Shown here: positions 1-64,000 of the stretch, one piece after another | Numbering within the stretch: position 1 is the stretch's first letter | How the letters are laid out: each line of letters begins with the position of its first letter | Origin: Schmidtea nova | Lineage: Eukaryota | Assembly (NCBI GenBank): GCA_044892505.1 | Contig: CM097882.1 | Span: 407,278,001 to 407,342,000 of the forward strand | Direction: 5' to 3' | Length of the DNA: 64,000 bases | Notes under the pieces: model-generated | Database searches by the model: none | Seen by the model: only the letters and a program-made list of their open reading frames with translations | What the model was told of the DNA's origin: nothing | Translations under genes and position numbers: made by a program

Positions 1-3000
1 TGGGTAGATATCTTCAAATGCACCTTACTCAATTAGTGTTTGTGACAATGGTCTGTCAAAACACAGTTCAGATTTTGCACTAATAATTTTTCAAAAGTTG
101 TTTGACATTCTTTAATATTTTTGTTTATATGTTTCTTACTGGGTCTTTACATTTAAAGATTCCACCATGTTGTTTACTTTCATTAAATACATTAGCCACT
201 TTATTAATTACTTGTGGTAAATGATGAATTACGTCAATTAGTAAATCTGTAATATCATTTGACTTTAAAGATATTATTATTTAATATATCATTGGCAGTT
301 TTCATGTCAAATATTTCTATACGTCTAGGAATTTGTAATGCAAATCGACCTATTAATTAATCAGTAATAGAAAGTCCGAGTCAATGGAAAACCCGAAGCG
401 CATTGGAGACCTGAGAGATCAAAATTTGAGTAATTAAAGATACAATCCACCTAAGCGCTAGTAAGGGATGGACAATTTAATTTGTTATTGTCCCAATTAG
501 AACCAAAGATTTTCAGCAATAATTAATTAATTTTAGACAATCAACTAAAATTAATGGTATAAAGAAAGCAGAAAATAGACGAACGGCCAGTGTGTTTAGG
601 AAATTTAACTTAAAATTATTATTGGTGGGGAATAAAAAGAATTGTAAAAGACTTAAAGAGATAAGAAAGGAAACCACTGAAATAATTTTTTATCTAAATT
701 AGAAGTATCTGAAAAGCAATTGCCTCTTGGGAACTGCCTTACGTTTAACAAAATCCTTACCAAAATGAAAGTGCAAATTATTTACAAAGTAAAATTTGTT
801 ATATCAGTGAAAATAAATTGTTCTGTGTTGGTAGTTATTGACTTTCGATAAATAAAAGGATAGAAGTCCGACTTTACACCTATCTAGTGTTTAAACAAAA
901 TAAATAGGAATAAGATACAAACAGAGTTTAGCTAAATTTTTACATAAAAAATATAGAAATTCAAAAAACATAAAAATAATAATCATTTATACCAAAATAA
1001 CAGTGATTGAATATCCCCGAGTGCGTGCGTTTCTAAAGGAATTTTCGAATTCCGAATTGAGTGATGATGATATGTTGAGTAGGACAAAATGAATGTGAAA
1101 TTGTTTGCATATTAAAAGAAGTTTTGGTTGAATGCCTCAGATTGATGTTACGTTGAATCGGTGTGTTTTGAATATATCTTTTGCTATTTAATAAATCGAA
1201 CAGAAGATCGACGAATTAAAGAAGAAACCTACCGAAGCCGCACGGTGCTACCAACGCATCGACGTCTGACTCGCCGACATAAAGGCGGACAAACAGGTAA
1301 ACGCTGATGCGTTACGCAAAATGAGGACCAGGATAGAGAAGCCTCGGTCCCACTGTCGCTGTCGCTCAATGTAAACAACATGGACCAGCAAGGAGAATGG
1401 CGACAAATGGAAAAGACAGAATCAAATATTGCAACATCAGGCCGTCGAAGACGCTGTCTAGTTGAGAGCGTGCAAGATGATGGTACGGGGATGGACGCGG
1501 TAATCGCGAAACTGCAAACCGAGAGTGGCTTATTTCGGCCATTCTACCCAAAGTGGCCTTTCCAGTGTTCAAGCTGTTCCCTGTTCGAGCAGAAGATGAG
1601 CAGCCTGTCATCAAAAACACCAAAAAGCCGAAAAGCTGGAAGCCCAGCAACGAAGTCAGGTCTAAGTAAGAAAAAAAGAGAAGAAGCCTGTATGCTGGGG
1701 CAAATTTGGAAAACCTGCACGGAAACAATAGACCTCGCTGTATGTGAGCAAAGTAATCCCTTGTTTTCAAACTATGACACCTATATGTGATTGATTTTAT
1801 TGTGATATGTATTGTTTGCTGTTTATTCTCGTACATATTAACAAGTTTTAATGACAATTATATCTTCTGTGTACTTTTTACATTTTCCTTATTATAATAA
1901 AAAATAGTTAGTAGTAATCTTATGAATATTATATCAGAGTTGATTGTAGAACCCCAGAAGTGCTTTTCACCCGAGTATAATTGCAGCAAATAATTGAGAC
2001 AAATAGTATAATAATTCTGTTAAAGGACTCAAATAGACATTAGACCTTCTATCGGTAGCCCTTGAACCCAGGAGATGTTCAGTCAATCATAATTTCGATT
2101 TTTTAGACGCTCATTGTTTGATGACATCCACCCATTTGTTGAATTACCAACTTTACACAGTGACGGGCAACAAGATAGTTATACTAATGTTTTGTATGTT
2201 GAGTTGTTGATAGGAGCCACAGTAACGTCAAGGTCATATTGACGATCAACAATCCACCAGGGGCGAAGCAAAAATGTATATAGTAAACGTTTAACCACCA
2301 TAACCCAGAAAATTTTTTACAAAAGTAATTTAGGTACTATGACAGATTTAAACTTGTATTTTATTTATTTTTCGAGCTTATTGAATTTTTTTTATTTAAT
2401 ATGACTTTTTCACAAATATGGTTCTTACTTTTTATTCTAATAAAACTTTTTTATTTTTTCAATTTTCATATATTTAATATGTTTATTTGCATCTTGTTAT
2501 TTATTTTTATTCAGTTCTTGAGGTGCTGGTGGTTTGGTGTTAACAAGACACTAAATCTTTCAGATTCCACTAGACTCCATTAACATTAAAGTGGAAAATA
2601 ATAGAAACCGTAATGTAAAATTATCCATTGTTAAATATTAACAGCACCAAACAGTGAATAAAAAATAATCTTTTATTTTTCAGTTTATTCTACAAATAAA
2701 TCATTCCTATTTAACCGTTTAAAAATATTATATTTATTAAATTAAATGAAAAATGAAAATTGTTTTAATTATTTATACAATATCGAATTTTAAAATAGAT
2801 TTGTAAAATTTGAAATGTTTTTAAGGTAGACTAAATGTATATTCAATAATTGTGGTGCTACTGAATTAACATATCAGGTGAGAATTCATTTTATATACTT
2901 TATATAATCAATTTTATATTTCCTTTACAAAATATAGTTTATTTATTGAAACACAAATTTCTAATTTAATAACTTTTAAACACGTTAAATTTAAATTAAT

Positions 3001-3224
3001 TATTTGATTACGCATTGCTCGATAGCGTTTAAGAAATTTGAATTAAATGAGATAATATTTATGTACTAAAGGAATAGCAGATTTTATATTGATCGTCTTA
3101 ACAAGAACTGTTGGCGTTACGTTGCTGATTATATTTTTGTAATTTTAACCTTAAAAGAAAATTTTATTTGTCTAGTGTCGTAACGCAACATAAAAATTTC
3201 ACTGCCCATGTACCCGTAAATACC

Positions 3225-6200
3225 CTAGGTATTTAGCTTCTTTTCAAAAACTACTCCCGATTCAATCATTATCGCGGGTTTCCTAATGACCGATAGAAGG
3301 TTTTCACTTAATCCCATCTCACCCTTGGCACTGGTCACTAATTCTGGGTGTATACATTCTATTGTTGACTCTAGCGTTGTGTGTGCACTATCAGTATTAT
3401 TCCTAAAAGACTTTACTATCAATATTAGCCAAAAAGCAACGATTAAAGAAAAAATCGACACGATATCATACATATATTTACGGTTATTCATCACATTACA
3501 GGTTCTCAATCGCTTGTAGCCTATTTCTTTATTCTATTATCTGCCTTTTCCATCTTTCTCGTTTTTGAGAACTAATTCTCTTTCACTTCCTCTTAGGCGG
3601 TTGTTCGGCTATCCCTATCGCAGGGTTTTCAACTGAAGTAGCCTATGGGTACCACTCAGATACGGTCAACGGCCGGATCAAACTCTCAAACTCCGGCCTC
3701 GAGCTCTAATTTAAGGTCTTCGTATGCTTCCCGTACTCTAGCTAAATTATCTAGTTGCGTCTTCATACTCGCCGACGAAAAATATGTGCCTTCAAGCTCT
3801 GCGGACCTTCTCTTTAATACTCCTATGAGTTGGTTATTCATCGTGTCAACTTTCATGTTCATAGATTTTCCTATGTTAATAATAATTAATAAACTTTTAG
3901 AAAATTCTAGTTCATTCCGACAATAACTATCGACTTTCTATTGAGTGAAGTTCTCTACCTAAAATATCCTCGGGTGGTGATTTACGCTACCTATCGACAA
4001 CTTGTTCTACATCTCACATTTCTATAAATATCGCAGTTTACAGCTGTTAAGGTACGGTCTCCCTCCTATTTCCAATTTGATTAACTTTTAGATTTATATA
4101 ATTTCGTTCTAATGAACTTGTAACATCATTATACTTAATACATTTATTTATTAGACTTGTGACACAGATTACAACAAATAAGTGGATTATTAATTCGGTG
4201 AATCACAAATCCGATCCGGCTGGGAGAGTCGGGAATGGGTGTATTCATATCGCCATCATAGATTTCACGACCAATCTTTCAGAATTCCTCGGCTTTTTTT
4301 GTCCCTACGAATTGAATGATATTGAGACCAGCGATTTCGTTTGGGGTCTCAACAAAGTACTTATGAGTGTCTGGCGGGTAGGTTTCTTCCACGTCTATTG
4401 GCCATTCCGGCCCACCGAATCAGACTATGTGGTCGGAGGCTGTTTCGATAGATGTTAAATCAAGGCATTTCTCCTGTTCGTCTAAATGTTTCTGCGTATT
4501 AAGTAAAAATTTCACGAGCAATCTCTGATGGGATGTTTTGTTTCAAAGGCATTGCCATTAGGTTGTTGTCATATAATCTCCCGTCTCCTCGTGCGATATT
4601 ATTCACCCCCGAATCTTCCCTGGACTCAAAGTTGGATGAATTAACAGATCCGTTAATCATGGTTAATTGAAAATCTATCAATAATATAAGTAATTAAGTG
4701 GTTCGGGTGGTAAGTACATTAGCTTATCCATTATGTTAATGTTGGTTATATTACGGACAGTTCCATTAGTTTACTCTCAGTGCTGACAAATAAAATGGTC
4801 GCCACGCGTCCCTCGCATCTCCTCTCCCCGAATCTCCTACTGACACGATTAACACAACTTCTCCGTCGTAAATTAATTACTACTAATGGATTATTCATTA
4901 AATTTCTTTTTTGCTTTCCACTACCAATTATGAACATGTACTCGATTTACCCTATTAAGTCATTACCATCTCTTCAATTACGTTAATGCATCACACGCGG
5001 TGAGGAAAAATAATCTCATCTACACGGTCGTCACTCCTACCGATCACTCTAGACCAGGGGTGGCCAACCTTTTTGGAAAAAGGGCCATTACAATATTTTT
5101 GAACCATGCGGCGGGCCGCAGGTTTGAAAGGCGTAAATTTTTATCTGATGCTTCTGAGCTAATTCCAACTAAAGGACAGGAGGAGCGCAGTAATCGCCCG
5201 TAGTGGGGTCTGAGACAACCGTTAAAAAAACAATAAAGCATTTGCGTGCATGTTAAATAAATTATGCTTCTTAGGTACAGGATAAACTGGCACTATTTAT
5301 ATTTAATGGCCCTGAATAGAAATCATAATGAATTAGGGAAATTTTCAAAATGTAATATACAATAATAATTGTTTAAAAACACATAAACATGTGAAATAAA
5401 CAATAAATATTGTTCAATCTTTACTGGCGGCAAACTTACTTTTTTTTAGTACAGTTAGTAAATCTACCAATTCAAAAAGTAAAGAAACGGGATATAAAAC
5501 ATTATATTGCAAAATAAATTGCTTGTACAAAAACACTACATTTTAACTATTCGGGGCAAATGTCTTGTAATTATTAATTATGTAATTATTAACTATATAT
5601 TCATTGTGTTGTATTTATTACAAATATTTTTTTAGTATCATTTTCGTATTTTGAAAAGTTTTTATTCTATTTTTGAAATATTAAAACATTGCGGGCCGCC
5701 AATTGATGACCCGCGGGCCGCCGGTTGGCCACTCCTGTTCTAGACAGTTCAATTATCTCCCTCATTGTCGCTTGCATGGATGCTGCTCTCCTAATGGAAT
5801 TGTTAATGGATTCACTTATTTTCCCACTACCTGTGGCTGCTGAACTCTACACGGAACTTCCCCATTTACATATCCGCAGAAAATTTTAGATTAATTCAAC
5901 GTCGAAATTCATCTGACTGGTAATTACTATTTCTCTCAAAAATGCTGACTTTAACTTAGGCTGGTTTAGACACAGGAAAAATGTTATTATATCTGGGCGC
6001 ATCTTTGCACGAAAAATAGAAACGCGATTTTATTTGCAGAACTAGTTAGTACTATATCCTCAGGGAGTAATTTGTTTTTGTTACCGATATTGAAATCTGA
6101 CATAACGACCTCGAAATTTACCTATCAACCTCGGTGTTTTCCCTATTGACATTTGCATTTTATCTATCGACATTGGTATCCCAGCACCACCGTTCGTTAT

Positions 6201-6310
6201 TCGGACCATACCTTAATTTGGATATCGACGCTCTCCTCATCCAGTCTACACCTGGCGCAAACTTAATGATTAGATCGTCGTGAAGCTGGCGACCCCACTA
6301 GCCGTCCACA
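3225..6310 (-). pseudogene. Degenerate coding region of unknown identity (possible endogenous viral element or TE), interrupted by a hAT MITE
   Basis: GC richer than its flanks, with several broken minus-strand ORF pieces. One frame reads across the empty MITE site (...ASMQATMREIIELSRVIGRSDDRVDEIIFPHRV). Minus-strand TATA-like and CCAAT motifs lie at about 6638-6675. No family recognised. Confidence 0.3.
5055..5737. mobile_element. Non-autonomous hAT (Charlie/Buster-type) MITE
   Basis: TIRs CAGGGGTGGCCAACC (5055-5069) and GGTTGGCCACTCCTG (5723-5737). 8-bp TSD ctctagac/ttctagac matches the nTCTAGAn target preference. GCGGGCCG subterminal motifs present. Confidence 0.92.
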
Positions 6311-7658
6311 ATTTCGAAATTAAACATAATCAACATTTCACTCGTACTAGAAAAAAAATAGTAAAACAAAACGATAATTTTTTGGTTAAAATATATATTA
6401 TGAATTACGACAAATATTTACAATTGAATTCTAAGATACACGATTCTTTTCAGCTTGGATGATAGACTCGGTCAGCGGCTGTCGGTTATTTTAACAAAGT
6501 GTTTTCAAACGATTCACGGGAATCTTAGTTAAAACACAAAATAAGCTAAACAACAGATTCGTTAACAAAAAGCAATATTTAATGAAACGAGATTTTTAAC
6601 TAAAACAAGTAAGATTATCTCAACTGATTGAGTGTCCCTTTATATAGTAATTTTGGCGCTCAATCAGCCAATCAAATTCGATCTAGGCCTTTAATTGGCT
6701 AGATTATTTAATTAAATAATTTTTATTTATTTTCTTTTATTGATTTATTTTTATAATTACATCATTCTTTTCTAATTTCTTTTCTTTTTATAATCTCGTA
6801 TATGTTACGGATTTTTTGTTTTTATTCCGTGTAATTTTCTTTTTCAATTCATTACAATTACTCTTTATTTTACTTTCGTTCGTTTTCTTTATTTAATTCT
6901 TTTTATTCTTTAATTTTATTAATTTTTTTTTATTTTCTCTTTTCAACCGATTTCCACTTACCGCGCTATCTCAACAGAAGTAAAAGAGCTTTTTAGTTTT
7001 ATTCGTAAAAAACAATAATAATTTTTAACTATTTAGCCTCGTTTTTGAAAAAAATATTATTATTGTTGATTAATTTTATTTTTTTTAAATATATTTTTCT
7101 GTGGAAAATTAGAATTTGTTGGTTACAGCACAAAACTTCCTTTCGATACAATTTGGAACGTAAGTATTTTATAATAAAACTAAAGCAAAAAGCATAGATA
7201 ATAATATATAAGTTTTTACAACCGGTAGGAACAAATAAAAGGATTGTACTATGAATGTCATGTAAAATCTACACAAATATTCAATTATTGGTGACTTGTA
7301 CTTATGAATAATAATCTCTTATTGAGGTTCTCATTTGTCCAGGAACTTAATATTTTAAATCAAATTTCTTAAAATTATAATTTTGTACATGATTGTCATT
7401 TGAAATATGATAGCATTGATATTGATATATTTATATTTGTACAATAGTTACAATTAAAATATCCTTTATAAATTTTATTGTCATAATGATAAAACTAGAA
7501 TACAATGATTTTCATATTAAAATTTTTGAATAAAAACGAAGCAATAAGTATTTCAACATTACCAACAAAAGAAATTAATCTATTAGTTACGTTATTGTCC
7601 TAATAAACAAAGTTTTATTTGTGGATCTGTTTTATTTTTTTAAATTTTTTTTAACTAT

Positions 7659-8240
7659 AGTAGTGGCTGATTTCAGTTTGAGTAGAATTTCTCATCATTT
7701 TTTTAACATATAAGTTGTACGATGTTAACTCATCGGCTATAGGTCAAGCTTCCCATCTAGAATTTTTTTTTTGAAAAGTAGATCAATCTAAGGTCAAATT
7801 TTACGTTTAAGGTCAATTTAAGATCAAATCTTACGTTTAAGGACACTTTCAGGACAAAAAATTGGTCAAATTTGCTTTGAGGGAACTTTAAGGACACTTT
7901 GAGGTGGGAATTGACTTTTAAGGTCATAAAGTAGGTCGATTTCAGTCACGAATTAAGGAGGTCAAATTAATTAGGTCTAATATTTTTAAGGTTGAAATCA
8001 GGACAAATTAAGTAAGTCAAATATAATTTGTAAAAATAAGTAGGCCAATAATTATCGAAATTTTTCTATTTCAGAATTAATTAGGTAAAATAGAAAACTT
8101 GAAAAATTTTTCTGCCAGAATTAAATATTAAGTGTACAAGGCACTTTGACTCACATAGCATTGTAAGTGCAAATTTAACAAAGCTGCAAGCTGCAAGGTT
8201 AACAAAGACATGTAAAAATAAGTTAAGAGTAATCTAGAAA
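7659..8240 (+). repeat. AAGGTCAA/AAGGACA repeat cluster, probable terminal remnant of a Polinton
   Basis: Begins AGTAGT (7659). More than ten degenerate AGGTCAA/AGGACA units lie at about 7790-8040, followed by gttaacaaagaca as in the Polinton subterminal repeats later in the window. The same motif occurs next to Polinton ends at about 22260 and 28790-28840. Confidence 0.4.
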
Positions 8241-9169
8241 ATNNNNNNNNNNNNNNNNNNNNNNNNNNNNNNNNNNNNNNNNNNNNNNNNNNNNNNNNNN
8301 NNNNNNNNNNNNNNNNNNNNNNNNNNNNNNNNNNNNNNNNNNNNNNNNNNNNNNNNNNNNNNNNNNNNNNNNNNNNNNNNNNNNNNNNNNNNNNNNNNNN
8401 NNNNNNNNNNNNNNNNNNNNNNNNNNNNNNNNNNNNNNNNNNNNNNNNNNNNNNNNNNNNNNNNNNNNNNNNNNNNNNNNNNNTTTTGTTTCACCTTTGA
8501 TCTTTTTTTAATATTAATATCAATAATTTCCATAATGGTAAGAATATAGATCAAAATTTCTTTAAACAAGTACACAATATTTCGTGCCAAAATATTGTGT
8601 AGAAATTTTGATCTAGTCTTACTATTATGGAAATTATCGATGTTAATAACTAGTATAATATTAATAATAATAATAATATATAATAATAATAAACGGGAAA
8701 AATTAAAATGATAATAAAAATAAAGTTAATTTTTTGTAAATTTTATTTTTAAAATTTTCAACTAACTTAAAGTTAAATTTTCAATGTTAAAAATTTACAT
8801 ATAAACTATATTGTGAGTGAAATTCCTTCTATTTTTCATTCTATTTTATTTTTGATACACAAACAAACAAATTAATGACGGCTATTATATGATTAATAAT
8901 ATGATAATAATAATAACAAAATAATAATGATGATAATAGTTATGATTGTAATAACAATAACAATATCAATAATAATAATAATTACGCCTTCCGTCCCACA
9001 ATAATAGTAGCAGTTGGTGAATTTAATTTGTCCCATAATAACAGTAGCAATGGAAAATAAATATCGAACGCAACATTTATTATCAAAAAAGTAAATATAA
9101 TTAAACAATAAATTAAAAATATTACTCCTAATTAGAAGTATTATTTTGAGTGTTCAGATAGTTTCTGCA

Positions 9170-9605
9170 TTTTTCAATAATTTCCTCACTGCATTTTAAA
9201 CTTGTAGGAAGGATCCCTTGGCTGCTAAGCTTTCCTTTCTCTATATGAGTGAGCTTAAAATTATTGGAACCAAGGTCCTTTATTGCTTCCAGCATAACTT
9301 GTTGAATTGACAGAAACGTATTATCTAGTATTTCGGGTCAATATTATGAAATGCCGTATTTACTGCATCTATAAATTCATCCGTATTTTTGACCGAGACT
9401 TCATGCTGTAGTGACTGTATTGAGTTAAAAAAACCCAAGTTTAACACATTAAAATCGGGATTGTTTGGTGGCTGTGATTTCATTTGTATTTTCCATCCAT
9501 CACAAAATCATAAAAAATTAAAAAAGCGGATCATCATCTTTTAGATGTGGTTTTGCGTTATCCTGTTGAATAAATATGGAGTAATGTCTTGATCCTCTTG
9601 ACCAT
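9170..9605 (-). pseudogene. Tc1/mariner transposase C-terminal fragment, DD39D-like
   Basis: Manual translation across frameshifts: IFIQQDNAKPH...QPPNNPDFNVLNLGFFNSIQSLQ...FLSIQQVMLEAIKDLGSNNFKLTH...GILP. Confidence 0.85.
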
Positions 9606-9639
9606 GAAATCTGTTGTCCGTTTTTATCATTTGTTTTCT

Positions 9640-11290
9640 TGTTTCATCAAACCAATTTGTAATCATTTAATGACATCGTCACTTCCTCTATCCCAATTTT
9701 GTCAACTTCCCAGATTTGTTGGAGCTGCTGTTGGAGCACTTCATTTGTTGTGAAATAAGATTGAATGAAGTGAGTCTGTCTACTGCACAGAATACCTGAT
9801 TGTTCTTTTGCCGATGCAAGTCCATACCAATGGTGTTAACCTAGCTATCGGTTCTCCTTCACGTCCACATATTTCTTATTGCTCTTTGTATACCCACAAA
9901 GACAGCTCCAAGAAGCGCATCCACCGATAATCTACTTCCAGCCCTTGCAAATCTGGTTCGCTTCAAATGGTCCCAGTTCTGACTTGCTTTTTTCCAATCG
10001 ATCACTCGCAATTCAATTGTTACCTTCTCTACAGACCAAGCATGAAATTCTTTGACCATCATACCATCTACCCTCATTAAATTCATTTTAACTCTGCGCT
10101 TCTAAATTTTCTCTTTTGCATCCTATTACTCCAACTGGAACATTAACTTTTGATCCTGACAATTGCAGTTTTCTAGAAACGTACATGCTAACGTAATTAA
10201 CTGTTCTTGCATCGTCTAGCAATGTGCTGACCCTTATTCTCTTTCCATTCGCTTCTAAAATAATGGGTATTCTGAGGCTTATGTAACCAATTTCTTTTGA
10301 CTTTTTAACTGTAACCAACCTGGTGACATGTGTTTGAGGTCTTTGATTGTTGTCCTCTCCCGATTCCTTCATTCTTCGAATATGTAACAAACTATGATTT
10401 TTACTCCACAGTGGTGCATAATCTCCACTCTTGAACTCCCTTTTTTCTGTCATTTACTGACAAAAGTTTGAATTTTGGGCATTGATCTAGAATCTAGATA
10501 ATGCGAACCATGCAATTTGAAACACATCAACCTGCTTTGATATTGTTGCATGATTATTCATTCTCCACCTTTACTTGAGTTTTGTTTTACCTCATTGCAA
10601 GAATTTGTAAAGTGTGAGTACTTTCTATTGTCAACCTTTTTAGAAGCCTTGAAGTATGACTGCCCGTACTGCCAATTGGAATCCTTTTCACGACCAAAGC
10701 CATATAATGTTTCATTTGTCAATCTTGTTAGGTCAGCTTCATTTCGCAACCACTCCTTTAACCGTGTTATTGATTCCTCACCTTCCTCGTTCGTTTGCTC
10801 TCTTTTCCATCGAATAAGTAAAGAAGCTGGTAATTTCTTCAACAATTGTTACAAAAGACAGCCTCTATGTAGGTCCTCTTCTCTTCCAATTTCTTTAAAC
10901 CGTACTTCCATTGATTCCAACAATCCAACGAAAATATCCAAATCTTTCATTTCTCCCTCGTGAACCGGTCGAAATTTATCCACAGTTTCTAACATAGTCA
11001 GATAACTAAGTTCTTCAATTTTTCTTTCGCCATTTTGTAACCTTCTGCGCTATAATCCAGTGTCTCTATCATTCGCAGAGGTTCACCAAACAAATACTGC
11101 CTAAGATGCAGCATTTTATCTTCTGCTGTTCCATCTGCATTGCCTATTCCCGTATTGAAGGCAGCTTTCCACGTCTCAAACTTGACCACTTTCCCATCGA
11201 AAATCGGAATTTTTATATTCTGCAACCGATTTAAACTCTTCTTTTCCCTGGGCGATTCACATTCCGATGTTTTTGATCCCTCGCTCACAA
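9640..11290 (-). mobile_element. BEL/Pao LTR retrotransposon gag-protease remnant
   Basis: IKIPIFDGKVVKFETWKAAF...KMLHLRQYLFGEP resembles DUF1759-type Gag, followed by LKKLP...W. Degenerate protease motif TLLDDARTVNYV and downstream VDALLG. Multiple stops and frameshifts. Confidence 0.85.
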
Positions 11291-11334
11291 TACTTTGTTC
11301 TGTTCTTTTTTGCTGATTTTATTTTCGTTCGTAT

Positions 11335-11996
11335 GGAGAGAAATATAAATATCCGAAGCCTGCATGTCAAAGCTTATGTTGATCATGGAAAGACTAACTC
11401 AACAGATTCGCTAGTAAGAAAGATGGTAACAAAGCAGGTTCCAAAGCCGATGAGGCTAGATTTACAGATACAAGAAAAGATGAACAGGGAAGATGTATAG
11501 TTATAAAATCTACAGCTATTTCCGTGTACAATGAAATGAATGAAGACAATTGAGCTACTGTCAAAATTTGTTCAACTTGTAACGTTAAGTGACGATGGGA
11601 AAACTGACGAAAAAAGATTTATAATCAATTTAATCGATTCTCCTGGCCACATTGATTTCAGCAGTGAAATGGAAGCGGTATTCCGAGTTAATGATGGAAC
11701 ACTTGTTTTTGCGAATTGTGTTTTCGGAGTCTGCGTTCGAACAAAGATCTTGTTGCGACAGACTATGGCTGAACAAATCAAAAAGGTTTTGTTCACGAAT
11801 AAAATGGATATGGCAGTTTAAAGTTTACAATGCGAACCGGATAATTTATGTCAAAACTTTCAAAGAGTTATTGAAAGTGTTAATGTTATTGTAGCGCAAT
11901 ATGGTGAATTGGAAGGATCAATGAGAGATATTCAAATCACACTTGAAAATGGCATTATTGGTTTCGGATCTCGATTACGAAGCTGGACTTTTGCTG
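11335..11996 (+). pseudogene. EEF2: Intronless, degenerate fragment of eukaryotic elongation factor 2 (N-terminal G domain)
   Basis: NIRS..AYVDHGKT..TDSLV; [20 protein letters not shown]; FIINLIDSPGHIDFSSE; GVCV.T..LLRQ..AE.IK.VLF.NKMD; GFGS. Frameshifts and stops, no introns. Confidence 0.92.
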
Positions 11997-12368
11997 TTGT
12001 GAGGTGTTTTCAGCTGAGAATTAAATATTTTAATAATTATTAAAATAATAATAAATTTTAAAATAATTATTATAATTAAATAGGTATTTGGAATTTTATA
12101 ATTTTAATAATTTAAAATAAGTAATTTTAATAAGTATTTAAAATTTTATAATTTTAATATTTAATATTTATTTTTAAGTCGGTAAAATATATAATTAAAT
12201 TTTAATAAAATATAATTTTATGAGTAGTTTTAGATTTATATATTTTAAAAATATTTTGTTCAAGGCTGAAAAATTGTTTAAAAATTATATAATATTTAAT
12301 TATATAATTATGTTATAAATTATATAATTATGACTTCAACTTCTCAATTTGATTTAAAAAACAACCTA

Positions 12369-14972
12369 CTGTCTTCCCTCGAATAAAGGGACCGGTCCTT
12401 CTATTCGATTTCTTTTTTTATATTGATATTTTAAAAGTTGGTAAAAAAATTGAATATAAGGACTTTCGAATATAAGGAATAAAATATAATGGGACTGAAA
12501 TTTAAAATTAATGGTAAATTGAATATAAATATAAAGTTTATTCACTCGTTTTTCAATATATTAATTCATTTCAAGATACAAACTATGTAACATATTAATT
12601 TTTAAAAAATTATAAAGCTGTATTCGCTAAAAACAATCAAAAATAATATTATATAACAAAATAAAGAAGAATAACATAACCATTTTTATAAAATAGAACT
12701 TTAAATTTAAAGTTTATACCCAAAGTATTCTTGGCAACTTACAAAAGTTAATTTTTTCAAACTATTTTCCGCTTCATAAAGAACTTTATTTATTTTGGCA
12801 TATTCTTCATTTAGTTCTATTAAGTTTATTTCCCATTTTTCATGTATTGAAACAGCTTTTAATTCTAAACGTGTACTCGTGCACTCACCTCTTAATATAG
12901 CATCGATATCCGTTTAATCATATACATCACAAAAATCGTGTCTGTTTTTATAATATTAACTATTTTTGGTCCATAGATCTTTATCCATTCTACAAAATCC
13001 ATTACTTCATCATTTGGTATCAAATTCATAATACATAAAGAAACTGGTTTTTGGTATACTATTTGCTGACCAAAACCAATCCGAGGGATCCTCATCAAAA
13101 TAAAAATTTTGTTTCAAAACAGCTCCATACAGTTCTAACCACTCGTATGTATCCATTAATGGTGATAGCAACATTTTTAATGGGGTATGTAATTTTTCTA
13201 CATTAAAGCTATCCCTTGGGCCTATTCCACACACTGAAAAAGAATTTTGGACTTTTTGTTCTGTTTGTGTCTTGATCCAATTTAGATTCAAATCTGAAAC
13301 TTTTAGATACGATGGTATTTTTGGATTACCTGATTTGGTTTGCAACTCAGCATTTAACAGTGCACTTGCTATATAAGTGTCATATTGGGTACTATAAAAC
13401 TCCTGAAAACTACGAGTTTGCACCACATCTAACGGCTATGAAATTCCCGTTAAATTCGGTGCAATCAGTACTATAAATATATTCATTTTTTCCCACTTTT
13501 TGTTTTTATATAGTTTAACGTGAGGACCATAACTATCGATTAAAAGTAAAATTGGTTGTCGATAAAACGAAGTTTCTATTCTTTTTACGATGTTGTTTTT
13601 AATGTAATTGTCCAAAATGTCGTCGTTCTACATCCCGGTTTTGTTGACGTCAACAAGACAACCCTCACTCACAGTCGGTTTATTTTTTAAATTCGAAAAA
13701 AGTATATGAGGTGGTAAAATTTGCCCTGCCATTGTTATACTAAATGTCACAGTACATCGCTTGTGAACTGAAGAAGTAAGACATTATGAGAACCTTTTCG
13801 TGTTATAGTTGATTTTGGTTCACTTTCAAAATAACGAGGTACTTGGTCCATATTGATAACATTATTTGGAGTAATATTTTTCCCTCTAATATTTGAAAAG
13901 TTTTTTCGCGGAAGCTGGTAATGATGTTTAACACATTCTCAGGTAGCTGTCGCGATGACGTCTGACGCTTGGAAACTAAATTAAACCTTTTTTTAAAATT
14001 TTCTAGCCAACCTTTAGTGACTTTAAAATCAACGTAGTCCTGCCTTTTATCTTTATCATATAAAATTGCAGATAAATCTTTAGCTTTAATTTGTATATAA
14101 CTATCTTTCACCCGTAGTCCATTTTTATTCCTTTCCGTCAGCCATTCAACTAATAACTGCTCCAATTCTGCAAATTTCTCTTTTCGTCCACCACCTTCTA
14201 ACCGCCTTAGGTTTTTTATTGAGACATCATGTTTGTTAAGCAGTATTTTAAAATCAGCTCTCTGACTATACCACCTTTTCAAATTTGTAACAGGAACTCC
14301 GGTTTCATTTGAAAGTTTTTGAAATCCATAGATGTTTTTTTTATATTTGCTTATAATATTTAGCTTTTGCTGAACTGTATATGATTTTCTTCCATTACTT
14401 TTATTTATTGACATTCTAAAATAGGTTTAAAATAATAAATAATAGTAGCATAACTACTTATAATGTAAATGTTCAAATTTACTATATTTTACTTATATTG
14501 AAGCTTTTGCAGTTCAGGAACGCACAAGCTTTTTGTTATTATATTTTATTAAAACTTGGATATTTCTTAATTCGATTTTTTAATAATAATACTTTAAAAT
14601 ACCAGTCACATATAATTTTGTTAAATATAAACAAAATCAAAAAGCATGTTGTTTGTTGGTTACGATTAAAATTTGATTTTGAATAAACGTTTTTTTAAAA
14701 TTTTAATTACAGTTTCATTTTGACAGATTGATATACCCGACAGGAAAAGATTGAAATTATCTATGACATTTACCCAACAAACAAAAAAACCAAGTCAGAA
14801 CGTCCTACAATTATATGCGCTCGTATTGCGAAAAATTGACTGGATTTTGTACGAATATAAAAGTTGTTGGACTTCCCTTGAATAAAGGGACCGGTCCTTC
14901 TTTTCAAATAAACGGTCCAGTGGTCCTTTTATTTGAAAGGAATGACCAGTCCTTTTATTCGATGGAAGACGG
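12369..14972 (-). mobile_element. pogo/Tigger-like DNA transposon, full length with TIRs
   Basis: TIR CTGTCTTCCCTCGAATAAAGGGAC at 12369 matches the reverse complement of the end at 14972 (CCGTCTTCCATCGAATAAAAGGAC). TA on both sides (12367-68, 14973-74). Subterminal repeats at 14873-14960. Confidence 0.9.
12890..14414 (-). pseudogene. pogo-family transposase (HTH, CENP-B HTH, DDE_1), frameshifted
   Basis: RKSYTVQQKLNII; GGGRK..F.ELE..L.EW; FKVTKGWLENFKKRF. Catalytic segments NMDQVP, LLIDSYGPH and PLDV fall in shifted frames. Confidence 0.88.
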
Positions 14973-17900
14973 TAGAAGATCTTCTAGCAACATCTAATAG
15001 CTGTTAAAAACTGCTGATATCGGACATACGTAGTTCGCATGCTTCCCGATGGCCTTTCAGTTAAAACAGTTATAATTCGCAATACTAGGTTAACTAAAAC
15101 AAGTGACAGATGCCATGGAACATTGATTTTGATTGAATGATTTACAAATCTGCACTACAATATAACTTACAGCTACATTCGCCAATAATTTCCGCTTTAA
15201 TATTCACTTGCAACTATTATTATGGGACGGAGGTAGTATTATAATAATGACAGTAATAATAGTGATAATATCAGTTACTAAATATTTAATATCTTATTTA
15301 TTTTGAGGTATTGCTCATTATTGTAATTGAGCTTTTCGCTAACATATGCCTCGGACCAATGAGATTGCATGTTCCACTTGCAATTTCATTGACAATTCTT
15401 TTTCTTCTTCCGCCATAAAATAATGGGTATTTTTCGAGTAATATTCCGAAATTAAAATTCACAGGCATACAACATGCATCAGACAGTTTTTATGGAACCT
15501 GGAGTCAGTAATATTGTGAAACTCTAAAATCGAGTGAATTATTTATACATTACAAACATAGACAAGTAGTCCGGCGTCAGCTCCACTAATCATATGTTTT
15601 AGAGTTTGTCGTAGTGATTATTTCCTGTCATTTGAATCTTTGTTATGTCTGAAATATTATATCAGTTAATTAAATATGAATTAGTATAATTAAATTACGT
15701 ATAAAAATTTAAATCAAATACACAGAAGAAATTTTGCACGAATAAATATATAAATAACACGCAAATCAAGTAATAAAGTTAGATTTGATGACAGACGAAA
15801 CAAGAAAATAAAATAATAAATAGGAAATAAAATTTATAATCTAATTTAGAAATAAAAATAAAAAATTTAGAAATAGTTTCAAAATACAAATAAAATAAAA
15901 AATCGAAAAGTATAAATAAAGCTTTTATGTAAATTAAGAAATAAAAATTATTTATCAAAAATAACTAAATTAGAAAGAAAAATATAAAAATTTAAAATAA
16001 ATTAGCAAACCAAAAGATCAATGTCTTCCTAAGGATTAGTATACATCCTTACATTAATTCAGTATCTGTCAAAATTTCACTCCATTTTGAATAACAGAAA
16101 TTCGTTTATAGTTGTTATTAACGATCGAAAATAAATAATTTTGGCGTTAATCGATTCTTTCTTGTTCAACGATAACCGCACAGTGACTGCTCTTTTCTCA
16201 ACACCCGTTATTAGACAGCGTTTGAAATGTGTCGTGAGTAATAGGAAAATACCTGTAAATTTTGAGTTTCAGCAAAAATTGCGAATTTCCAGGCATTCTT
16301 ATAGGAAATCGTATCAGTCCTACTTTTGTCATTTACTAATTCCTTTTCTATCTATTCGTAAAATTAAAACTCTTGGGAAAAATTCACTGCGTTTATGAAA
16401 TAATAATAATTTATTTTGATAAATCAATTTTAACAATCACAAAAATATAAAAGATTAAAAAAATAAACTTAATTATTATATTTAGATTTTTAGTACAAAA
16501 ATTCAATTTCTACAAATCTAAGAATCTGTGTTCATTTTGTAATGTCGTCAATCTCCAATCATTTGCATACTCTTTCTTTTCTTGTTTCTTATCTTTTTCA
16601 CTTTTCCAGACTTGCATTTTTTCTTGGTCATACTTAATTCTGTCCATTCTTTTCGATTGTCGTTTGCCAGAATAAGGTAGAATTTTTGATACTAGCGGAA
16701 CTATTGCTTTTTCCAACTGTTTATCAATGTTGAGGTCTCAAATATTTGTATTTGAAATCCCAACTGGGGGGTGGTGATTCCTATATAAATAAATAAGACA
16801 ATAAGGCTTTCGTTTAAAAATTCTATTCAAATGACAAAAATTTACAAATTATAAATTACAAAATTTTCAATATTCACAACTTCAAAATTTTACAACTACA
16901 ATGTCTTTCAGATTAAGAAATTTACAAAATCCTTTATGTTTGTGTAGATTACAGTTATTTGATAAAAGGTGTTTACGCACGTCTAACAATCTTTAAAAAT
17001 ATTTAAATTATCCTTATGTAACCAACCGGTTTATTTTAGATGCTCTTCAGGATTTGTACCTGAGAGAGCTAACACGCTAATTTCAGTGGTAAGATTTTAT
17101 GGCAATCTTATTAAATTGTCATTACCTTACATATCAATTTTTTATTGACGAATTACATAAAAATTAGTTTATTTATTTAATCATTTATTTATAAATTCGT
17201 TCTTAAAAATTAGACATTTATTTCTACATAAAAATTGACAAAAATGATTTATGTTTATATATTAAAAATTGCTAGAATAAAAAGTCTTTAACTAAAAAGT
17301 GGTAATAAATGAAATTAGATTAAATTTTGGATAATTCCCCATAAACACAGTTTTTAAATAAAAATTGATTATACATAAAAATAAAATCAAGCATATTAAA
17401 TAGCTATGTTCATAAATAGTTCAAGCATATCAAGCATATTAAATAATCATGTTCATAAATAGTTCAAAATGTTCGTTGATGAAATGTTTGGATTGACAGA
17501 CAATAGGGTTGGGTTTGATGGTGATGTTGATGATGACAATAGCAGTAAAAAGTTTTTCTCTAAAGGGTGATTGCACAGATATGAAAGATTTATTGTTTAA
17601 AAGAATAATTTTTGACTGACATTCTGATTGAGATGATTGAGATGGACAATTGAGACGGACAATTGATGATTTGAACGATTGAGACAGACGATTGACGATT
17701 TGATTGGGGATTACTTTTCCAGATAAATATTAATTCGGTATTTATTATTGCTTGTATGATAATACTTATTGATTTTGAATGCCTCTATGGGTCTTCCCTC
17801 GTCATCCAACATTATTATTATTTGGATAAACCCTCAGATTTTCCTCCCGTTCATAAATACATTGAAGTTTTATTTTGGAACTTTGTTGGCTACCCAGCCG

Positions 17901-19884
17901 CAAATTCCCGATGCGTGAGAAAACTGGGTTCGCTGCCACAGATTCTTGACGAGTTGAAGACCCCAAATCGCATAGTCGAAATGGAGGTCGGCGACCGTTG
18001 TAAGTAATCTGGTAAATATTCAATCATGCAGTATACCAATGGAATTTAAAATTATAAATCATTAGTTGACAATTATATGGCAATGCTCAAGTGATACTAG
18101 TTTCCTCCAAAAGAAATTAAGTCGTGGATAAAATGTAACATAAAATACACGTAAAACGATCAATTCTTTTGTCCAATTATTAATGTGCTAAACAAAAAGA
18201 CGATGGATATTGTTCTTTATTTTATTCATCCAACGATTTCAAAAATTTGCGGACATTTCAAATTTCATTGCTTCAATATGAACGTTCACTGTCTCAATAA
18301 TACATACATCAATCATTGGTAGTAAAGACCGGAAACAACAAGATCACTATGCAGTTCCACGTGTCAATAAAATCTACTGTGATATCTCATAAGGATTAAT
18401 TAAAGACGGGAATATTTTGATTTTTTTCAATAGAAAAATCAGAAACTAAAGACTCAATGGAAGCTATTACAGCTGAAGTTGATATTTCTACGATCGGGTA
18501 ATTCTCTGTCAGTTTTTATTCATCTTATTTGGTCTCTGACAAATAGAATCACAACAATAAATATACAGTGTATTCCAATCTAGTAATTTATATTTTTGGT
18601 CTAAATTCAACTGTTTCTAAGTACAATATCCACGCCTTTGAGCTATATTCATTATTATTTATTATTTTTAATAACAAATTCCAATGCTTTACGTGTTATA
18701 TTCATTATATCTTAATATTCATTATATCCTTCCATTAATTTAAAATTAAATATAATTAGTATTCTGAATTAAAAATTTACTAAATTGTATGAAATACCAA
18801 TAAAATAATCTGAATAAAATACGATTTGAATTGTAAAACCTTTAACAAATTATTAAATCTTTAGTCCAAAAGTCAATACACTTAAAATATAAATTTGTCA
18901 ATGTTTGTAAAATTGTTGAAACATGGAATAGCAAATTTTATTTTTAATCATTTCCATGAAAAATTTACATTTACATTTACATTTTCAAAATTAAAATTTT
19001 TATATCATTTACATCTTTTACTTTTTCACCTTTGATCTCTTTTTCCTATTTCAGAAAATTTCAGTTTTTTATATATACTGCATTAAAATGTTTTTTATAT
19101 ATAGCACACAATTACAAATACAAACACACAAACACACACACACATATATATATATATATAAAGTGAAAAAGAATGTCGAAAATTTGTGTGCTATATTTAA
19201 AAAGTCCGAATCATGCATTTTTTGTTTTCTAATAAATTAAAAATTTTAAAAATTATTCATTTTTTCCCGTATATGAATTGTTTTAAAAACTTTGGATTTT
19301 ACGCAAGTCACGTTTAATTTAAATCATGTACCAATGTTTCTTTTATTTGAAAGGAAAAACAATTGAATCATTAATTTCATTTTCTCCATTAATAATCGAA
19401 GATGATAGTTAATATATTTGTTGTTTGATGATAATAGATCAATAAATTAAATTTAACCACAAATCTTAAATTGAAACCAATGACAAGGAATTTGTTAAAA
19501 TACCAATCATTGATTGTGCATTATCCATGTATCACCTGACCTAATTATTCTTGATTTAAAGCAAATGATTCTCGATGCTTATTCAAAATTTTTAAGTATC
19601 TTACCGTTAAAAATTTTTGTTTATAGGATAAAAATTATTTAACTATACTTTAAGACTAATCAATTTAAAGAGAAAATGTAAAAATACATTTTCAACATTT
19701 TTAAAGCAGATTCGCTGTTTTAAAATTTGTATTGAATTCTCCTTTCAAAAGTATTGCCTATTAATGAAATCTTCATTATTTATATTTTAATGTATGCACC
19801 ATAATAAAATAAGAAATATTAATAAATTAAGGAATATCATAGGTATGCTGGACCGACGAAATAACTCCGATCGTTTGTATATGA

Positions 19885-20561
19885 CAGAGGTCGGCAACCT
19901 TTTAAGACGGAAGAGCCAAAAGTTACAATTTACAAAATTTCCCAGTTTTTAAAGAGCCACTAATCTGTTTTAAAAAAGTCAACTTCGTTAAACGTTAAAG
20001 CTTACATATCCTTGAGAAGATAATTCGCTTCGAAATCGTCTTCTTGAAACAACGAGAAATTGTTGTTTCTCGCAAGCGATTAAATTAATACACATGTAAC
20101 CGCGCTCTGAGGAAGACTGAATACTTCAGTACGCTGGGTAGTAGTAGTGACTAGTGTCAGCGGCAATGTCAAGCATAGAGCCCTCACGAAAGTGTTATTT
20201 ATTATATGCGCTGCAAAAATCAAGCAATCAACCAAAACATATAAGTTACTCGCTCGAACAGACATTGTGAGTCGCTGAATTAATACAATATTAAATCAGG
20301 TCCCATACAGTCGGCTGGTTCATAGCACCTCTGTAGGGCTGGACCTAGTTCCCAAGTGGCTGTCAGCTGCCCGTCTACTCCCTACTCTAACTATTCTTAC
20401 TGTTGTCTGTTGAGTGTTTCTATCCTGTTTATAGTATATTTTTTGCAGTATAATATTTTTTTATGAGTTTTGAAAATAAAATAATATAATTATTAATATT
20501 TACGCCTGGAACAGGAGAGCCGCATTTTCATATCGAAAGAGCCGCATGTTGCTCACCCATG
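19885..20561. mobile_element. Non-autonomous hAT-like MITE, older
   Basis: Imperfect TIRs CAGAGGTCGGCAAC / GTTGCTCACCCATG. AAGAGCC subterminal motifs. Degenerate 8-bp TSD gtatatga/gtatattg. Confidence 0.7.
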
Positions 20562-21424
20562 GTATATTGTTATTGAAGAGATGGCGACAATTTAATAACA
20601 TTTGTACATGAAGCCATAAAATTGAATCACACTTAATTTGTTTCATATAATTTAATTTTTTTGCTTTAAATTAATCAAAGATTCATAGCTATTCCATAAT
20701 TTCATCATAACATTGCAACACTGATGTATTTTTATTTTAACAACATATTTGTAAACAAAATTGATTATTTCAAAATAAAAATTTTTTTAATAATCATGAT
20801 TGATGGAGGTTTATCCTTATAGCGTTGTATATATTTATCTGAGTGGTCAATTTTTCTAATTGCTGCCATTAGTTTGTGTATCGAAACATCTCTCGTAGTT
20901 TTTTCTTCTATTTTGGTATCCATTTCTTAATTAATATTGAAATCATAATGTAATTAAGAAGAATAGAATTTCTCGCGTGATTACTTAATTCCAAGTAATA
21001 AATTTTAAATTCTAAACATTAAAACAGCAAAAAACGAACTATGTGAATTTGTAATTTTATCATTTCTCAATTATATTACTTGAATTTTATGTATTATAAA
21101 ATTGAAGTGAGAAAGATAATTAAATGACATAAAAACAGAACAATCATTAAAATATCAAAAAAAAACAAATTTGATAAAACACAAATATAAATTAAATTAA
21201 AAAATTGAAATAATTTTGATGACATTGCACAAGAATTTAATTTTAGTAGATGAAATCCATTTTTGTTAATTGATTTACAATATTTTTTGTTAAATTAATC
21301 ACATGGAACTTTTATTTATGAGAATCATAATGTAATTAACAATAACATTTTTATTTTTATTTACAAAAAACTTACTTTTATACATTAGTGTTAGTATTAT
21401 CATTATTATATTAATATTAATCAA

Positions 21425-21700
21425 ATTAATCAAAATTCTAAATCGAAACTAAATTCCCGAACCATTAAATTCCCAATTCCAAAATAATCGAAACTAATTC
21501 CACAAGGAAATCCAAACTATCGAAAACTAAAATTCCAAATATCGAAACTAAATTGCCTCCAAAATTCCAGAACAATTAAATCGAAACTAAAATTCAAATC
21601 TAAAAATACTCAATTGGAGTATTAAAACAATTAGAATTAAATCACAGAATATCTCAAATCTAAAATTACAATTCAGATTAAATCCAAAAAAATCTAATTC
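21425..21700. repeat. Degenerate short tandem repeat (ATCGAAACTAAATTCC-like)
   Basis: Repeated tcgaaactaa/aaattcc units next to an N run. Confidence 0.6.
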
Positions 21701-22082
21701 TCAAACTAACATGCGCAGACAAACGCTGATCAATTGGTGGTAGCGCACACAGACGCTATAAACTGAAAAAGGCAGAAAGCCAAAGTTTGCTACACGCAAA
21801 CTTTGGCTGAAANNNNNNNNNNNNNNNNNNNNNNNNNNNNNNNNNNNNNNNNNNNNNNNNNNNNNNNNNNNNNNNNNNNNNNNNNNNNNNNNNNNNNNNN
21901 NNNNNNNNNNNNNNNNNNNNNNNNNNNNNNNNNNNNNNNNNNNNNNNNNNNNNNNNNNNNNNNNNNNNNNNNNNNNTATTAGTGGTATATTAATAATATT
22001 GGTATAAAATAGTCTACAATTGTCTACAATGGTAATTGTAATAATGATAACGATAATAATATCCATGATATCTAATAATAAT

Positions 22083-23530
22083 AATAGTAGATGTGTGTAC
22101 TGAATAACAAGAGGAAATACGTAATCAATGAGTAGAATGAGTAATCAATGATAGTAGAACAAGCTACCATATTTTTTTACATATTTGACGCGTATTTTTG
22201 TTCTTTTTTGTGTTATTAACGACATTATAATATTTTTATTACGCACTATTAAAAATTTTTAAGGTCAAAAGTCACGGCAAAATCTTATGAAAATTTAAAA
22301 AAAACTTTTAAAAAGTTCAAAAGTCAAAACGAATATTATCAACATTTACTTAAAAACCACAAATAATAATCAATTCTAATACTGCTGATTTTTCAAATTG
22401 GAGATACTTTCTTTTGGATTAATATATCAATAAACCAATTTTCATTATCCATAGATTCAACAGATTGAAATCCTTCATGAAAATAAGTGTTGTTGATAAA
22501 TAATGTTTCATTGCACGATAAATTCTTGTTGATTTTGATCAACATTTTTTTTATTTCAACAACATCTTCTTTATAAAGCTGACCAATTAAGTTAGAATAT
22601 TGTGAATTTTACAACTTTACTGCATATGAGAAGATAAATGGTCTCTTTGAAATGTATCCTGAATCAAGACTCTGCTGGTTTAACAAAATGATGCACAACA
22701 AGTAAGAACAATTCCTTCATTACCCCGCCTTCACATATAGAATTCCATGGGATTGATAATCATGAACTTTTGAATTGGTCTGAAATAATTTTAGATTTTA
22801 ACTGTTTTGGTTTTTGTTCATGATTTGAACTGGTTTCGTTTTTACTGAATCTCCACTTTTTATCGGACTATTTTCCTTGAATACATAAGAAAATGTTCCA
22901 AAATCAGATTTCTTCGATTTCAAAAGAATTAAAATTAAATTAAAAATTATGATTATGACTAATTATGTCTTTACATTTTTATTCATCATTTATTTGTATT
23001 CAACCTATCATATTGTATATGCATTGCACATGCATTGTACATGTATTGCACATGCATTGCACATGTATTGCACATGGTATGTATGAAATTTCATGACCTG
23101 TGTGTTTACATGACAAATTATTTGCATCTTTATTGTACCTTTAATACAAGTCAACCTTTTTAATAGAAATTAATTTAAAAATTATGATTAAACAAGCATA
23201 AAAATCAATTCTTAAACAAATTCTTTTATAAAATATTCTATCAAGTTATTTATTAAAAACAATTCTTTAAAAAAGATACAAGTCCTAAACAATAAACACA
23301 TACTAAACTAAAATAAAAATTATTAAACTTTTAAATAAAGACATACTAAACTCTATAAAATAAAAACTAATTTTCAACTTTTAAACAAAGACATACTGTA
23401 AAAATAATACAAAATATAAAACAAATTTTTTATCTTTTTAAAAAGATTTTGGATCGGCGCATCCAGCTCCTATTGCTTTCTTTATTTTCAGCTTGTTGTA
23501 CCATCGTACAAATAACATCTGTTGAGAAAT
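22083..23530. mobile_element. Decayed Polinton left-end fragment
   Basis: Terminus-like aatagtagatgtgtg (compare agtaggtagatgtgtg). Minus-strand homologue of ORF 51555-51971 at about 22370-22640 (KINKNLSCNETLFINN..FHEGFQSVESMD.ENWFI). catgcattgca repeats as in Polinton B. Confidence 0.7.
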
Positions 23531-23659
23531 CTTGATCATTTTCTTCTTTTGAAATGAGGATGATCGAATTCAAAGTCATCATCATCATTTAGTCCCATCA
23601 GCATCTCAAGATTATTTTCACCTAGATCATCTACAATCGTACCATCACTCCTATAATGC

Positions 23660-24540
23660 CCATATACATAATACCCATCAACAGTCGCAAGTCGTACCAC
23701 AATTTCTGCCAATGATTGCTTTCTAATAAAGAATGATATTCGGGGATCTTGGTTCTTAGATATTGTTGAAAGTTTTTCTACGTTGCTTGGACCAGCCATC
23801 TTGATCGTCAACTGAATCTCGTTTCAACAGATTAATTTTATGAACATATTCCAAATGTCTTATTAAACCACTAGTTGACGATCCTTTGCAACTTAACCAT
23901 TTATTTGGACATTTCAAACATTTAGCTCTTTCGCCTCATTTTTCATTTGTAAAATATTTCCACACAGAATCCGCCATCAGGGATATTTTATGTTTATTTT
24001 GATCTACAAATAAAATAACAGAAAAACTGTTATTTAAAGTTTTAAAGAAAATTTTTTAAAAATTAAAATATTGAATAATAATGAATATTTAAACATACAT
24101 TCAATTCCGATGAACATAAAAATTATTAACCGGAAATAGTTTTTGTTTCTTTGTAACAGTTACAAACAAGACAGTGTTGAAAAAGAAAAGAAAAAAGAAA
24201 AAAGGATTTGACATAAAATAATCACCCAATAAACATAAATCATATTATTAAAATAAAACATACCCGACAAACAATTCGTTGCTTGTTCATTTTGTTTTTT
24301 TCGTAATGATGTTAACATATAATTAGTAAAATTTATTCTTAAATAGATTTTTTAATAAAATTTGTATATACATATATTTATAAATATTGTATTGAGATAA
24401 AAATACTAAAATCTTATATATAGTAGTCTAATGTGTTGATACTTTAAAAAAATATTTCCCGGGAAATTTTCGTTTATTTCCCGGGAAACCGGGAAATAAA
24501 CAAATTAAGGATCTTCTGGGAATTCCAGGGTGACACCATA
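23660..24540 (-). mobile_element. hAT transposon 5' fragment with BED zinc finger
   Basis: From ATG 23977: MADSVWKYFTNEK*GERAKCLKCPNKWLSCKGSSTSGLIRHLEYVH, then SLAEIVVRLATVDG. TTCCCGGGAA subterminal repeats at 24455-24500. Confidence 0.75.
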
Positions 24541-24544
24541 TAAA

Positions 24545-25132
24545 TACAATTATATTTATAAATAGACAAAACGCTATACAAAAAACAAAAGTTATCTTGG
24601 TTTTTTGGATTAATTGTGAAGTTTTTATTAAATAAAGGTGTGGGAGTAACTATATATGATGCCCACTCAATCGACTTATATTAGAAAATTTAGTGATTAT
24701 AAAGCTAAAAATCTCAATTTTAATTATTACCCAATTACTAACCTTATCATTTGTTTTTATTATTTTTCCTATTAATAATGGTTCAATACTCTCTAAAAGG
24801 TATCTTTCATGGGCCTATCTAAATTTGAAATAACGAACGATTGATATTCGTCATCTTTTTGAAATTCAACTTTTGAACAAAATTGAATTTTTGTTTACCC
24901 ATTTCATTGGTAACATTAATTAATTTATTTATTAGGTTTCGGGTACGGAAACTGTTTGTAATTTAAATATGAAATATCCAGTGTTATTATAGCGTTTGTT
25001 TTATTTAAATCAAAAATGATTTCAGGTTCCAGTGAACCAAAACTTTATTGATTTGTTACATTTTTAATTAAATTATTATTTGATTGGATATTATTATTAT
25101 TAATTATTGGTGTGATATTATTAGTTGATGGG

Positions 25133-25219
<87 letters not shown>

Positions 25220-25240
25220 GCAAGCTCAATTAGCAACAGA
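24545..25240 (-). pseudogene. Polinton pPolB N-terminal fragment with poly-Asn tract
   Basis: KIQFCSKVEFQKDDEYQSFVISN and SNWVIIKIEIFSFIITKFSNISRLSG...NQDNFCFLYSVLSI match the pPolB N-terminus at 39270-39760. Both copies are preceded by an Asn-rich stretch. Confidence 0.8.
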
Positions 25241-25536
25241 GCTAGATATTATTAGTTGATGGGGTTACTTTATTGATTTGTTACATTTTTAATTAAATTA
25301 TTATTTGATTGGATATTATTATTATTAATTATTGGTGTGANNNNNNNNNNNNNNNNNNNNNNNNNNNNNNNNNNNNNNNNNNNNNNNNNNNNNNNNNNNN
25401 NNNNNNNNNNNNNNNNNNNNNNNNNNNNNNNNNNNNNNNNNNNNNNNNNNNNNNNNNNNNNNNNNNNNNNNNNNNNNNNNNNNNNNNNNNNNNNNNNNNN
25501 NNNNNNNNNNAGAGCTAGATATTATTAGTTGATGGG

Positions 25537-25569
<33 letters not shown>

Positions 25570-25799
25570 GCAAGCTCAATTAGCAACAGAGCTTCGAGTA
25601 TTTATTGAATTCATAAAATAATAATTTGTAATTAACACGTTTATTAAATCATAATAATATTTAAATAAATTGTATCGTTAATTTGTTTGAGGAGTTTTTA
25701 AAAATATTAATTAATGTATAAGAATTTCAACATACTATCAAACATGCACAGCGTCATACCATTTTACTTTAATATAAATTACAAAAACACCTCACATCC

Positions 25800-26600
25800 C
25801 TTCTTTTTTTAAATCTTTAACCACTCAATATTTTTTAATGAAACTTCTATTTTCCATTTGTATCTTATAACTTCGCTCACGAATCTTTAGTAATTATCAG
25901 ACTTATTCGAACATTTACTTTGATCAATACGCAATCTCCAATTTGAAATTCGTGAACTGTGTTCTGATTGATTTTTTCTTCCAATATTTCTGAGAACCAT
26001 TCACTATATTTTTCCCCAAACACCATTTCAGCTGGAGCCTTCTTAATAACATTTTGAAAAGTCTAATTCATCATAAACTGTATCTTGGGAAGAACATCTA
26101 CCCATGATTTATGTCTTTTATCTTTAATTGTTATCTGTATCGTATCTCTAATTGTACGAAATAGTCTTTCAATCTGTACATTTACAGAATGACGATATGG
26201 TTTTGAATAAATAATTTTAATATTGTGGTATTCTGCAAAATCTTTCATTAGCTTTGATTCAAGCGACTTACCTCTGTCACAGTTTATTAACTTTGATGCT
26301 CCAGACTCCATCATCCACTCTTCTTTCAGTAATTTTTCCACTGTTTTTTCATCATGCGATTCACTGCATGAAGGGAAATAAATTTACTATGATGATCTAT
26401 AGTCCCAAGAATATGTCTTTGACTCCTCATTACAAGTTTTAAGGGACCAAACAAATTTACATAGATTGTTTCAAATAATTTCGAATCGATTGCATATTAT
26501 TTCTTCTTTCGTTTTAGTTCTATCAACCTTTATTTTCTGACAGTTTTTATAGGCTTGTACAATATCACAAAAATAGATTTGAAAATTGTTTGAAACATAC
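25800..26600 (-). pseudogene. Ty3/Gypsy integrase fragment
   Basis: CDRGKSLES...F...HNIKIIYSKPY..SVNVQIERLFRTIRD...W...LP.IQF. Confidence 0.8.
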
Positions 26601-26639
26601 AACTTTTTGTTTAAAGATGAAGGGCTGTTTCGTAGACCA

Positions 26640-28190
26640 ATTTTCTGGAAGTTTTTCTAACCAGTTCCTATCATTTGCTTTGGCTCTAATTGCCTGTTTT
26701 AAAGATCTATGTAGTTTTTCGACTTTGCCGTTGAACTGTGGGTTGTATGCTGTTCTGATTTTTTATTTTATATTTTTCGCACAGTCCTTTGAATACATCT
26801 GATTCGAATTGTCTGCCTTGATCGCTGTTGATTGTTTTTGGGCATCCATATCTTGCAAACCAGTTTAGTTCGATGTTTTCGCTGATAGTTTTAGCTGTAA
26901 TTTCATTTATTGGTATTACTTCGAACCAGTTTGTTTTGCGGTCAATCGTTGTTAACAGGTATCTGTAGTTGTTGTTTGGTGGAAGTGGTCCTACTAAATC
27001 CACATGTACTGTCTCGAATGGTTCGGATGTCGGAAAATTTACTTTTGTTGTTTTATTTTTCTGGCAGTGTAAACATGAGTTGACAAATTCTTTGGTGTCT
27101 TTCCTCATGTTTTGCCATACGACTTTTGTGTGCATGAGTTCGTATGTGGCTTTTGTTCCTAGGTGGTATATGTTGTGAAATTGTTTGATGAGTTCGATTC
27201 TGTGGTCCTCAGGCACTATAAGTCTTTTGTTGTTTTCATTGGATATGTCGTACCATATTCCGTCAATCTCTTTTAGCACTAATGAGTTGTGTTTCGGAAA
27301 GTTTTTTATTGCTGTTTCTTGTTTGTTTTTCATTATTTCTTGGTTTATGATCGGAATCATGCTGATTGCGTTTGTTTGAGTTTCAATTCGTGAGAGTGTG
27401 TCGGCACAAATGTTTGCTGCTCCTGCTATGTATTTTAACTCGCAATTGAATTGTGATATGTAATTTAATTGCCGAATTTGCCTTGGTGATGGTTGTTTCA
27501 TGTTGATTGCGTTTACTAGTGGTTTATGGTCAGTATACACTTTGAACTCTTTGCCTTCAAGGAGGTATTGGAAGTGTTTTATTGTGTCGTGTACTGCCAG
27601 CAGTTCTCTGTCAAAAGTGGAGTATCACATTTGGTGTACTTTGAGTTTTTTAGAAAAAATGGGTTGTTATTCATTGTCTTTTTCCTGGTATATTGTGCCT
27701 CCCATCGCTATTCCTGTGCAGTCTGTGTTGATGATGTAAGTTAGGTTTGGGTCGGGGTAGTTTAGTAGGCTAGTGTTTGACAAGTTAAGTTTTGCTTTAT
27801 CGAAAGCCAATTCTAGTTTGTTCCAGTTGATTTTGATATTTCTCTTGGTTTTGTTTTCTTCATTTAGTGGTGCGAGGATTTCGCTGTATTTTGGGATGTG
27901 CTTGTGGTAGAAATTTATCATGCCTAGAAAACGTCTCAATTCCCTTGTTGTTTTAGGAAGTGGAAATTCTTTAATTGCTTTTATTTTGTCATTTAGTGGT
28001 CTTGTTCCGTTTTCGTTTAGGATGTGTCCGAGAAATTTTGCCTCGTGTTTTAAAAATTCACATTTTTTATATTAATCTTTAGCTTGTGGTTGCTGAGGGT
28101 TTCGAGGACTTCTTTGATGTCTTGTAAGTGTTCGTTCCTGTTTGTTGATGCGATCAAGATATTGTCTAAGTATTCCACTGTGTTTCTACC
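26640..28190 (-). pseudogene. Ty3/Gypsy pol fragment (RT C-terminus, RNase H, integrase) from a second element
   Basis: RRFLGMINFYHKHIP; INTDCTGIAMGG; YTDHKPL; FHNIYHLG...CLHCQ zinc finger; VHVDLVGPLP; SDQGRQFES. Confidence 0.92.
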
Positions 28191-28199
28191 TACACTAAT

Positions 28200-29005
28200 T
28201 TCATATCAAATATCAAAAATGCAAAATCTTTTCAGCAAATCGACTCCAATCAAAAATTAAGTTAAAATGAAACCAGTTAAGAACGAAACCAAACCAATTC
28301 AAACAAAATATGATTTACGATCTGTTTCGATGTTTCACAATTATAAATTGTTTTTCCTGGTAATTGAAATCCCATTCAAGTTTTCGTATTCGGTAAAGCT
28401 ACCGACTTCACAATATTCAAATTTAATTGGTCAGCTTTATAAAGAAGATATTGTTGCAATCAGTAAAGTGTTGATAAAAATCAACAAGAAATTATCTTGC
28501 AATGAAACTATATTTATCAATAACAGGAAAACTTACTTTCATGACTCATTCCAATCCGTTGAATTTATGGACTATAAAAATTGGTTTATTTAAATATCGA
28601 TTCAAGGCTATAAAGTAGATCCAAAAGAAGCAGTTTCTCCGATTTGGAAAATCAACAGTACTAGAATCGCTTAATGTATTTTTTAATAAATGTTGATAAT
28701 CAATTCTTGAGTTTTTGAATTTGTTTGTTTTTTAAGTTTTACGAAAAGGTTTTTGAAAAAATTTAAGTTTTTTAAATTTGAAAATTTGACCTTAAAAATT
28801 CCGACTTTGACCTTGAAATGACCTTGACCTCGTAGTTTGTCCTTAAAATGAAAAATAAATTCTATGACTCATCGTGTTTGTGAAAAAAATTACGGGGGTT
28901 TCTCAAAAAAAATAGGGCCTTCCCGGGTCTGCAGCGGTTTTTGATTGACTGTATATACGATATGACGTCATTTTATTTGTTGTGGAATTCACACTTCCTC
29001 CTACT
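28200..29005. mobile_element. Polinton terminal fragment in inverted orientation
   Basis: Ends ACACTTCCTCCTACT (29005); compare ACACTTCTACCTACT at 43927. TGACCTT repeats and TGACTCA/TGACGTCA motifs present. Carries a homologue of ORF 51555-51971 pointing toward the terminus, as in Polinton B. Confidence 0.8.
28267..28674 (+). pseudogene. Conserved Polinton terminal-proximal hypothetical protein (internal stop)
   Basis: Clear similarity to ORF 51555-51971 (EIP..FS..VKL..S.Y..L...KEDI...CNET.FINNRKT.FHD.FQ..EFMD...WF...IQGYK.D....SPIW). Confidence 0.75.
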
Positions 29006-29229
29006 CCCTGGCTTATCAATTCTAATTTGTTAAGCTTCTAATTGTGTAATTAAATTTTCAAATTTTGTCTCAATAAAAAGTTATTTTGAAATTCTATTAA
29101 TTCTCTATCTAAAGTATTAATATACAATCAACTGTTAAAGATTAACTCAAAGTTTCAAATTCAATTTTTTTAAACAGACTTTGATTTCATAGGCCATCGT
29201 AGCTCTTGAAATTAATGATAGTGTCTACT

Positions 29230-29640
29230 GGAAATCATCAACAATTATGCCTCTCATAGTACCTATAGTTGCTACAGCGAGTGCAATATTTTTTTCTCAA
29301 ATTGTGGCAAACAACACATTGATGAGAATTGTTTTTCTGGTTCGATAAAATTTACTTCACCCTCACTCTTGCTGTGGCACCGTAGCACTTCTCGATAAAT
29401 AGCTTGATCTGAATTTAACAATGACTCCTGCTGTAACACGAAATTAAGAAGTAGATCATAGTTATGGGACAATTATCTCAGCATTTCTCTATTCTATGTT
29501 AAGTGCGTCTAATGATGAAAGACTCGTCATGCCAGATTCTAACTAAAATATGCTGATTATCTGTAAGCCAGATCAGTGCCTTGTTGTACGTGCCATCGAT
29601 ATAGTTCAATTTTGTTAAAACCTGGATCCTGATTTTAATT
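29230..29640 (-). pseudogene. Helitron Rep-Hel (PIF1-type helicase) fragment
   Basis: YNKALI...NYD..L...LLNSDQAIY..V....GEVNFI, then after a frameshift GTRKTILINVLFATI*EKNIALAVATIG. This matches the Helitron GTGKTFLIN.LLA..R...IALAVASSG region. Confidence 0.75.
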
Positions 29641-30945
29641 CCAGTATTTAGAGAAAAAATTCAAACACCCTAAAAAATAACAAGTATTTATTTCAATAAA
29701 TATATGAAAATAAGCAAAAACAATTTAAAAATATATAAAATGCATAACACAAAATTTAAAATCAAATATTTAATTTTGTTTTGTAATAATCAAAAAAATG
29801 CCATTAAAATTGAGAGTTTGTCCCACGTTTTTTCATTCAATTGCTATCGAATATTTGTAGAAAAAATCACTGCCGCTGAGAATGTCTTCAGATTCTACAC
29901 TAGTAGATCGTATTAACAAAGGGTAATCTATATTAATTATAAATACTTACCAATTATGTTATTAGTTTCGTGATTGACCACTTAGCAGTTTACCCCGAGC
30001 ATCTCTTGTGTAGCACGATTGTTAATGTACTGACTATCCTGAGTGTAATTTTAACCAGTCGATTCTTGCTTGCATGAAATATACTCGCACGTTTATTTAT
30101 TTAATTTTATATCGATCATTTTTGCATACTTTTATTTTGTGCAAATGTGCTATTTTTATCAATTTGGATTTAAATAATTGAACTAGTAAGTGGTTAAATG
30201 CATCTACCTTAAAAACACACTGGGCAAGTGATCGCATCAACAAGTGTCGCCCGTCCCGCCCCAAAAACTGAGGTTACTAGGACTTGGGCATCGAAAGTTC
30301 GATATTTATAGCGATCATATCTTTGTTAGTCAGTGACAGCCTTCTACCAAAGCACCATTCATAATGTATTTGTTATATGCCTTGAATGTATAGATAAGAC
30401 ATCTTCATAACACTATGATCGAAATTAATTGGTTTATGATCAAAGCATAAATATAGGCATCAGATGGCTCCAACTTATTGGATTACCGTTGTACACCAGA
30501 ACGAGTAGCTTAATATATTATTATTTAAATTAAATTATTTTCTTTCCAGTATTTTAATCTTGTTTGTAATATTGTAACGTTGTCGTTATTGTCGTCATCG
30601 CCAGAATTATTGATATGATCCGTTGGTAATCATAAATCCTTAACCGGCTAAATTTATCTATAATTCTTTTATAAAATAAATTAAAATTATCATTTCCATT
30701 GATATTTCCATGAAGTGATTGTTTATCTTTTATCATTGTTATAAAACTATAAATTAAATTTATGAATTTCAAATTAAATCAAATAAACTTTACCGTTTTA
30801 GAAAATCGAGTCTAGAAAATCCTTGAAAATCCATATTATAACATAATATAATATTATTTAAACATTAACATTATTATATCGAGTTACGGAAGTTTGTATA
30901 ATTTAAATTAATAGGACTTGAACAGCAATCTTTGCCTCTCCTGCC

Positions 30946-30985
30946 TAGCACTGATGAGATTCAAAAGCTCGAAATTAGTCTGCTG
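30946..30985 (+). ncRNA. Minimal type I hammerhead ribozyme, degenerate (copy 1)
   Basis: tagca-CTGATGA-gattcaaaagctc-GAAA-ttag-TC-tgctg. Core boxes present, stem I tagca/tgctg, short near-palindromic stem III. Confidence 0.7.
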
Positions 30986-31327
30986 TTGGGGTTTTGCACT
31001 TGGTATCACAAAACTTAACTTTTATTAATGGTTTTTAAACAAACAGTTATTCGACAAATTAAAAAATAATATTTCAATTGATTGGAGTAATAAATAAAGC
31101 TAAGGCAGTCGGGTGCACTTGTAAACAGTTTATTTGTATTAAACTTATTACTATTACAGAGGCGAATATTAGATTGATACGCTATGTTTGTAAGTTTGCA
31201 GATAATCAATAAGACCTTGCATTTACAAGTGATTTGATATTCAGTGTACCAGGAAAAGTATTCAATAAAGTTGTTTCAACTGTGCTAGAGTTATCTGGTC
31301 TGAAGAGCGATCTTCGCGCCTCCTGCA

Positions 31328-31366
31328 TAGCAATGATGAAATCAGAAAGCTCGAAACCAGTCTGCA
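31328..31366 (+). ncRNA. Minimal type I hammerhead ribozyme, degenerate (copy 2)
   Basis: tagca-aTGATGA-aatcagaaagctc-GAAA-ccag-TC-tgca, 382 bp downstream of copy 1 within a repeated flank. Confidence 0.55.
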
Positions 31367-32416
31367 TTTATGGTTTTGCACTGGTTATCACAAAGCTTTA
31401 CCTTTTATTAAATAATAACTTGAATAAATTTTATACTGTATGTTAAAATTTACTGTAAACTTTATAATTTATAATTTACTTTAAAATTTAGCTTATAATT
31501 TATGTTAATATTTAAAATTTGCTTTAATATTTTACATTATAATTTAATTTAAGTTTTTATATCATTTTTAGGCTAGAGTTTTATATAAATAATATCAAAT
31601 TATGTTAATAATAGAAAAAGGTTCAGAAGTATTATAATCAAAATAAATAAGTAATATACGTAAGAAATTTAGCATGGACTTCTCCACAAGGTTAGAAAAA
31701 TTTCACCATACCAACACAGCATCTTATACTGAAAAACATGATCAAATTTGCATAGAAAAAATCGTTTCAATTCATTTACTTCTCGACTGTTATTTTAAAA
31801 ACAGAAGAATTTTATATAAAATAATGCAATTCCTTATTGTGATTTTTATATATATTTTTTTTATATATTTTTCAATATTTTGAATTATAGAATGGATTTA
31901 TAAAATTGCGATTGTTTTACGGGATAATCCTTTTCTCAGTCTTATTTCTGTGTGTTTTTATCTATATCTGGAATGCTTTATCGGATGATACACAGAAAAG
32001 CGATAAATCCTCAGAACATTTAGATGATTATGCCAACAATTTACTTTTGCAAACATAAATACAATAACAACAAAAACAATAATAATAATATTTTATAATA
32101 TTTATAACAACCATAATAATAATAACAATAATAATGATAATTTAATTANNNNNNNNNNNNNNNNNNNNNNNNNNNNNNNNNNNNNNNNNNNNNNNNNNNN
32201 NNNNNNNNNNNNNNNNNNNNNNNNNNNNNNNNNNNNNNNNNNNNNNNNNNNNNNNNNNNNNNNNNNNNNNNNNNNNNNNNNNNNNNNNNNNNNNNNNNCA
32301 TAAAAATATATAAAAAATTTCACCTTTGATCTTTTTTCTCTTTCAATTATTATTAGTTTATCAGACTGATCAAATAAAGGTATTTTTCTCGGGTTCAACT
32401 TTTCAATCTTCAATCA

Positions 32417-32953
32417 TCAATCAATGAACAATATTCTATTCCGAATTTCTTCTATATCCATTTTCTTCCGAATAAACGACAATTTTCTCTTTAACATTTC
32501 CTTTGTTATTTGTAGGAGTTCAGGATTTTCTTTCTGCATGGACTCCTCGCTGGGTGCATCATCAAATTCGTTTTTGATCCTTGTTTCCACTACAATTGTG
32601 GCATCCTCGTTTGCTGCTCGTAATATTTTTCCGATTGCTGGCTCCTTGATTTTCCATGACGAAAGTTTTTTGATCTCCCACCATATTTGATCATTTTCGC
32701 CGAGAATTTCCACCGTTCCTTTGATTATGTGGATATAGTATTCCTCTTTATTTGATATTTTTATTTCCTTTGTCATTTGGAATTTTGATCTGCCGATAGT
32801 GAATACTTGGACTTTCATTTTTCTGTCGTTCAACTTTAGATAATTTGGGATTTGTAAATTGTTGACCATCTGGAATCTTCTTTGGCCGGCATGATTTCTC
32901 ATCATCTTCAGATAACTGTCGTACGTTTCTTTGGCCCATTGTATCTGCTCCAT
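32417..32953 (-). CDS. Hypothetical 178-aa protein, probably TE-borne
   Basis: Open ORF with protein-like composition. Upstream minus-strand TATATAA (about 33160) and CCAAT box (about 33220). Confidence 0.5.
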   Translation of the reverse strand: MEQIQWAKETYDSYLKMMRNHAGQRRFQMVNNLQIPNYLKLNDRKMKVQVFTIGRSKFQMTKEIKISNKEEYYIHIIKGTVEILGENDQIWWEIKKLSSWKIKEPAIGKILRAANEDATIVVETRIKNEFDDAPSEESMQKENPELLQITKEMLKRKLSFIRKKMDIEEIRNRILFID

Positions 32954-33688
32954 TTTTACTAAAAAGTTAATAATTTAAATTTGAGTTAATTTAATTTTGA
33001 CGCTAGGACTAAGATGGAGTACCCAAAGGATACTTTCTTAGTCGGTAGCGGTATAAATAAAAATATAAAATTACCGATTTAATTGAAGTTTTCTTAATTC
33101 TTTGAAATTTTAATTTTGTTTAAACTTGTTTTAAGTTTTATGATGTCTGAGTTTGTCTTATATACCCCCCCTTTTGATTTTTCTATCCCTTTTCTACCCC
33201 CTCACTCTCTTAGTATTAACCAATCAAATTAATTTCCCACTTTCCTCGTGCCGAAGAGTGCAGATTCACATGAAACAATTTAAAAGAAAATGTCACTAGA
33301 TACTAAACAATTAATCTACTATAATTGCATGCAAATAATTGTATCTCACTATACAAACGTCTCCTCGTAATCGATCCAAGGTCTCGGGGTCTCGGATTGA
33401 TTCGTAGAATGTCTTTCAGTTTTTCGAATTTCAAAGATGATGACCGATATGAGAATAATGACAAATATTGTTATAATGATAATTGTTATTAATAATGTTA
33501 CACAGAAATTCGTTTTCCGTAGATGAAGATGATATAGTTTTATTACTTAGGTTTAGAAGAATTAGGTTAGAAGAATGGGTATTCTTCAGTCGTTTCCTAA
33601 TTACGTCATTGATGATTTACTCGCTATTTTAATTAGAGTCGTTAGAGGTAAAATGAATCTAACTCCATCTAATCGTCGGGTTTTGATA

Positions 33689-34345
33689 ATCTTGATGAAG
33701 CAAAACGAATGGGAAGTAATAAACTGACAATGACATGTAATGAAGAAGAATGTGAATTCAATGTTTTGCAAAAAATTGGTAGTAAAGAAGAAGAAATATT
33801 TACTTTTAATATATCTTATAATATAGAAGAACAACATGTATTCACATTCAATGATGACTTGTATATAACGCAACTAGATGAATTACAGAAATATGTTTCC
33901 GATAATTGTTCGGATATTTTACTATTGTTGAATTAAATAAATTGTTCAAATTCAAACTCAAAGAAAACATTACTCAAGTGAAATTTGATAAATACCTGGT
34001 CAATACATTGGGATTAGTTACGGATACATTTAGCGGTAAAAATATCGTTTCTGGTATTCGTCAACCGAAATTAACTAAACTTCATCAGCAATTATTCATA
34101 TACACTAACATTATCGAATCGTTAAATGTTGGTGATTCTTTGGTTCCTTTACTAAAATCGGTATGGATAGAAAAATACGAGCAAGATGATTGTTCAAATA
34201 CAAGTAGAAAATCCAATGTATTTATCGCTTTCGAATTCATGTATAAACAATATAGAAATAAATATCAGGGATGATAGTGGAAGATTAATAAACTTTCCAA
34301 AAGATTCAAAATCTCATTTAACTCTACATTTTCGAAAAAACGATG
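33689..34345 (+). pseudogene. Polinton minor capsid (penton), 3' part, frameshifted
   Basis: Near-identical to the C-terminal two thirds of ORF 56162-57205 (LFIYTNIIE...VGDSLVPLLK). Confidence 0.88.
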
Positions 34346-34723
34346 AGTAATCCGGATATAGTTTCTTTGTACAGTAATAGCCAAACTGGTGGCGAATTAC
34401 CGTATTTTTTAGGTAAACAGTATGGATCAGGTTGGTTGAAAACTATTGGTAGATTTGCACTTCCAATACTTAAGCGATTAGGTAGTTTTGGATTCAATAC
34501 TGCCAAGGATGTTATCATGAAAGATAATAAACTATTACCATCATTGAAAACAAATGATTTGGCCGCAGTTAATAAAGCTATACCTGCTGTAACACAAATG
34601 ATTCCTTCAATTACAAATATGTTTAGAAAAAATAAACCGGAACCTGTACCAGTAGGACCAAGACGTAAACGAAGACGTATAAACAAACGAATGAAAGGTC
34701 ATGGAACTATATTTGAAGAATGA
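34343..34723 (+). CDS. Polinton basic core-like protein with adenain-type sites
   Basis: QTGGELPYF, QYGSGW and an Arg-rich C-terminus. Paralogue at 57198-57581. Confidence 0.8.
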   Translation: MSNPDIVSLYSNSQTGGELPYFLGKQYGSGWLKTIGRFALPILKRLGSFGFNTAKDVIMKDNKLLPSLKTNDLAAVNKAIPAVTQMIPSITNMFRKNKPEPVPVGPRRKRRRINKRMKGHGTIFEE

Positions 34724-35940
34724 TTTGCGGTAAAACTGAATTATGTCTTTTTGATCGACCATCACCTCAAGCAGTTATTGAATATGGGGCGTTTGAAGAT
34801 GTGTTTCCAATGAATTCTATTACAGATAGTAGAAATGATGTTGAATTTTACATTAATGGTTCACAAACCGAATATTTGGATTTGAACGATACGTTATTAT
34901 CTGTTACGGTCAAAGTTGTAGATAAAGATAAAAAACCTCTAGTTGATGCGAGTGATGTAGTACCTAATAATTATCTGTTTCATACACTTTTCAAAGATGT
35001 AATTCTTGGATTTATTAATATAAAAATCGAGGGTGGAAACAATACTTATGCACACAAGGCAATAATCGAAACTATTTTAAATTATACGAATGATTCAAAA
35101 GAAACTTGTCTTACTCCAATGGGATATGGTGCAAGTGACGATAGAAAAAAGTGGATCAAGGGATCTAAACTTTTAAACATGTGTTCATCATTACAACTTG
35201 ATTTTATGGATCAACCTAAATACTTACTTCCCGGAGTTAACGTACATATTAGATTGAAGCGATCTGATTCTGCATTATCATTGAAATCGACAGCTGGGAA
35301 ACCAACACTCCAATTTTTAGACGCTAAATTAATGGTTCGAAGAGTTCGATGTGAATCTTCAGTTTTGGTCGGTCATCAAATTGGTTTAAATAACAAACAT
35401 GCAATTTATCCGATTAAATCCAAAGAAATCGTATCGTTTGCTATCGGGAAAGGGGCATAATCATTTTACAAGGAGCTAATATTTGGAGATAGAAGAATGC
35501 CTAATTTCATTCTTGTGGCTTTTCAAACTGAAAATCAATATAACGGATCATATGTTGAATCTTCATCTACATTCAAACACTTTAATGTAACTTCATTATC
35601 ATTGTCGAAAAATACCGATTATCGAGAAACTTATACTCAAGATTTTGAAAATGATAATTTTAGTGCCACATATATGCAAAGTCTTGTCCGAAATTTAGGA
35701 TATTTGGATAAAAACTTGAATTGTGGTATAAGTCTGGATGAATCTAAAGCAAAATATCCATTCTTTACATTTGTTCTGGCACCCGATTTTGATTTGAATC
35801 AAAGTCAAATCCCTCAAAACGGTAATTTAAGGCTAGATATAAAGTTTGCAAAACCCATTGAGGAACCAGTTCATGTAATTATATATGGATTGTTTGAAAA
35901 TGAAGTACAAATTACTGCCAATCGAACAGTATTAGTTTGA
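34720..35940 (+). pseudogene. Polinton major capsid protein (double jelly roll), one nonsense codon
   Basis: ELCLFD, VEFYI.G...YLDL.DT.L, LFKDV, QPKYLLPGV, GNLRLDIKFA. TAA at 35458-60 where copy B has TCG. Confidence 0.9.
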
Positions 35941-36029
35941 ACAGAGCTCAAACAGCACTGGTCTGAGCTCACATATTATTAGTTTGAGCAGTATAAATAA
36001 CCAAAGTTATTATACTTATTATTATAATT

Positions 36030-36407
36030 ATGGAGTAAGATTTTTAATTGAATAATTATTTATTTTTAATTTGTTCTATTCAGGTATTACAACAAGGTAA
36101 AAAACTATTGGGAAACCAATTTATTGGAGTTTTTCCGTTCGATAAAATACCTTATTTGAAAATGAATCAAGCCATCATTGTAAATACTCACACTTCTACT
36201 TTGGGCGGTGAACATTGGATTGCTGTTTACGCGAAACCGGATCGAATACATGTATTTGATCCCTTTGGATATTATTATCCAAATTTACTTGTTCGAAAAT
36301 TGCAAACTATTGGTAAACCTATTGTGTATAATAGAATTCGGTATCAACATCCATTAACAATCACTTGGGGACAACATTGCCTTTTATGGCTAAAATCAAT
36401 GTTATAA
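36030..36407 (+). pseudogene. Adenain-type cysteine protease, catalytic Cys replaced by Trp
   Basis: IIVNT...GGEHWIAVY...FDPFG...YQHPLTITWGQHCL, where CGQHC is expected. Probable short intron at 36035-36083. Confidence 0.88.
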
Positions 36408-36438
36408 ACAATTTAGTTAAATAAATTTTATTGTAAAA

Positions 36439-36840
36439 ATGACTTGTTATTTTATTGATATTTATGGATATTATGAAATGGGTGGAACAACAATTAAGGA
36501 ATTATGTATTATGAATGTAAATAGTATTTTCACACCTCAGTATTATATATACAGTGATTTATCTTTCTGGCCTGATCGTTTAGAATGGTTTTAAGGACAA
36601 GATTATTTTTGCCCAAAATGTATTATGGATGATATTATAGATAAAGGAGCTATTTTCTATGTTACAGATAATGAAAAGTTGCAAGTTTTGAAGAAGTATT
36701 TCCCGAAATTAAGATTAATTAAATATAATTATAAAGAAGTTGAATATGTTCCAGAAAACATCTCATGTCCCTATAAAGATCATTGTATGTGTGCCTATAA
36801 AGGGTGCTTGTCTGGTGTTGTAGATTATTTGAAACAATAA
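36439..36840 (+). pseudogene. Small Polinton gene, possible DEDD-exonuclease-like N-terminus
   Basis: MTCYFIDIYGYYEMGGTTIKELCI continues in frame through one stop into ORF 36625-36840 (C..KDH..CA). Confidence 0.45.
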
Positions 36841-37452
36841 ATGTATTATTTTATGTTTCGGGTTTTATTATTATTAATATTATTAATATTTTTATTAACT
36901 TGCAGAATTAACATCCAATTTGCAGATTAACATCCATCTAGCTATATCTTTCGATAATCATAAAGAAATTGCATGCAGACACGCTTGCAGACATTCAATT
37001 ATTTCACATATAATTTTATTTGGGTGTATTCACATCTGCGTCCACACCCATAAGATATTATATATACACATTAGTCACGTAGTGTCTTTGTAACATTGCA
37101 TCGAACATGCATCGTGCAATATAACAAAGACATGACTCATACTTGGTGAGTGAATTGTTAACACACATACTTGGTGAGTGATTTTTAACACACATACTCA
37201 GTGCATGATCAGTGCGTGATAAACACATGTGATATCATGTCTTTGTCGCGATACAAAGCAAGTATCGTGACGTCAAACACATAAACAAAGGTGCATATGC
37301 AGTATGTATGTATGTATTTCTCTATCCTATCTCGATTCTGTTTGGTCGGTTAATAAAAGTCAGCTTTATATAGTATATACTTGCATTATTTCATCACTTT
37401 TTACTTACAAAATTTATATTGAAGTTTTAAAAATCACTTTATCAACTTAATA

Positions 37453-37810
37453 ATGAATAATATTAATTTAAATTCAACAAGAAGAATCATCGGAGGATTA
37501 AACAGTAAATTTATTATTTTTTAATTGATTATTATTATTTGCTTTTTTATAGACGTTAATTTATCAAATAATATTGCAGGATCTTCGTCAAACGGATTAT
37601 TAAATCAAAATAGAATTATTGGTAAAATTAATAATTCTTTATTTTTTCTTAATAAAAATTTTGTTTTTAGAAAATAATAATATGAATGCCGGTTATACCG
37701 AAAATAATCAAAATGCGATGAATTTCAATGCCCTGAATGTGACGTCTTTCGATGTCTCAAATATGACGACTTTTGATGTCCGATGCAGAGTTTTAATAAC
37801 TCTAGAAAAT
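37453..37810 (+). CDS. Spliced small Asn-rich Polinton gene (at least 3 exons)
   Basis: ATG 37453. Introns 37505-37552 (48 nt) and 37622-37670 (49 nt) are both GT-AG and keep the frame open. TATA-like motif at about 37365. Confidence 0.6.
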
Positions 37811-38106
37811 GTAATTTTTGTTTATTTTTATATGATGAACATATTTTTTAAATATTTTTTATGTTTTATAAATTAATGATCATATTTTTATGAATAAAAT
37901 ATTGTTTTTTAATAAATGATGATAATTTATGAAGAAAATTATGATGATCAAATTATGATATTTTATGAAGATGAAAATTATAAAGAAAATTATGATGATG
38001 AAAAATTATGATATTTTATGAAGAAAATTATAATGATGAAAATTATGTATAACAAGAAATCTTTATTATTTTGAAAAAGATGACAATAATGATAAAAATT
38101 ATGAAT

Positions 38107-38340
38107 AATGAAACCTTTTTTATTTTGAAAATGATGATATTTTATTACTTAATGAAACCTTTATTATTTTGAAAATGATGATATTTTATTACTTAATGAA
38201 ACCTTTATTATTTTGAAAATGATGATATTTTATTACTTAATGAAACCTTTATTATTTTGAAAATGATGATATTTTATTATTTTGAAAATGATGATATTTT
38301 ATTACTTTTTTAAACCTTTATTATTTTGAAAATGATGACA
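38107..38340. repeat. 44-bp tandem repeat, about 5 copies
   Basis: Unit aatgaaacctttattattttgaaaatgatgatattttattactt. Confidence 0.85.
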
Positions 38341-39269
38341 ATAAAAAATAATGATAAAAATAATGATATTTTATGACCATAAAAAAATAATGATGAAAAT
38401 TATAATATTTTTATACTGAAAAAATTGTTTGCTATTATTAATATGATTTTTATGATAAATATACCTTTAACATATTAAGTAATATATTTCAATTACTTAA
38501 TATGCTAAATGTTAAAATAATAATAAATATGATAATCTTTAATATAATATGTAATATTTTTATAACTATAACAAATTAAGTTAAAGAAAAAACATTTTTA
38601 ATTATTTTTAGCCATTTTATTTAAATTTTATTTAATATTCAGGTTTATTATATTTCAATTTTTGTAATAGTCGTTTCTATAATGATTGTCATATCATTAT
38701 GGAAAAATACTATTCATACAAATATAATGGTGTCACCCACCTACTATACCCAAAATGTAAAATTATAGAAACTACTTCTTATAACGAATTTTTTCACCAT
38801 CTTACCCAATATATGCCTTCTAAGAAATCTCTTTTTAATAGTTTATACCAAAACTATATCTCTAATAATAACTTTAATCCAAATAATAATCTTAACAATA
38901 ACAACAACCTTAATAATTCCAACAATAACAACTATCTTAATAATTCCAACAATAATAATAATTTACAAAATAATAATAATTACAACAATAACAACAATAT
39001 TAATAATTTACAAAATAATAAGAGAAAAAATACACATAATAGATTCAACTCCTAATTAAATAATAATAATCGACATCAGTGATGATGAAGATTTAAATAA
39101 TAATAATAATAATATTGATATTATAACCATCAGTGATGATTAAGATATTTATTATAATAATAGTAGTAATATTGATATTATATCCACCATTGATGATGAA
39201 GAAATAACCATCATCAATGATGATGAATTTTCAGATATAATTAATATTATAAATAATAATCAAATTGGC

Positions 39270-42200
39270 ATGGGGTTAGTCGAAGTCAATTCTGACTTGA
39301 ACGACAACCATGTCATAATTAAATTAGATGTAACAAATCTAGAATTAAAAACGGTCTCACTGCCGGACATTTTGTTAGAAAAATTAAATTTTTATGTAAA
39401 TAAATTAAAATCTTGTAAAATCCAATTTTGCCTTAAGGTGGAATTTGAGAAAGATGATGAGTTAAAATCTTTCGTCATCTCAAATTCCGCCAGAGTTTGA
39501 AGTGATACCTTCATTGACGAAGGTATCTCTAATTTAAATGAGAAGATAGTCCAAATTAATGAAAAAGGTAGTAATTGGACTATCAGTAAGATTGAGTACA
39601 TAAGTTTTGTGCTCACTAAATTTTCAGAAATAAGTCGGTTAAGTGGCAATAGTTTTATTGAAACACCTAGGTCATTAAAAAATTTAAGCTGTCTCATAAA
39701 TGTAAAAAATACTGATAATCTTTGTTTTGTATATAGTTTCTTATCTATTGTTAAGTATGATAGTGTCAATAGGCTATATAGAAATCGTCCCACTTCATAC
39801 GATCTTTCACAAATTAAATTTGACCCCAATGACATGCCGATGAAGCTGGCAAATATAAGTAAATTTGAACATCAAAATCCCGGCTATAGTATTAATGTTC
39901 TTAGTTATGATGAAAAGGCCTTGATTGACATTTCCGACGAAGATGCAGTTTTAAAGCATCCTTTTATTGACATAATTTACCGAAGTAAGGTAGTAGGAGA
40001 AATACCTATAAATTTATTATTAATCGAAAATAAAAAAACTTACCATTATGTGGCTATCACAGATTTAAATAGATTCCTTAATTGTAGAAATAGTTCAATA
40101 ACTCGTGTTAGGATTTGTAGCCAGTGGTGTCCTAGGTGTTTAAACGGTTTCAGGAATGATGAGTCTTTCAAGAAACATAGGGGTCTTTGTGATAGAAATC
40201 AGCTGGGTACTACCTTGTACACATTGCCCAAAAACAAATATCTAGAATTTAGTGATTGGAAGGAAACCGTGACTCATCCATTTGTTATTTACGTCGACTT
40301 TGAGGATATCTTACCTAAGGACACCCGTTACTTTCAACGCCACTTGCCTATTTCTGCCGGTTTGCTTTTAATTAATAATTTTACCGGTGTAAAAATTTAT
40401 AAATCATTTTTCGGATTAGATTGCGTCGATCAATTTCTTAAAAAAATTGAGTTGATTAGTAAAAATATTGTGACGCCGTTTTATTATAAAAATTATCAAA
40501 AGAAAATGATAATTACTGGCCTTCAACAATTACAGTTTGAAAACAGCACAATTTGTTATTTGTGCAATAAACCTTTAGTTTGTCCAGTTAGGGACCATGA
40601 CCATTTTACCGGTCTATTTCTTGGCGCAGCTTGCAAAGCTTGCAATGTATCAAGGCAAATTAGACATACCCTTCCTGTCATCTTTCATAATTTAAAGGGT
40701 TATGATCTACACCACATCTTAAAATTTGGCCTTTCGAAATATCATTCCTGGAATATTAGTTGTGTTCCATTGACCAGCGAGAAATTCGTTAGTCTTTTTG
40801 CTAGGATTGACTCCTTAACAGTTAAATTCATAGACTCTTACCAATTTGTCAGCGAGTCTTTAAATAATGCTGTCAAAACTTTAACTTCTTTACCCTTGAC
40901 CGAATCAGAATTTCAGGGTACAATAATAACTCAAAGGGAATTTTTCGTTATGATACGGCTACTTCTTTAGAAGTTTTACAAAACACACATGAATTACCTT
41001 CTATCTGGAAAGACGTGAAACCAGATGAATATGAGACAGCTCAGAGAATTTGGCGTGAAACCTCATGTACATCGCTTTTGATTACATGATGGTTTATTTA
41101 AAACTCGATGTCTTCCTTTTAACTGATTATTTTCAGCAATTTAGAGCTAAATCTATTGCCCATAACCTACTAGAGCCACTAAATTTCTTGGGAATTCCGG
41201 GTATGTCTTGGAATTCCGCCTTATTAGCTTTAAAATCTCCAATTGAGCTCCTCACCGTTATGGAGATGTATAATTTTTTTGAGGGCGGTATCCGTGGCGG
41301 CTTAACCTTTGTAAAAACAGGCCCGAATACCGCATTGCTTTACATAGATATAAATAATTTATATGGTTGGGCTTTAAGTCAGCCTCTACCATGCAGTAAC
41401 TTTGAATGGGTCACAGATGACCAATTATTAAATGAAATTATTGCTGAATGTACATCGGTAGATCTAGATGCACTTCATTATGGTTACACCATAGAAGGGG
41501 ATTTGGAAATACCGGCATCGATTCACGACAAACTGGATGATCTTCCAGTTGCCGCTAAAAAGATGTGTGTACAGGGTTCGAAAGTAGAGAAGCTGCTGCT
41601 AACGCACTATCCAAAGAGGAACTATGTTCTTCATTGGAGGCTTCTGCAACAGTTTATTAAATTAGGTGTTAAAATAACTAAAACACACAGAGCAATAAAA
41701 TTCACAAAAGAAAAAATATTTGAAAATTATATAAATACAAATACGGCGTTACGAGCAGCGTCGTCAAATAAATTAGACAAAAATTTTTATAAATTACTTA
41801 ACAACAGTCTTTACGGCAAGACTGTTGAAAATATTAAAAAACGAATTAATTTGTGTTTGTGCAATTTGTCGCAGAAATTGTTGACTTACTGTTCCAAACC
41901 GTCTTGCCGAAAATCCACTAAGATCGACGATGACTTGATTTCTGTTTTGTTAAGGAAGGAATCAGTGTGTTTGGATAGACCTAGTTACAATTGTCAAACA
42001 GTACTAGATTTATCCAAACTTAGGATGTACCAGCTGCAGTATGAAGAGTTGCAAAAATATCGTGACGACTTCAACTGCGAAATTAATATCGTTGCTGGGG
42101 ACACTGATTCCATCTTTTTGGAAATTAAAAATCTTTCTTTAGACTTACTCTTACCGGCTATGATTAGGGACAAACTTCTGGACACTTCGAATTATGACCC

Positions 42201-42552
42201 AAATCATCCTTTATACAGTAGGAACCATGATTCTGTCATTGGAAAATTCAAAGACGAGAATAAAGGGCTACTGTATGAAGAGTGGGTGTTCTTAAGACCA
42301 AAGTGCTATAGTTTAATGGGTGATGAGGCTTGTATGAAAGCCAAGGGGATTTGCACGAAAGATGCTGGACTAACACATCAGTCGTATCTTGATTGCTATA
42401 TAAATAATAAAATATATACAGTCCCCCAGTTCAGAATAACTAGTAAGAACCACCAGTTATTTACTATTAAAAATAATAAAAGGGCTTTGACTTGTAAGGA
42501 CGACAAGAGTAATTGGATAGATAAAAATAAGTTTGGCATATGGCCATTATAG
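39270..42552 (+). pseudogene. Protein-primed family B DNA polymerase (pPolB), disrupted
   Basis: Exonuclease motifs YVDFED, FHNLKGYD and YLKLDV. EndoVII/HNH-like RDHDHFTG...AAC..CN. Polymerase motifs YIDINNLYG, KLLNNSLYGK and GDTDS. Stop at about 39500 and frameshifts at about 40940-41065. An Asn-rich extension probably starts near 38699. Confidence 0.95.
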
Positions 42553-43759
42553 AGGCGGTGACACCAATATATTTGTAGATGATCCAGCAGAAGAAATCAA
42601 TGATGTACCGACATTGCCGATGGATGAAGATCCTTATGCCTTTTATGAGCCTCCGGACCAGCAATATTTACTATGATGACGAAAAATCAAAAAAAAGATT
42701 GAGAATGAACAATCGGCCCTCTTCAGGGCCACAATTCGCGATTGTATAAAATATTGCGCAATCAATTAAAACTAATATTGTTTAAATTTTAAAGATTAGG
42801 AAAACACGGATAATAAAAAGAAACAACGATTTGTGAACCATAATTATTGATTGTAAAAAGAGATTCAAAAAGATATGAAAAGGATATTAACCTGGGAATC
42901 AAACAGAGAGAATCAAAAAGATTTGTGAAAGTTAAAAAATGGTCCTCTTTAGGACCATAATTTTTGATTGTATAAAATATTGCGAAATCAATTAAAATTA
43001 TTACCGTCTTCTTTTATGTTATTGATTTAATGTATTTAGAGTTATTTTGTTATTTATTTTTAATTTTCTAAGTTTTTATTATCATTTTTATTATTTTTAT
43101 TATTCAAAGTTAATATTATTATTATTATTATCAAAGTTAATATTATTATTATTATTATTCAAAGTTAATATTATTATTAGTATTATTATTATCAATTTGC
43201 ACGCGGGGTGTTATAGAATGAAAGAAGCACAACGCGCGTTCAATGAGTACTGTTATTATCTTAAAAAAGTAAAGACAAAGAACGCGCGTTCAATAGTTAC
43301 TCATATTTTTATTAAAAATCCGCACACACACATGAAATATAATCGTGTACATAATTTCAAATACAAGTTATATTAGTCTTTGTTTCGGCGCACATGCATT
43401 GCAATGTCTTTGTTTACGTTGCACATGGATTGCAATGTCTTTGTTGTAATTGGGGAAGGAAATAGTCGTTGAAAAATTATAACACACACACATCATGCTT
43501 ACCTCACAATTACCTTTTGTTTGATATGTATATTATAAAAAATGTAAAAGGATTGTAACACACACACACCATGCTTACTTCTCAATTACCTTATTACACA
43601 CGTAGTTTGAAAAGTTTGAAGGTTTTTGACTCCTTGAAGGTTGAGCACCCACCATACACCTTCGAGGGTATGACCATTGGATAGACCTCTCTAAGACCTT
43701 TCGAATGATACCCTTGTTTGAAGGTTTGATCTTATTTGACCCTTGGAAATTTAAATTTA

Positions 43760-43927
43760 GAATTTGAAATGAGTCATCGATGACGTCATAAAATTCAAAT
43801 TTGAAATGAGTCATCGATGACGATATCGACGAGTCATAAAAAAATTTCTACCCACCCGGGGGTTCTTTGTTATGAGTCATTGATGAGTCATAATGTCTTT
43901 GTTTCCGGCTCCACACTTCTACCTACT
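43760..43927 (-). repeat. Right terminal inverted repeat of Polinton A with AP-1/CRE motifs
   Basis: Reverse complement reads AGTAGGTAGAAGTGTGGAGCCGGAAACAAAGACATTATGACTCA, nearly identical to the sequence from 50129. Confidence 0.9.
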
Positions 43928-44830
43928 TTTATGTACACCAAATCTCCAACTTTAATATCATGTACATGCACACGTTTGTCATAGCACTCTTTATGCTTCT
44001 TGATTATGCCTTATTTTCAATCCCGCTTGGACCCATACTGATTGCAGTCTTTCCTGCATTATTACTTTGTAATCGGATACGTCCATGTGTTGTGAGATTG
44101 GTGGTTGAAACTTTAAGTCAATCGGCATATTGTTTCGTCGTAGGTACATAAGATAAAATGGTTTTTCACCGGTGCTACCATTCACTGCATTTCGAAATGC
44201 AAACAAACATGGCTTAATGAACAAATCCCAATCTTTTTGTTTCCTGTTTACGTAAGACGAAATCATGTTAATTAATGTTCCATTAAATCTTTCGACTAAC
44301 CCATCTGTTTGAGGGTGATATTGGGATGTATTAAGTTTTAGGATTCCGAATAATTCGGTGATAGATTTAAATAATAATGCTTTGAAAGTTTGTTCCTTGG
44401 TCTGTGAGCAATGTCTTGGTGCTCCGTACTGAAATATGATGTTTTCTACAAATATTTTCGCCACAGTTTCTGCTTTTTGATTCTGCATTGCATATGCTTT
44501 CGGCCATTTTGTTAAATAATCACAAAATACGATGATATATTTATTGCCATTGGTTGCTTCTGGTAGTGGACCAACAATATCCATTGCTGTCATTTCCATT
44601 GGTGCTACCGGCGCGGGCATAGGTTTCAAAGGAAATTTTATTTTTCTCCATGTATTTCGCCTGGTCAGACAAACTTCACAAGTGTGACACCATTGTCTGA
44701 CGTCTTGCTCTATCGTATCCCAGTAATATTTCTGTTTTAATCTTGATAATGTTTTTTCGAGCAGATAAGTGTCCTCCCAATGCCCCCATCATGATACAAC
44801 AACAGTAATGCTGTTCGATGTTTTGTCGGT
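43928..44830 (-). pseudogene. Gypsy integrase
   Basis: YHDG..GGH...C..C zinc finger; AMDIVGPLP; DYLTKW; YHPQTDGLVERFN; WD..I...LFAFRN. Confidence 0.93.
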
Positions 44831-45050
44831 ACTACTATTACTAAGTTTTCATTTTTCACACATTTCAACAAACCGTCGGGGATGACGTATTTATGTTTTT
44901 CTTCTGCAATGTGCTTCCAGTCACTTTCTCTTTTTATTGTGACAGCATGTTTACGCAATTGATTCAATTCAACAACGTTTTCCTTATCACACTGTAATTC
45001 CTTCATATTATTTGCCGTTTTAATTGCCATAAATATTGTATTTTCATAAT

Positions 45051-46632
45051 TTAATTCATTTTGAATAATATTTTCTTCAGGGATTCTCGACATTGCGTCC
45101 GCATTTCCGTTTGACTTCCCGTACGGTACTTAATTTCGAAATCGTACTCTTGTAATGCAATTGACCACCTAATCAGCTTGCTTGCTGAATCTCTATGCTT
45201 CATTAACCATTGTAATGGATTATGATCCGTAAATACAATAAACTTTCTCCCAACCAAATATTGTCGAAAATTAGTTATCCCATATACTAATGCTAGAGTT
45301 TATTTTTCGATTATGGAATAATTTTTTTTCATGCGGTTTTAATGAACGGCTTGCATAAGCGATTACGTGAGCGATTATTAAAATATTGCACCTTCTAATT
45401 GCTGTCCCAGTACTGCTCCTAATGCAAAATTGCTTGGATCAGTCATCAGTATAAATGGTTTTTTGAAGTTCGGACATCTCAATATTGGTTGATTGATAAG
45501 ACTCTTTTAATTTATCAAATGCTTCTTGTTGAGCTGTTGCCCATTTGAATTTAGTCTGCTTTTTTAGCAACATGTTTAAAGGTTGTGCTACATGCTAAAA
45601 ATTCCTTATGAATTTCCTATAATAGCTCGCTAATTCAAGAAATGGTCGGACCTGGTCTGCATCTTTGGGATCGGATACTTTTTAATCTTTTCAATATTTT
45701 CTGGGTTTGGTTGTAACCCTCTCCGTGAAATTATATGCCCTACGTAAACAACTTCTGATTTTCCCCATTCACATTTTGAAGGTTTTATTTTTAGATTGGC
45801 TTCTTTTAGCCGTTTGAACACTATTTCCACTTCTTTTAAGTGTTCCTGAAAATTATTATATTATCTATATAGACTAATGAATGTGGTATATCACGCAAAA
45901 CAAAATTCATACCTCTCTGGAATGTAGCTGGTGCTCCAGTTAGACCGAATGGTAGCACATTAAACTCATATAGTCCTTTACCATCTGAAAATGCCGTTTT
46001 TCTCCTGTCTTCCTCTTTGACTTTAAATTGGTTATATCCTTTTTTAAGATCGATTACTGTAAAGAATTGTACTTCTCCCATCTAATCAAACATTTCTTGC
46101 GGAACTGGTATAGGAAATGTGTCTTTCTTGTCACTTGGTTTAATTTCCGATAATCGACACAAAATCGTAATTCACCGTCCTTCTTTTTCACTACTACTAT
46201 TGACGATGAGAATGGTGATGAACTATCTCTTATTATTTTAAATTCCTTCATGGCTTTAATTTGCCGATCGCTTTCCTCTTGATGTGGAATTCTGTACGGT
46301 CGTATTTTTATAGGGGTTTTATCAAGCAATGGTATTTCGTGTTCAATTATCTGAGTGAGTCCTAGATCATACTCATGTTTCGCAAATGCATTTTTATACC
46401 TTTTCAATAGTGTCGCAAATCCTTGTCTTTGTGCTTCTGTTAGATCATCACTTGTCACTTGTGGTTCTTTATAGATTTTGATATTTCTAGGTAGCTTTTG
46501 CGCTTCTTCCTCTTTCATTTTCGTCAGTTTTCCCAACTTTGTTTTGGGTTTCATCTGAATTGATTTTGTGCTACAATTAGATATTCTTACTGGCACTGTT
46601 TTGTCTTTAATTTTTACTATTTCGTCACACAT
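45051..46632 (-). pseudogene. Gypsy reverse transcriptase and RNase H (frameshifted)
   Basis: KKKDGELRFCVDYRKLN; IDLKKGY; LPFGLTGAPATFQR; YIDNI (YxDD mutated); TDPSNFALGAVL; FTDHNPLQWL. Confidence 0.95.
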
Positions 46633-46718
46633 AGGTACGACTTACTTTTCTATTAGTTTTTGATTTGGTTCGAATATACACTCTTCTTCGGAAACATTCT
46701 CTACATTAGCGTAGTATA

Positions 46719-48071
46719 TCACTTCGCTTTTTGGTGGTACTTCCAACGTTTATTTAAAAAGACCTCTCCTGCTTCATGAGCTACTTCATCAGTCTGCCTT
46801 TTTATTAATTTTCCCGTCTTTAAGTCCAGTGAGATTCCTTGTAATTGTTCCATGATGTCCATGCCAATCAAACATTTGACAGGGCTTTTTCTCATTACAG
46901 ATACCCAATGAATTACTTCCTGATTTCCAATGTTCAACTTTACTTCCAATTTTCCAATAATATTTAATACGTTATGCGTCATTGATTTAATAATTTTTGT
47001 TGTTTGCTTTATTTTCGTTTTTTCCTGTCTCGTTAGGAAACTTTCCGATACTATACTGTGACTCGAGCCTGAATCCAATAACGCTTCCACTTTTCTTTCA
47101 TTAAACTGTATGGATACTCTAGGTTGTTTTCCGTCAATTTCTATTGTCATCAATGCATAACTACATGGTAACCCAAGCATGTTCTTTTTTTCAATTTCGG
47201 CACTTGATGGCTCAATCTTTTCTAGTTCGATTTTAATCTCATCAACTGGCTTCATTTCTCTCAACTTTTCACTTGGGTATATTGGAGCTGTTGGTATAAA
47301 TGTCGGTGTGTACCATTTAGAAAGAATGTCAATTCCTGTTAATTTTGGCATTAGTTCAAGCAAGAACCTAGTCTCGGATTCTATTCTACTTTTCATTATG
47401 CTCCTTCGAAACACTTTCTGCTCTGACCTGCCGCCACCGTTCTCATTATCATGACCATTATTTTTATCCTCGTGATCGCATAGTGATTCTTCGCTTCTTT
47501 GATCATTTCTCAATTGCGCCCGTACATTTGCCATTTCCTTGTATTGGTGACTTGTAATGAAGAATCTCGCTAAAAATGGAATACAACCAATAATCATTTT
47601 CCATGACCATCCGGAAATTGTATATATCCTGTGAGCGGACAATACTTGTGATATTATCACCTTTACCGTTACTGCAATTACATAAATACCAATTAAACCT
47701 GCACATGCTTGTCCCAAAAACATAAAATTTCCCCAAATCTTTTCCATTGTTTTGTAAGTAGCTCGTTTAAAATGATAAGGTGTCAGCAGGTATTCGTAGT
47801 TAACTTTCCCTTCTCCATTCGGCAATATCGTATCAATCATTTCTGAAATCACGCGTTCCTTTTTTGACGGAAATAACAAATTTCTTTGGGCTTCTTCGAT
47901 GTCTTCGTTCGCATATAAGCCCATTTGTGCCATTTTATTCATTGATGTAAAATTTATTAAATATTCCAAATTCGTCAATTCCAATTTATCCGATGTTTTT
48001 ACTCTTCGGTAATCTGGTAGCGCTATCCATCTTGTGCTTAGCGATATAATGGAGCTAATAATCGATAACAT
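46719..48071 (-). CDS. Single ORF fusing the glycoprotein C-terminal/TM region to a retroviral-type aspartic protease
   Basis: N-half: GLY..EDI......LLFP, WGNFMFLGQACAGLIGIYVI..VK, GWSW. C-half: VEALLDSGSSHSIVS...CLIGMD. Confidence 0.9.
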   Translation of the reverse strand: MLSIISSIISLSTRWIALPDYRRVKTSDKLELTNLEYLINFTSMNKMAQMGLYANEDIEEAQRNLLFPSKKERVISEMIDTILPNGEGKVNYEYLLTPYHFKRATYKTMEKIWGNFMFLGQACAGLIGIYVIAVTVKVIISQVLSAHRIYTISGWSWKMIIGCIPFLARFFITSHQYKEMANVRAQLRNDQRSEESLCDHEDKNNGHDNENGGGRSEQKVFRRSIMKSRIESETRFLLELMPKLTGIDILSKWYTPTFIPTAPIYPSEKLREMKPVDEIKIELEKIEPSSAEIEKKNMLGLPCSYALMTIEIDGKQPRVSIQFNERKVEALLDSGSSHSIVSESFLTRQEKTKIKQTTKIIKSMTHNVLNIIGKLEVKLNIGNQEVIHWVSVMRKSPVKCLIGMDIMEQLQGISLDLKTGKLIKRQTDEVAHEAGEVFLNKRWKYHQKAK

Positions 48072-49295
48072 GGAAAGGTTTTTGGTTTAACTTGTTCATC
48101 CAGCAATATTCGGGTTATCGGTTCCATAAATCGTAGTTTCCCGCCAACACTTACTGGCAATTCACATCTACTAAATTTGGGTTTGTAACCGCCATCGCCA
48201 TTCGATTTCGGAGTATTCTTTATTCAATTTACAATCGTTCAAGATCATTTCTCTATATATGTTCTCCATGGTATTTTGGCTAAAATGAAATAAATAATCA
48301 ATTTTATTATTAAAGTAATGAGTTAGTTTTATATCATCCCTGTGGATTCTTGTTTTCGCTTCATGTACAGTCGTTTTTGCCACATATACTCCTTTGTAAT
48401 TTGTTACATAGACTGTTTGACCACATTTGCTCGTAATCTCCTTTTTAATAAAGCGCATGCTGTCTGTTGGCAAGGTTGACATTAAAACCGTTGCTGTTTG
48501 TCTTGTCCAGAGTGGAGTTGACCTGACTGTGCCATTTTGTTTATAATTCATGTTAAAGTTGTCTGGTCTCTCCTTAAATTGCTCTCCGGTTAACTCTTTG
48601 AAATTCATTATTTTTAAATGAGTTAGGTTACATATATTGGTTTTAACATCGTAAACGAGAATTGACTCCCCCGTGTGACAACTAGTTTGCTTCATATTAC
48701 AAAATGGATGAGTTTGTAGTTTTCCATTATCATCATCAAAAGATCCTTCGAACATTCTCAATTCGGTTAAGTATTCCTCTATTACCAGTGTGTGTTTAAT
48801 TATTTTCTCATTTATTTTATACGGTTCACCTTCACAGTCACCATCTGATTTCATCACTCCCTCCACCACTAACGTTTCTCGAATTTGATGATTTAATTTC
48901 GCTTTTAATCGAATTTCAGGACTGATTTTTATTTCTCCCGTTTGAAAGGCTGTTGAGCAATTTTCTGGCAATACATCCACCGGTCGTGGAATGGCGTGCA
49001 TTTTGATTAATGACGTATGGCTCCATTTACCACAGAAGAATACAAAAGTGGTTCGTTTTACAATGCATTCTCTAACTTTGGTACCCCGTAAATCTGATTC
49101 TTGATACACATGGTATTTTACTTCGTTTTCAATCTTTAATTTTTGAGGGTATGCGTCTGGACACTCTGACATATCAACCACTGAGTAAATTTTCCCCATT
49201 TCTGTTTGTGAACAATCGTATGCCACCAATGACGTTGTTTGTGCAATAACTGCACATAGGATAATCATCATGAACATCATCCAAGGAAATATCAT
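48072..49295 (-). pseudogene. Chuvirus-like (class III, gB-type) envelope glycoprotein ectodomain
   Basis: Signal peptide followed by LVAYDCS; conserved Cys pattern (FFCG, DGDCEG, KCG, CKLN); LTHYFNNK; ELPV....RFMEPITRIL in a shifted frame. Confidence 0.85.
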
Positions 49296-49388
49296 CGTCT
49301 TCCTTAGTTTTGGACTTACTCTTCCGTTTAATTGCCTTTGCGGTGAATCATTTTCCGGTTTCTTTCTTTTCTTTATTATCGATAAATT

Positions 49389-49796
49389 TAATGCTTTCCA
49401 CCCTCCACGCTCTCTCAGCCAATTAATTAAAGACTCATTTATTAGTCGAGCCGCAATGTCAATTAAATTATCAAGCTTGTCTGACTTTGTAAATGCATGA
49501 ATACCGATCTCTTAAACAACGTAGGTTAGAATTAGTAGCACTACTTCTTTATCAATCCCATTTTCGATCAACTTTTCTATTACTTCACATTTACAAAAGC
49601 TATCCTCTTTGCCAAATTTCCGCACTACTTCTGGAAGTCTGATTTTCACTTCCTCTACTATTCCTTTCAATTCCTCTTCCGTTTCAGTCTCTATTTTTAG
49701 AATTGGGTATACGACTTTAACCAAATTTCTTATTACGTCACTTGTTTCGTCAACTTCCTGCTTTAATTTTATTAAGGTTTTCTTCATCTCATACAA
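49389..49796 (-). pseudogene. Bcl-2-like domain in frame with the glycoprotein
   Basis: ORF 49796-49512 continues in frame past one TAA into EIGIHAF...LDNLIDIAARLINESLINWLRERGGWKAL (BH2-like). It is preceded by EVIEKLIENGIDKEVVLLIL (degenerate BH1-like). Confidence 0.62.
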
Positions 49797-50164
49797 TGTT
49801 CTAGACTTCGCATTCGCACTTTTTATTTTTCTTTTTTCGATATTCGTATCTTCAATAACTGTCTTTCTGCTGTCTGAGCATTATTATTAACCCCCTTTTC
49901 ACCATCATAACCATCAGTAACTATTTCAATTTCGCTTTCCTTTATTTCTTCTGTATCTGAAAATTTGACTTTGTCAAGCATCCTCGAATTATATTCTTTA
50001 TTTGCGATTATGCGATTTATTAAATACCCCTGACTTCCATTAGTACTTAAATACCCATATTCATCCAGTTCCTGTGACACACATCCGCAGTCATATAAAT
50101 ATTCATCGTCATCCAATTCTTCATCTTTAGTAGGTAGATGTGTGGAGCCGGGAACAAAGACATT

Positions 50165-50515
50165 ATGACTCATGCGTGGGCGGAAAAAAAAGAACAAAGA
50201 CCCCCCGGGGGGGGTAGCAAAAAATTTTTTTGATGAGTCATCGATGAGTCACCGATGAGTCATCGATGAGTCATACTTTTTTTGATGAGTCATCGATGAG
50301 TCATCGATGAGTCATAATTTTTTTTTGATGAGTCATCGATGAGTCATAATTTTTTTTTTTCAAAAATTTTTTTTCGCGCCAAATTTTTTTTTCAAAAATT
50401 TTTTTCGCGCCAAATTTTTTTTTCAAAAATTTTTTTCGTGCCAATTTTTTTTTTTCAAAAATTTTTTTCGCGCCAATTTTTTTTTTTTTCAAAAATTTTT
50501 TTTTTCAGGCCAAAT
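50165..50515. promoter_or_regulatory. AP-1 (TGAGTCA) array followed by E2F (TTTCGCGCCAAA) array in the Polinton B terminus
   Basis: Nine GATGAGTCA units at 50232-50349. Three TTTTCGCGCCAA plus two variants at 50371-50514. Function is inferred from motif identity only. Confidence 0.6.
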
Positions 50516-50914
50516 TTTTTAAGACAAATTATTTTTAGTCAAATTTTTTTTTTTCAAGACAAAATTCGAGTAAACAAAAATATTTACAGTAGGTGTGCAA
50601 ACTAAACAAAGACATTTTTTTATATGTGTGCATGTTTAATTAATTATTATTTGTCAAGTATGAAGCTTTTGCACTTCAAAACCATCACAGAAGAGGTTCT
50701 GCTTCCAGGGTTCTGATCGCAATGTTCTGCTTCCAGGGTTCTGATACTAAATGTTCTGCTACTAATTATTATTTAATTATTATTTTTTCAAACTAAACAA
50801 AGACTTTGCAACACGTGTGCAACATGAACAAAGACATTGCAATACACATGCAAACTAAACAAAGACACATGCAACACATGTGCAACATAAACAAAGACAT
50901 TAAAAAGACAAAAT

Positions 50915-51490
50915 TTATTTATAAATATATCGTTGTGTACGTGTACAAAATTTAGTTTCAAAATTATTTACATCTGAATTATTACTCGGAATATTATTCA
51001 TTGTAATATTATTCATCGGAATACTAGTATTTGTCGGAATATTATTCTTTGGAATATTTGAAATCTTCTCCAGCCGTATGGATGCCGATAACATCAGTAT
51101 AATTATTAATATAAATAAACTTATATAATGTAAAACAATTGCTGTTTTATCGTTTTCCACTGTTTGATTTTGATTTTGATATCTGACTTCATATTCTTTT
51201 TTAACAATAGTTTGATTTATACATTTTAATCGTTCAACTATTTTCATCATTATTTTGTTAATCATTTTTTCAATATCTTTATTTATCACATTATTTTTGG
51301 AAGGACATTGATTACATTGCAATTTTATTTGATTGCATTCAATGTTTGAGTAAAGACATATATCGTTATAACTCGCGCAAGTACTATCTTGTTTTCGAAA
51401 CGGATGGGATGATTGACAATCTTCCAAAGCTTGTTCTCCTTCAGTATTGTCAACACATAATAATAATAAAATAACTATAAATAATTTCAT
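50915..51490 (-). CDS. Type I membrane protein (signal peptide, Cys-rich ectodomain, TM)
   Basis: MKLFIVILLLLCVDNTEG signal peptide, several Cys, TM segment IVLHYISLFILIIILMLSA. Confidence 0.75.
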   Translation of the reverse strand: MKLFIVILLLLCVDNTEGEQALEDCQSSHPFRKQDSTCASYNDICLYSNIECNQIKLQCNQCPSKNNVINKDIEKMINKIMMKIVERLKCINQTIVKKEYEVRYQNQNQTVENDKTAIVLHYISLFILIIILMLSASIRLEKISNIPKNNIPTNTSIPMNNITMNNIPSNNSDVNNFETKFCTRTQRYIYK

Positions 51491-51554
51491 TTTAAAAACA
51501 AAAACTAATATAAAAACTAAATTTGTTCATACTAAAATATTTATTAAAAAACAA

Positions 51555-51971
51555 TTATGCGTATCTTGCATTGTCAACTCTCCAAATCGGAGTAACAACA
51601 TCTTTTTTATCAATCTTGTACCCTTGAATAATAACTGTAACGAACCAGTGTTCTTGATCCATGAAATCAATAGTCTGAAAAGCATCATGGAACCGAGTTT
51701 TTCTGTTATTGATGTACATTGTTTCTTTACAAGCCAAATTAACATTCATCTTTGAAAATAATCGATTTAATGCGATAATATCTTCCTTGGCAATAACTAC
51801 AGCAAGACTGTCATATAACGATTTTGTTAACTTTACCGGAAATGATAATCGATACGGTATTTCATTAACCAAAAAATAAAGTCGGCTGTCATAATACATC
51901 TGAACTGGTTTTACCTCAGTCTGATATATTTTTTCATCGCATATATCCAAATTTTGTTTTCGAGATTGCAT
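51555..51971 (-). CDS. Conserved Polinton hypothetical protein
   Basis: Intact ORF with diverged homologues at about 22370-22640 and 28267-28674. Confidence 0.8.
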   Translation of the reverse strand: MQSRKQNLDICDEKIYQTEVKPVQMYYDSRLYFLVNEIPYRLSFPVKLTKSLYDSLAVVIAKEDIIALNRLFSKMNVNLACKETMYINNRKTRFHDAFQTIDFMDQEHWFVTVIIQGYKIDKKDVVTPIWRVDNARYA

Positions 51972-52255
51972 GTTTTAAATAGTGACAATATTTTTTAAAA
52001 TGTCTTTGTATTTATACTGATGACTGGATGTCTTTGTCCAATCATATTCATGCATTTGTTTTGCACACAGTATGCACATGTATTGCAATGTCTTTGTTGT
52101 ATGCATGCATGTATGTATTAATTATTTATTTATTTATTATGAAGCTTTTTCATATAAAAACAATCACAGAATAAGTTCTACGTCCAGGGTTCTGTTTGCA
52201 ATGTTCTGCTACTAATGTATTTACTTATTTGTTTATTTCACAATTATTTTTATTA

Positions 52256-52296
<41 letters not shown>

Positions 52297-52523
52297 CTTT
52301 CATACAACACTTTCTTACTAATTATTTAATAAAAAAACTAATTACTATTTTATATAGTTAATAAAAAACTACTAATAAAAAATGTTTTACTCAAAAAGTA
52401 TTACTAATATTTAAATAAAAACTGAAATAAAAAAAAAATAAAAACTAAAATGAATAAAAAAACTTTTATTAATCTAAAATAACAAAAATGACAAAACTAA
52501 ATACATTAAACATGCAAATCAAA

Positions 52524-53192
52524 TTATTGTTCGGCGTTTTCTTTTTCTTTTTCTTCTTCTTCTTCTTCTTCTTCTTCTTCTTCTACTTCCTCCTCCTCTT
52601 CTACAACACCACCATCAGCCTGTCGATGGCATTCGGCACAATCCGGTGATTGTGGCGATTCCATACAATCATTAGATTCATCGGATGGATACGGACCATC
52701 GAGTGTTGGTGCTTCCAAATCTGTTGTTGTTGTTGTTGTTGTTTCATCTGCATCAATCGGCTCCGGAGTTGAATTGGGCCAGGTTTCCTTGATTTGCTCT
52801 TCTTCCTCATCGATTTTGTCCATTTGTTGGACTTCATATAATCTGAGGGAATTCCTCAACACCCAAATATTAAACTGTCGAATACGTTCGACGCAGCTCC
52901 CGCATTGGTACGCACAGATAATGTGCTCGGGTACCCTTGGGAGATCCGTATTCTGGCTCGTCATGTGATCGAGCACAATCTGGTTTATATCGATTCCCGT
53001 CAAGATCATTATCTTGTACGGGAACATCTCCGGAGCCGTGTAGACCAGAGCCGGCATAAGATTTGGGAACAGTTCCTCCAATTTCCGATATAACACGTTC
53101 ATTAATTTATCTAAAATAATAATAATATAAAATATGAAAAATAAATAATTAAAATCCTTACGGCTTTTAATTAAAGTTTGGGTCATCGACAT
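52524..53192 (-). CDS. Acidic, Cys-containing hypothetical protein, probable 51-nt intron (53111-53161)
   Basis: CAYQCGSC and CAECH motifs, poly-Thr and poly-Glu tracts. GTAAGG...TTTTAG segment near the 5' end. Confidence 0.7.
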   Translation of the reverse strand: MSMTQTLIKSRKDFNYLFFIFYIIIILDKLMNVLYRKLEELFPNLMPALVYTAPEMFPYKIMILTGIDINQIVLDHMTSQNTDLPRVPEHIICAYQCGSCVERIRQFNIWVLRNSLRLYEVQQMDKIDEEEEQIKETWPNSTPEPIDADETTTTTTTDLEAPTLDGPYPSDESNDCMESPQSPDCAECHRQADGGVVEEEEEVEEEEEEEEEEEKEKENAEQ

Positions 53193-53367
53193 AATTGTGA
53201 ATATAAACTATGTGAGATTGTTCATAGTATATATATCAAAGAAACACACATGATTTGAAACACACATGATGAACCAATCAGAATGAAGCATGCACAACAT
53301 GTCTTTATTCTATCGATACACACAGAGCCAATCAGAATCGTGCATTTCTAATGCATCGATATTGCAG

Positions 53368-53835
53368 TCATGAGTCACATGTTAGTATGAAATCAACAAA
53401 GGCTTTATCTTCTATAATTGATTTTATATCGTAAATAATATCATCAACTATAGTACTATAGTCTTTGTTTTTTAATCCTAATATGACTATTTTTCCGCTT
53501 GCAAATATATTTACACACATGGGATTATATTTGATATATCTCAAAGCTGGAAATAATTCTGGCTCGTAAACACATGGTATTAATTTCGATAATTCATTCA
53601 AATTACAAATAAATCCTAAATCCGCAGTTACAGTTATCGATTGTATCTTTAAATCATAAAACTCAACTTGTTCGTCACTAATAAATTCCCTGCATCCCAT
53701 TATTCTATATCTTCCTGATTTAAAGTATATTATTGGGTATTTTCCACTTCGATCTACAATTTGCTGGGGTTTTCCATTTGGAAATTTCATGTGCGATACA
53801 TCGGTCTTACCCTTGTAATTAATGTTTCTAATCAT
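53368..53835 (-). CDS. TATA-box-binding protein (TBP)-like
   Basis: IQSITVTADLG...NLNEL...YEPELFPAL...IFASGKIVILG is a TBP repeat. A degenerate first repeat reads IRNIN...YFKSGRYRIMG. Confidence 0.88.
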   Translation of the reverse strand: MIRNINYKGKTDVSHMKFPNGKPQQIVDRSGKYPIIYFKSGRYRIMGCREFISDEQVEFYDLKIQSITVTADLGFICNLNELSKLIPCVYEPELFPALRYIKYNPMCVNIFASGKIVILGLKNKDYSTIVDDIIYDIKSIIEDKAFVDFILTCDS

Positions 53836-53928
53836 TACTGAAAATATTTTTAAATGAAATTATTACTTTGATAACCGTTATTTAAAACAAATATAAACAA
53901 TAATATTAAGAAAATATAATTTTTAAAT

Positions 53929-54552
53929 ATGGAATTAAGAAATGATGCAGTGTTTCAAATTGTTGGTCCGAGCGGGAGTGGAAAAACTTTATTTGTTTGT
54001 AAATTATTGCAATCGAAATTATTCAAGTCGAAATTTAATAATATTTATTGGCATAGGGGTGCTGACGACGAAAGTGGAATGACACAAGATCAGTTTTGTA
54101 AAATAAAAATGACAATCATTAAAGGTTTCGATAAAAACTGGTCATCTAGATTAAAACATGGTGATGTGATTATCATTGACGACTTGTATCAAGAAGCAAA
54201 TAAAGAAAAGGATTTCAATAACTTATTTACGAAAATCAGTAGACATAAAGGTGTTACTGTTATTTTTATAACTCAGAATTTATTTCATCAGGGCGGTAGT
54301 CATCGTACTCGTAATTTAAATGTTCAATATCTTGTTGTTTTTAAAAATCCTAGAGATGCAACAGTTATTGATTTTCTGGCAAGACAAGCTTATCCTTCTA
54401 ATCGTAACTTTTTGATTGAAGCCTTTCAAGATGCTACAAAATCTCCTCATGGATATATTTTCCTTGATTTTACTCAACAATGCAGTGATGATTTAAGGGT
54501 TAGAACTGATATTTTTAACAGTGAAGGAGCCATGGTTTATAAACAAAGTTAA
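53929..54552 (+). CDS. A32/FtsK-like packaging ATPase
   Basis: Walker A GPSGSGKT, Walker B IIIDDL, SRH, FITQNLF, RT.NLN.QY.V.FKNPRD. Confidence 0.95.
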   Translation: MELRNDAVFQIVGPSGSGKTLFVCKLLQSKLFKSKFNNIYWHRGADDESGMTQDQFCKIKMTIIKGFDKNWSSRLKHGDVIIIDDLYQEANKEKDFNNLFTKISRHKGVTVIFITQNLFHQGGSHRTRNLNVQYLVVFKNPRDATVIDFLARQAYPSNRNFLIEAFQDATKSPHGYIFLDFTQQCSDDLRVRTDIFNSEGAMVYKQS

Positions 54553-54572
54553 TTCTGTTTGCAATCGTAATC

Positions 54573-55091
54573 ATGTTAATGAAATCTCGAGTAAAGTTTG
54601 AGCCATTGATAAAGGCTAGAACAAAGAAAGCTGGAAAGAAAACAAAGAAACTATTTACAAAGAAATCTATAAAGAAATCAAGAAAGAAATCCAAGAAAAT
54701 ACTTATGGATAATATTCCCAAAAATAATCAAATTAAATTGAAATCTAATGCTAAACAAACACATCATCGGAGTTTACCGTTTTTTAATGCATTACTTAAA
54801 GCCCCTTCCGTTAGAAGAATGGGTATTCTTCAATCGTTTCCTAGTTACGTCATCGATGATTTACTCTCTATTTTAATTAAAGTCGTGCGAGGTAAAATGA
54901 ATCTAACTCCATCTAATCGTCGTGTTTTGAACAAGCATAAAAAACCATTGTTGTCGCTAGTAAACTCAAAAAATAAAAAACTTATGCGCAAAGTAATATA
55001 TAAACAACAAGGTGGTTTTATCGCAGCATTGTTACCATTAGCATTATCTTTATTGGGAGGTGCTGGTTTATTGGGAAAAAGAAAGTCATAA
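54573..55091 (+). CDS. Basic Polinton core/membrane-lytic-like protein
   Basis: Lys-rich N-terminus. C-terminal QQGGF followed by amphipathic IAALLPLALSLLGG. Confidence 0.8.
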   Translation: MLMKSRVKFEPLIKARTKKAGKKTKKLFTKKSIKKSRKKSKKILMDNIPKNNQIKLKSNAKQTHHRSLPFFNALLKAPSVRRMGILQSFPSYVIDDLLSILIKVVRGKMNLTPSNRRVLNKHKKPLLSLVNSKNKKLMRKVIYKQQGGFIAALLPLALSLLGGAGLLGKRKS

Positions 55092-55094
55092 ACA

Positions 55095-55316
55095 ATGGGT
55101 CAATCATTACCTAATTTAAATTTAAATTTTAAATCTTCTTGTTGTAATGGAGAAGATCTGGACGAACCCAAAAGACGACGCCGGTTTCGGTGGAGTCGAA
55201 AAGCTAAGGAAAAAAGCACAGAAGTCGAAACAACAGACACAAAGTTGGTTATCGGGGCAACTTGCATACAGTCTAAACAAACCGATGCTGAAACGGTTTC
55301 CAACTCGAGCATATAA
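55095..55316 (+). CDS. Small overprinted ORF, possibly lipid-anchored
   Basis: MGQSL...SSCC...KRRRRFRW. Starts 4 nt after the upstream stop and overlaps the integrase in another frame. Confidence 0.45.
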   Translation: MGQSLPNLNLNFKSSCCNGEDLDEPKRRRRFRWSRKAKEKSTEVETTDTKLVIGATCIQSKQTDAETVSNSSI

Positions 55317-56192
55317 AACATATAGAATCAATGATTTGTGGCAAATGGACTTGATGGAAATGATTCCGTATTCCAAAATTAACAAGGGGTACAAGTATAT
55401 TTTAACATGTATTGATGTTTACAGTAGATTTGCTCGAGCAATTGGAGTCAAATCAAAATCTGCTAATGATATGGCAATTGCTATCAAGACAATGATGAAA
55501 AAGGATCGGCCAACTAATTTACAAACCGATTTGGGTAAATTTTAATTTAAATTTATAAATTTAATATTTTTTTAGGAAAGGAATTTTACAACAGTAAAGT
55601 CAAGGAAGTAATCAAGGGAATAAATCATTATTCGGTATTCTCACAATTCAAAGCCGCTCATGTCGAGAGATTTAATCGAACTTTGCGTGATCGATTGAAA
55701 AAATACTTTGTTTTTAAAGGCAATAAAACCTGGATTAATGTCTTACCTCAATTGATTCATAGTTATAATCATAGTGCTCATCGGGGTATAAATGGCAGGA
55801 AACCGGCAGAAGTAGTTGATACTGAAAATATTGTGAGTGAAGTGAAAGTAAAGAAACCAAAATATAAAGTTGATGATCATGTTCGAATTAGCAAGATTAG
55901 TACATCGCCATTCGTTAAAAATTTTGATAATAATTGGAGTGATGAGGTATATCAAATATCGAAAGTCAACACAGTGCAGAATCCTGTCATGTATACTATT
56001 CGTGACTCTGATAACAATATAATCAGTGGCAAATTCTACGAACAAGAATTACAAGTTATTCCTAAACCTACGATATTTAGAATTCAAAAGATTTTGAAGA
56101 CTAAAATGGTGGGTAAGGATAAACAATACTATGTTAAATGGCATGGATATAAAGAACCATCATGGATCTCGTCAAAAAATCTAGTAAAGTGA
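55147..56192 (+). CDS. Polinton retroviral-type integrase with C-terminal chromodomain, two exons (intron 55535-55575)
   Basis: LWQMDL, YILTCIDVYSRFA, TDLG/KEFY restored by splicing, HVERFNRTL, YYVKWHGY...SW. Spliced length 334 aa. Confidence 0.93.
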
Positions 56193-57205
56193 ATTTTTAC
56201 ACTATTTTACCGAGCAATAGTTGTCCGAATATCCATCCGGATAATACTGCAAGTAAATTCATGGTGAATTTACCTAATCCAATTTATTTAAACGGAAATT
56301 GGGAAGTTGCTCTAATGGATTTTACATTTGTTTACCAACCTTTTCCATTTTATAGTCAATGTCAAAATTATTACACACAAAAGGAAAAAACTGTTGCAAA
56401 TGCGTTTTTCTCGATATATAATAATAGTGGCCATCTGAATGTTCCAAATCACACAATTGATCCAGATATCGAATTGTGGCAACGAGGTGGAAAAATAATT
56501 CTCACGTGTAATATTGTTCCGTATACAATTACATTTAACGATCTTGATGTAGCAAAACGAATGGGAAGTAATAAACTGACAATAACATGTAATGAAGAAG
56601 AATGTTCATTTCCAGTTTCGAAAAACTTGGCCAGTAACGAAGAAGAAATAATAACTTTTAATGTATCGTATTATCGTGATGTAGAGCATGTATTCACATT
56701 CAAGGAGGATTTGTATATAACGCATCTAGATGAATTACAGAAATATATTAGCGATAATTGTTCGTATATTTTTACAGTTGTCGAATTAAATAAATTGTTC
56801 AAATTCAAACTCAAAGATTTAATCACTAAAGTTCGATTTGATAAATACTTGGTGAATACATTGGGATTAGATAAGGATAAATTTACAGATAAAAATATCA
56901 TTTCTGGTGTTCGTCAACCGAAAATATCTAAACTTCATCAGCAATTATTCGTGTATACAAACATTATCGAACCCATTATTGTTGGTGATTCTTTGGTTCC
57001 TTTACTAAAATCGGTATGGATTGAAAAATACGATGCTGATGAAATTGTTCAAATAGTAATGGATAATCCAATGTATTTATCTGTTTCAACATCCTGTATA
57101 AACAATATAGAAATAAATATCCGGGATGACAGCGGAAGATTTATAAAATTTCCAAAAGATTCAAAAACTCACTTAACTCTACATTTTCGAAAAATCGATG
57201 AGTAA
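56162..57205 (+). CDS. Polinton minor capsid protein (penton)
   Basis: FYTILPSNS...NT.S.F.V.LP.PI.L.G.WEVAL; LFVYTNIIEP..VGD..VPLL; IEINIRDD.G..I.F; LHFR. Confidence 0.92.
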   Translation: MDLVKKSSKVNFYTILPSNSCPNIHPDNTASKFMVNLPNPIYLNGNWEVALMDFTFVYQPFPFYSQCQNYYTQKEKTVANAFFSIYNNSGHLNVPNHTIDPDIELWQRGGKIILTCNIVPYTITFNDLDVAKRMGSNKLTITCNEEECSFPVSKNLASNEEEIITFNVSYYRDVEHVFTFKEDLYITHLDELQKYISDNCSYIFTVVELNKLFKFKLKDLITKVRFDKYLVNTLGLDKDKFTDKNIISGVRQPKISKLHQQLFVYTNIIEPIIVGDSLVPLLKSVWIEKYDADEIVQIVMDNPMYLSVSTSCINNIEINIRDDSGRFIKFPKDSKTHLTLHFRKIDE

Positions 57206-57581
57206 TCCCGATATAGTTTCAATGTACAGTGATAGCCAAACTGGTGGCGAATTACCGTATTTTGTCGGTAAACAGTACGGATCAGGTTGGTTGAAAACTA
57301 TTGGGAGATTTGCACTTCCAATTCTTAGACGACTAGGTAATTTCGGAATGAATACTGCCAAGGACGTTATCATGAAAGATAATAAAATATTACCGTCATT
57401 GAAAACCAATGCTTTGGCCGCAGTTAATAAAGCTATACCTGCTGTAACACAAATGCTTCCTACAATTACAAGTATGTTTACAAAAAATAAGGAACCGGAA
57501 TCTGTACCGGTAGGACCAAGACGTAAACGAAAGCGTATAAACAAACGAATGAAAGGTCATGGAACTATATTTGAAGAATGA
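57198..57581 (+). CDS. Polinton basic core-like protein
   Basis: QTGG, QYGSG and KGHG adenain-type sites. Stop overlaps the capsid start (ATGA). Confidence 0.82.
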   Translation: MSNPDIVSMYSDSQTGGELPYFVGKQYGSGWLKTIGRFALPILRRLGNFGMNTAKDVIMKDNKILPSLKTNALAAVNKAIPAVTQMLPTITSMFTKNKEPESVPVGPRRKRKRINKRMKGHGTIFEE

Positions 57582-58541
57582 TTTGCGGTAAATCTGAATT
57601 ATGTCTTTATGATCGACCATCACCTCAAGCAGTTATTGAATATGGGGCGTTTGAAGATGTGTTTCCAATGAATTCAATTACAGATAGTAGAAATGATGTC
57701 GAATTTTACATTAATGGTTCTCAAACCGAATATTTGGATTTGAACGATACATTATTGTCCGTTACAATCAAAGTTGTTGATAAAGATAAAAAAGCTCTAG
57801 CCGATGCGAGTGATGTAGTTCCCAATAATTATTTGTTTCATACACTTTTCAAAGATGTAATTCTCGGATTTAATAATATAAAAATCGAGGGTGGAAACAA
57901 TACATATGCACACAAGGCAATAATCGAAACTATTTTAAATTATACGAATGATGCTAAAGAAACATGTCTTACTCCAATGGGATATGGTTCAGCTGACGAT
58001 CGGAAAAAATGGATCAAGGGATCTAAACTTTTCAACATGTGTTCGTCATTACAACTGGATTTTATGGATCAACCTAAATACTTACTTCCCGGAGTTAATG
58101 TACATATTAGATTGAAGCGATCTGATTCTGCATTATCATTGAAATCGGTAGCTGGGAAACCAGTTATCCAAATAGTTGATGCAAAATTAATGGTAAGAAG
58201 AGTTCGATGTGATTCTTCAGTATTGGCCGGTCATCAAATTGGATTAAATAAAAAACATGCAATTTATCCATTAAAATCAAAAGAAATCGTATCGTTTGCA
58301 ATCGGTAAAGGGGCATCGTCATTTTACAAGGAGCAGATATTTGGAGATAGACGAATGCCTAATTTCATTCTTGTGGCTTTTCAATCCGAAAATCAATATA
58401 ACGGATCTTATACCGAGTCAACATCTACATTCAAACATTTTAATGTGACTTCATTAACATTGTCGAAAAATACCGATTATCGTGAAACATATACCCAGGA
58501 TTTTGAAAATGATAATTTTAGTGCATCATATATGCAAAGTC
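57578..58541 (+). CDS. Polinton major capsid protein, truncated by insertion of copy C
   Basis: Closely similar to 34720-35680. Similarity stops exactly at ...ATGCAAAGTC (58541). Confidence 0.93.
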
Positions 58542-58650
58542 AGTAGGTAGATGTGTGGAGTCAAACACAAAGAAATGAGTCATAATGCGTGGGCGTAAAA
58601 ATTCAAACAAAGACTTTTTAGTTACCGAGCCCCCCCCCGGGGGGGGGGGG

Positions 58651-59300
58651 GGTTCGCGCCAAAATTTTTTTTCGCGCCAAAAATTTTTTTTTCAAATTTT
58701 TTTTTCGCGCCAAAAATTTTTTTTCAAATTTTTTTTTTCGCGCCAAAAATTTTTTTTTCAAATTTTTTTTTCGCGCCAAAAATTTTTTTCAAATTTTTTT
58801 TTCGCCCCAAAATTTTTTTTTTAAAATTTTTTTTGCTCCAAAATTTTTTTTAACACAAATTTTTTTAACCCAAATTTTTTTCACACATTTTTTTAACACA
58901 AATTTTTTTAACACAAATTTTTTTTTAACACATTTTTTACACACAAATTTTTTAACACAAATTTTTTTAACACATTTTTTTTTGACACAAATTTTTTTAA
59001 CACAAATTTTTTTTTAACACAAATTTTTTTAACAAATTTTTTTTTTAACAAATTTTTTTTTAACACAAATATGAGTCATCGAAAACTTTGCAACACGTGT
59101 GGAGTCAAACACAAAGAAATGCGTGGGCGTAAAAATTCAAACAAAGACTTTTTAGTTACCGAGCCCCCGGGGGGGGGGGGGGGGTTCGCGCCAAAATTGT
59201 TTTTTTTCAAATTTTTTTTTTCGCGCCAAAAATTTTTTTTTCAAATTTTTTTTTTCGCGCCAAAAATTTTTTTTTCAAATTTTTTTTTTCGCGCCAAAAA
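58651..59300. promoter_or_regulatory. Two arrays of E2F-type TTCGCGCCAAA sites
   Basis: Five copies plus one variant at 58651-58810 and four copies at 59185-59300, with about 30-35 bp spacing. Confidence 0.6.
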
Positions 59301-59989
59301 TTTTTTTTTTAAAATTTTTTTGCTCCAAAATTTTTTTTTTTCAAAATTTTTTTAACAAATTTTTTTAACACAAATTTTTTATTTTTTACAAAAATTTTTT
59401 AATTTAAGACAATTTTTTCTTTTTAGACAAATTTTTTCTTTTTACAAAAATTTTTTAATTAAGGACAAATTTTTTATTACACAAAATTAGAGTCATCAAA
59501 AATATTTGCAACAGGTGTGCAAACTAAACAAAGACATTGTTGTATGTGTGCATGTTGAATTAATTATTATTTGTCAAGTATGAAGCTTTTGCACATCAAA
59601 ACCATCACAGAAGAGGTTCTGCTTCCAGGGTTCTGATCGCAATGTTCTGCTTCCAGGGTTCTGATCGCAATGTTCTGCTACTAATATTGTTATTTATTCA
59701 TTTAATTATTATTATTATTATTATTATCTTTCAAACTATACAAAGACTTTGCAACACGCGTGCAAGTTAACAAAGACATTGCAACACACGTGCAAGGACT
59801 TTGCAACACGCGTGCTTTTGCACATCAAAACCATCACAGAAGAGGTTCTGCTTCCAGGGTTCTGATCGCAATGTTCTGCTTCCAGGGTCCTGATCGCAAT
59901 GTTCTGCTACTATTATTGTTATTTATTCATTTAATTATTATTATTATTATTATCTTTCAAACTATACAAAGACTTTGCAACACGCGTGC

Positions 59990-61756
59990 AAGTTAACAAA
60001 GACATTGCAACACACGTGCAAGGACTTTGCAACACGCGTGCAACATGAACAAAGACATTGATACACGCGTGCAACATGAACAAAGACATTGCAATACACA
60101 TGCAAACTAAACAAGGACAAAACTAAACAAAGACATTGCAAGTTAACAAGGACTTTGCAACACGCGTGCAACATGAACAAAGACTTTACAATACATATGC
60201 AAGTTAAACAAAGACATTTCAATGCCAAAAACTAAACAAAGACATTTCATTGCTTTATTTCATAACAAAGACATTTCAATGCCAAAAAACTAAACAAAGA
60301 CATTTCATTGCCAAAAAACTAAACAAAGACATTTCATTGTCAAAAGAAAAAAAAAACTAAACAAAGACATTTCATTGCCAAATTTCATAACAAAGACATT
60401 TCAATGCCAAGAAACTAAACAAAGACATTTCAATGCCAAATTTCATAACAAAGACATTTCAATGCCAAATTTCATAACAAAGACATTTCAATGCCAAAAA
60501 ACTAAACAAAGACATTTCAATGCCAAATTTCATAACAAAGACATTTCAATGCCAAAAAACTAAACAAAGACATTTCAATGCCAAATTTCATAACAAAGAC
60601 ATTTCAATGCCAAAAATCTAAACAAAGACATTTCAATGTCAAATTCCTTAACAAAGACATTTCATTGTCAAATTTCATAACAAAGACAATTCATTGCCAA
60701 AAAAAAAACAAAACAAAGACAATTTATTGCCAAAAAAAAAACTAAACAAAGACATATCAATACCAAAATACCTAAACAGAGACACGAACATTTACTAGCA
60801 GAACATTTACTATCAGAACATCTTTTGTGATGGTTTTTATCTGTCAAAGCTTATTACTCGAACATTTATTACAATTCAAAGATTATATATGTACTCTTAA
60901 ACATAGAATCTTTTCATAACAAAGACATATCATTGCCAAAACATCTAAACAAAGACATTTCAATACCAAAAACATCTTAACAAAGACATTTCAATGCCAA
61001 AATAACTAAACAAAGACATTGTAANNNNNNNNNNNNNNNNNNNNNNNNNNNNNNNNNNNNNNNNNNNNNNNNNNNNNNNNNNNNNNNNNNNNNNNNNNNN
61101 NNNNNNNNNNNNNNNNNNNNNNNNNNNNNNNNNNNNNNNNNNNNNNNNNNNNNNNNNNNNNNNNNNNNNNNNNNNNNNNNNNNNNNNNNNNNNNNNNNNN
61201 NNNNNNNNNNNNNNNNNNNNNNNNNNNNNNNNNNNNNNNNNNNNNNNNNNNNNAATACCAAAACACTNNNNNNNNNNNNNNNNNNNNNNNNNNNNNNNNN
61301 NNNNNNNNNNNNNNNNNNNNNNNNNNNNNNNNNNNNNNNNNNNNNNNNNNNNNNNNNNNNNNNNNNNNNNNNNNNNNNNNNNNNNNNNNNNNNNNNNNNN
61401 NNNNNNNNNATTGCAATACATATGCAAGTTAACAAAGACAAAGTAATGTAGATACTAGTTAACAAAGACATNNNNNNNNNNNNNNNNNNNNNNNNNNNNN
61501 NNNNNNNNNNNNNNNNNNNNNNNNNNNNNNNNNNNNNNNNNNNNNNNNNNNNNNNNNNNNNNNNNNNNNNNNNNNNNNNNNNNNNNNNNNNNNNNNNNNN
61601 NNNNNNNNNNNNNNNNNNNNNNNNNNNNNNNNNNNNNNNNNNNNNNNNNNNNNNNNGGATTCAAAACTTTTTTAAACAAAGACATTGTAATGCTAAAACA
61701 TCTTAACAAAGATATTGCAATACAGATACTGGTTAACAAAGACACACATGCAATTT

Positions 61757-61792
<36 letters not shown>

Positions 61793-62045
61793 CCCATTTT
61801 GACACTGCAATCCATGTGCAAACTAAACAAAGACTTTGCAATACACGTACAAGACTTTGCAATACACGTGCAACATGAACAAAGAAACAAAGACATTGCA
61901 ATATAGATGCAAGTTAACAAAGACATTGCAATGTGGATACAAGTTAACAAAGACATACATGCAAGTTAATAAAAAATATTCAAAAATATTAAAGGGTTCA
62001 AAAATTTTTTAAACTATATAAATAGCATGCGAAAGATATTTGAGA

Positions 62046-62078
<33 letters not shown>

Positions 62079-62250
62079 TTTCAAACCTTCAAGATGTCAA
62101 AATAAAATAATTAAACTACCACAACGTAATATAGTTTAATTTTCCTACCCATTTTGACGCTGCAATTCATGTGCAATATTAACAAAGACATTGCAAAACA
62201 GATGCAAGTTAACAAAGACATTGCAGTTGCAAGCCAAGTTAACAAAGACA
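59990..62250. repeat. AACAAAGACATT satellite-like array (about 28-30 bp units), with N runs
   Basis: Dozens of (ctaa/cata)ACAAAGACATTTCAATGCCAAA units. Confidence 0.9.
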
Positions 62251-62350
62251 AGATGTCAAAAAAGAAAAGACTAATTATTAATCACAAATGCATTCTCTTA
62301 GCCAATGATAAAAATAAATTAAATGAAAATACATATATTTTTGTACGACA

Positions 62351-62949
62351 TTATATATATATCACATGATATTCATCAATATTAATACCACAAGACTCAC
62401 ACTTATCAATATTTTTTAAACATTTTGAACAAATAATGACATGTCCACAAGGTAAATATAAAATGCCAACTCTATTTATATTACTTATTGAACATGTGAG
62501 AAATCTTTGTTTGGTTTCTTCCAATTTCTTGGTTACATTTACCTCTAAAATATCTACATTCATCATGAAAGTTCGAATAATAGTACGATATTTTCCAAGT
62601 CGAAATTCCATGCATGACCAGAAAATGGTATTCAAATTGAATTCAGTAGAATCGATATCATTAAGAATCATAAAAAAACTGGATAATTTCATCATGGATT
62701 TATCATATCCGAATGATTCTGTTAAACCAATAATTAATTTATTATTGAAGGATTTGAATAATTTTGAAAGAATGTCGATATCGCATTTCTCAATCGAAGT
62801 TAAAAGGTCATCAAGTATTAAAAATGATTGGATCCAATTGTCCAAAGTAATGAAATTATCTGTAACCTATTTTAAAATAATTAATTTAAATATATATTTT
62901 TAAAACTAACTTTATTTGTTTCTTTATTTGTTTCTTTATTCATTTTCAT
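62351..62949 (-). CDS. C-terminal RING-finger protein (IAP/MDM2-type RING, no BIR), two exons (intron 62867-62910)
   Basis: ATG 62949; a 44-nt GT-AG intron keeps the frame. C-terminus CSIS...ILYLPCGHVIICSKC...DKCESC...IYI*. TATA at about 62975. Confidence 0.78.
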
Positions 62950-63229
62950 CAATCAATACTATTTAAAAGTTGTATTTATATTGCAAAAATCAACCAATTT
63001 AATAACCAACCATTTTATTGACCAACCAATGATTGAAAGTTTTTGCTAAACTGTTACATTAAAATGATGATAAGGGACATTGAAAATTAGGTAACAATAT
63101 ATTCATTATTAGAAATATGTTCAAGTAATGAGCTTTTGCACATAAAAACCATCACAGAATAGGTTCTGCTACTAGGGTTCTGCTCGCAATGTTCTGCTCG
63201 CAATGTTCTGCTACTAAATGTTCGGTCAC

Positions 63230-64000
63230 TATGACAAATACATGAAAAATTATCATACTATTGAGATAATCACACAAATAATTCTTAAATTATAGTACAA
63301 ATATATCAAAAATATATGAAATATACATTACATACTTGAAATATTATCACAAAGTATCATTACATACATGAAATATCTACATACTTGCTCAATTACACAG
63401 AAAATCATCAAAGTTACACACAAAATATGAAAAGTATATAGAAATTCGTCACATACAAAAACATCGTATATATGAAATATTATCAAAAATACATAGAAAT
63501 TTATCACACACGTACAAAATATCACCATACTATAGTGTATAACTATACATACAAAATATCAGAAATACATAAAATTTCATCTTACTATAGTTTGATAACA
63601 TAGAAATACATGAAATATCCTCAAAATACAGAAACTTTCACAGATATATAGATTCATCATACAAAATATCATATATATATATATATATATATAAGAAATA
63701 TCATTACAGATTATGACATGCATGAAATATTGTTATTATAGTGCAAATTACATAGAAAATAGCAAAGATACATGAAATATCATCACAAAATACACACAAA
63801 ATTATAGGAAATTTTTACACACTAGAAATAATAATAATAATAATCATAAAAAGAATATTATCATGCCAGTACAAAATTATACAGAATATTATCACATTGA
63901 ACAAAAGCTTATCATATATATGAAATATTATTAAACTTTTATGTAAACTACAAAGAAAAATACAAACATATACACAAAATATTATCACATTATAGTGTCT
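63230..64000. repeat. Degenerate AT-rich repeat (gaaatatcat/atcaca-like units)
   Basis: Recurring catgaaatat and attatcaca units. Confidence 0.55.

Follow-up and report, generated by a model that had tools for sequence, protein, structure and literature searches.

An env gene in frame between gag and pol has precedents among flatworms. In the planarian element Burro, as described in the Burro section of PMC6431247 (Arkhipova and Yushenova 2019), BCL2 is followed by an in-frame env between gag and pol, and GAG-ENV-POL errantiviruses occur in nematodes, bryozoans and flatworms according to the main text of PMC13524379 (Chary and Hayashi 2026). Burro was published in 2019 and the 2026 catalogue includes a close relative, so this gene order, which the first-pass annotation had not recognised, is already known, and finding it here overturns nothing.

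The window, a 64,000-nt stretch of the Schmidtea nova genome, holds what is very probably a degraded copy, split by Polinton-like insertions, of a 17-kb Ty3/Gypsy family that encodes Gag, ubiquitin-like, Bcl-2-like, Env and Pol parts in one frame and likely forms enveloped particles after cleavage of the precursor by host signal peptidase and its own protease.

A dead copy between two Polinton-like ends

The element's features in the window are listed below, from the upstream end of the coding strand downwards.

43928..50128, minus strand: Ty3/Gypsy LTR element, central fragment of a Gag-Env-Pol polyprotein, decayed copy (nucleotide match to open copies and indel count)
49990..50128, minus strand, limits approximate: end of the second ubiquitin-like repeat (PF11976 E 0.0015 in open copy, below cut-off)
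49390..49880, minus strand: Bcl-2-like helical domain, interrupted by an in-frame stop (Pfam Bcl-2 E 0.0018 in open copy, below cut-off)
49221..49295, minus strand: internal hydrophobic segment, predicted Env signal sequence (hydropathy peak 2.44, just before AYDC in the open copy)
47720..49220, minus strand: Env ectodomain, Monjiviricetes fusion glycoprotein family (PF24664), frameshifted, with a deletion near 48165
47640..47710, minus strand: predicted Env transmembrane anchor (hydropathy peak 2.33)
46836..47129, minus strand: aspartic protease (LDSG at about 47078-47067), in frame with the Env anchor and tail (RVP E 3e-8)
45700..46300, minus strand, limits approximate: reverse transcriptase, frameshifted (RVT_1 E 1.8e-15)
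45130..45500, minus strand, limits approximate: RNase H, frameshifted (RT_RNaseH E 4.9e-16)
43928..44800, minus strand: integrase (H2C2 and core), cut off at a Polinton-like end (Integrase_H2C2 E 1.4e-9, rve E 8e-4)

The stop-free frame 46719-48086 (minus strand, 455 codons) carries PF24664 (Monjiviricetes_fusion, E 4.9e-26, profile positions 431-634) followed by the retroviral aspartyl protease. The first-pass annotation had described just such a single frame from the glycoprotein membrane region into the LDSG protease; its coordinates, 46719-48071, start at the first ATG (48071), and the stop-free span reaches 48086. It had also correctly placed the ectodomain directly upstream, where frame 48171-49511 holds the first half of the same profile (E 1.1e-30, positions 5-343) and a neighbouring frame holds ELPV...FMEPITRIL, and Pfam matches bear out its reading of reverse transcriptase (RT), RNase H (RH) and integrase (IN) in Ty3/Gypsy order.

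The window copy is dead, as had been proposed, and is split by two Polinton-like insertions. The piece is 94.6-95.5% identical in nucleotides to four open copies (spans 43928-48164 and 48168-50129). Compared with one open natural copy, 4.3-4.4% of aligned bases differ and 21 indels are present, 18 of them frame-changing (1-2 may be alignment end effects), the largest being 106 nt in the Env ectodomain. An in-frame stop lies at 49512-49514 within the Bcl-2-like part, and the RT reads YIDN (45860-45871), a form counted once against 38 YIDD over fetched loci that overlap and include the window's own place (L001).

Positions 43928 and 50128 are junctions with two Polinton-like ends and not ends of the element. 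The flanking pieces are:

50129..50175, plus strand: Polinton-like insertion end, beginning AGTAGG (inverted copy in L056 up to about 208)
43880..43927, minus strand: second, truncated Polinton-like insertion end (inverted match to the end at 50129)
32420..33554, minus strand: further piece of the same element family, comprising the end of the post-integrase membrane module, a spacer and the start of ORF2 (92.7% identity to L034:6599-7739)

This copy's 5′ LTR and gag are located at L056:208-3725, ~20 kb outside the window, cut off from the window piece by the insertion at 50129; the 6-mers flanking the Polinton-like end at 50129 and in L056 agree at five of six positions, and 88 loose contig ends fall at 50129 in run X1. 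The second insertion carries a pPolB at 39501-42552 (DNA_pol_B_2 E 6.5e-16). A 3′ LTR of this copy was found neither in the window nor in the 10 kb before it. Insertion into Polintons was considered as a rule for the family and rejected: Polinton-like DNA of at least 200 bp occurred at 4 of 31 copy-plus-flank loci besides L045 (5/31 with L045), some of the 31 being mostly element.

A young, high-copy Ty3/Gypsy family

The best 111 of 7,426 candidate copies in the same genome were scored, a choice by which the sample leans towards intact copies. No stop interrupts the Env-protease junction in 89 of the 111, and in 22 a single frame of 3,401 or 3,402 codons is preserved, in keeping with the earlier proposal that the fusogen lies between the gag side and pol in one precursor; the glycoprotein is thus no one-off. 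Pfam matches order the open frame as Gag, ubiquitin-like, Bcl-2-like, Env, protease (PR), RT, RNase H and IN, with CCHC knuckles in Gag and the order PR-RT-RH-IN. Full copies measure ~17 kb (16.8 and 17.0 kb).

All five copies examined carry TG..CA LTRs of ~810-860 bp and 4-bp target duplications, and their LTR pairs differ by 0, 0, 0, 1 and 6 substitutions. The primer-binding site is an 18/18 complement of host tRNA-Trp(CCA) plus CCA (the tRNA was located by a shorter sequence pattern, a first pattern having given no match), and a purine run precedes the 3′ LTR. The best PDB matches to the RT-RH of the open copy are Ty3 RT (E 3.6e-89 and 9.1e-89), above retroviral RTs, and no BEL-type Pfam family matched the open polyprotein. 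The family is a Ty3/Gypsy LTR retrotransposon (Metaviridae). It is also compact, very young and high-copy: among the matches listed, 124 of 150 show identity of 78% or more.

The identical domain order recurs in distant families with only 50-53% identity in RT and 37-39% in Env. Each domain is under purifying selection, with dN/dS between subfamilies of 0.012-0.022 for RT, 0.033-0.055 for the Env ectodomain, 0.16-0.36 for the Bcl-2-like domain and 0.18-0.21 for the post-integrase ectodomain; selection on Env nearly equals that on integrase in strength. A conserved 90-residue block lies between PR and RT (32-88% identity across five copies) and has no dUTPase match in Pfam or PDB. Likewise, MATH, BIR, RING, ankyrin and Smc families gave no Pfam match at E up to 0.5 in the open polyprotein. 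Protein database searches with the Env-protease frame (against longer proteins), the ubiquitin/Bcl-2 region and the post-integrase module returned no match; such blanks are weak and are not evidence of novelty, and the search with the Env-protease frame missed even proteases.

Env belongs to the chuvirus-related (Monjiviricetes) glycoprotein family, as the first-pass annotation had it: beyond the two matches in the window, PF24664 is matched at E 3.9e-80 in the open copy, and open copies keep the ectodomain profile over positions 5-632 of 653. The suggested fusogen similarity holds at the level of the Pfam family and found no counterpart among solved structures, where the best match (E 0.089) fell on unrelated proteins and none was significant; the class III fold of Env accordingly rests on Pfam and PMC13524379. 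The predicted signal segment before Env recurs at the matching place in two distant families, and in the open copy the predicted Env anchor alone exceeds 1.5 in hydropathy over the stretch from Env to the integrase terminus.

The Bcl-2-like domain, also proposed earlier, is upheld by the profile of copies, whereas the window copy taken alone matches weakly (E 0.073). A profile of 11 element copies matches Bcl-2, Bcl-xL and Bax at E ~1e-6 over the BH1-BH2 region, a result biased by the fact that its distant families (profile A1) had been chosen by Bcl-2 search. With 49-60% identity, the domain changes faster than most parts, and its BH1 NWGR-type motif is degenerate. Its structure model is poor (pLDDT 46); all rows listed by Foldseek with this model were Bcl-2-family chains, none at E <0.29, and we do not count them as proof. 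The two ubiquitin-like repeats align with each other better than 2000 of 2000 shuffles, and their profile weakly matches ubiquitin-like chains in PDB (best E 0.0027).

Behind integrase, two distant lineages carry a predicted second membrane protein fused to the polyprotein, consisting of a signal segment, an ectodomain, an anchor and a tail; the ectodomains of the two lineages show no likeness, and the tail ends T-x-V in 14 of 17 copies examined. N-glycosylation sites in this second ectodomain are not clearly enriched (P 0.04, 0.13, 0.34 and 0.27 in four copies), and AlphaFold2 was uninformative (pLDDT 33 from 6 sequences). A fibronectin-like ectodomain, suggested for the distant family by eye from a motif, was dropped for lack of support from Pfam or PDB. 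The separate downstream ORF2 matches ISG20L2 (E 2.6e-7), which like ISG20 is of the DEDDh class, and by eye shows E at the third acidic position.

A predicted polyprotein path through the membrane

The family likely makes enveloped particles; host signal peptidase and the element's own protease would cut the precursor, and the particles may be infectious. In the predicted arrangement, everything ahead of Env (Gag, both ubiquitin-like repeats, the Bcl-2-like part) would remain cytosolic, the internal signal sequence would direct Env into the ER, and the single Env anchor would bring the chain back into the cytosol, where PR-RT-RH-IN would lie. Another signal sequence, encoded behind integrase, would then deliver the second ectodomain to the ER, and the chain would close with an anchor and a short tail. 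Once the precursor is cut, the first signal sequence would be left at the C-terminus of the Gag-Bcl-2 part as its membrane anchor, the end at which cellular Bcl-2 proteins have theirs, and would tether Gag to the membrane holding Env. Gag, Env and Pol would be produced in equal numbers, neither frameshifting nor splicing being involved, the ISG20-like exonuclease ORF would likely use its own promoter, and the Bcl-2-like domain would likely dampen death of the producing cell.

A bolder version, which we put forward tentatively, is possible: these planarian elements would be two-glycoprotein endogenous viruses encoding one four-pass polyprotein, with a fusogen before Pol and a second, lineage-specific type I membrane protein behind integrase. 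With its exchangeable ectodomain, the second protein would serve as the fusogen's partner for attachment or cell-junction targeting, and the Env signal sequence would also anchor the tail of the Bcl-2-like domain. Such a retroelement, if this is true, would resemble an RNA virus in its polyprotein plan and in dividing attachment and fusion between two proteins, an arrangement absent from the literature surveyed.

Alternatively, the family might move intracellularly only, Env acting as a membrane tether or in passage between touching cells and not in free enveloped particles. Equal amounts of Gag, Env and Pol, which would be unusual for a budding retrovirus, fit this reading, as does the lack of any R-x-K/R-R furin-type site in Env; furthermore, PMC13524379 does not infer present-day activity directly from copy number. 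However, the furin site is not always conserved in gB/chuvirus-type Env (PMC13524379), the whole ectodomain profile is kept under purifying selection of nearly integrase strength, and it is kept even in lineages that share so little of their Env sequence, so we consider purely intracellular movement rather doubtful.

Unlikely, too, is a host-tolerated helper, whose Bcl-2-like and ubiquitin-like domains would keep stem cells alive and so explain its retention. Such a role would be in line with purifying selection on the Bcl-2-like domain and with Burro1, whose IAP region (RING-BIR) is reported to protect planarian stem cells (study cited in PMC13465017); but the polyprotein has none of the BIR, RING, MATH or ankyrin matches, a selfish element, too, should show purifying selection between its subfamilies, and the Bcl-2-like domain changes faster than most other parts. 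Finally, a viral glycoprotein inserted into this Gypsy copy alone, or an error of assembly, conceivable while only the window copy was in view, broken and flanked by unrelated insertions, is refuted by the copy survey and vanishingly improbable: the junction recurs in the 111 scored copies over the three large contigs and is common to several families, all 30 bins of the stretch are covered by contigs from two public runs (both of one study and perhaps from the same source), and a relative is published for another genome (PMC13524379).

The preferred reading thus remains that of likely enveloped particles, and with LTR pairs differing by 0-6 substitutions, this young, high-copy family lets the question of such particles be approached by observation alone.

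Comparison with known systems

The nearest architecture is that of Burro from Schmidtea mediterranea and Dugesia. As described in PMC6431247, it shares with the window family the single polyprotein with retrotrans_gag and CCHC knuckles, a Ubi2/SUMO-like (PF11976) motif before BCL2 (a weak match in our family), an in-frame Env, with matches to mononegavirus fusion proteins, between BCL2 and protease, and accessory ORFs. Burro differs in exceeding 30 kb with an ORF1 of 4,873-5,140 aa, and in having MATH, BIR, ankyrin and Smc motifs. It has a dUTPase-like region between PR and RT, the place of the conserved 90-residue block in our family. Because it lacks matches to MATH, BIR, ankyrin and Smc, the window family, although built like Burro, is not filed as Burro1.

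Platyhelminthes_Rhabditophora_Smed_errantivirus_1, an HSV/gB-type errantivirus (PMC13524379), likewise has GAG-ENV-POL order, a gB-type Env filed as ENV_HSV and many near-identical copies (45 listed). A 251-residue stretch of its Env aligns without gaps to that of the window copy, with 194/251 identical (~77%, counted by eye), and Smed_errantivirus_3 resembles by eye the distant family at L122/L123. The terms 'polyprotein', 'Bcl' and 'Burro' do not occur in the main text of PMC13524379. Less its 3,000-nt flanks, the Smed_errantivirus_1 interval amounts to ~2,930 codons, ~440 fewer than in the window family; as this shortfall is the size of the post-integrase module, the module probably lies outside that annotation or is absent there.

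ENV also precedes POL in non-canonical nematode ERVs, which are metaviruses (Sacco et al. 2022, cited in PMC13524379). Chuvirus-type glycoproteins are found in mosquito BEL/Pao elements (Dezordi et al. 2020, cited in PMC13524379), but these form another superfamily, whereas the RT of our family is Ty3-like.

To this picture the present genome may add the second membrane protein behind integrase and the ISG20-like exonuclease ORF, both unmentioned in the Burro section of PMC6431247 and the text surveyed of PMC13524379; figures or supplements elsewhere in the literature may already show them. For the exonuclease, the closest parallel is in bdelloid rotifer LTR elements, where an additional ORF downstream of pol encodes a 3′-5′ exonuclease of the DEDD family (Rodriguez et al. 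2017, PMC5408684). In the rotifer DEDDy ORF3, DEDD is changed to DEED (PMC5408684), and ORF2 likewise has E at the third acidic position (by eye); ORF2, by contrast, matches ISG20/ISG20L2 and accompanies an Env, whereas a true env is missing from most of the rotifer Vesta and Juno elements (PMC5408684).

A recently active one-frame Gag-Env-Pol family

The element belongs to a recently active Ty3/Gypsy family whose polyprotein is encoded in one frame. We searched the genome with the Env anchor-to-protease stretch and scored the best 111 of 7,426 candidates, a choice that over-represents intact copies. Within this best-scoring set, 89 of 111 copies had no internal stop in the stretch, and in 22 of 111 it lay within a single frame of 3,401 or 3,402 codons. 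Such open copies (intact polyprotein frame) encode, in order, retrotrans_gag, CCHC knuckles, a weak Bcl-2 match, PF24664 (Monjiviricetes fusion glycoprotein, chuvirus-related; E 3.9e-80 in an open copy), protease, RT, RNase H, integrase and a C-terminal extension, followed by a separate frame of 483-515 codons (ORF2). All five copies examined carried TG...CA LTRs (~810-860 bp) and 4-bp target duplications, with LTR pairs differing by 0, 0, 0, 1 and 6 substitutions; two measured copies were 16.8 and 17.0 kb long. The primer site complements host tRNA-Trp (18/18), and Ty3 was the best match of RT-RNase H among solved structures. A search with the post-integrase domain placed 124 of the 150 matches listed at ≥78% identity, after which a 66-71% subfamily begins; the ≥78% subfamily therefore comprises well over 100 copies. 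Between subfamilies, dN/dS was far below 1 for every domain with a computable value (several synonymous distances were saturated), and 0.033-0.055 for the Env ectodomain. Separately, the matching tRNA-Trp(CCA) gene lies in a tandem array of ~282-bp period (G000:C3 from ~128.02 Mb; L124-L126); its pattern has 1,984 genome matches, all on the forward strand, and the first 100 listed fall in this array.

Searches with Env and Bcl-2 profiles recovered at least two further Gag-Env-Pol families (L108-L123; frames of 3,059-3,082 codons), and families only 50-53% identical in RT retain the same domain order. In these distant families the ubiquitin-like repeat is single, the Bcl-2 domain scores better (E down to 3.4e-7), and ORF2 is exonuclease-like with an acidic motif that, by eye, appears degenerate. 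In the window's family, the Bcl-2-like domain is preceded by two repeats with a resemblance to ubiquitin-like folds (PF11976 E 0.0015; best PDB E 0.0027). The Bcl-2-like domain itself scores below the Pfam cut-off and yielded a poor predicted structure; a profile of 11 element copies, the distant ones chosen by Bcl-2 search, matched Bcl-2, Bcl-xL and Bax at E ~1e-6. Short-frame Bcl-2 matches elsewhere (L096-L104, L107; best E 8e-16) are probably host Bcl-2 family genes.

The window copy and its Polinton-like surroundings

Features matched in the window
46719-48086, minus: stop-free frame, C-terminal third of PF24664 (E 4.9e-26), then retroviral protease (E 3e-8)
53368-53859, minus: TATA-binding-protein-like ORF in Polinton-like insertion (PF00352 E 3.8e-14)
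53920-54552: A32-type ATPase, adjoining that ORF
55126-56192: integrase-chromodomain of the insertion, near the same ORF
26707-27624, minus: separate Gypsy RNase H-integrase fragment
13803-14426, minus: Tc5/pogo-type DNA-binding fragment

The first-pass annotation had read a stop-free Env-to-protease frame, RT, RNase H and integrase behind it, and a dead copy, and all three readings held. The N-terminal half of the PF24664 profile matches in a frame upstream of 46719-48086 (E 1.1e-30), and the RT, RNase H and integrase pieces come after the protease. The copy is dead: at 4.3-4.4% divergence from one open copy it carries 21 indels (18 frame-changing), Env has lost 106 nt in one deletion, RT reads YIDN, and an in-frame stop interrupts the Bcl-2-like part. 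An antisense open frame (49189-49890, plus) faces the Bcl-2-like domain and the predicted signal sequence and recurs at the same place in L089, L092 and L094, with 223 codons in three related copies; it may be a codon-bias by-product.

Both limits of the piece are ends of Polinton-like insertions, each starting AGTAGG. The right one begins at 50129, where public sequencing run X1 has 88 loose contig ends; its far end lies in L056, ~20 kb beyond the window, beyond which the element continues with gag and the 5' LTR (L056:208-3725), and the flanking 6-mers match at five of six positions. The left one is truncated, and the element family picks up again at 33554-32420, and ~1.2 kb of the element is absent between the two pieces; no 3' LTR of this copy was found nearby. 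Several Polinton-like copies with the common AGTAGG end share one neighbourhood (window 33556-43927 and 50129-59500; L055; L056:1-207), the region 33682-34926 recurs at 56534-57784 (84-94%), and depth over the end motif is very high among public contigs. ORFs at 56153-57205, 57575-58546 and 54543-55091 had no Pfam match, and no capsid gene was identified in the Polinton-like copies of this neighbourhood. Another repeat family, nested in the insertion (60200-64000 and L044), is a large inverted duplication spanning the window's right edge (98.5-99.6% identity).

The post-integrase module and proposed processing

Integrase is followed by a hydrophobic segment, then by an ectodomain, and finally by a strong anchor with a short tail; the segment ends in a small-residue motif, which we take to be typical of signal cleavage. 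In the distant lineage this arrangement recurs around a shorter ectodomain, and no likeness between the post-integrase ectodomains of the two lineages was detectable. Among 17 copies examined, from two lineages only, tails end in T-x-V in 14 and T-x-L in one, and are broken in two. The ectodomain had no Pfam or PDB match, an uninformative predicted model and no clear enrichment of glycosylation sites. ORF2 matches ISG20L2 (E 2.6e-7) and ISG20 (E 1.1e-5), with CCAAT-like and TATA-like words ahead of it by eye.

In the processing scheme we propose, Gag, the ubiquitin-like part and the Bcl-2-like part would be cytosolic, an internal signal sequence would make Env lumenal, and one anchor, the sole segment between Env and the integrase end to exceed the hydropathy threshold, would leave Pol cytosolic; a second signal sequence, lumenal domain, anchor and tail would follow. 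Signal peptidase would release both ectodomains, the element's own protease would cut out Gag and Pol, and the first signal sequence would be retained as a tail anchor of the Bcl-2-like domain. That the polyprotein holds two glycoproteins is a tentative and rather unlikely reading. Judged from sequence, enveloped particles would be the likeliest product, ahead of the main rival, a role inside cells or at cell contacts; Env showed no furin-type site.

Relation to known elements

The element is real and well supported, and its main point is already published. The first-pass annotation did not recognise the gene order; Chary and Hayashi (2026, PMC13524379) report that nematodes, bryozoans and flatworms carry GAG-ENV-POL elements whose Env is of the gB type, and they catalogue six from Schmidtea mediterranea. 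A 251-residue Env stretch of Smed_errantivirus_1 from that source aligns gap-free with the window's (194/251 identical, eye count). Taken with the richness in A+T, this alignment points to a dugesiid planarian as the likely host. The portions of the literature on related elements available to us do not mention a post-integrase membrane protein, which figures, Grohme 2018, Sacco 2022 or the Burro1 function paper may contain. DEDD exonuclease ORFs occur in rotifer LTR elements (PMC5408684), and Burro1 is credited with a protective role (via PMC13465017). The window's family and Burro1 are of different size, and the former has no MATH, BIR or ankyrin matches; we therefore describe it as Burro-like in build, yet do not file it as Burro1.

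Follow-up and report, generated by a model that had tools for sequence, protein, structure and literature searches.

Introduction

Giant gypsy-like LTR retroelements of the Burro / GYPSM1 type are known from dugesiid planarians and, as described in PMC6431247, which cites Jurka 2007 and Grohme 2018 on them, they carry a BCL2-like motif that is preceded by a SUMO-like domain and separated from the protease by an in-frame Env. A 2019 review notes the BCL2-like motif of Burro and calls meddling with apoptosis worth testing. Flatworm elements with a GAG-ENV-POL order and a gB-type Env, including Smed_errantivirus_1, have been catalogued as well (PMC13524379), and in the main text of that paper the strings 'bcl' and 'apopto' have 0 occurrences. 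Furthermore, the planarian element Burro1 carries B-IAP, a RING/BIR cargo that reportedly shields stem cells from apoptosis (Lee et al. 2026 Dev Cell, as cited in PMC13465017).

The window analysed here is the whole stretch of 64,000 nucleotides of Schmidtea nova DNA shown above, and on its minus strand, at 49389..49799, it contains a broken Bcl-2-fold domain of a retroelement polyprotein, identified by Pfam, by a family profile and by the model of a sister copy. Viral Bcl-2 proteins are stand-alone genes. Those of gammaherpesviruses (ORF16/vBcl-2), ASFV, iridoviruses and the lancelet adintovirus (Bcl2) have the same fold (TMq 0.42-0.56) and are likewise host genes captured on a mobile genome, but the planarian domain is part of a polyprotein and its putative anchor is the signal sequence of another protein.

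The element to which the domain belongs is a compact Burro-like Gag-Env-Pol LTR retroelement. It shares with Burro / GYPSM1 a polyprotein made of Gag with CCHC knuckles, a SUMO-like (PF11976) and a BCL2-like domain, and an Env placed before the protease. However, Burro exceeds 30 kb and encodes 4,873-5,140 aa, whereas the element described here measures 17 kb with 3,401 codons, is devoid by Pfam of the BIR, RING, ankyrin, MATH and dUTPase domains, and adds a post-integrase signal/membrane protein and an exonuclease ORF2. Smed_errantivirus_1, according to PMC13524379, has the same gene order and Env type and a span of about 14.8 kb; in its row of the supplement, 51 of 58 Env residues are identical by eye to the Env found here, a match that by itself points to a planarian host. 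Burro1 B-IAP is likewise an apoptosis-regulator cargo of a planarian LTR element, but it is a RING/BIR protein with a reported function.

The layout with BCL2 before Env is already published for Burro, which limits the surprise, and the first-pass annotation of this DNA had overrated its arrangement. What is new here is the fold, the selection acting on it, and a conserved signal-like segment (11/11 lineages) predicted to tether the domain to a membrane. The element works like the Burro BCL2-Env module without the size and cargo of Burro, with a Bcl-2 fold lacking a canonical BH1. The Burro motif is thereby extended to a full, selected fold that a single genome carries in eight or more multi-copy families, compact BIR-less ones included, and whether it is a second, independent anti-death cargo of planarian retroelements becomes directly testable. 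Within the coverage of our literature search, which left subscription papers and bioRxiv supplements outside, neither the idea of the signal serving as an anchor nor a test of the Bcl-2 domain was found. The reading that we propose, and to which we give about even chances, is that this Bcl-2-fold domain, located between the Gag/SUMO-like part and Env, under purifying selection and predicted to be tethered to the ER, dampens the death of the host cell.

Architecture of the Retroelement

The genome was searched with the 54 residues that follow the stop codon of the window copy, and among 150 scored matches, out of 841 candidates, 19 by hand count are stop-free within a 3,401-codon frame. LTR pairs of 855-903 bp, 99.1-99.9% identical, flank all four full copies studied, one of which spans 17.0 kb, and a 4-bp target duplication is present in two of the three full copies looked at. 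ORF1 encodes, in this order, a retrotransposon Gag, CCHC knuckles, SUMO/ubiquitin-like domains (PF11976 in a sister copy, E=8.8e-4, below the cut-off), the Bcl-2 domain, a gB-type Env (PF24664), protease, reverse transcriptase (RT), RNase H and integrase. The traits of GAG-ENV-POL, HSV/gB-type Ty3/gypsy errantiviruses are present, namely LTRs, a primer site and a gB-type Env between Gag and Pol. In ORF1 and ORF2 of one full copy, Pfam returned no BIR, RING, ankyrin, MATH or dUTPase match at E<=0.5.

Two further products accompany these. ORF2 (L022:6688-8136, with a remnant in the window at 32417-32974 on the minus strand) encodes an ISG20-like 3'-5' exonuclease (PDB 7yw5, E=2.6e-7), and a Pfam search with it gave no match. 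Downstream of the integrase, in four of four families, a second signal-like segment is followed by a stretch without annotation that leads to a membrane helix (L022 at about 5100-6291 and the ORF1 ends of L075, L076 and L077), and judging from the sequence this whole region is likely a second surface protein. In addition, derivatives of families C and D (L078, L079, L081 and L083, and likely L080) are missing about 6 kb, the part that reaches from Env into Pol; the first four retain Gag-side sequence, the Bcl-2 domain, the hydrophobic segment and ORF2. These Env/Pol-less C- and D-like derivatives, several in number and older, are likely non-autonomous.

The Window Copy

The window copy shares about 95% identity with full copies. 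Its BLAST alignments over 43928-50129 contain 24 frame-shifting gaps, some of them compensating; it is dead and incapable of making the protein. All of its parts lie on the minus strand: an acidic linker with the end of the ubiquitin/SUMO-like domain, severed from Gag by a Polinton and frameshifted near 49864 (49800..50128); the Bcl-2-fold domain; a frameshifted gB-type Env (PF24664) at 47451..49229, detected in two pieces with E=1.1e-30 and 4.9e-26; an aspartic protease at 46836..47129 (RVP, E=3e-8); reverse transcriptase and RNase H with many frameshifts, approximately bounded by 45051..46400; and an integrase at 43928..44788, cut by a Polinton end at 43928. A 3' piece of the same element, comprising the end of ORF1 and the start of the exonuclease ORF2, resumes at 32420..33555 and is 93% identical to a full copy.

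The other interruption is marked by a Polinton terminus within the retroelement (50129..50140, plus strand), whose terminal motif recurs inverted 34 kb on; there the Polinton ends, the Gag half resumes, and the 6-bp flanks match at five of six positions. The alternative that a Polinton captured a piece of the retroelement is ruled out, since the 5' half of the element resumes past the far end of the Polinton. Polintons are nested both in the retroelement and in each other (window 50129-64000 continuing to L112:205, 33566-43927, and 58542) and, conversely, a full retroelement copy (L021/L029) lies inside a Polinton of the same family. One Polinton carries a TBP-like gene at 53368-53859 on the minus strand (Pfam TBP, E=3.8e-14). 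Elsewhere in the window, at 26707-28071 on the minus strand, another Ty3/gypsy pol that looks unrelated is present in fragments (RT, RNase H, integrase).

A Bcl-2 Fold Hidden by a Private Stop Codon

The read-through peptide quoted in the first-pass annotation was recovered from the minus strand at 49350-49880, with an X at the break, and it contains, as described there, one stop only, at 49512..49514, inside alpha5. This stop is found in the window copy alone; the codon is open in 38 of 38 oriented sisters, as the annotation had suggested should be checked, and these come from 40 family loci, 39 of them orientable, picked from top matches and long frames, so that the counts lean to intact copies. 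Programmed read-through of the stop is ruled out by the same 38 stop-free sisters.

Among 24,736 Pfam models the best for the read-through peptide is Bcl-2 (PF00452, E=1.8e-4, profile positions 7-100 of 100), with scores of 22.3-22.4 bits in the window copy and a sister copy, below the gathering cut-off of 31.4, which is passed by copies of families B and C. When the halves around the stop are taken each alone, the downstream one reaches only E=0.073 and the upstream one has no match, so the stop hides the Bcl-2 domain. Against PDB, the top two matches of the single read-through sequence are designed helical repeat proteins, followed by Bax at E=0.019; since Bax is outranked by designed proteins, the single sequence is no proof, and the proof comes from the family profile and the fold.

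A family profile built from nine element rows aligns with Bcl-xL ungapped over 69 residues (E=2.2e-7), and the best 60 of its 194 matches all belong to the Bcl-2 family. A first structural model based on nine rows was poor (pLDDT 45.8, Foldseek TM about 0.25) and was superseded by one from 25 rows, 23 of them element-borne and two unassigned fragments, with no known cellular Bcl-2 among them and with a natural unbroken sister copy as the query row. This second model (pLDDT 82.5, pTM 0.77) is a helical bundle around a central alpha5 hairpin. The matches listed by Foldseek against PDB were all Bcl-2-family chains, led by BAK (TMq 0.60) and Bcl-2 (TMq 0.59) with probability 1.00, and against BFVD the best named rows are herpesviral vBcl-2 proteins (TMq 0.55-0.56); Foldseek E-values were 7e-3 or weaker and rmsd values 4-6 A. 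A captured Bcl-2 fold, proposed at first pass from motifs, is thus borne out by Pfam, family profile, model and Foldseek matches, and another fold, which would have spoken against it, was not obtained. We regard the Bcl-2 domain as almost certainly genuine.

Within the domain, all on the minus strand, a helix in the BH3 position (alpha2, 49635..49679) belongs to the start of the Pfam match and corresponds to helix 59-76 of the model; a degenerate BH1 at 49536..49562 is without the W, G or R of NWGR; and the BH2 motif W-x4-GGW lies at 49398..49421. The latter, whose conservation in sister copies had been singled out for checking at first pass, is present in every one of 39 family copies and throughout the eight families; across the 25 rows its W, G, G and W are at least 90% conserved, the GG being invariant.

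The Env Signal as a Putative Membrane Anchor

The domain had also been said to run straight into the Env signal, and this part does not stand: 34 residues with a basic cluster separate BH2 from the hydrophobic core. The intervening polar linker lies at 49296..49397 on the minus strand (basic cluster 49359-49373); the linker is 20-45 residues long. It leads to an internal Env signal sequence (49230..49295, minus strand; hydrophobic core 49242-49295, KD17 2.66; small -3/-1 residues) that is predicted to stay as the anchor of the upstream product, and Env itself starts at 49229. All 11 lineages compared have a 17-residue hydrophobic core and, mostly five residues further on, small -3/-1 residues at one site; this candidate cut site was picked by eye with the sequences already in view, and the 11 lineages are related. 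It precedes the conserved xYDC of Env by two residues. Small -3/-1 residues occur in the background at 172 of 1747 sites, and net basic charge precedes the hydrophobic core in 10 of the 11 lineages. Four hydrophobic segments follow the domain in four of four families, and they fit an alternating topology.

These features suggest a topology in which the signal would direct the polyprotein to the ER, signal peptidase would cleave about five residues past the hydrophobic core, and Env would pass into the lumen, while the Gag-UBL-Bcl-2 product would retain the hydrophobic segment as a cytosol-facing tail anchor. The membrane helix of Env would then bring Pol back to the cytosol, and the second small membrane protein would be lumenal. 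By general signal-sequence biology, such an anchor would sit in the ER rather than in mitochondria. The first-pass annotation had suggested that the Env signal could double as a C-terminal membrane anchor, which is plausible. Tethering of the upstream Bcl-2 product by the cleaved Env signal, likely at the ER, is in our judgement the probable arrangement and, if true, the shared signal/anchor would be an economical tie of Gag to Env at one membrane.

Selection on the Domain

Ratios of dN to dS were obtained by Nei-Gojobori counts uncorrected for transitions, and those among distant families are saturated. Over the 123-codon domain, the comparison with family A2 gives dN 0.18 and dS 0.86, a ratio of 0.21 (Fisher p=5e-10), and that with family F a ratio of 0.31 (p=2e-6), dS being near saturation against family E; the proposed dN/dS below 1 therefore holds, at 0.21-0.31, for the nearest families. 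The A2 values for Env and the upstream region are unreliable because the A2 copy is frameshifted there. Within the family, shared variants give 0.32 for the domain (10 N, 9 S), 0.30 for the upstream region and 0.08 for Env; private variants in the domain give 0.61, the shared ones being too few to be separated from these.

In the clade of the window's family the alpha4-alpha8 core is 58% and the signal 67% identical, vs 28-38% for the linker, and the whole domain is 50% identical to families E and F, again vs 28-38% for the linker. The domain changes much faster than Env or RT: comparison of families C and D gives 48% identity for the domain, no more than the 52% of the linker, against 87% for Env and 95% for RT. 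From these codon and residue comparisons, the constraint on the domain appears real but moderate.

Another explanation is that the domain was captured once and is now a passenger, no more than a folded in-frame spacer. In its favour, the domain has the weakest constraint among those of the element, with a dN/dS like that of its neighbours, and the window's family scores below the Pfam cut-off. Yet eight families, mostly saturated at synonymous sites, have neither lost nor shortened the domain, its core is better kept than the linker in the clade (58% vs 28-38%), and it persists in the Env/Pol-less derivatives, which makes a mere spacer improbable.

Relatives and Origin of the Domain

Genome searches with Pfam Bcl-2 and with divergent domains revealed seven further families (A2, B, C, D, E, F and G) in which Bcl-2 is followed by a linker, then by a hydrophobic segment and Env, so that the domain is kept in eight families of the genome, that of the window included; in one family survey, 3 of 22 loci did not pass the motif filter. 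When 1.8 billion representatives were searched with a profile, 10 matches were obtained, among which P0005, P0008 and P0012 combine domain, signal and Env, and P0006 has Gag, the ubiquitin-like domain and the Bcl-2 domain and then ends. Four metagenome proteins (P0005, P0006, P0008 and P0012) thus retain the element-type domain, the remaining matches being two short fragments and four cellular Bcl-2 proteins. A word-indexed search for homologues among longer proteins yielded 805 candidates, none at E<=0.01.

In a 25-row tree, 12 element domains are separated from the 13 other rows by one branch (94/86, not starred), which fits a single capture event. The nearest cellular group is joined at 92/95 (not starred) across long branches, and BOK-like host genes as the sister group are compatible with the AU test (p-AU 0.19). 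The Bcl-2-family genes of the host are found at L033-L041, L044, L052, L058 and L061, BOK-like L034/L036 included; some of them form a divergent group, in part duplicated, whose BH1 is altered.

Families B, C and D (L075, L076 and L077) have an extra helix just before the Bcl-2 domain, which presumably reads like a BH3-only motif and might bind the groove of the domain itself. This helix, together with BAK as the top structural match and the BOK-like sister group at p-AU 0.19, would suit a pro-death or pore-forming module, with a BAK/BOK-like core or a released BH3-like helix aiding particle exit. But the scores of BAK and Bcl-2 hardly differ (TM 0.60 vs 0.59), the upstream helix is part of the long alpha1 in the model of the window's family, and hundreds of killing copies would burden the host; we hold such a killing role to be very improbable.

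Function of the Domain

The predicted structure has one long alpha1 and, after helix 59-76, a loop and helix 85-92 instead of a separate alpha3, whose absence from the model points to a remodelled groove. None of 21 rows has the BH1 glycine, and in the clade of the window's family a hydrophobic residue takes the place of the arginine. Changes of the BH1 glycine and arginine disable BH3 binding. Our literature search for papers on such BH1 changes and BH3 binding found none. As far as motifs can tell, the loss of BH1 counts against a textbook anti-apoptotic role.

Bcl-2 folds of the poxviral A46/A52/K7 type act as scaffolds against innate-immune or stress signalling. A comparable non-apoptotic job, as an immune or stress-signalling scaffold or as a matrix-like module tying Gag to Env at the budding site, would account for the loss of the BH1 signature throughout, for the remodelled groove, for fast change at a constant position and for the invariable fusion of the domain to Gag on one side and the Env signal on the other. 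It sits less well with structural neighbours that are cellular and viral apoptosis regulators and with a near-invariant BH2, and cellular Bcl-2 homologues of the genome (L038, L040 and L041) are also without the BH1 glycine; on this evidence we consider a non-apoptotic job rather unlikely.

An anti-death role is favoured because the structural kin of the domain are apoptosis regulators and because the other cargo of Burro1 is reported to be anti-apoptotic. The domain would dampen the death of cells that host the element's replication, by a route without the canonical BH1 contact, and from the model and these analogies the case for such a role seems to us evenly poised. A broader scenario is tentative, and we find it doubtful as a whole: that a clade of enveloped planarian retroelements, BIR-less ones included, may put a single hydrophobic segment to two uses, first to serve Env as its signal and then, once cleaved, to anchor the tail of a Gag-linked Bcl-2 that has lost the BH1 glycine and, through a non-canonical contact at the ER, blocks host cell death, with Env/Pol-less derivatives spreading the module as non-autonomous passengers.

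As a separate observation, an open frame with a BIR domain, mostly of 399 codons, accounts for nearly all of 150 scored matches (1,295 candidates), at L084-L089 and in many other places; it is another multi-copy element with apoptosis cargo.

Follow-up and report, generated by a model that had tools for sequence, protein, structure and literature searches.

Terminal arrays of putative host transcription factor sites in a group of Polinton elements

The Polinton/Maverick elements (adintoviruses, polintoviruses) are the closest described system to the DNA presented here. They share with it a type B DNA polymerase primed by a protein (pPolB), an rve integrase, an A32-like ATPase, an adenovirus-type protease and ends which start with AG (PMC8097293, PMC10748475). 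In the portions available, the Polinton literature covers only the 6-bp motifs of the ends and the length of the TIRs and makes no mention of host factor sites in them. Our literature search, which covered mainly open papers and included passages of PMC8097293, PMC10748475, PMC8502044, PMC9341512 and PMC11410931, did not find Polinton ends described as carrying sites for AP-1, EGR or E2F; the TIR alignments in the supplements of these papers could bear on this point.

AP-1 and E2F sites are already well known in DNA viruses and transposons, which limits the surprise of finding them in a Polinton. Adenovirus also has a linear, protein-primed genome, with a core origin followed by host sites at fixed distances: its ITRs carry NFI, Oct-1, Sp1 and ATF sites (PMC5717082) and an enhancer lies just inside the end (PMC12338741, PMC5033970). 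The hrs of baculoviruses have palindromic repeats with CRE/TRE and E-box sites; they are both enhancer and origin, and their enhancer strength tracks the number of CRE/TRE (PMC13513840). In polyomaviruses AP-1 and E2F sites are found beside the origin and entry into S phase boosts viral transcription and replication (10.1101/2025.11.15.688648, PMC12338741); the control region is activated by E2F1-3 (10.1101/2025.11.15.688648). Finally, one E2F variant has been amplified within MITEs of Brassicaceae. These sites have been proposed to aid replication-coupled transposition and not gene regulation (PMC7329337, a review; one supporting paper is listed as retracted).

The ends described below appear to work like adenovirus ITRs, baculovirus hrs, polyomavirus control regions and E2F-amplifying MITEs, and are members of none of these groups. 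They differ from adenovirus by having neither NFI nor Oct-1 consensus in a scan of 36 motifs and by the arrangement of their sites in tandem arrays; furthermore, the flanking Polinton genes face the ends, whereas those of adenovirus face away, and the A-repeat consensus is not enriched here. The hrs are scattered over a genome which is circular, and the protein bound to them is the viral IE1, whereas the Polinton arrays are terminal and contain EGR and E2F sites. Polyomaviruses have a circular genome and single sites near the start site, and their loop is closed by a protein with LxCxE; no such protein is confirmed in the Polintons studied here. The MITEs are non-autonomous plant elements, in contrast with an autonomous virus-like element which has AP-1 and EGR sites in addition.

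The window, by which we mean the whole stretch of 64,000 nucleotides that was analysed, is transposon-rich DNA with 30% GC and seven N gaps. We have found five Polinton ends in it (A, B, C, D and E), which are listed in Table 1 with the features that surround them. Four tested features are present in the window: pPolB, the rve integrase, a packaging ATPase together with an adenovirus-type protease, and the AG-type end motif. By these features of their sequence the elements are Polintons. The protease of copy A matches Pfam Peptidase_C5 (E 1.2e-5) and its polymerase (41059-42552) matches DNA_pol_B_2, PF03175 (E 6.5e-16). In copy B the packaging ATPase matches Pox_A32 (E 6e-7); the integrase (55126-56192) is split across two ORFs, with rve (E 2.6e-8) and chromodomain (E 5e-5) matches. 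The polymerase end of copy B falls outside the window: its tie with A is the DNA identity given in Table 1. Their capsid-like genes are 91.6% identical. The putative capsid protein of B, a candidate for the double jelly-roll major capsid protein of Polintons, has no match in Pfam, PDB-sequence and PHROGs searches; it is labelled by its position and by 120 unnamed relatives of about 407 aa. Copy C is inserted in this gene, at 58541/58542.

Table 1. Positions of the Polinton ends, their arrays and the neighbouring features in the window
Feature	Position	Strand	Remarks
Probable end of diverged copy E	~22082..22270	+	looser bZIP-type palindrome at +36, AAGGTCA at +180
End of diverged copy D	28787..29005	-	end at 29005; CRE at +35 with AP-1 deeper inside, and three half-sites of nuclear-receptor type (AAGGTCA); EGR and E2F absent
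Polinton copy A	33566-43927		89.7% DNA identity to B over 2 kb
Core genes of copy A	36048..42552	+	protease of adenovirus type and a broken pPolB, oriented towards right end of A
Internal non-coding module of A	37084..37300	.	AP-1, CRE, three ACAAAGAC: vocabulary as at the ends
Right end of copy A	43769..43927	-	bZIP at +37, a further AP-1 site and an AP-1/CRE array; neither EGR nor E2F
Gypsy-type fragment	43991-49880	-	between A and B; RT-region and integrase remnants
Left terminus of copy B	50129..50147	+	AG-starting; presumed core origin and integrase attachment site
AACAAAGAC word	50153..50161	+	related word in corresponding slot of A, C, D, E
Origin-proximal AP-1 palindrome at +37	50165..50173	+	bZIP palindrome at +34 to +37 in all five ends
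Perfect EGR/Zif268 consensus GCGTGGGCG at +46	50174..50182	+	likewise at +46 in C
C-run/G-run palindrome	50201..50214	.	in A, B, C (twice), D; absent from E
AP-1 array, nine GATGAGTCA units	50232..50347	.	T-tract spacers, 11-bp period inside blocks
E2F-type array, five ~31-bp units	50348..50515	.	A/T-tract scaffold, one TTCAAA (CHR-like) word per unit
GTTCTG repeat block	50654..50764	.	other copies 52143-52218, 59574-59683, 59814-59913, 63121-63231
AACAAAGAC and E-box-like array	50794..50901	.	31-bp period; third array of B, overlooked in the sequence-only reading
First ORF of copy B	50915-51526	-	membrane-protein look by eye: hydrophobic leader, Cys-rich part, charged helix, hydrophobic stretch
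OB-fold SSB-like protein (T7 gp2.5/Enc34 type)	51555..51971	-	second ORF from end of B, reads towards end
Acidic Cys-rich ORF	about 52524-53207	-	upstream region 53228-53378: two CCAAT boxes, TATCGATA word, TATA-like run
TBP-like protein, copy B	53368..53835	-	155 aa; Pfam TBP E 3.8e-14; Foldseek to TBP E 3e-9
Core genes of copy B	53929..58541	+	ATPase (A32-like), chromodomain-bearing rve integrase and unnamed ORFs, with a putative major capsid protein cut short by C
End of copy C	58542..59490	+	bZIP +34, EGR +46, E2F array 58653-58840
Long AACAAAGAC array of C	59740..62250	.	period 29-31 bp; broken up by three N gaps
RING-finger ORF, first gene of C	62351-62866	-	zf-C3HC4_3 E 1.5e-7; possibly IAP-like

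Copies A, B, C and D start with AGTAG. The first bases of E differ, so that its exact end is only approximate; the ORF beside it is homologous to the ORFs beside the ends of B and D, and both the D and E ends adjoin a homologue of the SSB-like ORF of B. The end motif is AGTAGG, compared with (AGT)2 or (AG)3 in vertebrates (PMC8097293). Every copy lacks at least one of its ends in the window: within this limit, the right end of A, when inverted, agrees with the left end of B in 74% of 179 columns, and the flanking 6-mers, where a target-site duplication would be sought, are mutually different in A, B, C and D. A Gypsy-type fragment lies between A and B; no LTRs were found in it (43991-49880). 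It carries a gene for a Monjiviricetes-type fusion glycoprotein upstream of its protease (Pfam E 1e-30, 5e-26). We rejected the arrays as termini of this Gypsy element, because it is with their AG termini that they face it and because it has no internal repeat itself.

Other remnants are scattered in the window. Two of them are also Polinton pieces, the start of a capsid-like gene in 1-90 (-) and an N-terminal polymerase fragment in 24543-25030 (-). Region 24422-24545 has repeated TTTCCCGGGAAA palindromes and an AGTAG start: it is probably the end of another element. There is also a Tc5/pogo-type transposase remnant in 13803-14426 (-), a second Gypsy pol remnant in 26063-28071 (-) and, judged by eye, gag/protease-like pieces of an LTR-retroelement in 9859-11318 (-). 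A decayed intronless pseudogene of elongation factor 2, of animal type, is found in 11186-12010 (+); among solved structures its best match is Drosophila EF2 (E 3e-25), followed by other animal entries (3e-23), and a homologue search gave 11 matches, none of them a close relative with a name. This places the host among the invertebrate animals; a composition of about 70% AT and the absence of CpG loss would suit a planarian (PMC10558129), and other invertebrates equally. An Rfam search of the whole window gave no structured RNA.

The five ends are organized in the same way: a conserved terminus of about 16-19 nt, a bZIP palindrome at a fixed distance and a cassette which varies among subfamilies. 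Inward from the terminus all of them have GTGTG ending at +16, a word containing ACAA and the bZIP-type palindrome, which starts at +37 in A and B, +34 in C, +35 in D and +36 in E. It has the AP-1 form in A, B and C, the CRE form in D and the form ATACGTAAT in E. The strict consensus, TGA(C/G)TCA or TGACGTCA, is present in four of the five ends; that of E is loose and its pattern was chosen after viewing the site. In gapped pairwise alignments the first 60 nt are 60-80% alike. Since the five ends are homologous, they do not represent five independent origins.

It is known that bZIP dimers tolerate C, G or CG in the centre of their site. The AP-1 and CRE forms differ in this centre alone: in the window, with 70% AT, we have found 18 C/G-centred and two CG-centred palindromes and none centred in A/T. 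There are six clusters of ATGASTCAT in 28 kb of Polinton DNA and none in the remaining 36 kb, while each of the other 63 among 64 composition-matched pseudo-palindromes has at most two; in this test the Polinton boundaries were drawn after seeing the motifs, two clusters share one copy and one includes a coding site. With a fixed position in all five ends and variation in the centre alone, the AP-1/CRE sites look selected, and we judge it very probable that the selection is for binding.

In copy B the region of arrays starts 36 nt inside the end at 50129. The first 19 nt of B are identical in C; A has one mismatch over the first 18 and D has four mismatches. The AACAAAGAC word which follows is presumably SOX/TCF-like. 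The C-run/G-run palindrome (50201-50214, 43855-43862, 58630-58652, 59164-59184 and 28922-28927) has low complexity; it lies 66-89 nt from the end in four of the five ends and resembles what we take to be a Zic-type motif. The AP-1 array is organized in blocks of 4+3+2 units, which start at 50232, 50243, 50254, 50265, 50284, 50295, 50306, 50327 and 50338; a tenth AP-1 site, at 50165, is outside this array. The E2F array has 70% of its bases in A or T runs of at least 5 nt. Three of its five units are intact and two are degenerate: the 12-mer TTTCGCGCCAAA is exact twice (50372 and 50403) and its 11-mer is found three times. None of 1000 dinucleotide shuffles of 50165-50515 reached the AP-1 count of 10 or the TTCGCGCC count of three, a result which shows a repeat and not a function, because any tandem unit would pass it.

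The EGR 9-mer GCGTGGGCG, overlooked in the sequence-only reading, was detected by the 36-motif scan in three exact copies. Two of them lie at +46, one in B and one in C, and the third belongs to an internal duplicate in C, so that the 9-mer is present in two of the five ends. An order-2 model predicts 0.013 copies per window, and no copy with one mismatch is found elsewhere. We take this sequence to be the EGR/Zif268 consensus. It is preserved between B and C, while the adjacent spacers diverge; the two sites count as one event, because B and C probably inherited it once. Selection for binding is in our judgement probable in this case. The proximity of EGR and AP-1 in B and C adds to a reading in terms of injury, immediate-early response or mitogens. 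EGR reportedly is a wound-response regulator in acoels and planarians, as Gehrke is said to have found in 2019. In a planarian, the accessibility of EGR motifs has been reported in epidermis and brain (PMC10558129).

E2F arrays are found in two of the five ends (B and C) and are absent from A, D and E. The 12-mer is observed nine times, with an expectation of 0.006. TTTSSCGC sites are 21 in Polinton DNA and three elsewhere; counted as clusters they are three in each. Copy C has nine TTCGCGCC units in 58651-59300, seven of them with the full 12-mer, and its A/T scaffold runs on for about 200 bp with cores which are not of E2F type. The cores are intact in 12 of 17 units and the spacers vary almost only in the length of homopolymer runs; the comparison involves few, recently amplified units, and the run lengths may include assembly errors. 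A better conservation of the E2F cores than of their spacers, the criterion set by the sequence-only reading, is thus not apparent in these units. We consider selection for binding at these sites as rather probable. On the same strand as the intact cores, TTTGAA appears at 9-10 nt from nine of the 12, and this distance is held in spite of the different scaffold of the two copies (A5T7-8 in B, A3T9-10 in C). In a canonical CDE/CHR the E2F-type site is located 4 nt upstream of TTYRAA. We rejected this assignment: the spacing is 9-10 nt and there are no matches at 2-8 nt.

The ends have different cassettes: B has EGR, an AP-1 array and an E2F array, C has EGR and an E2F array, A has an AP-1/CRE array, and A, D and E have nuclear-receptor-type half-sites. 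The latter lie at +180 to +213, where B and C have E2F units; that of A is a one-base variant. The whole end module of C is duplicated at about 59097-59490, and the duplicate has no bZIP site at +34. The AACAAAGAC/E-box-like array is present in A, B and C, with about 40 copies in C. AP-1, CRE and ACAAAGAC words are repeated in internal non-coding modules.

The sequence-only reading had located its motifs correctly. A direct recount confirms the nine GATGAGTCA at 50232-50347 followed by E2F-type units, four AP-1 and one CRE at 43770-43890 in copy A, and the E2F-type units of copy C (nine in our count); the hallmark genes and AG-starting termini agree with its placement of the arrays at Polinton ends. 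Its general statement, that Polinton termini are built from AP-1 and E2F arrays, does not hold: E2F arrays are present in two of the five ends, multi-copy AP-1 in two and both in a single one, B. The CpG-containing motifs are there as described, but their retention is uninformative, because no part of the window is depleted in CpG (observed/expected 1.01 overall, 1.04 for 1-26000, 0.99 for the Gypsy-type fragment). Its mention of cycling stem cells is a guess which goes too far, and an enhancer is only one of the roles that the sites may have, beside those of an origin helper or a repressor site. The factor names used throughout come from a panel of 36 consensus motifs and may not be those of the host. 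NF-Y, DRE, GATA, FOX, NF-kB, STAT, HSE, p53 and most others of this panel show no clear Polinton excess.

The ORFs beside every end are oriented towards it, and the nearest divergent pair of genes starts 3.7-3.8 kb from the end of B; the arrays are therefore not a proximal promoter. The first ORF of B (50915-51526) has no match in Pfam or PHROGs. The second ORF models as an OB fold (pLDDT 92), similar to 4klk (VIA Z 7.5, rmsd 2.6, 98 aligned), to the Enc34 SSB (Z 7.0) and to T7 gp2.5 (Z 6.7), matches which are suggestive only because Z is under 8. It has homologues at 28261-28675 (+) and 22375-22641 (-) and 31 relatives, with no Pfam match. The model makes it a candidate for the binding of single-stranded DNA when Polintons replicate. 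An LxCxE word is present in this ORF in B, D and E. We did not retain it as an Rb-binding Oncoid of the kind known from small DNA tumour viruses: the word is in this place in none of the 31 relatives, and the model shows a folded OB domain. Among the ORFs of the window no Rb-binding protein came to light that could complete an E1A-like loop; the elements are incomplete and another ORF of this kind may therefore exist. The acidic Cys-rich ORF (52527-53102, within 52524-53207), tried as an E1A-like activator, has no match in Pfam, PHROGs or Atlas. The TBP-like protein gives 82 matches; about 64 of them are short, close relatives with 37-76% identity, so that it represents a family and not a one-off capture. 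An AP-1 site overlaps the last codons of its gene. TBP-like genes are mentioned for the related MELD viruses (PMC8502044).

The terminal region appears to be real, non-random and probably functional. With little more than even confidence, we interpret the Polinton end as a viral-type terminal control region which would be read by host transcription factors. Slippage during the protein-primed replication of the element may multiply or delete single sites, and selection on the replicating copies would retain those bound by host factors. Injury or mitogens would induce Jun/Fos/ATF and EGR, and these would open the end, which A/T tracts might hold poor in nucleosomes. E2F would restrict activity to cells entering S phase, a time at which the polymerase of the element finds nucleotides. 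Because the neighbouring genes read towards the ends, we propose that the region acts as an enhancer of internal promoters at a distance of 2-4 kb, as a helper of the adjacent origin or both.

Help to the origin could be the whole story: host factors bound at the end might aid the loading of the protein-primed polymerase with little effect on transcription. The fixed distance between bZIP site and end agrees with it, as do the loss of this site in the internal duplicate of C, the orientation of the flanking genes with no divergent pair closer than 3.7-3.8 kb, and the adenovirus precedent of NFI and Oct-1 at the origin (PMC5717082). However, similar motifs are present in internal modules far from the ends (37084-37300, 53228-53378), and arrays with variable copy number hundreds of bases inward are more enhancer-like. 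Taken as the whole explanation we find it unlikely, but it is compatible with a terminal control region. A different possibility is that the arrays are neutral minisatellites, in which slippage and hairpins amplify palindromic words near a replication end and any likeness to factor sites is a coincidence. They do vary widely among related copies, as in A and B, where despite the 91.6% identity of their capsid-like genes only B has E2F units; a whole end module is duplicated in C, single strands fold with z = -7.8 in B and -2.6 in C, and the E2F cores appear no better preserved than the spacers. This would leave unexplained the fixed bZIP position with only C, G or CG centres, the absence of A/T-centred versions in DNA with 70% AT and the single-copy EGR site, which is not palindromic. 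The idea is more plausible for the number of copies than for the identity of the sites, and as a general account its probability is low.

The CHR-like TTTGAA near the E2F cores gives some room to a repressive or gating reading, in which E2F and CHR-like words would recruit DREAM/Rb, so that the element is silent in non-cycling cells and released in S/G2. In worm, fly and human, DREAM binds to motifs which combine E2F and CHR and to periodic ones rich in T (PMC3093354, PMC5683655), and the distance from nine of the 12 intact cores is kept in spite of the different A/T runs. But substitutions preserve length without any selection, and TTTGAA is common, with a background of 2.3 per kb. The canonical 4-nt spacing is found in no unit. 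One of the ten core-TTTGAA matches of the window falls by chance in the integrase of the Gypsy element, near 44611. We hold this gate to be quite improbable. Even less probable is that the arrays are read by proteins of the element itself, as a signal for packaging or assembly. AT-rich repeats with periods of 2-3 helical turns lie just inside one end, in a manner reminiscent of adenovirus, where the packaging domain and the E1A enhancer overlap (PMC5033970). E2F arrays are found at left-type ends only and the AACAAAGAC array has no sure host factor. We rejected adenovirus-type A-repeats, as TTTG-N8-CG is not enriched at the ends: it is absent from those of A, B and D, with three in 2479 bp of C and 32 in the window. 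Besides the TBP-like ORF none was recognised as a sequence-specific DNA-binding protein, and three exact host consensus sites would have to be coincidental.

A terminal control region read by host factors can be developed into a more specific hypothesis, which we present as tentative and rather doubtful. AP-1 and EGR together with S-phase E2F would form an AND-gate which licenses replication in wounded, proliferating tissue; subfamilies would exchange the E2F/EGR cassette for the nuclear-receptor-type one to suit different cell states, and the virus-encoded TBP-like factor would serve later genes. In the planarian Schmidtea, Polintons are repressed by piRNA and acquire H3K4me3 and RNA when cells leave the stem-cell state and differentiate (PMC8532177), and planarian T-tracts mark stem-cell promoters (PMC10558129). 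If the host is a planarian, this literature cuts both ways for a reading in terms of stem cells.

The presence of putative host activator sites at the ends suggests that these elements may switch on when the cells of the host are stimulated to divide. According to a vertebrate survey, no virions of Polintons had been observed (PMC8097293). The activation of animal Polintons could now be approached through named host factors, which predict responses to injury, mitogens, S phase and the loss of Rb/DREAM or piRNA. If the AND-gate were true, it would be the first defined trigger for the reactivation of an animal Polinton, and regeneration might be a window for its spread. Thousands of such ends could also supply the host with injury-responsive enhancers.

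Follow-up and report, generated by a model that had tools for sequence, protein, structure and literature searches.

In its proposed mode of action, the gene reported here has its closest described counterpart in herpesviruses, where a viral TBP mimic (ORF24 in KSHV, BcRF1 in EBV, UL87 in HCMV) works with host Pol II at a late box, TATTWAA; ORF24 is described as part of a six-protein complex and as binding Pol II directly (PMC6541308). Large DNA viruses also encode TBPs, in which, according to another study, the N-lobe signature for regulator binding has been lost and the TFIIB-contact residues have diverged, many of these viruses carrying a TFIIB of their own (PMC7221094). For cellular TBP, that study assigns most of the basic patch bound by TFIIA, Mot1, Brf1/2 and TAF1 to helix 2 of the N-lobe; the TFIIB contacts are two glutamates of the C-terminal stirrup (PMC7221094; PMC10005294). 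A TBP is not part of the standard Polinton gene set, a statement of the first-pass annotation of this locus that holds; yet a "TBP" label is already in print, in the Fig. 5 legend of a MELD-virus/adintovirus-like map (Starrett et al. 2021; PMC8502044). That label marks a Polinton-like virus gene, which may be of the short family described below or of a second, 189-aa type; the word "promoter" has no occurrence in the text, and one supplement contains no TBP or TATA string. We found no paper on the short TBP family or its box in a literature search that left uncovered subscription journals, Repbase reports and bioRxiv supplements, any of which may hold an annotation. The present analysis bears on how capsid genes are controlled in animal Polintons and on whether a virus-like temporal cycle exists in these elements.

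The window, a 64,000-nt stretch of Schmidtea nova DNA, contains an intact TBP-fold gene at 53368–53835 on the minus strand. It is an uninterrupted, intronless ORF of 155 aa, as the first-pass annotation had read it, and both peptides quoted there are present, YEPELFPAL at aa 90–98 and IFASGKIVILG at aa 110–120. The Pfam TBP family (PF00352) matches the protein with E=3.7e-14 and 52.8 bits (cut-off 22.9) over aa 62–133 only, and all 35 matches in a search of PDB sequences are TBPs. An AlphaFold model built on a 61-sequence alignment (pLDDT 93.9) aligns with solved TBPs over both lobes (Z 12.4–12.5, rmsd 2.5–2.6, 140 residues aligned), its residues 1–142 pairing with 164–337 of human TBP. The profile match and the two-lobed saddle together establish the TBP fold, and the reduced first repeat that had been described is real, because the model superposes on TBPs across both lobes. 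The gene is also kept in other copies of its family: at least 150 genome matches, a lower bound and not a copy number, are all full-length, 99–100% identical and free of stops. More divergent families in the same genome retain it at 53–85% identity, and dN/dS between families is 0.10–0.21 in seven of nine pairs, the other two being saturated; by these ratios the short TBP gene is under purifying selection.

By homology to fuller copies, the copy in the window spans ~50.1 kb to 58541 and is broken off inside its hexon-type gene. Rightward from the TBP gene, on the plus strand, a 93-nt divergent spacer (53836–53928) leads to an A32-type packaging ATPase of 207 aa (53929–54552; Pfam Pox_A32, E=6.6e-7), a basic ORF of 172 aa (ORF172, 54573–55091; no Pfam match, and called core-protein-like from its position), a retroviral-type integrase (55147–56192; Pfam rve), a penton-type (minor capsid) ORF of 347 aa (56162–57205; no library match), a 127-aa ORF (ORF127, 57198–57581) that is conserved between the penton-type and hexon-type genes, and a hexon-type (major capsid) ORF (57578–58546) that is cut at 322 aa here and reaches 406 aa in fuller copies. 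The labels penton-type (56162–57205) and hexon-type (57578–58546) follow from gene order; the capsid-type ORFs found no match in Pfam, NCBIfam or PDB sequences, and their positions are those expected for Polintons. Leftward, on the minus strand, lie an acidic ORF with Cys residues (52524–53192), which follows the TBP gene and has CCAAT boxes upstream, a 138-aa ORF (51555–51971) with a canonical TATAAATA and CCAAT upstream, and a 191-aa ORF with a hydrophobic N-terminus (50915–51490), the last gene before a left terminal region (50127–50876, the outer limit approximate) that is shared with three other copies. The 138-aa protein has a predicted OB-type fold and a weak match to the phage Enc34/T7 gp2.5 ssDNA-binding proteins (best E 5.5e-3), and is a probable SSB on this modelled evidence. 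Protease and PolB are missing from the truncated window copy and are seen in the fuller copies only, where the former is a Peptidase_C5 and the latter is ~79% identical to a Pfam DNA_pol_B_2 protein. With its integrase, A32 ATPase, protease and PolB, the TBP-bearing element is by gene content a Polinton/Maverick of adintovirus-like type; no inverted terminal repeats were seen in the fetched stretches, which stop short of the right ends.

Several features of the surrounding DNA may be recorded here. A direct-orientation copy of the left terminal region occupies 59185–60119, just behind the truncated capsid gene, and the left end of the element is adjoined by a Gypsy-type retroelement (43000–50200) that encodes an aspartic protease as well as a fusion glycoprotein of Monjiviricetes type (Pfam PF24664, E 5e-31 and 5e-26). 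A second, related Polinton at 33689–42552, with several split frames, shares 90% DNA identity with the TBP-gene copy over the capsid–protease block and ~79% in PolB; its PolB is not part of the TBP-gene copy. The integrase of the TBP-bearing element is broken by a 41-nt GT..AG intron-like stretch (55535–55575), and such stretches, of 40–47 nt, occur at one integrase position in 11 loci of the host's TBP-bearing families (the window, L117, L118, L120–L122, L124, L128 and L141–L143). In six metagenomic relatives the integrase is uninterrupted at this position. The distribution suggests that the intron was gained in the host lineage and that the integrase is expressed in the nucleus, with splicing.

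Protein searches place the window protein in a distinct family of 145–160 aa, the top 64 of 80 matches being 37–76% identical to it and other searches adding further members. A metagenome scan confirmed 140 loci, of which 80 were retained; a Polinton hallmark gene lies on the contig in 38 of these 80, and in 20 of the 23 that are at least 4 kb long. Judged by identity and gene neighbourhood, the short TBP is thus a member of a widespread, ~150-aa Polinton family. A scan of IMG/VR with TBP, ATPase and two hexon alignments gave no confirmed relative and hence no control set, and a search of the Atlas returned small TBP clusters only, with unreliable taxa. Relatives differ in where the gene sits: some have it ahead of the ATPase, some behind the protease block and others elsewhere. 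The head-to-head arrangement with the ATPase across the 93-nt spacer, which had been noted from the window, recurs in all 30 copies fetched from the genome (one being the window copy itself) but is not the rule among the metagenomic relatives: TBP and ATPase are co-directional in 24 of the 27 metagenomic loci that have both genes, and the head-to-head layout is therefore a trait local to one lineage.

Besides the element's gene, the host genome carries at least four TBP genes: a canonical one (L111), a second (L112/L113) and two divergent ones (L114 and L115). In a quick tree of 100 rows, in which 25 sampled short-family proteins and 13 others represent the family, seven database rows are omitted, eukaryote and archaeal labels come from motif rather than taxonomy and no AU test was made, a long branch (SH-aLRT 99) sets the 38 short-family rows apart from all others, and the four host TBP rows are placed among the eukaryote-type TBPs. 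Since the short family and the host TBPs are separate in this tree, the short TBP is, on phylogenetic grounds, no recent capture from this host. The phylogeny proposed in the first-pass annotation thus separates the family from host TBPs; its comparison with large-virus TBPs is not contained in these rows, the only candidate from a scan for canonical TBPs being a weak locus (L131) that was left unused. The two divergent host paralogs (L114:2837–3448 and L115:3050–3502) group together, also with SH-aLRT 99.

The short TBP retains a complete C-lobe, and its N-lobe consists of four strands in the model, which has no helix of at least four residues before aa 79. Relative to two-lobe TBPs, motif spacings and the hhalign gap make the N-lobe ~10 residues shorter at helix 1 and ~14 residues shorter at helix 2, and N-lobe helices 1 and 2 are therefore predicted to be lost. 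The stirrup glutamates E91 and E93 are both present in 61 of 61 aligned members, an invariance inflated by the recovery of these members through shared words, and in 73 and 76, respectively, of the 77 sequences in a wider set. As to the DNA-kinking phenylalanines, which the first-pass annotation had proposed to model, three of the four are kept (Phe38, Phe95 and Phe111, invariant in the short family), and the fourth, at the N-lobe stirrup position, is replaced by K or P, in an inferred register.

The remainder of the DNA face is likewise fixed, at residues other than those of canonical TBP. R44, M46, C107, N109 and L119 are fixed in the short family, whereas among 50 two-lobe TBPs the corresponding residues are V in 34, T in 37, V in 39, L in 45 and T in 39, respectively. 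By our own mapping from anchor residues, R99, C107 and N109 fall on I194, V203 and L205. Position 36 of the short TBP, which we take to be that of a leucine with a described role at variant boxes, remains I, L or V. This TBP leucine is said to clash with G at a variant box position (PMC4402545). I194, V203 and L205 are the positions altered in TBPm3, an altered-specificity TBP mutant for which C is reported as disfavoured in the 3′ half of the box (PMC1636458). A DNA face that is conserved but changed leads one to expect a target that is likewise conserved but changed.

A candidate for such a target emerges from the upstream regions of the elements. When 294 of these regions, made non-redundant, were scanned for k-mers without prior bias, the top 8-mer was TATAAACA, with 76 occurrences against 4.4 expected. 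Of its single-base neighbours, all are nearly absent but those with C in position 1 or G in position 8; position 7 is A in no case and C in 49. For counting, genes were divided into a late-type class (ATPase, core, integrase, penton-type, ORF127, hexon-type and protease) and an early-type class (TBP, SSB, PolB and ORF222), a division set by homology and not by a time course or a mapped start site. The core ATAAAC stands on the sense strand before 91 of 111 non-redundant virion and integrase genes (antisense before 5) versus 12 of 98 early-type genes, and in the metagenome loci alone before 77 of 87 late-type genes (antisense before 1) versus 7 of 71 early-type genes. The nominal Fisher P for this bias between classes, ~1e-25, is not a real probability, because the counted genes stem from related elements. 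A larger set of 142 genes, with 119 carrying ATAAAC forward and 6 reverse, includes three gene classes added after the motif was known, and the a-priori count of 91/111 is the one we use. As a rule a gene has a single sense-strand ATAAAC, which lies mostly 30–45 nt ahead of the ATG, with the peak in the 30–49 nt range. The canonical TATAWAWR peaks at the same distance and has the opposite bias, preceding 36 of 98 early-type versus 22 of 111 late-type genes.

In the window, all six late genes have a box (6/6, with a chance of ~0.12 each). The best-kept block of the 93-nt spacer across genome families is TATAAACA (53892–53899, plus strand, as are all boxes given here with both ends), 36 nt from its first A to the ATPase ATG, and on the TBP-gene strand of the same spacer (53836–53928) a canonical TATA box is absent. 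Further copies of TATAAACA lie at 54538–54545, in the 3′ end of the ATPase gene (codons Y-K-Q) and 34 nt before ORF172; at 57097–57104, 100 nt before ORF127; and at 57536–57543, inside ORF127 (codons I-N-K) and 41 nt before the hexon-type gene. The integrase ATG is preceded at 59 nt by CATAAACA (55087–55094), with a second box at 54999, and the penton-type gene at 43 nt by GATAAACA (56118–56125). Boxes often lie inside the preceding gene, in two reading frames, and the dipeptide I-N is spelled ATA-AAC in 30 of 47 cases near gene ends versus 17 of 105 elsewhere, a usage by which the box overrides codon bias in the genes that house it. Before the acidic ORF (52524–53192), ATAAAC was found in none of eight non-redundant copies. 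TBP-bearing relatives (L074, L085, L096, L061 and others) carry accessory genes of phospholipase A2-like, KilA-N, C2H2 zinc-finger and LRR types, and the box precedes 10 of 11 phospholipase and 5 of 5 LRR genes.

Presence of the short TBP and presence of the box coincide in every case seen, the controls amounting to about three lineages, none of them shown to be complete. A second group of Polintons, found in the same genome and with no TBP match, has ATAAAC at 25–60 nt before none of 32 genes and anywhere within 150 nt before three of them; it is represented by related copies (L132:3007–9901, L133:1–4739, L134–L137 and L139) whose completeness is not established. In L132/L133 a Polinton of this group is nested in a TBP-family element, and in the group as a whole (T)ATAAA(A) stands immediately before many start codons. 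A scan with the ATPase only gave five loci; the one with a short TBP has the box before all four of its genes, and an element with the 189-aa TBP type has ATAAAC before none of eight. L148 was dropped as a TBP-less control, its contig carrying another TBP type. L145–L147 have ATAAAC before none of 15 genes and were downgraded as TBP-less controls, being partial contigs of higher GC with TATAAGA at ATPase ends; this word occurs at the ATPase gene end, 43–63 nt before the next ORF, at L145:5203 and L146:906, and these two may hold another TBP off-contig. No terminal repeats were found in the control elements. A 22.9-kb Polinton-like contig (G003:C86) without an ATAAAC box encodes a 189-aa two-lobe TBP-like protein that lacks the stirrup glutamates (L159:12475–13041, minus strand), and TTTAAG-like words stand upstream of four of its eight genes; by this protein, a second TBP type exists in Polinton-like elements.

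Compared with known systems, the protein is of the TBP family and is not a canonical TBP. Like cellular TBP (PF00352), it has a two-lobed saddle, a complete C-lobe, a YEPELFP stirrup with the TFIIB glutamates and three intercalating phenylalanines. Unlike it, it is ~25 residues shorter, is predicted to lack the N-lobe helices, has K or P for the fourth phenylalanine and a DNA face fixed as R, M, S, R, C, N and L, and is encoded by an intronless, mobile gene on a long branch apart from the host paralogs. Its resemblance to the herpesvirus mimic (PMC6541308) lies in the pairing of a viral TBP-like factor with a TATA box that is variant and stands ~30 nt ahead of late genes. The box is YATAAACA rather than TATTWAA, however, and the protein, 155 aa and almost all TBP fold, has kept the TFIIB stirrup and has no Pol II-binding N-terminal domain. 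BcRF1 was matched weakly (E 0.048). No neighbour family is common to all short-TBP loci, several neighbours have no Pfam match, and a partner complex is not evident. By analogy, the short TBP would work like the ORF24/BcRF1/UL87 system without being a member of it. With the large-virus TBPs, as characterised in PMC7221094, it shares a viral TBP fold and the loss of the N-lobe regulator signature; unlike them it has invariant glutamates, no TFIIB gene seen alongside it and helices predicted to be deleted outright, and large-virus TBP matches in BFVD are 169–500 aa long compared with its 155 aa.

We think it probable that the short TBP is a late-gene TBP that reads YATAAACA and recruits host TFIIB and Pol II. 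The TBP and the SSB/polymerase-side genes would be made first, from host-type TATA/CCAAT promoters; the short TBP would then bind and bend YATAAACA, in which the C at position 7 would be disfavoured by host TBP, the stirrup glutamates E91 and E93 would take host TFIIB, and Pol II would be started on the virion and integrase genes at the box. The TFIIB is taken to be that of the host because no TFIIB-like gene was seen among the neighbours of the short TBP. One candidate, L149, was rejected as a TFIIB, a motif marking it as Brf1-like. Without basic helix 2, the short TBP would escape Mot1, TAF1, TFIIA and Brf and would therefore work outside TFIID and Pol III complexes. That a viral TBP may direct Pol II to the late genes had been proposed from the window, and the strand- and position-specific box together with the retained glutamates now lends the idea correlative support; gene and box could also be co-inherited without contact. 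Some points fit poorly: the TBPm3-equivalent changes belong to the C-lobe, whose usual half-site is the 5′ one, nearly canonical here, while the odd C falls in the 3′ half; the N-lobe leucine position remains aliphatic; and the short TBP gene of this lineage has no canonical TATA of its own.

The mismatch between lobe and half-site is where a different mode of binding comes in. The opposite strand of the box starts TGTTTA, resembling the TG start accepted by TBPm3 (PMC1636458), so that either binding orientation is possible, and the positions equivalent to those of TBPm3 are the ones fixed in the short family. A protein bound in reverse, or non-productively, could repress the virion genes or bend DNA in the service of replication or packaging. 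Each gene, however, has one box, on the sense strand and at the distance from the ATG at which early-type genes have canonical TATA, and the TFIIB contacts are kept, and we regard this possibility as quite improbable. The first-pass annotation had also raised a dominant-negative action on host TBP, whereby the TFIIB stirrup would soak up TFIIB, or host TATA boxes would be occupied, damping host transcription. Invariant TFIIB glutamates beside a coactivator surface that is predicted to be lost are what such a decoy would look like, but a decoy needs neither a fixed non-TBP DNA face nor a matching box, and the host genome holds at least 150 intact, near-identical copies. It is less likely because it leaves the box and the altered DNA face unexplained, and we give it only a slim chance.

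The box itself might be a real late core promoter read by host TBP or a divergent paralog, the element's protein having a side role and travelling along. Crystals of host TBP bound to a C(-25) variant box have been obtained (1qn3, from the title of the entry), with Hoogsteen pairing discussed elsewhere (PMC4402545), and of the host's own TBP genes, at least four in number, the two divergent ones (L114 and L115) are potential readers. Yet divergent elements of many metagenomes share the box, its position 7 is C in 49 cases and never the canonical A, and the second Polinton group, exposed to the same host, has no box; reading by a host protein thus seems unlikely to us. ATAAACA also fits the forkhead consensus, RYAAAYA, and could be a host forkhead-factor site that confers tissue-specific expression and is unrelated to the TBP gene. 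In the 142-gene set, however, neither GTAAAC (10 forward, 7 reverse) nor ATAAAT (24 forward, 27 reverse) is enriched, and ATAAAC itself is bound to one strand (119 versus 6) and a fixed distance. On these counts a forkhead site is very improbable.

If the short TBP is indeed the late-gene switch, the protein should prefer YATAAACA over TATAAAAG. A conserved late box with a candidate reader makes predictions on both sides: the box tells where transcripts should start, and the protein implies a switch without which the virion genes would fall silent. More tentatively, and with rather less confidence than we place in the late-gene role itself, a broad clade of nuclear Polintons may run its early-to-late programme through one minimal TBP of 150 residues that lacks the regulator surface and is orthogonal in its use of YATAAACA, such that host TBP cannot use the box and the viral protein ignores TATA, and that depends on nothing from the host beyond TFIIB and Pol II. 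Such a factor would then be an independent, one-protein counterpart of the six-protein herpesvirus late complex. The box could serve as an annotation marker for late genes in the short-TBP Polinton clade. If the late-gene reading is true, these elements would provide a natural altered-specificity TBP–box pair and a natural minimal TBP, one that supports initiation without the surface for TFIIA, Mot1, TAF1 and Brf.
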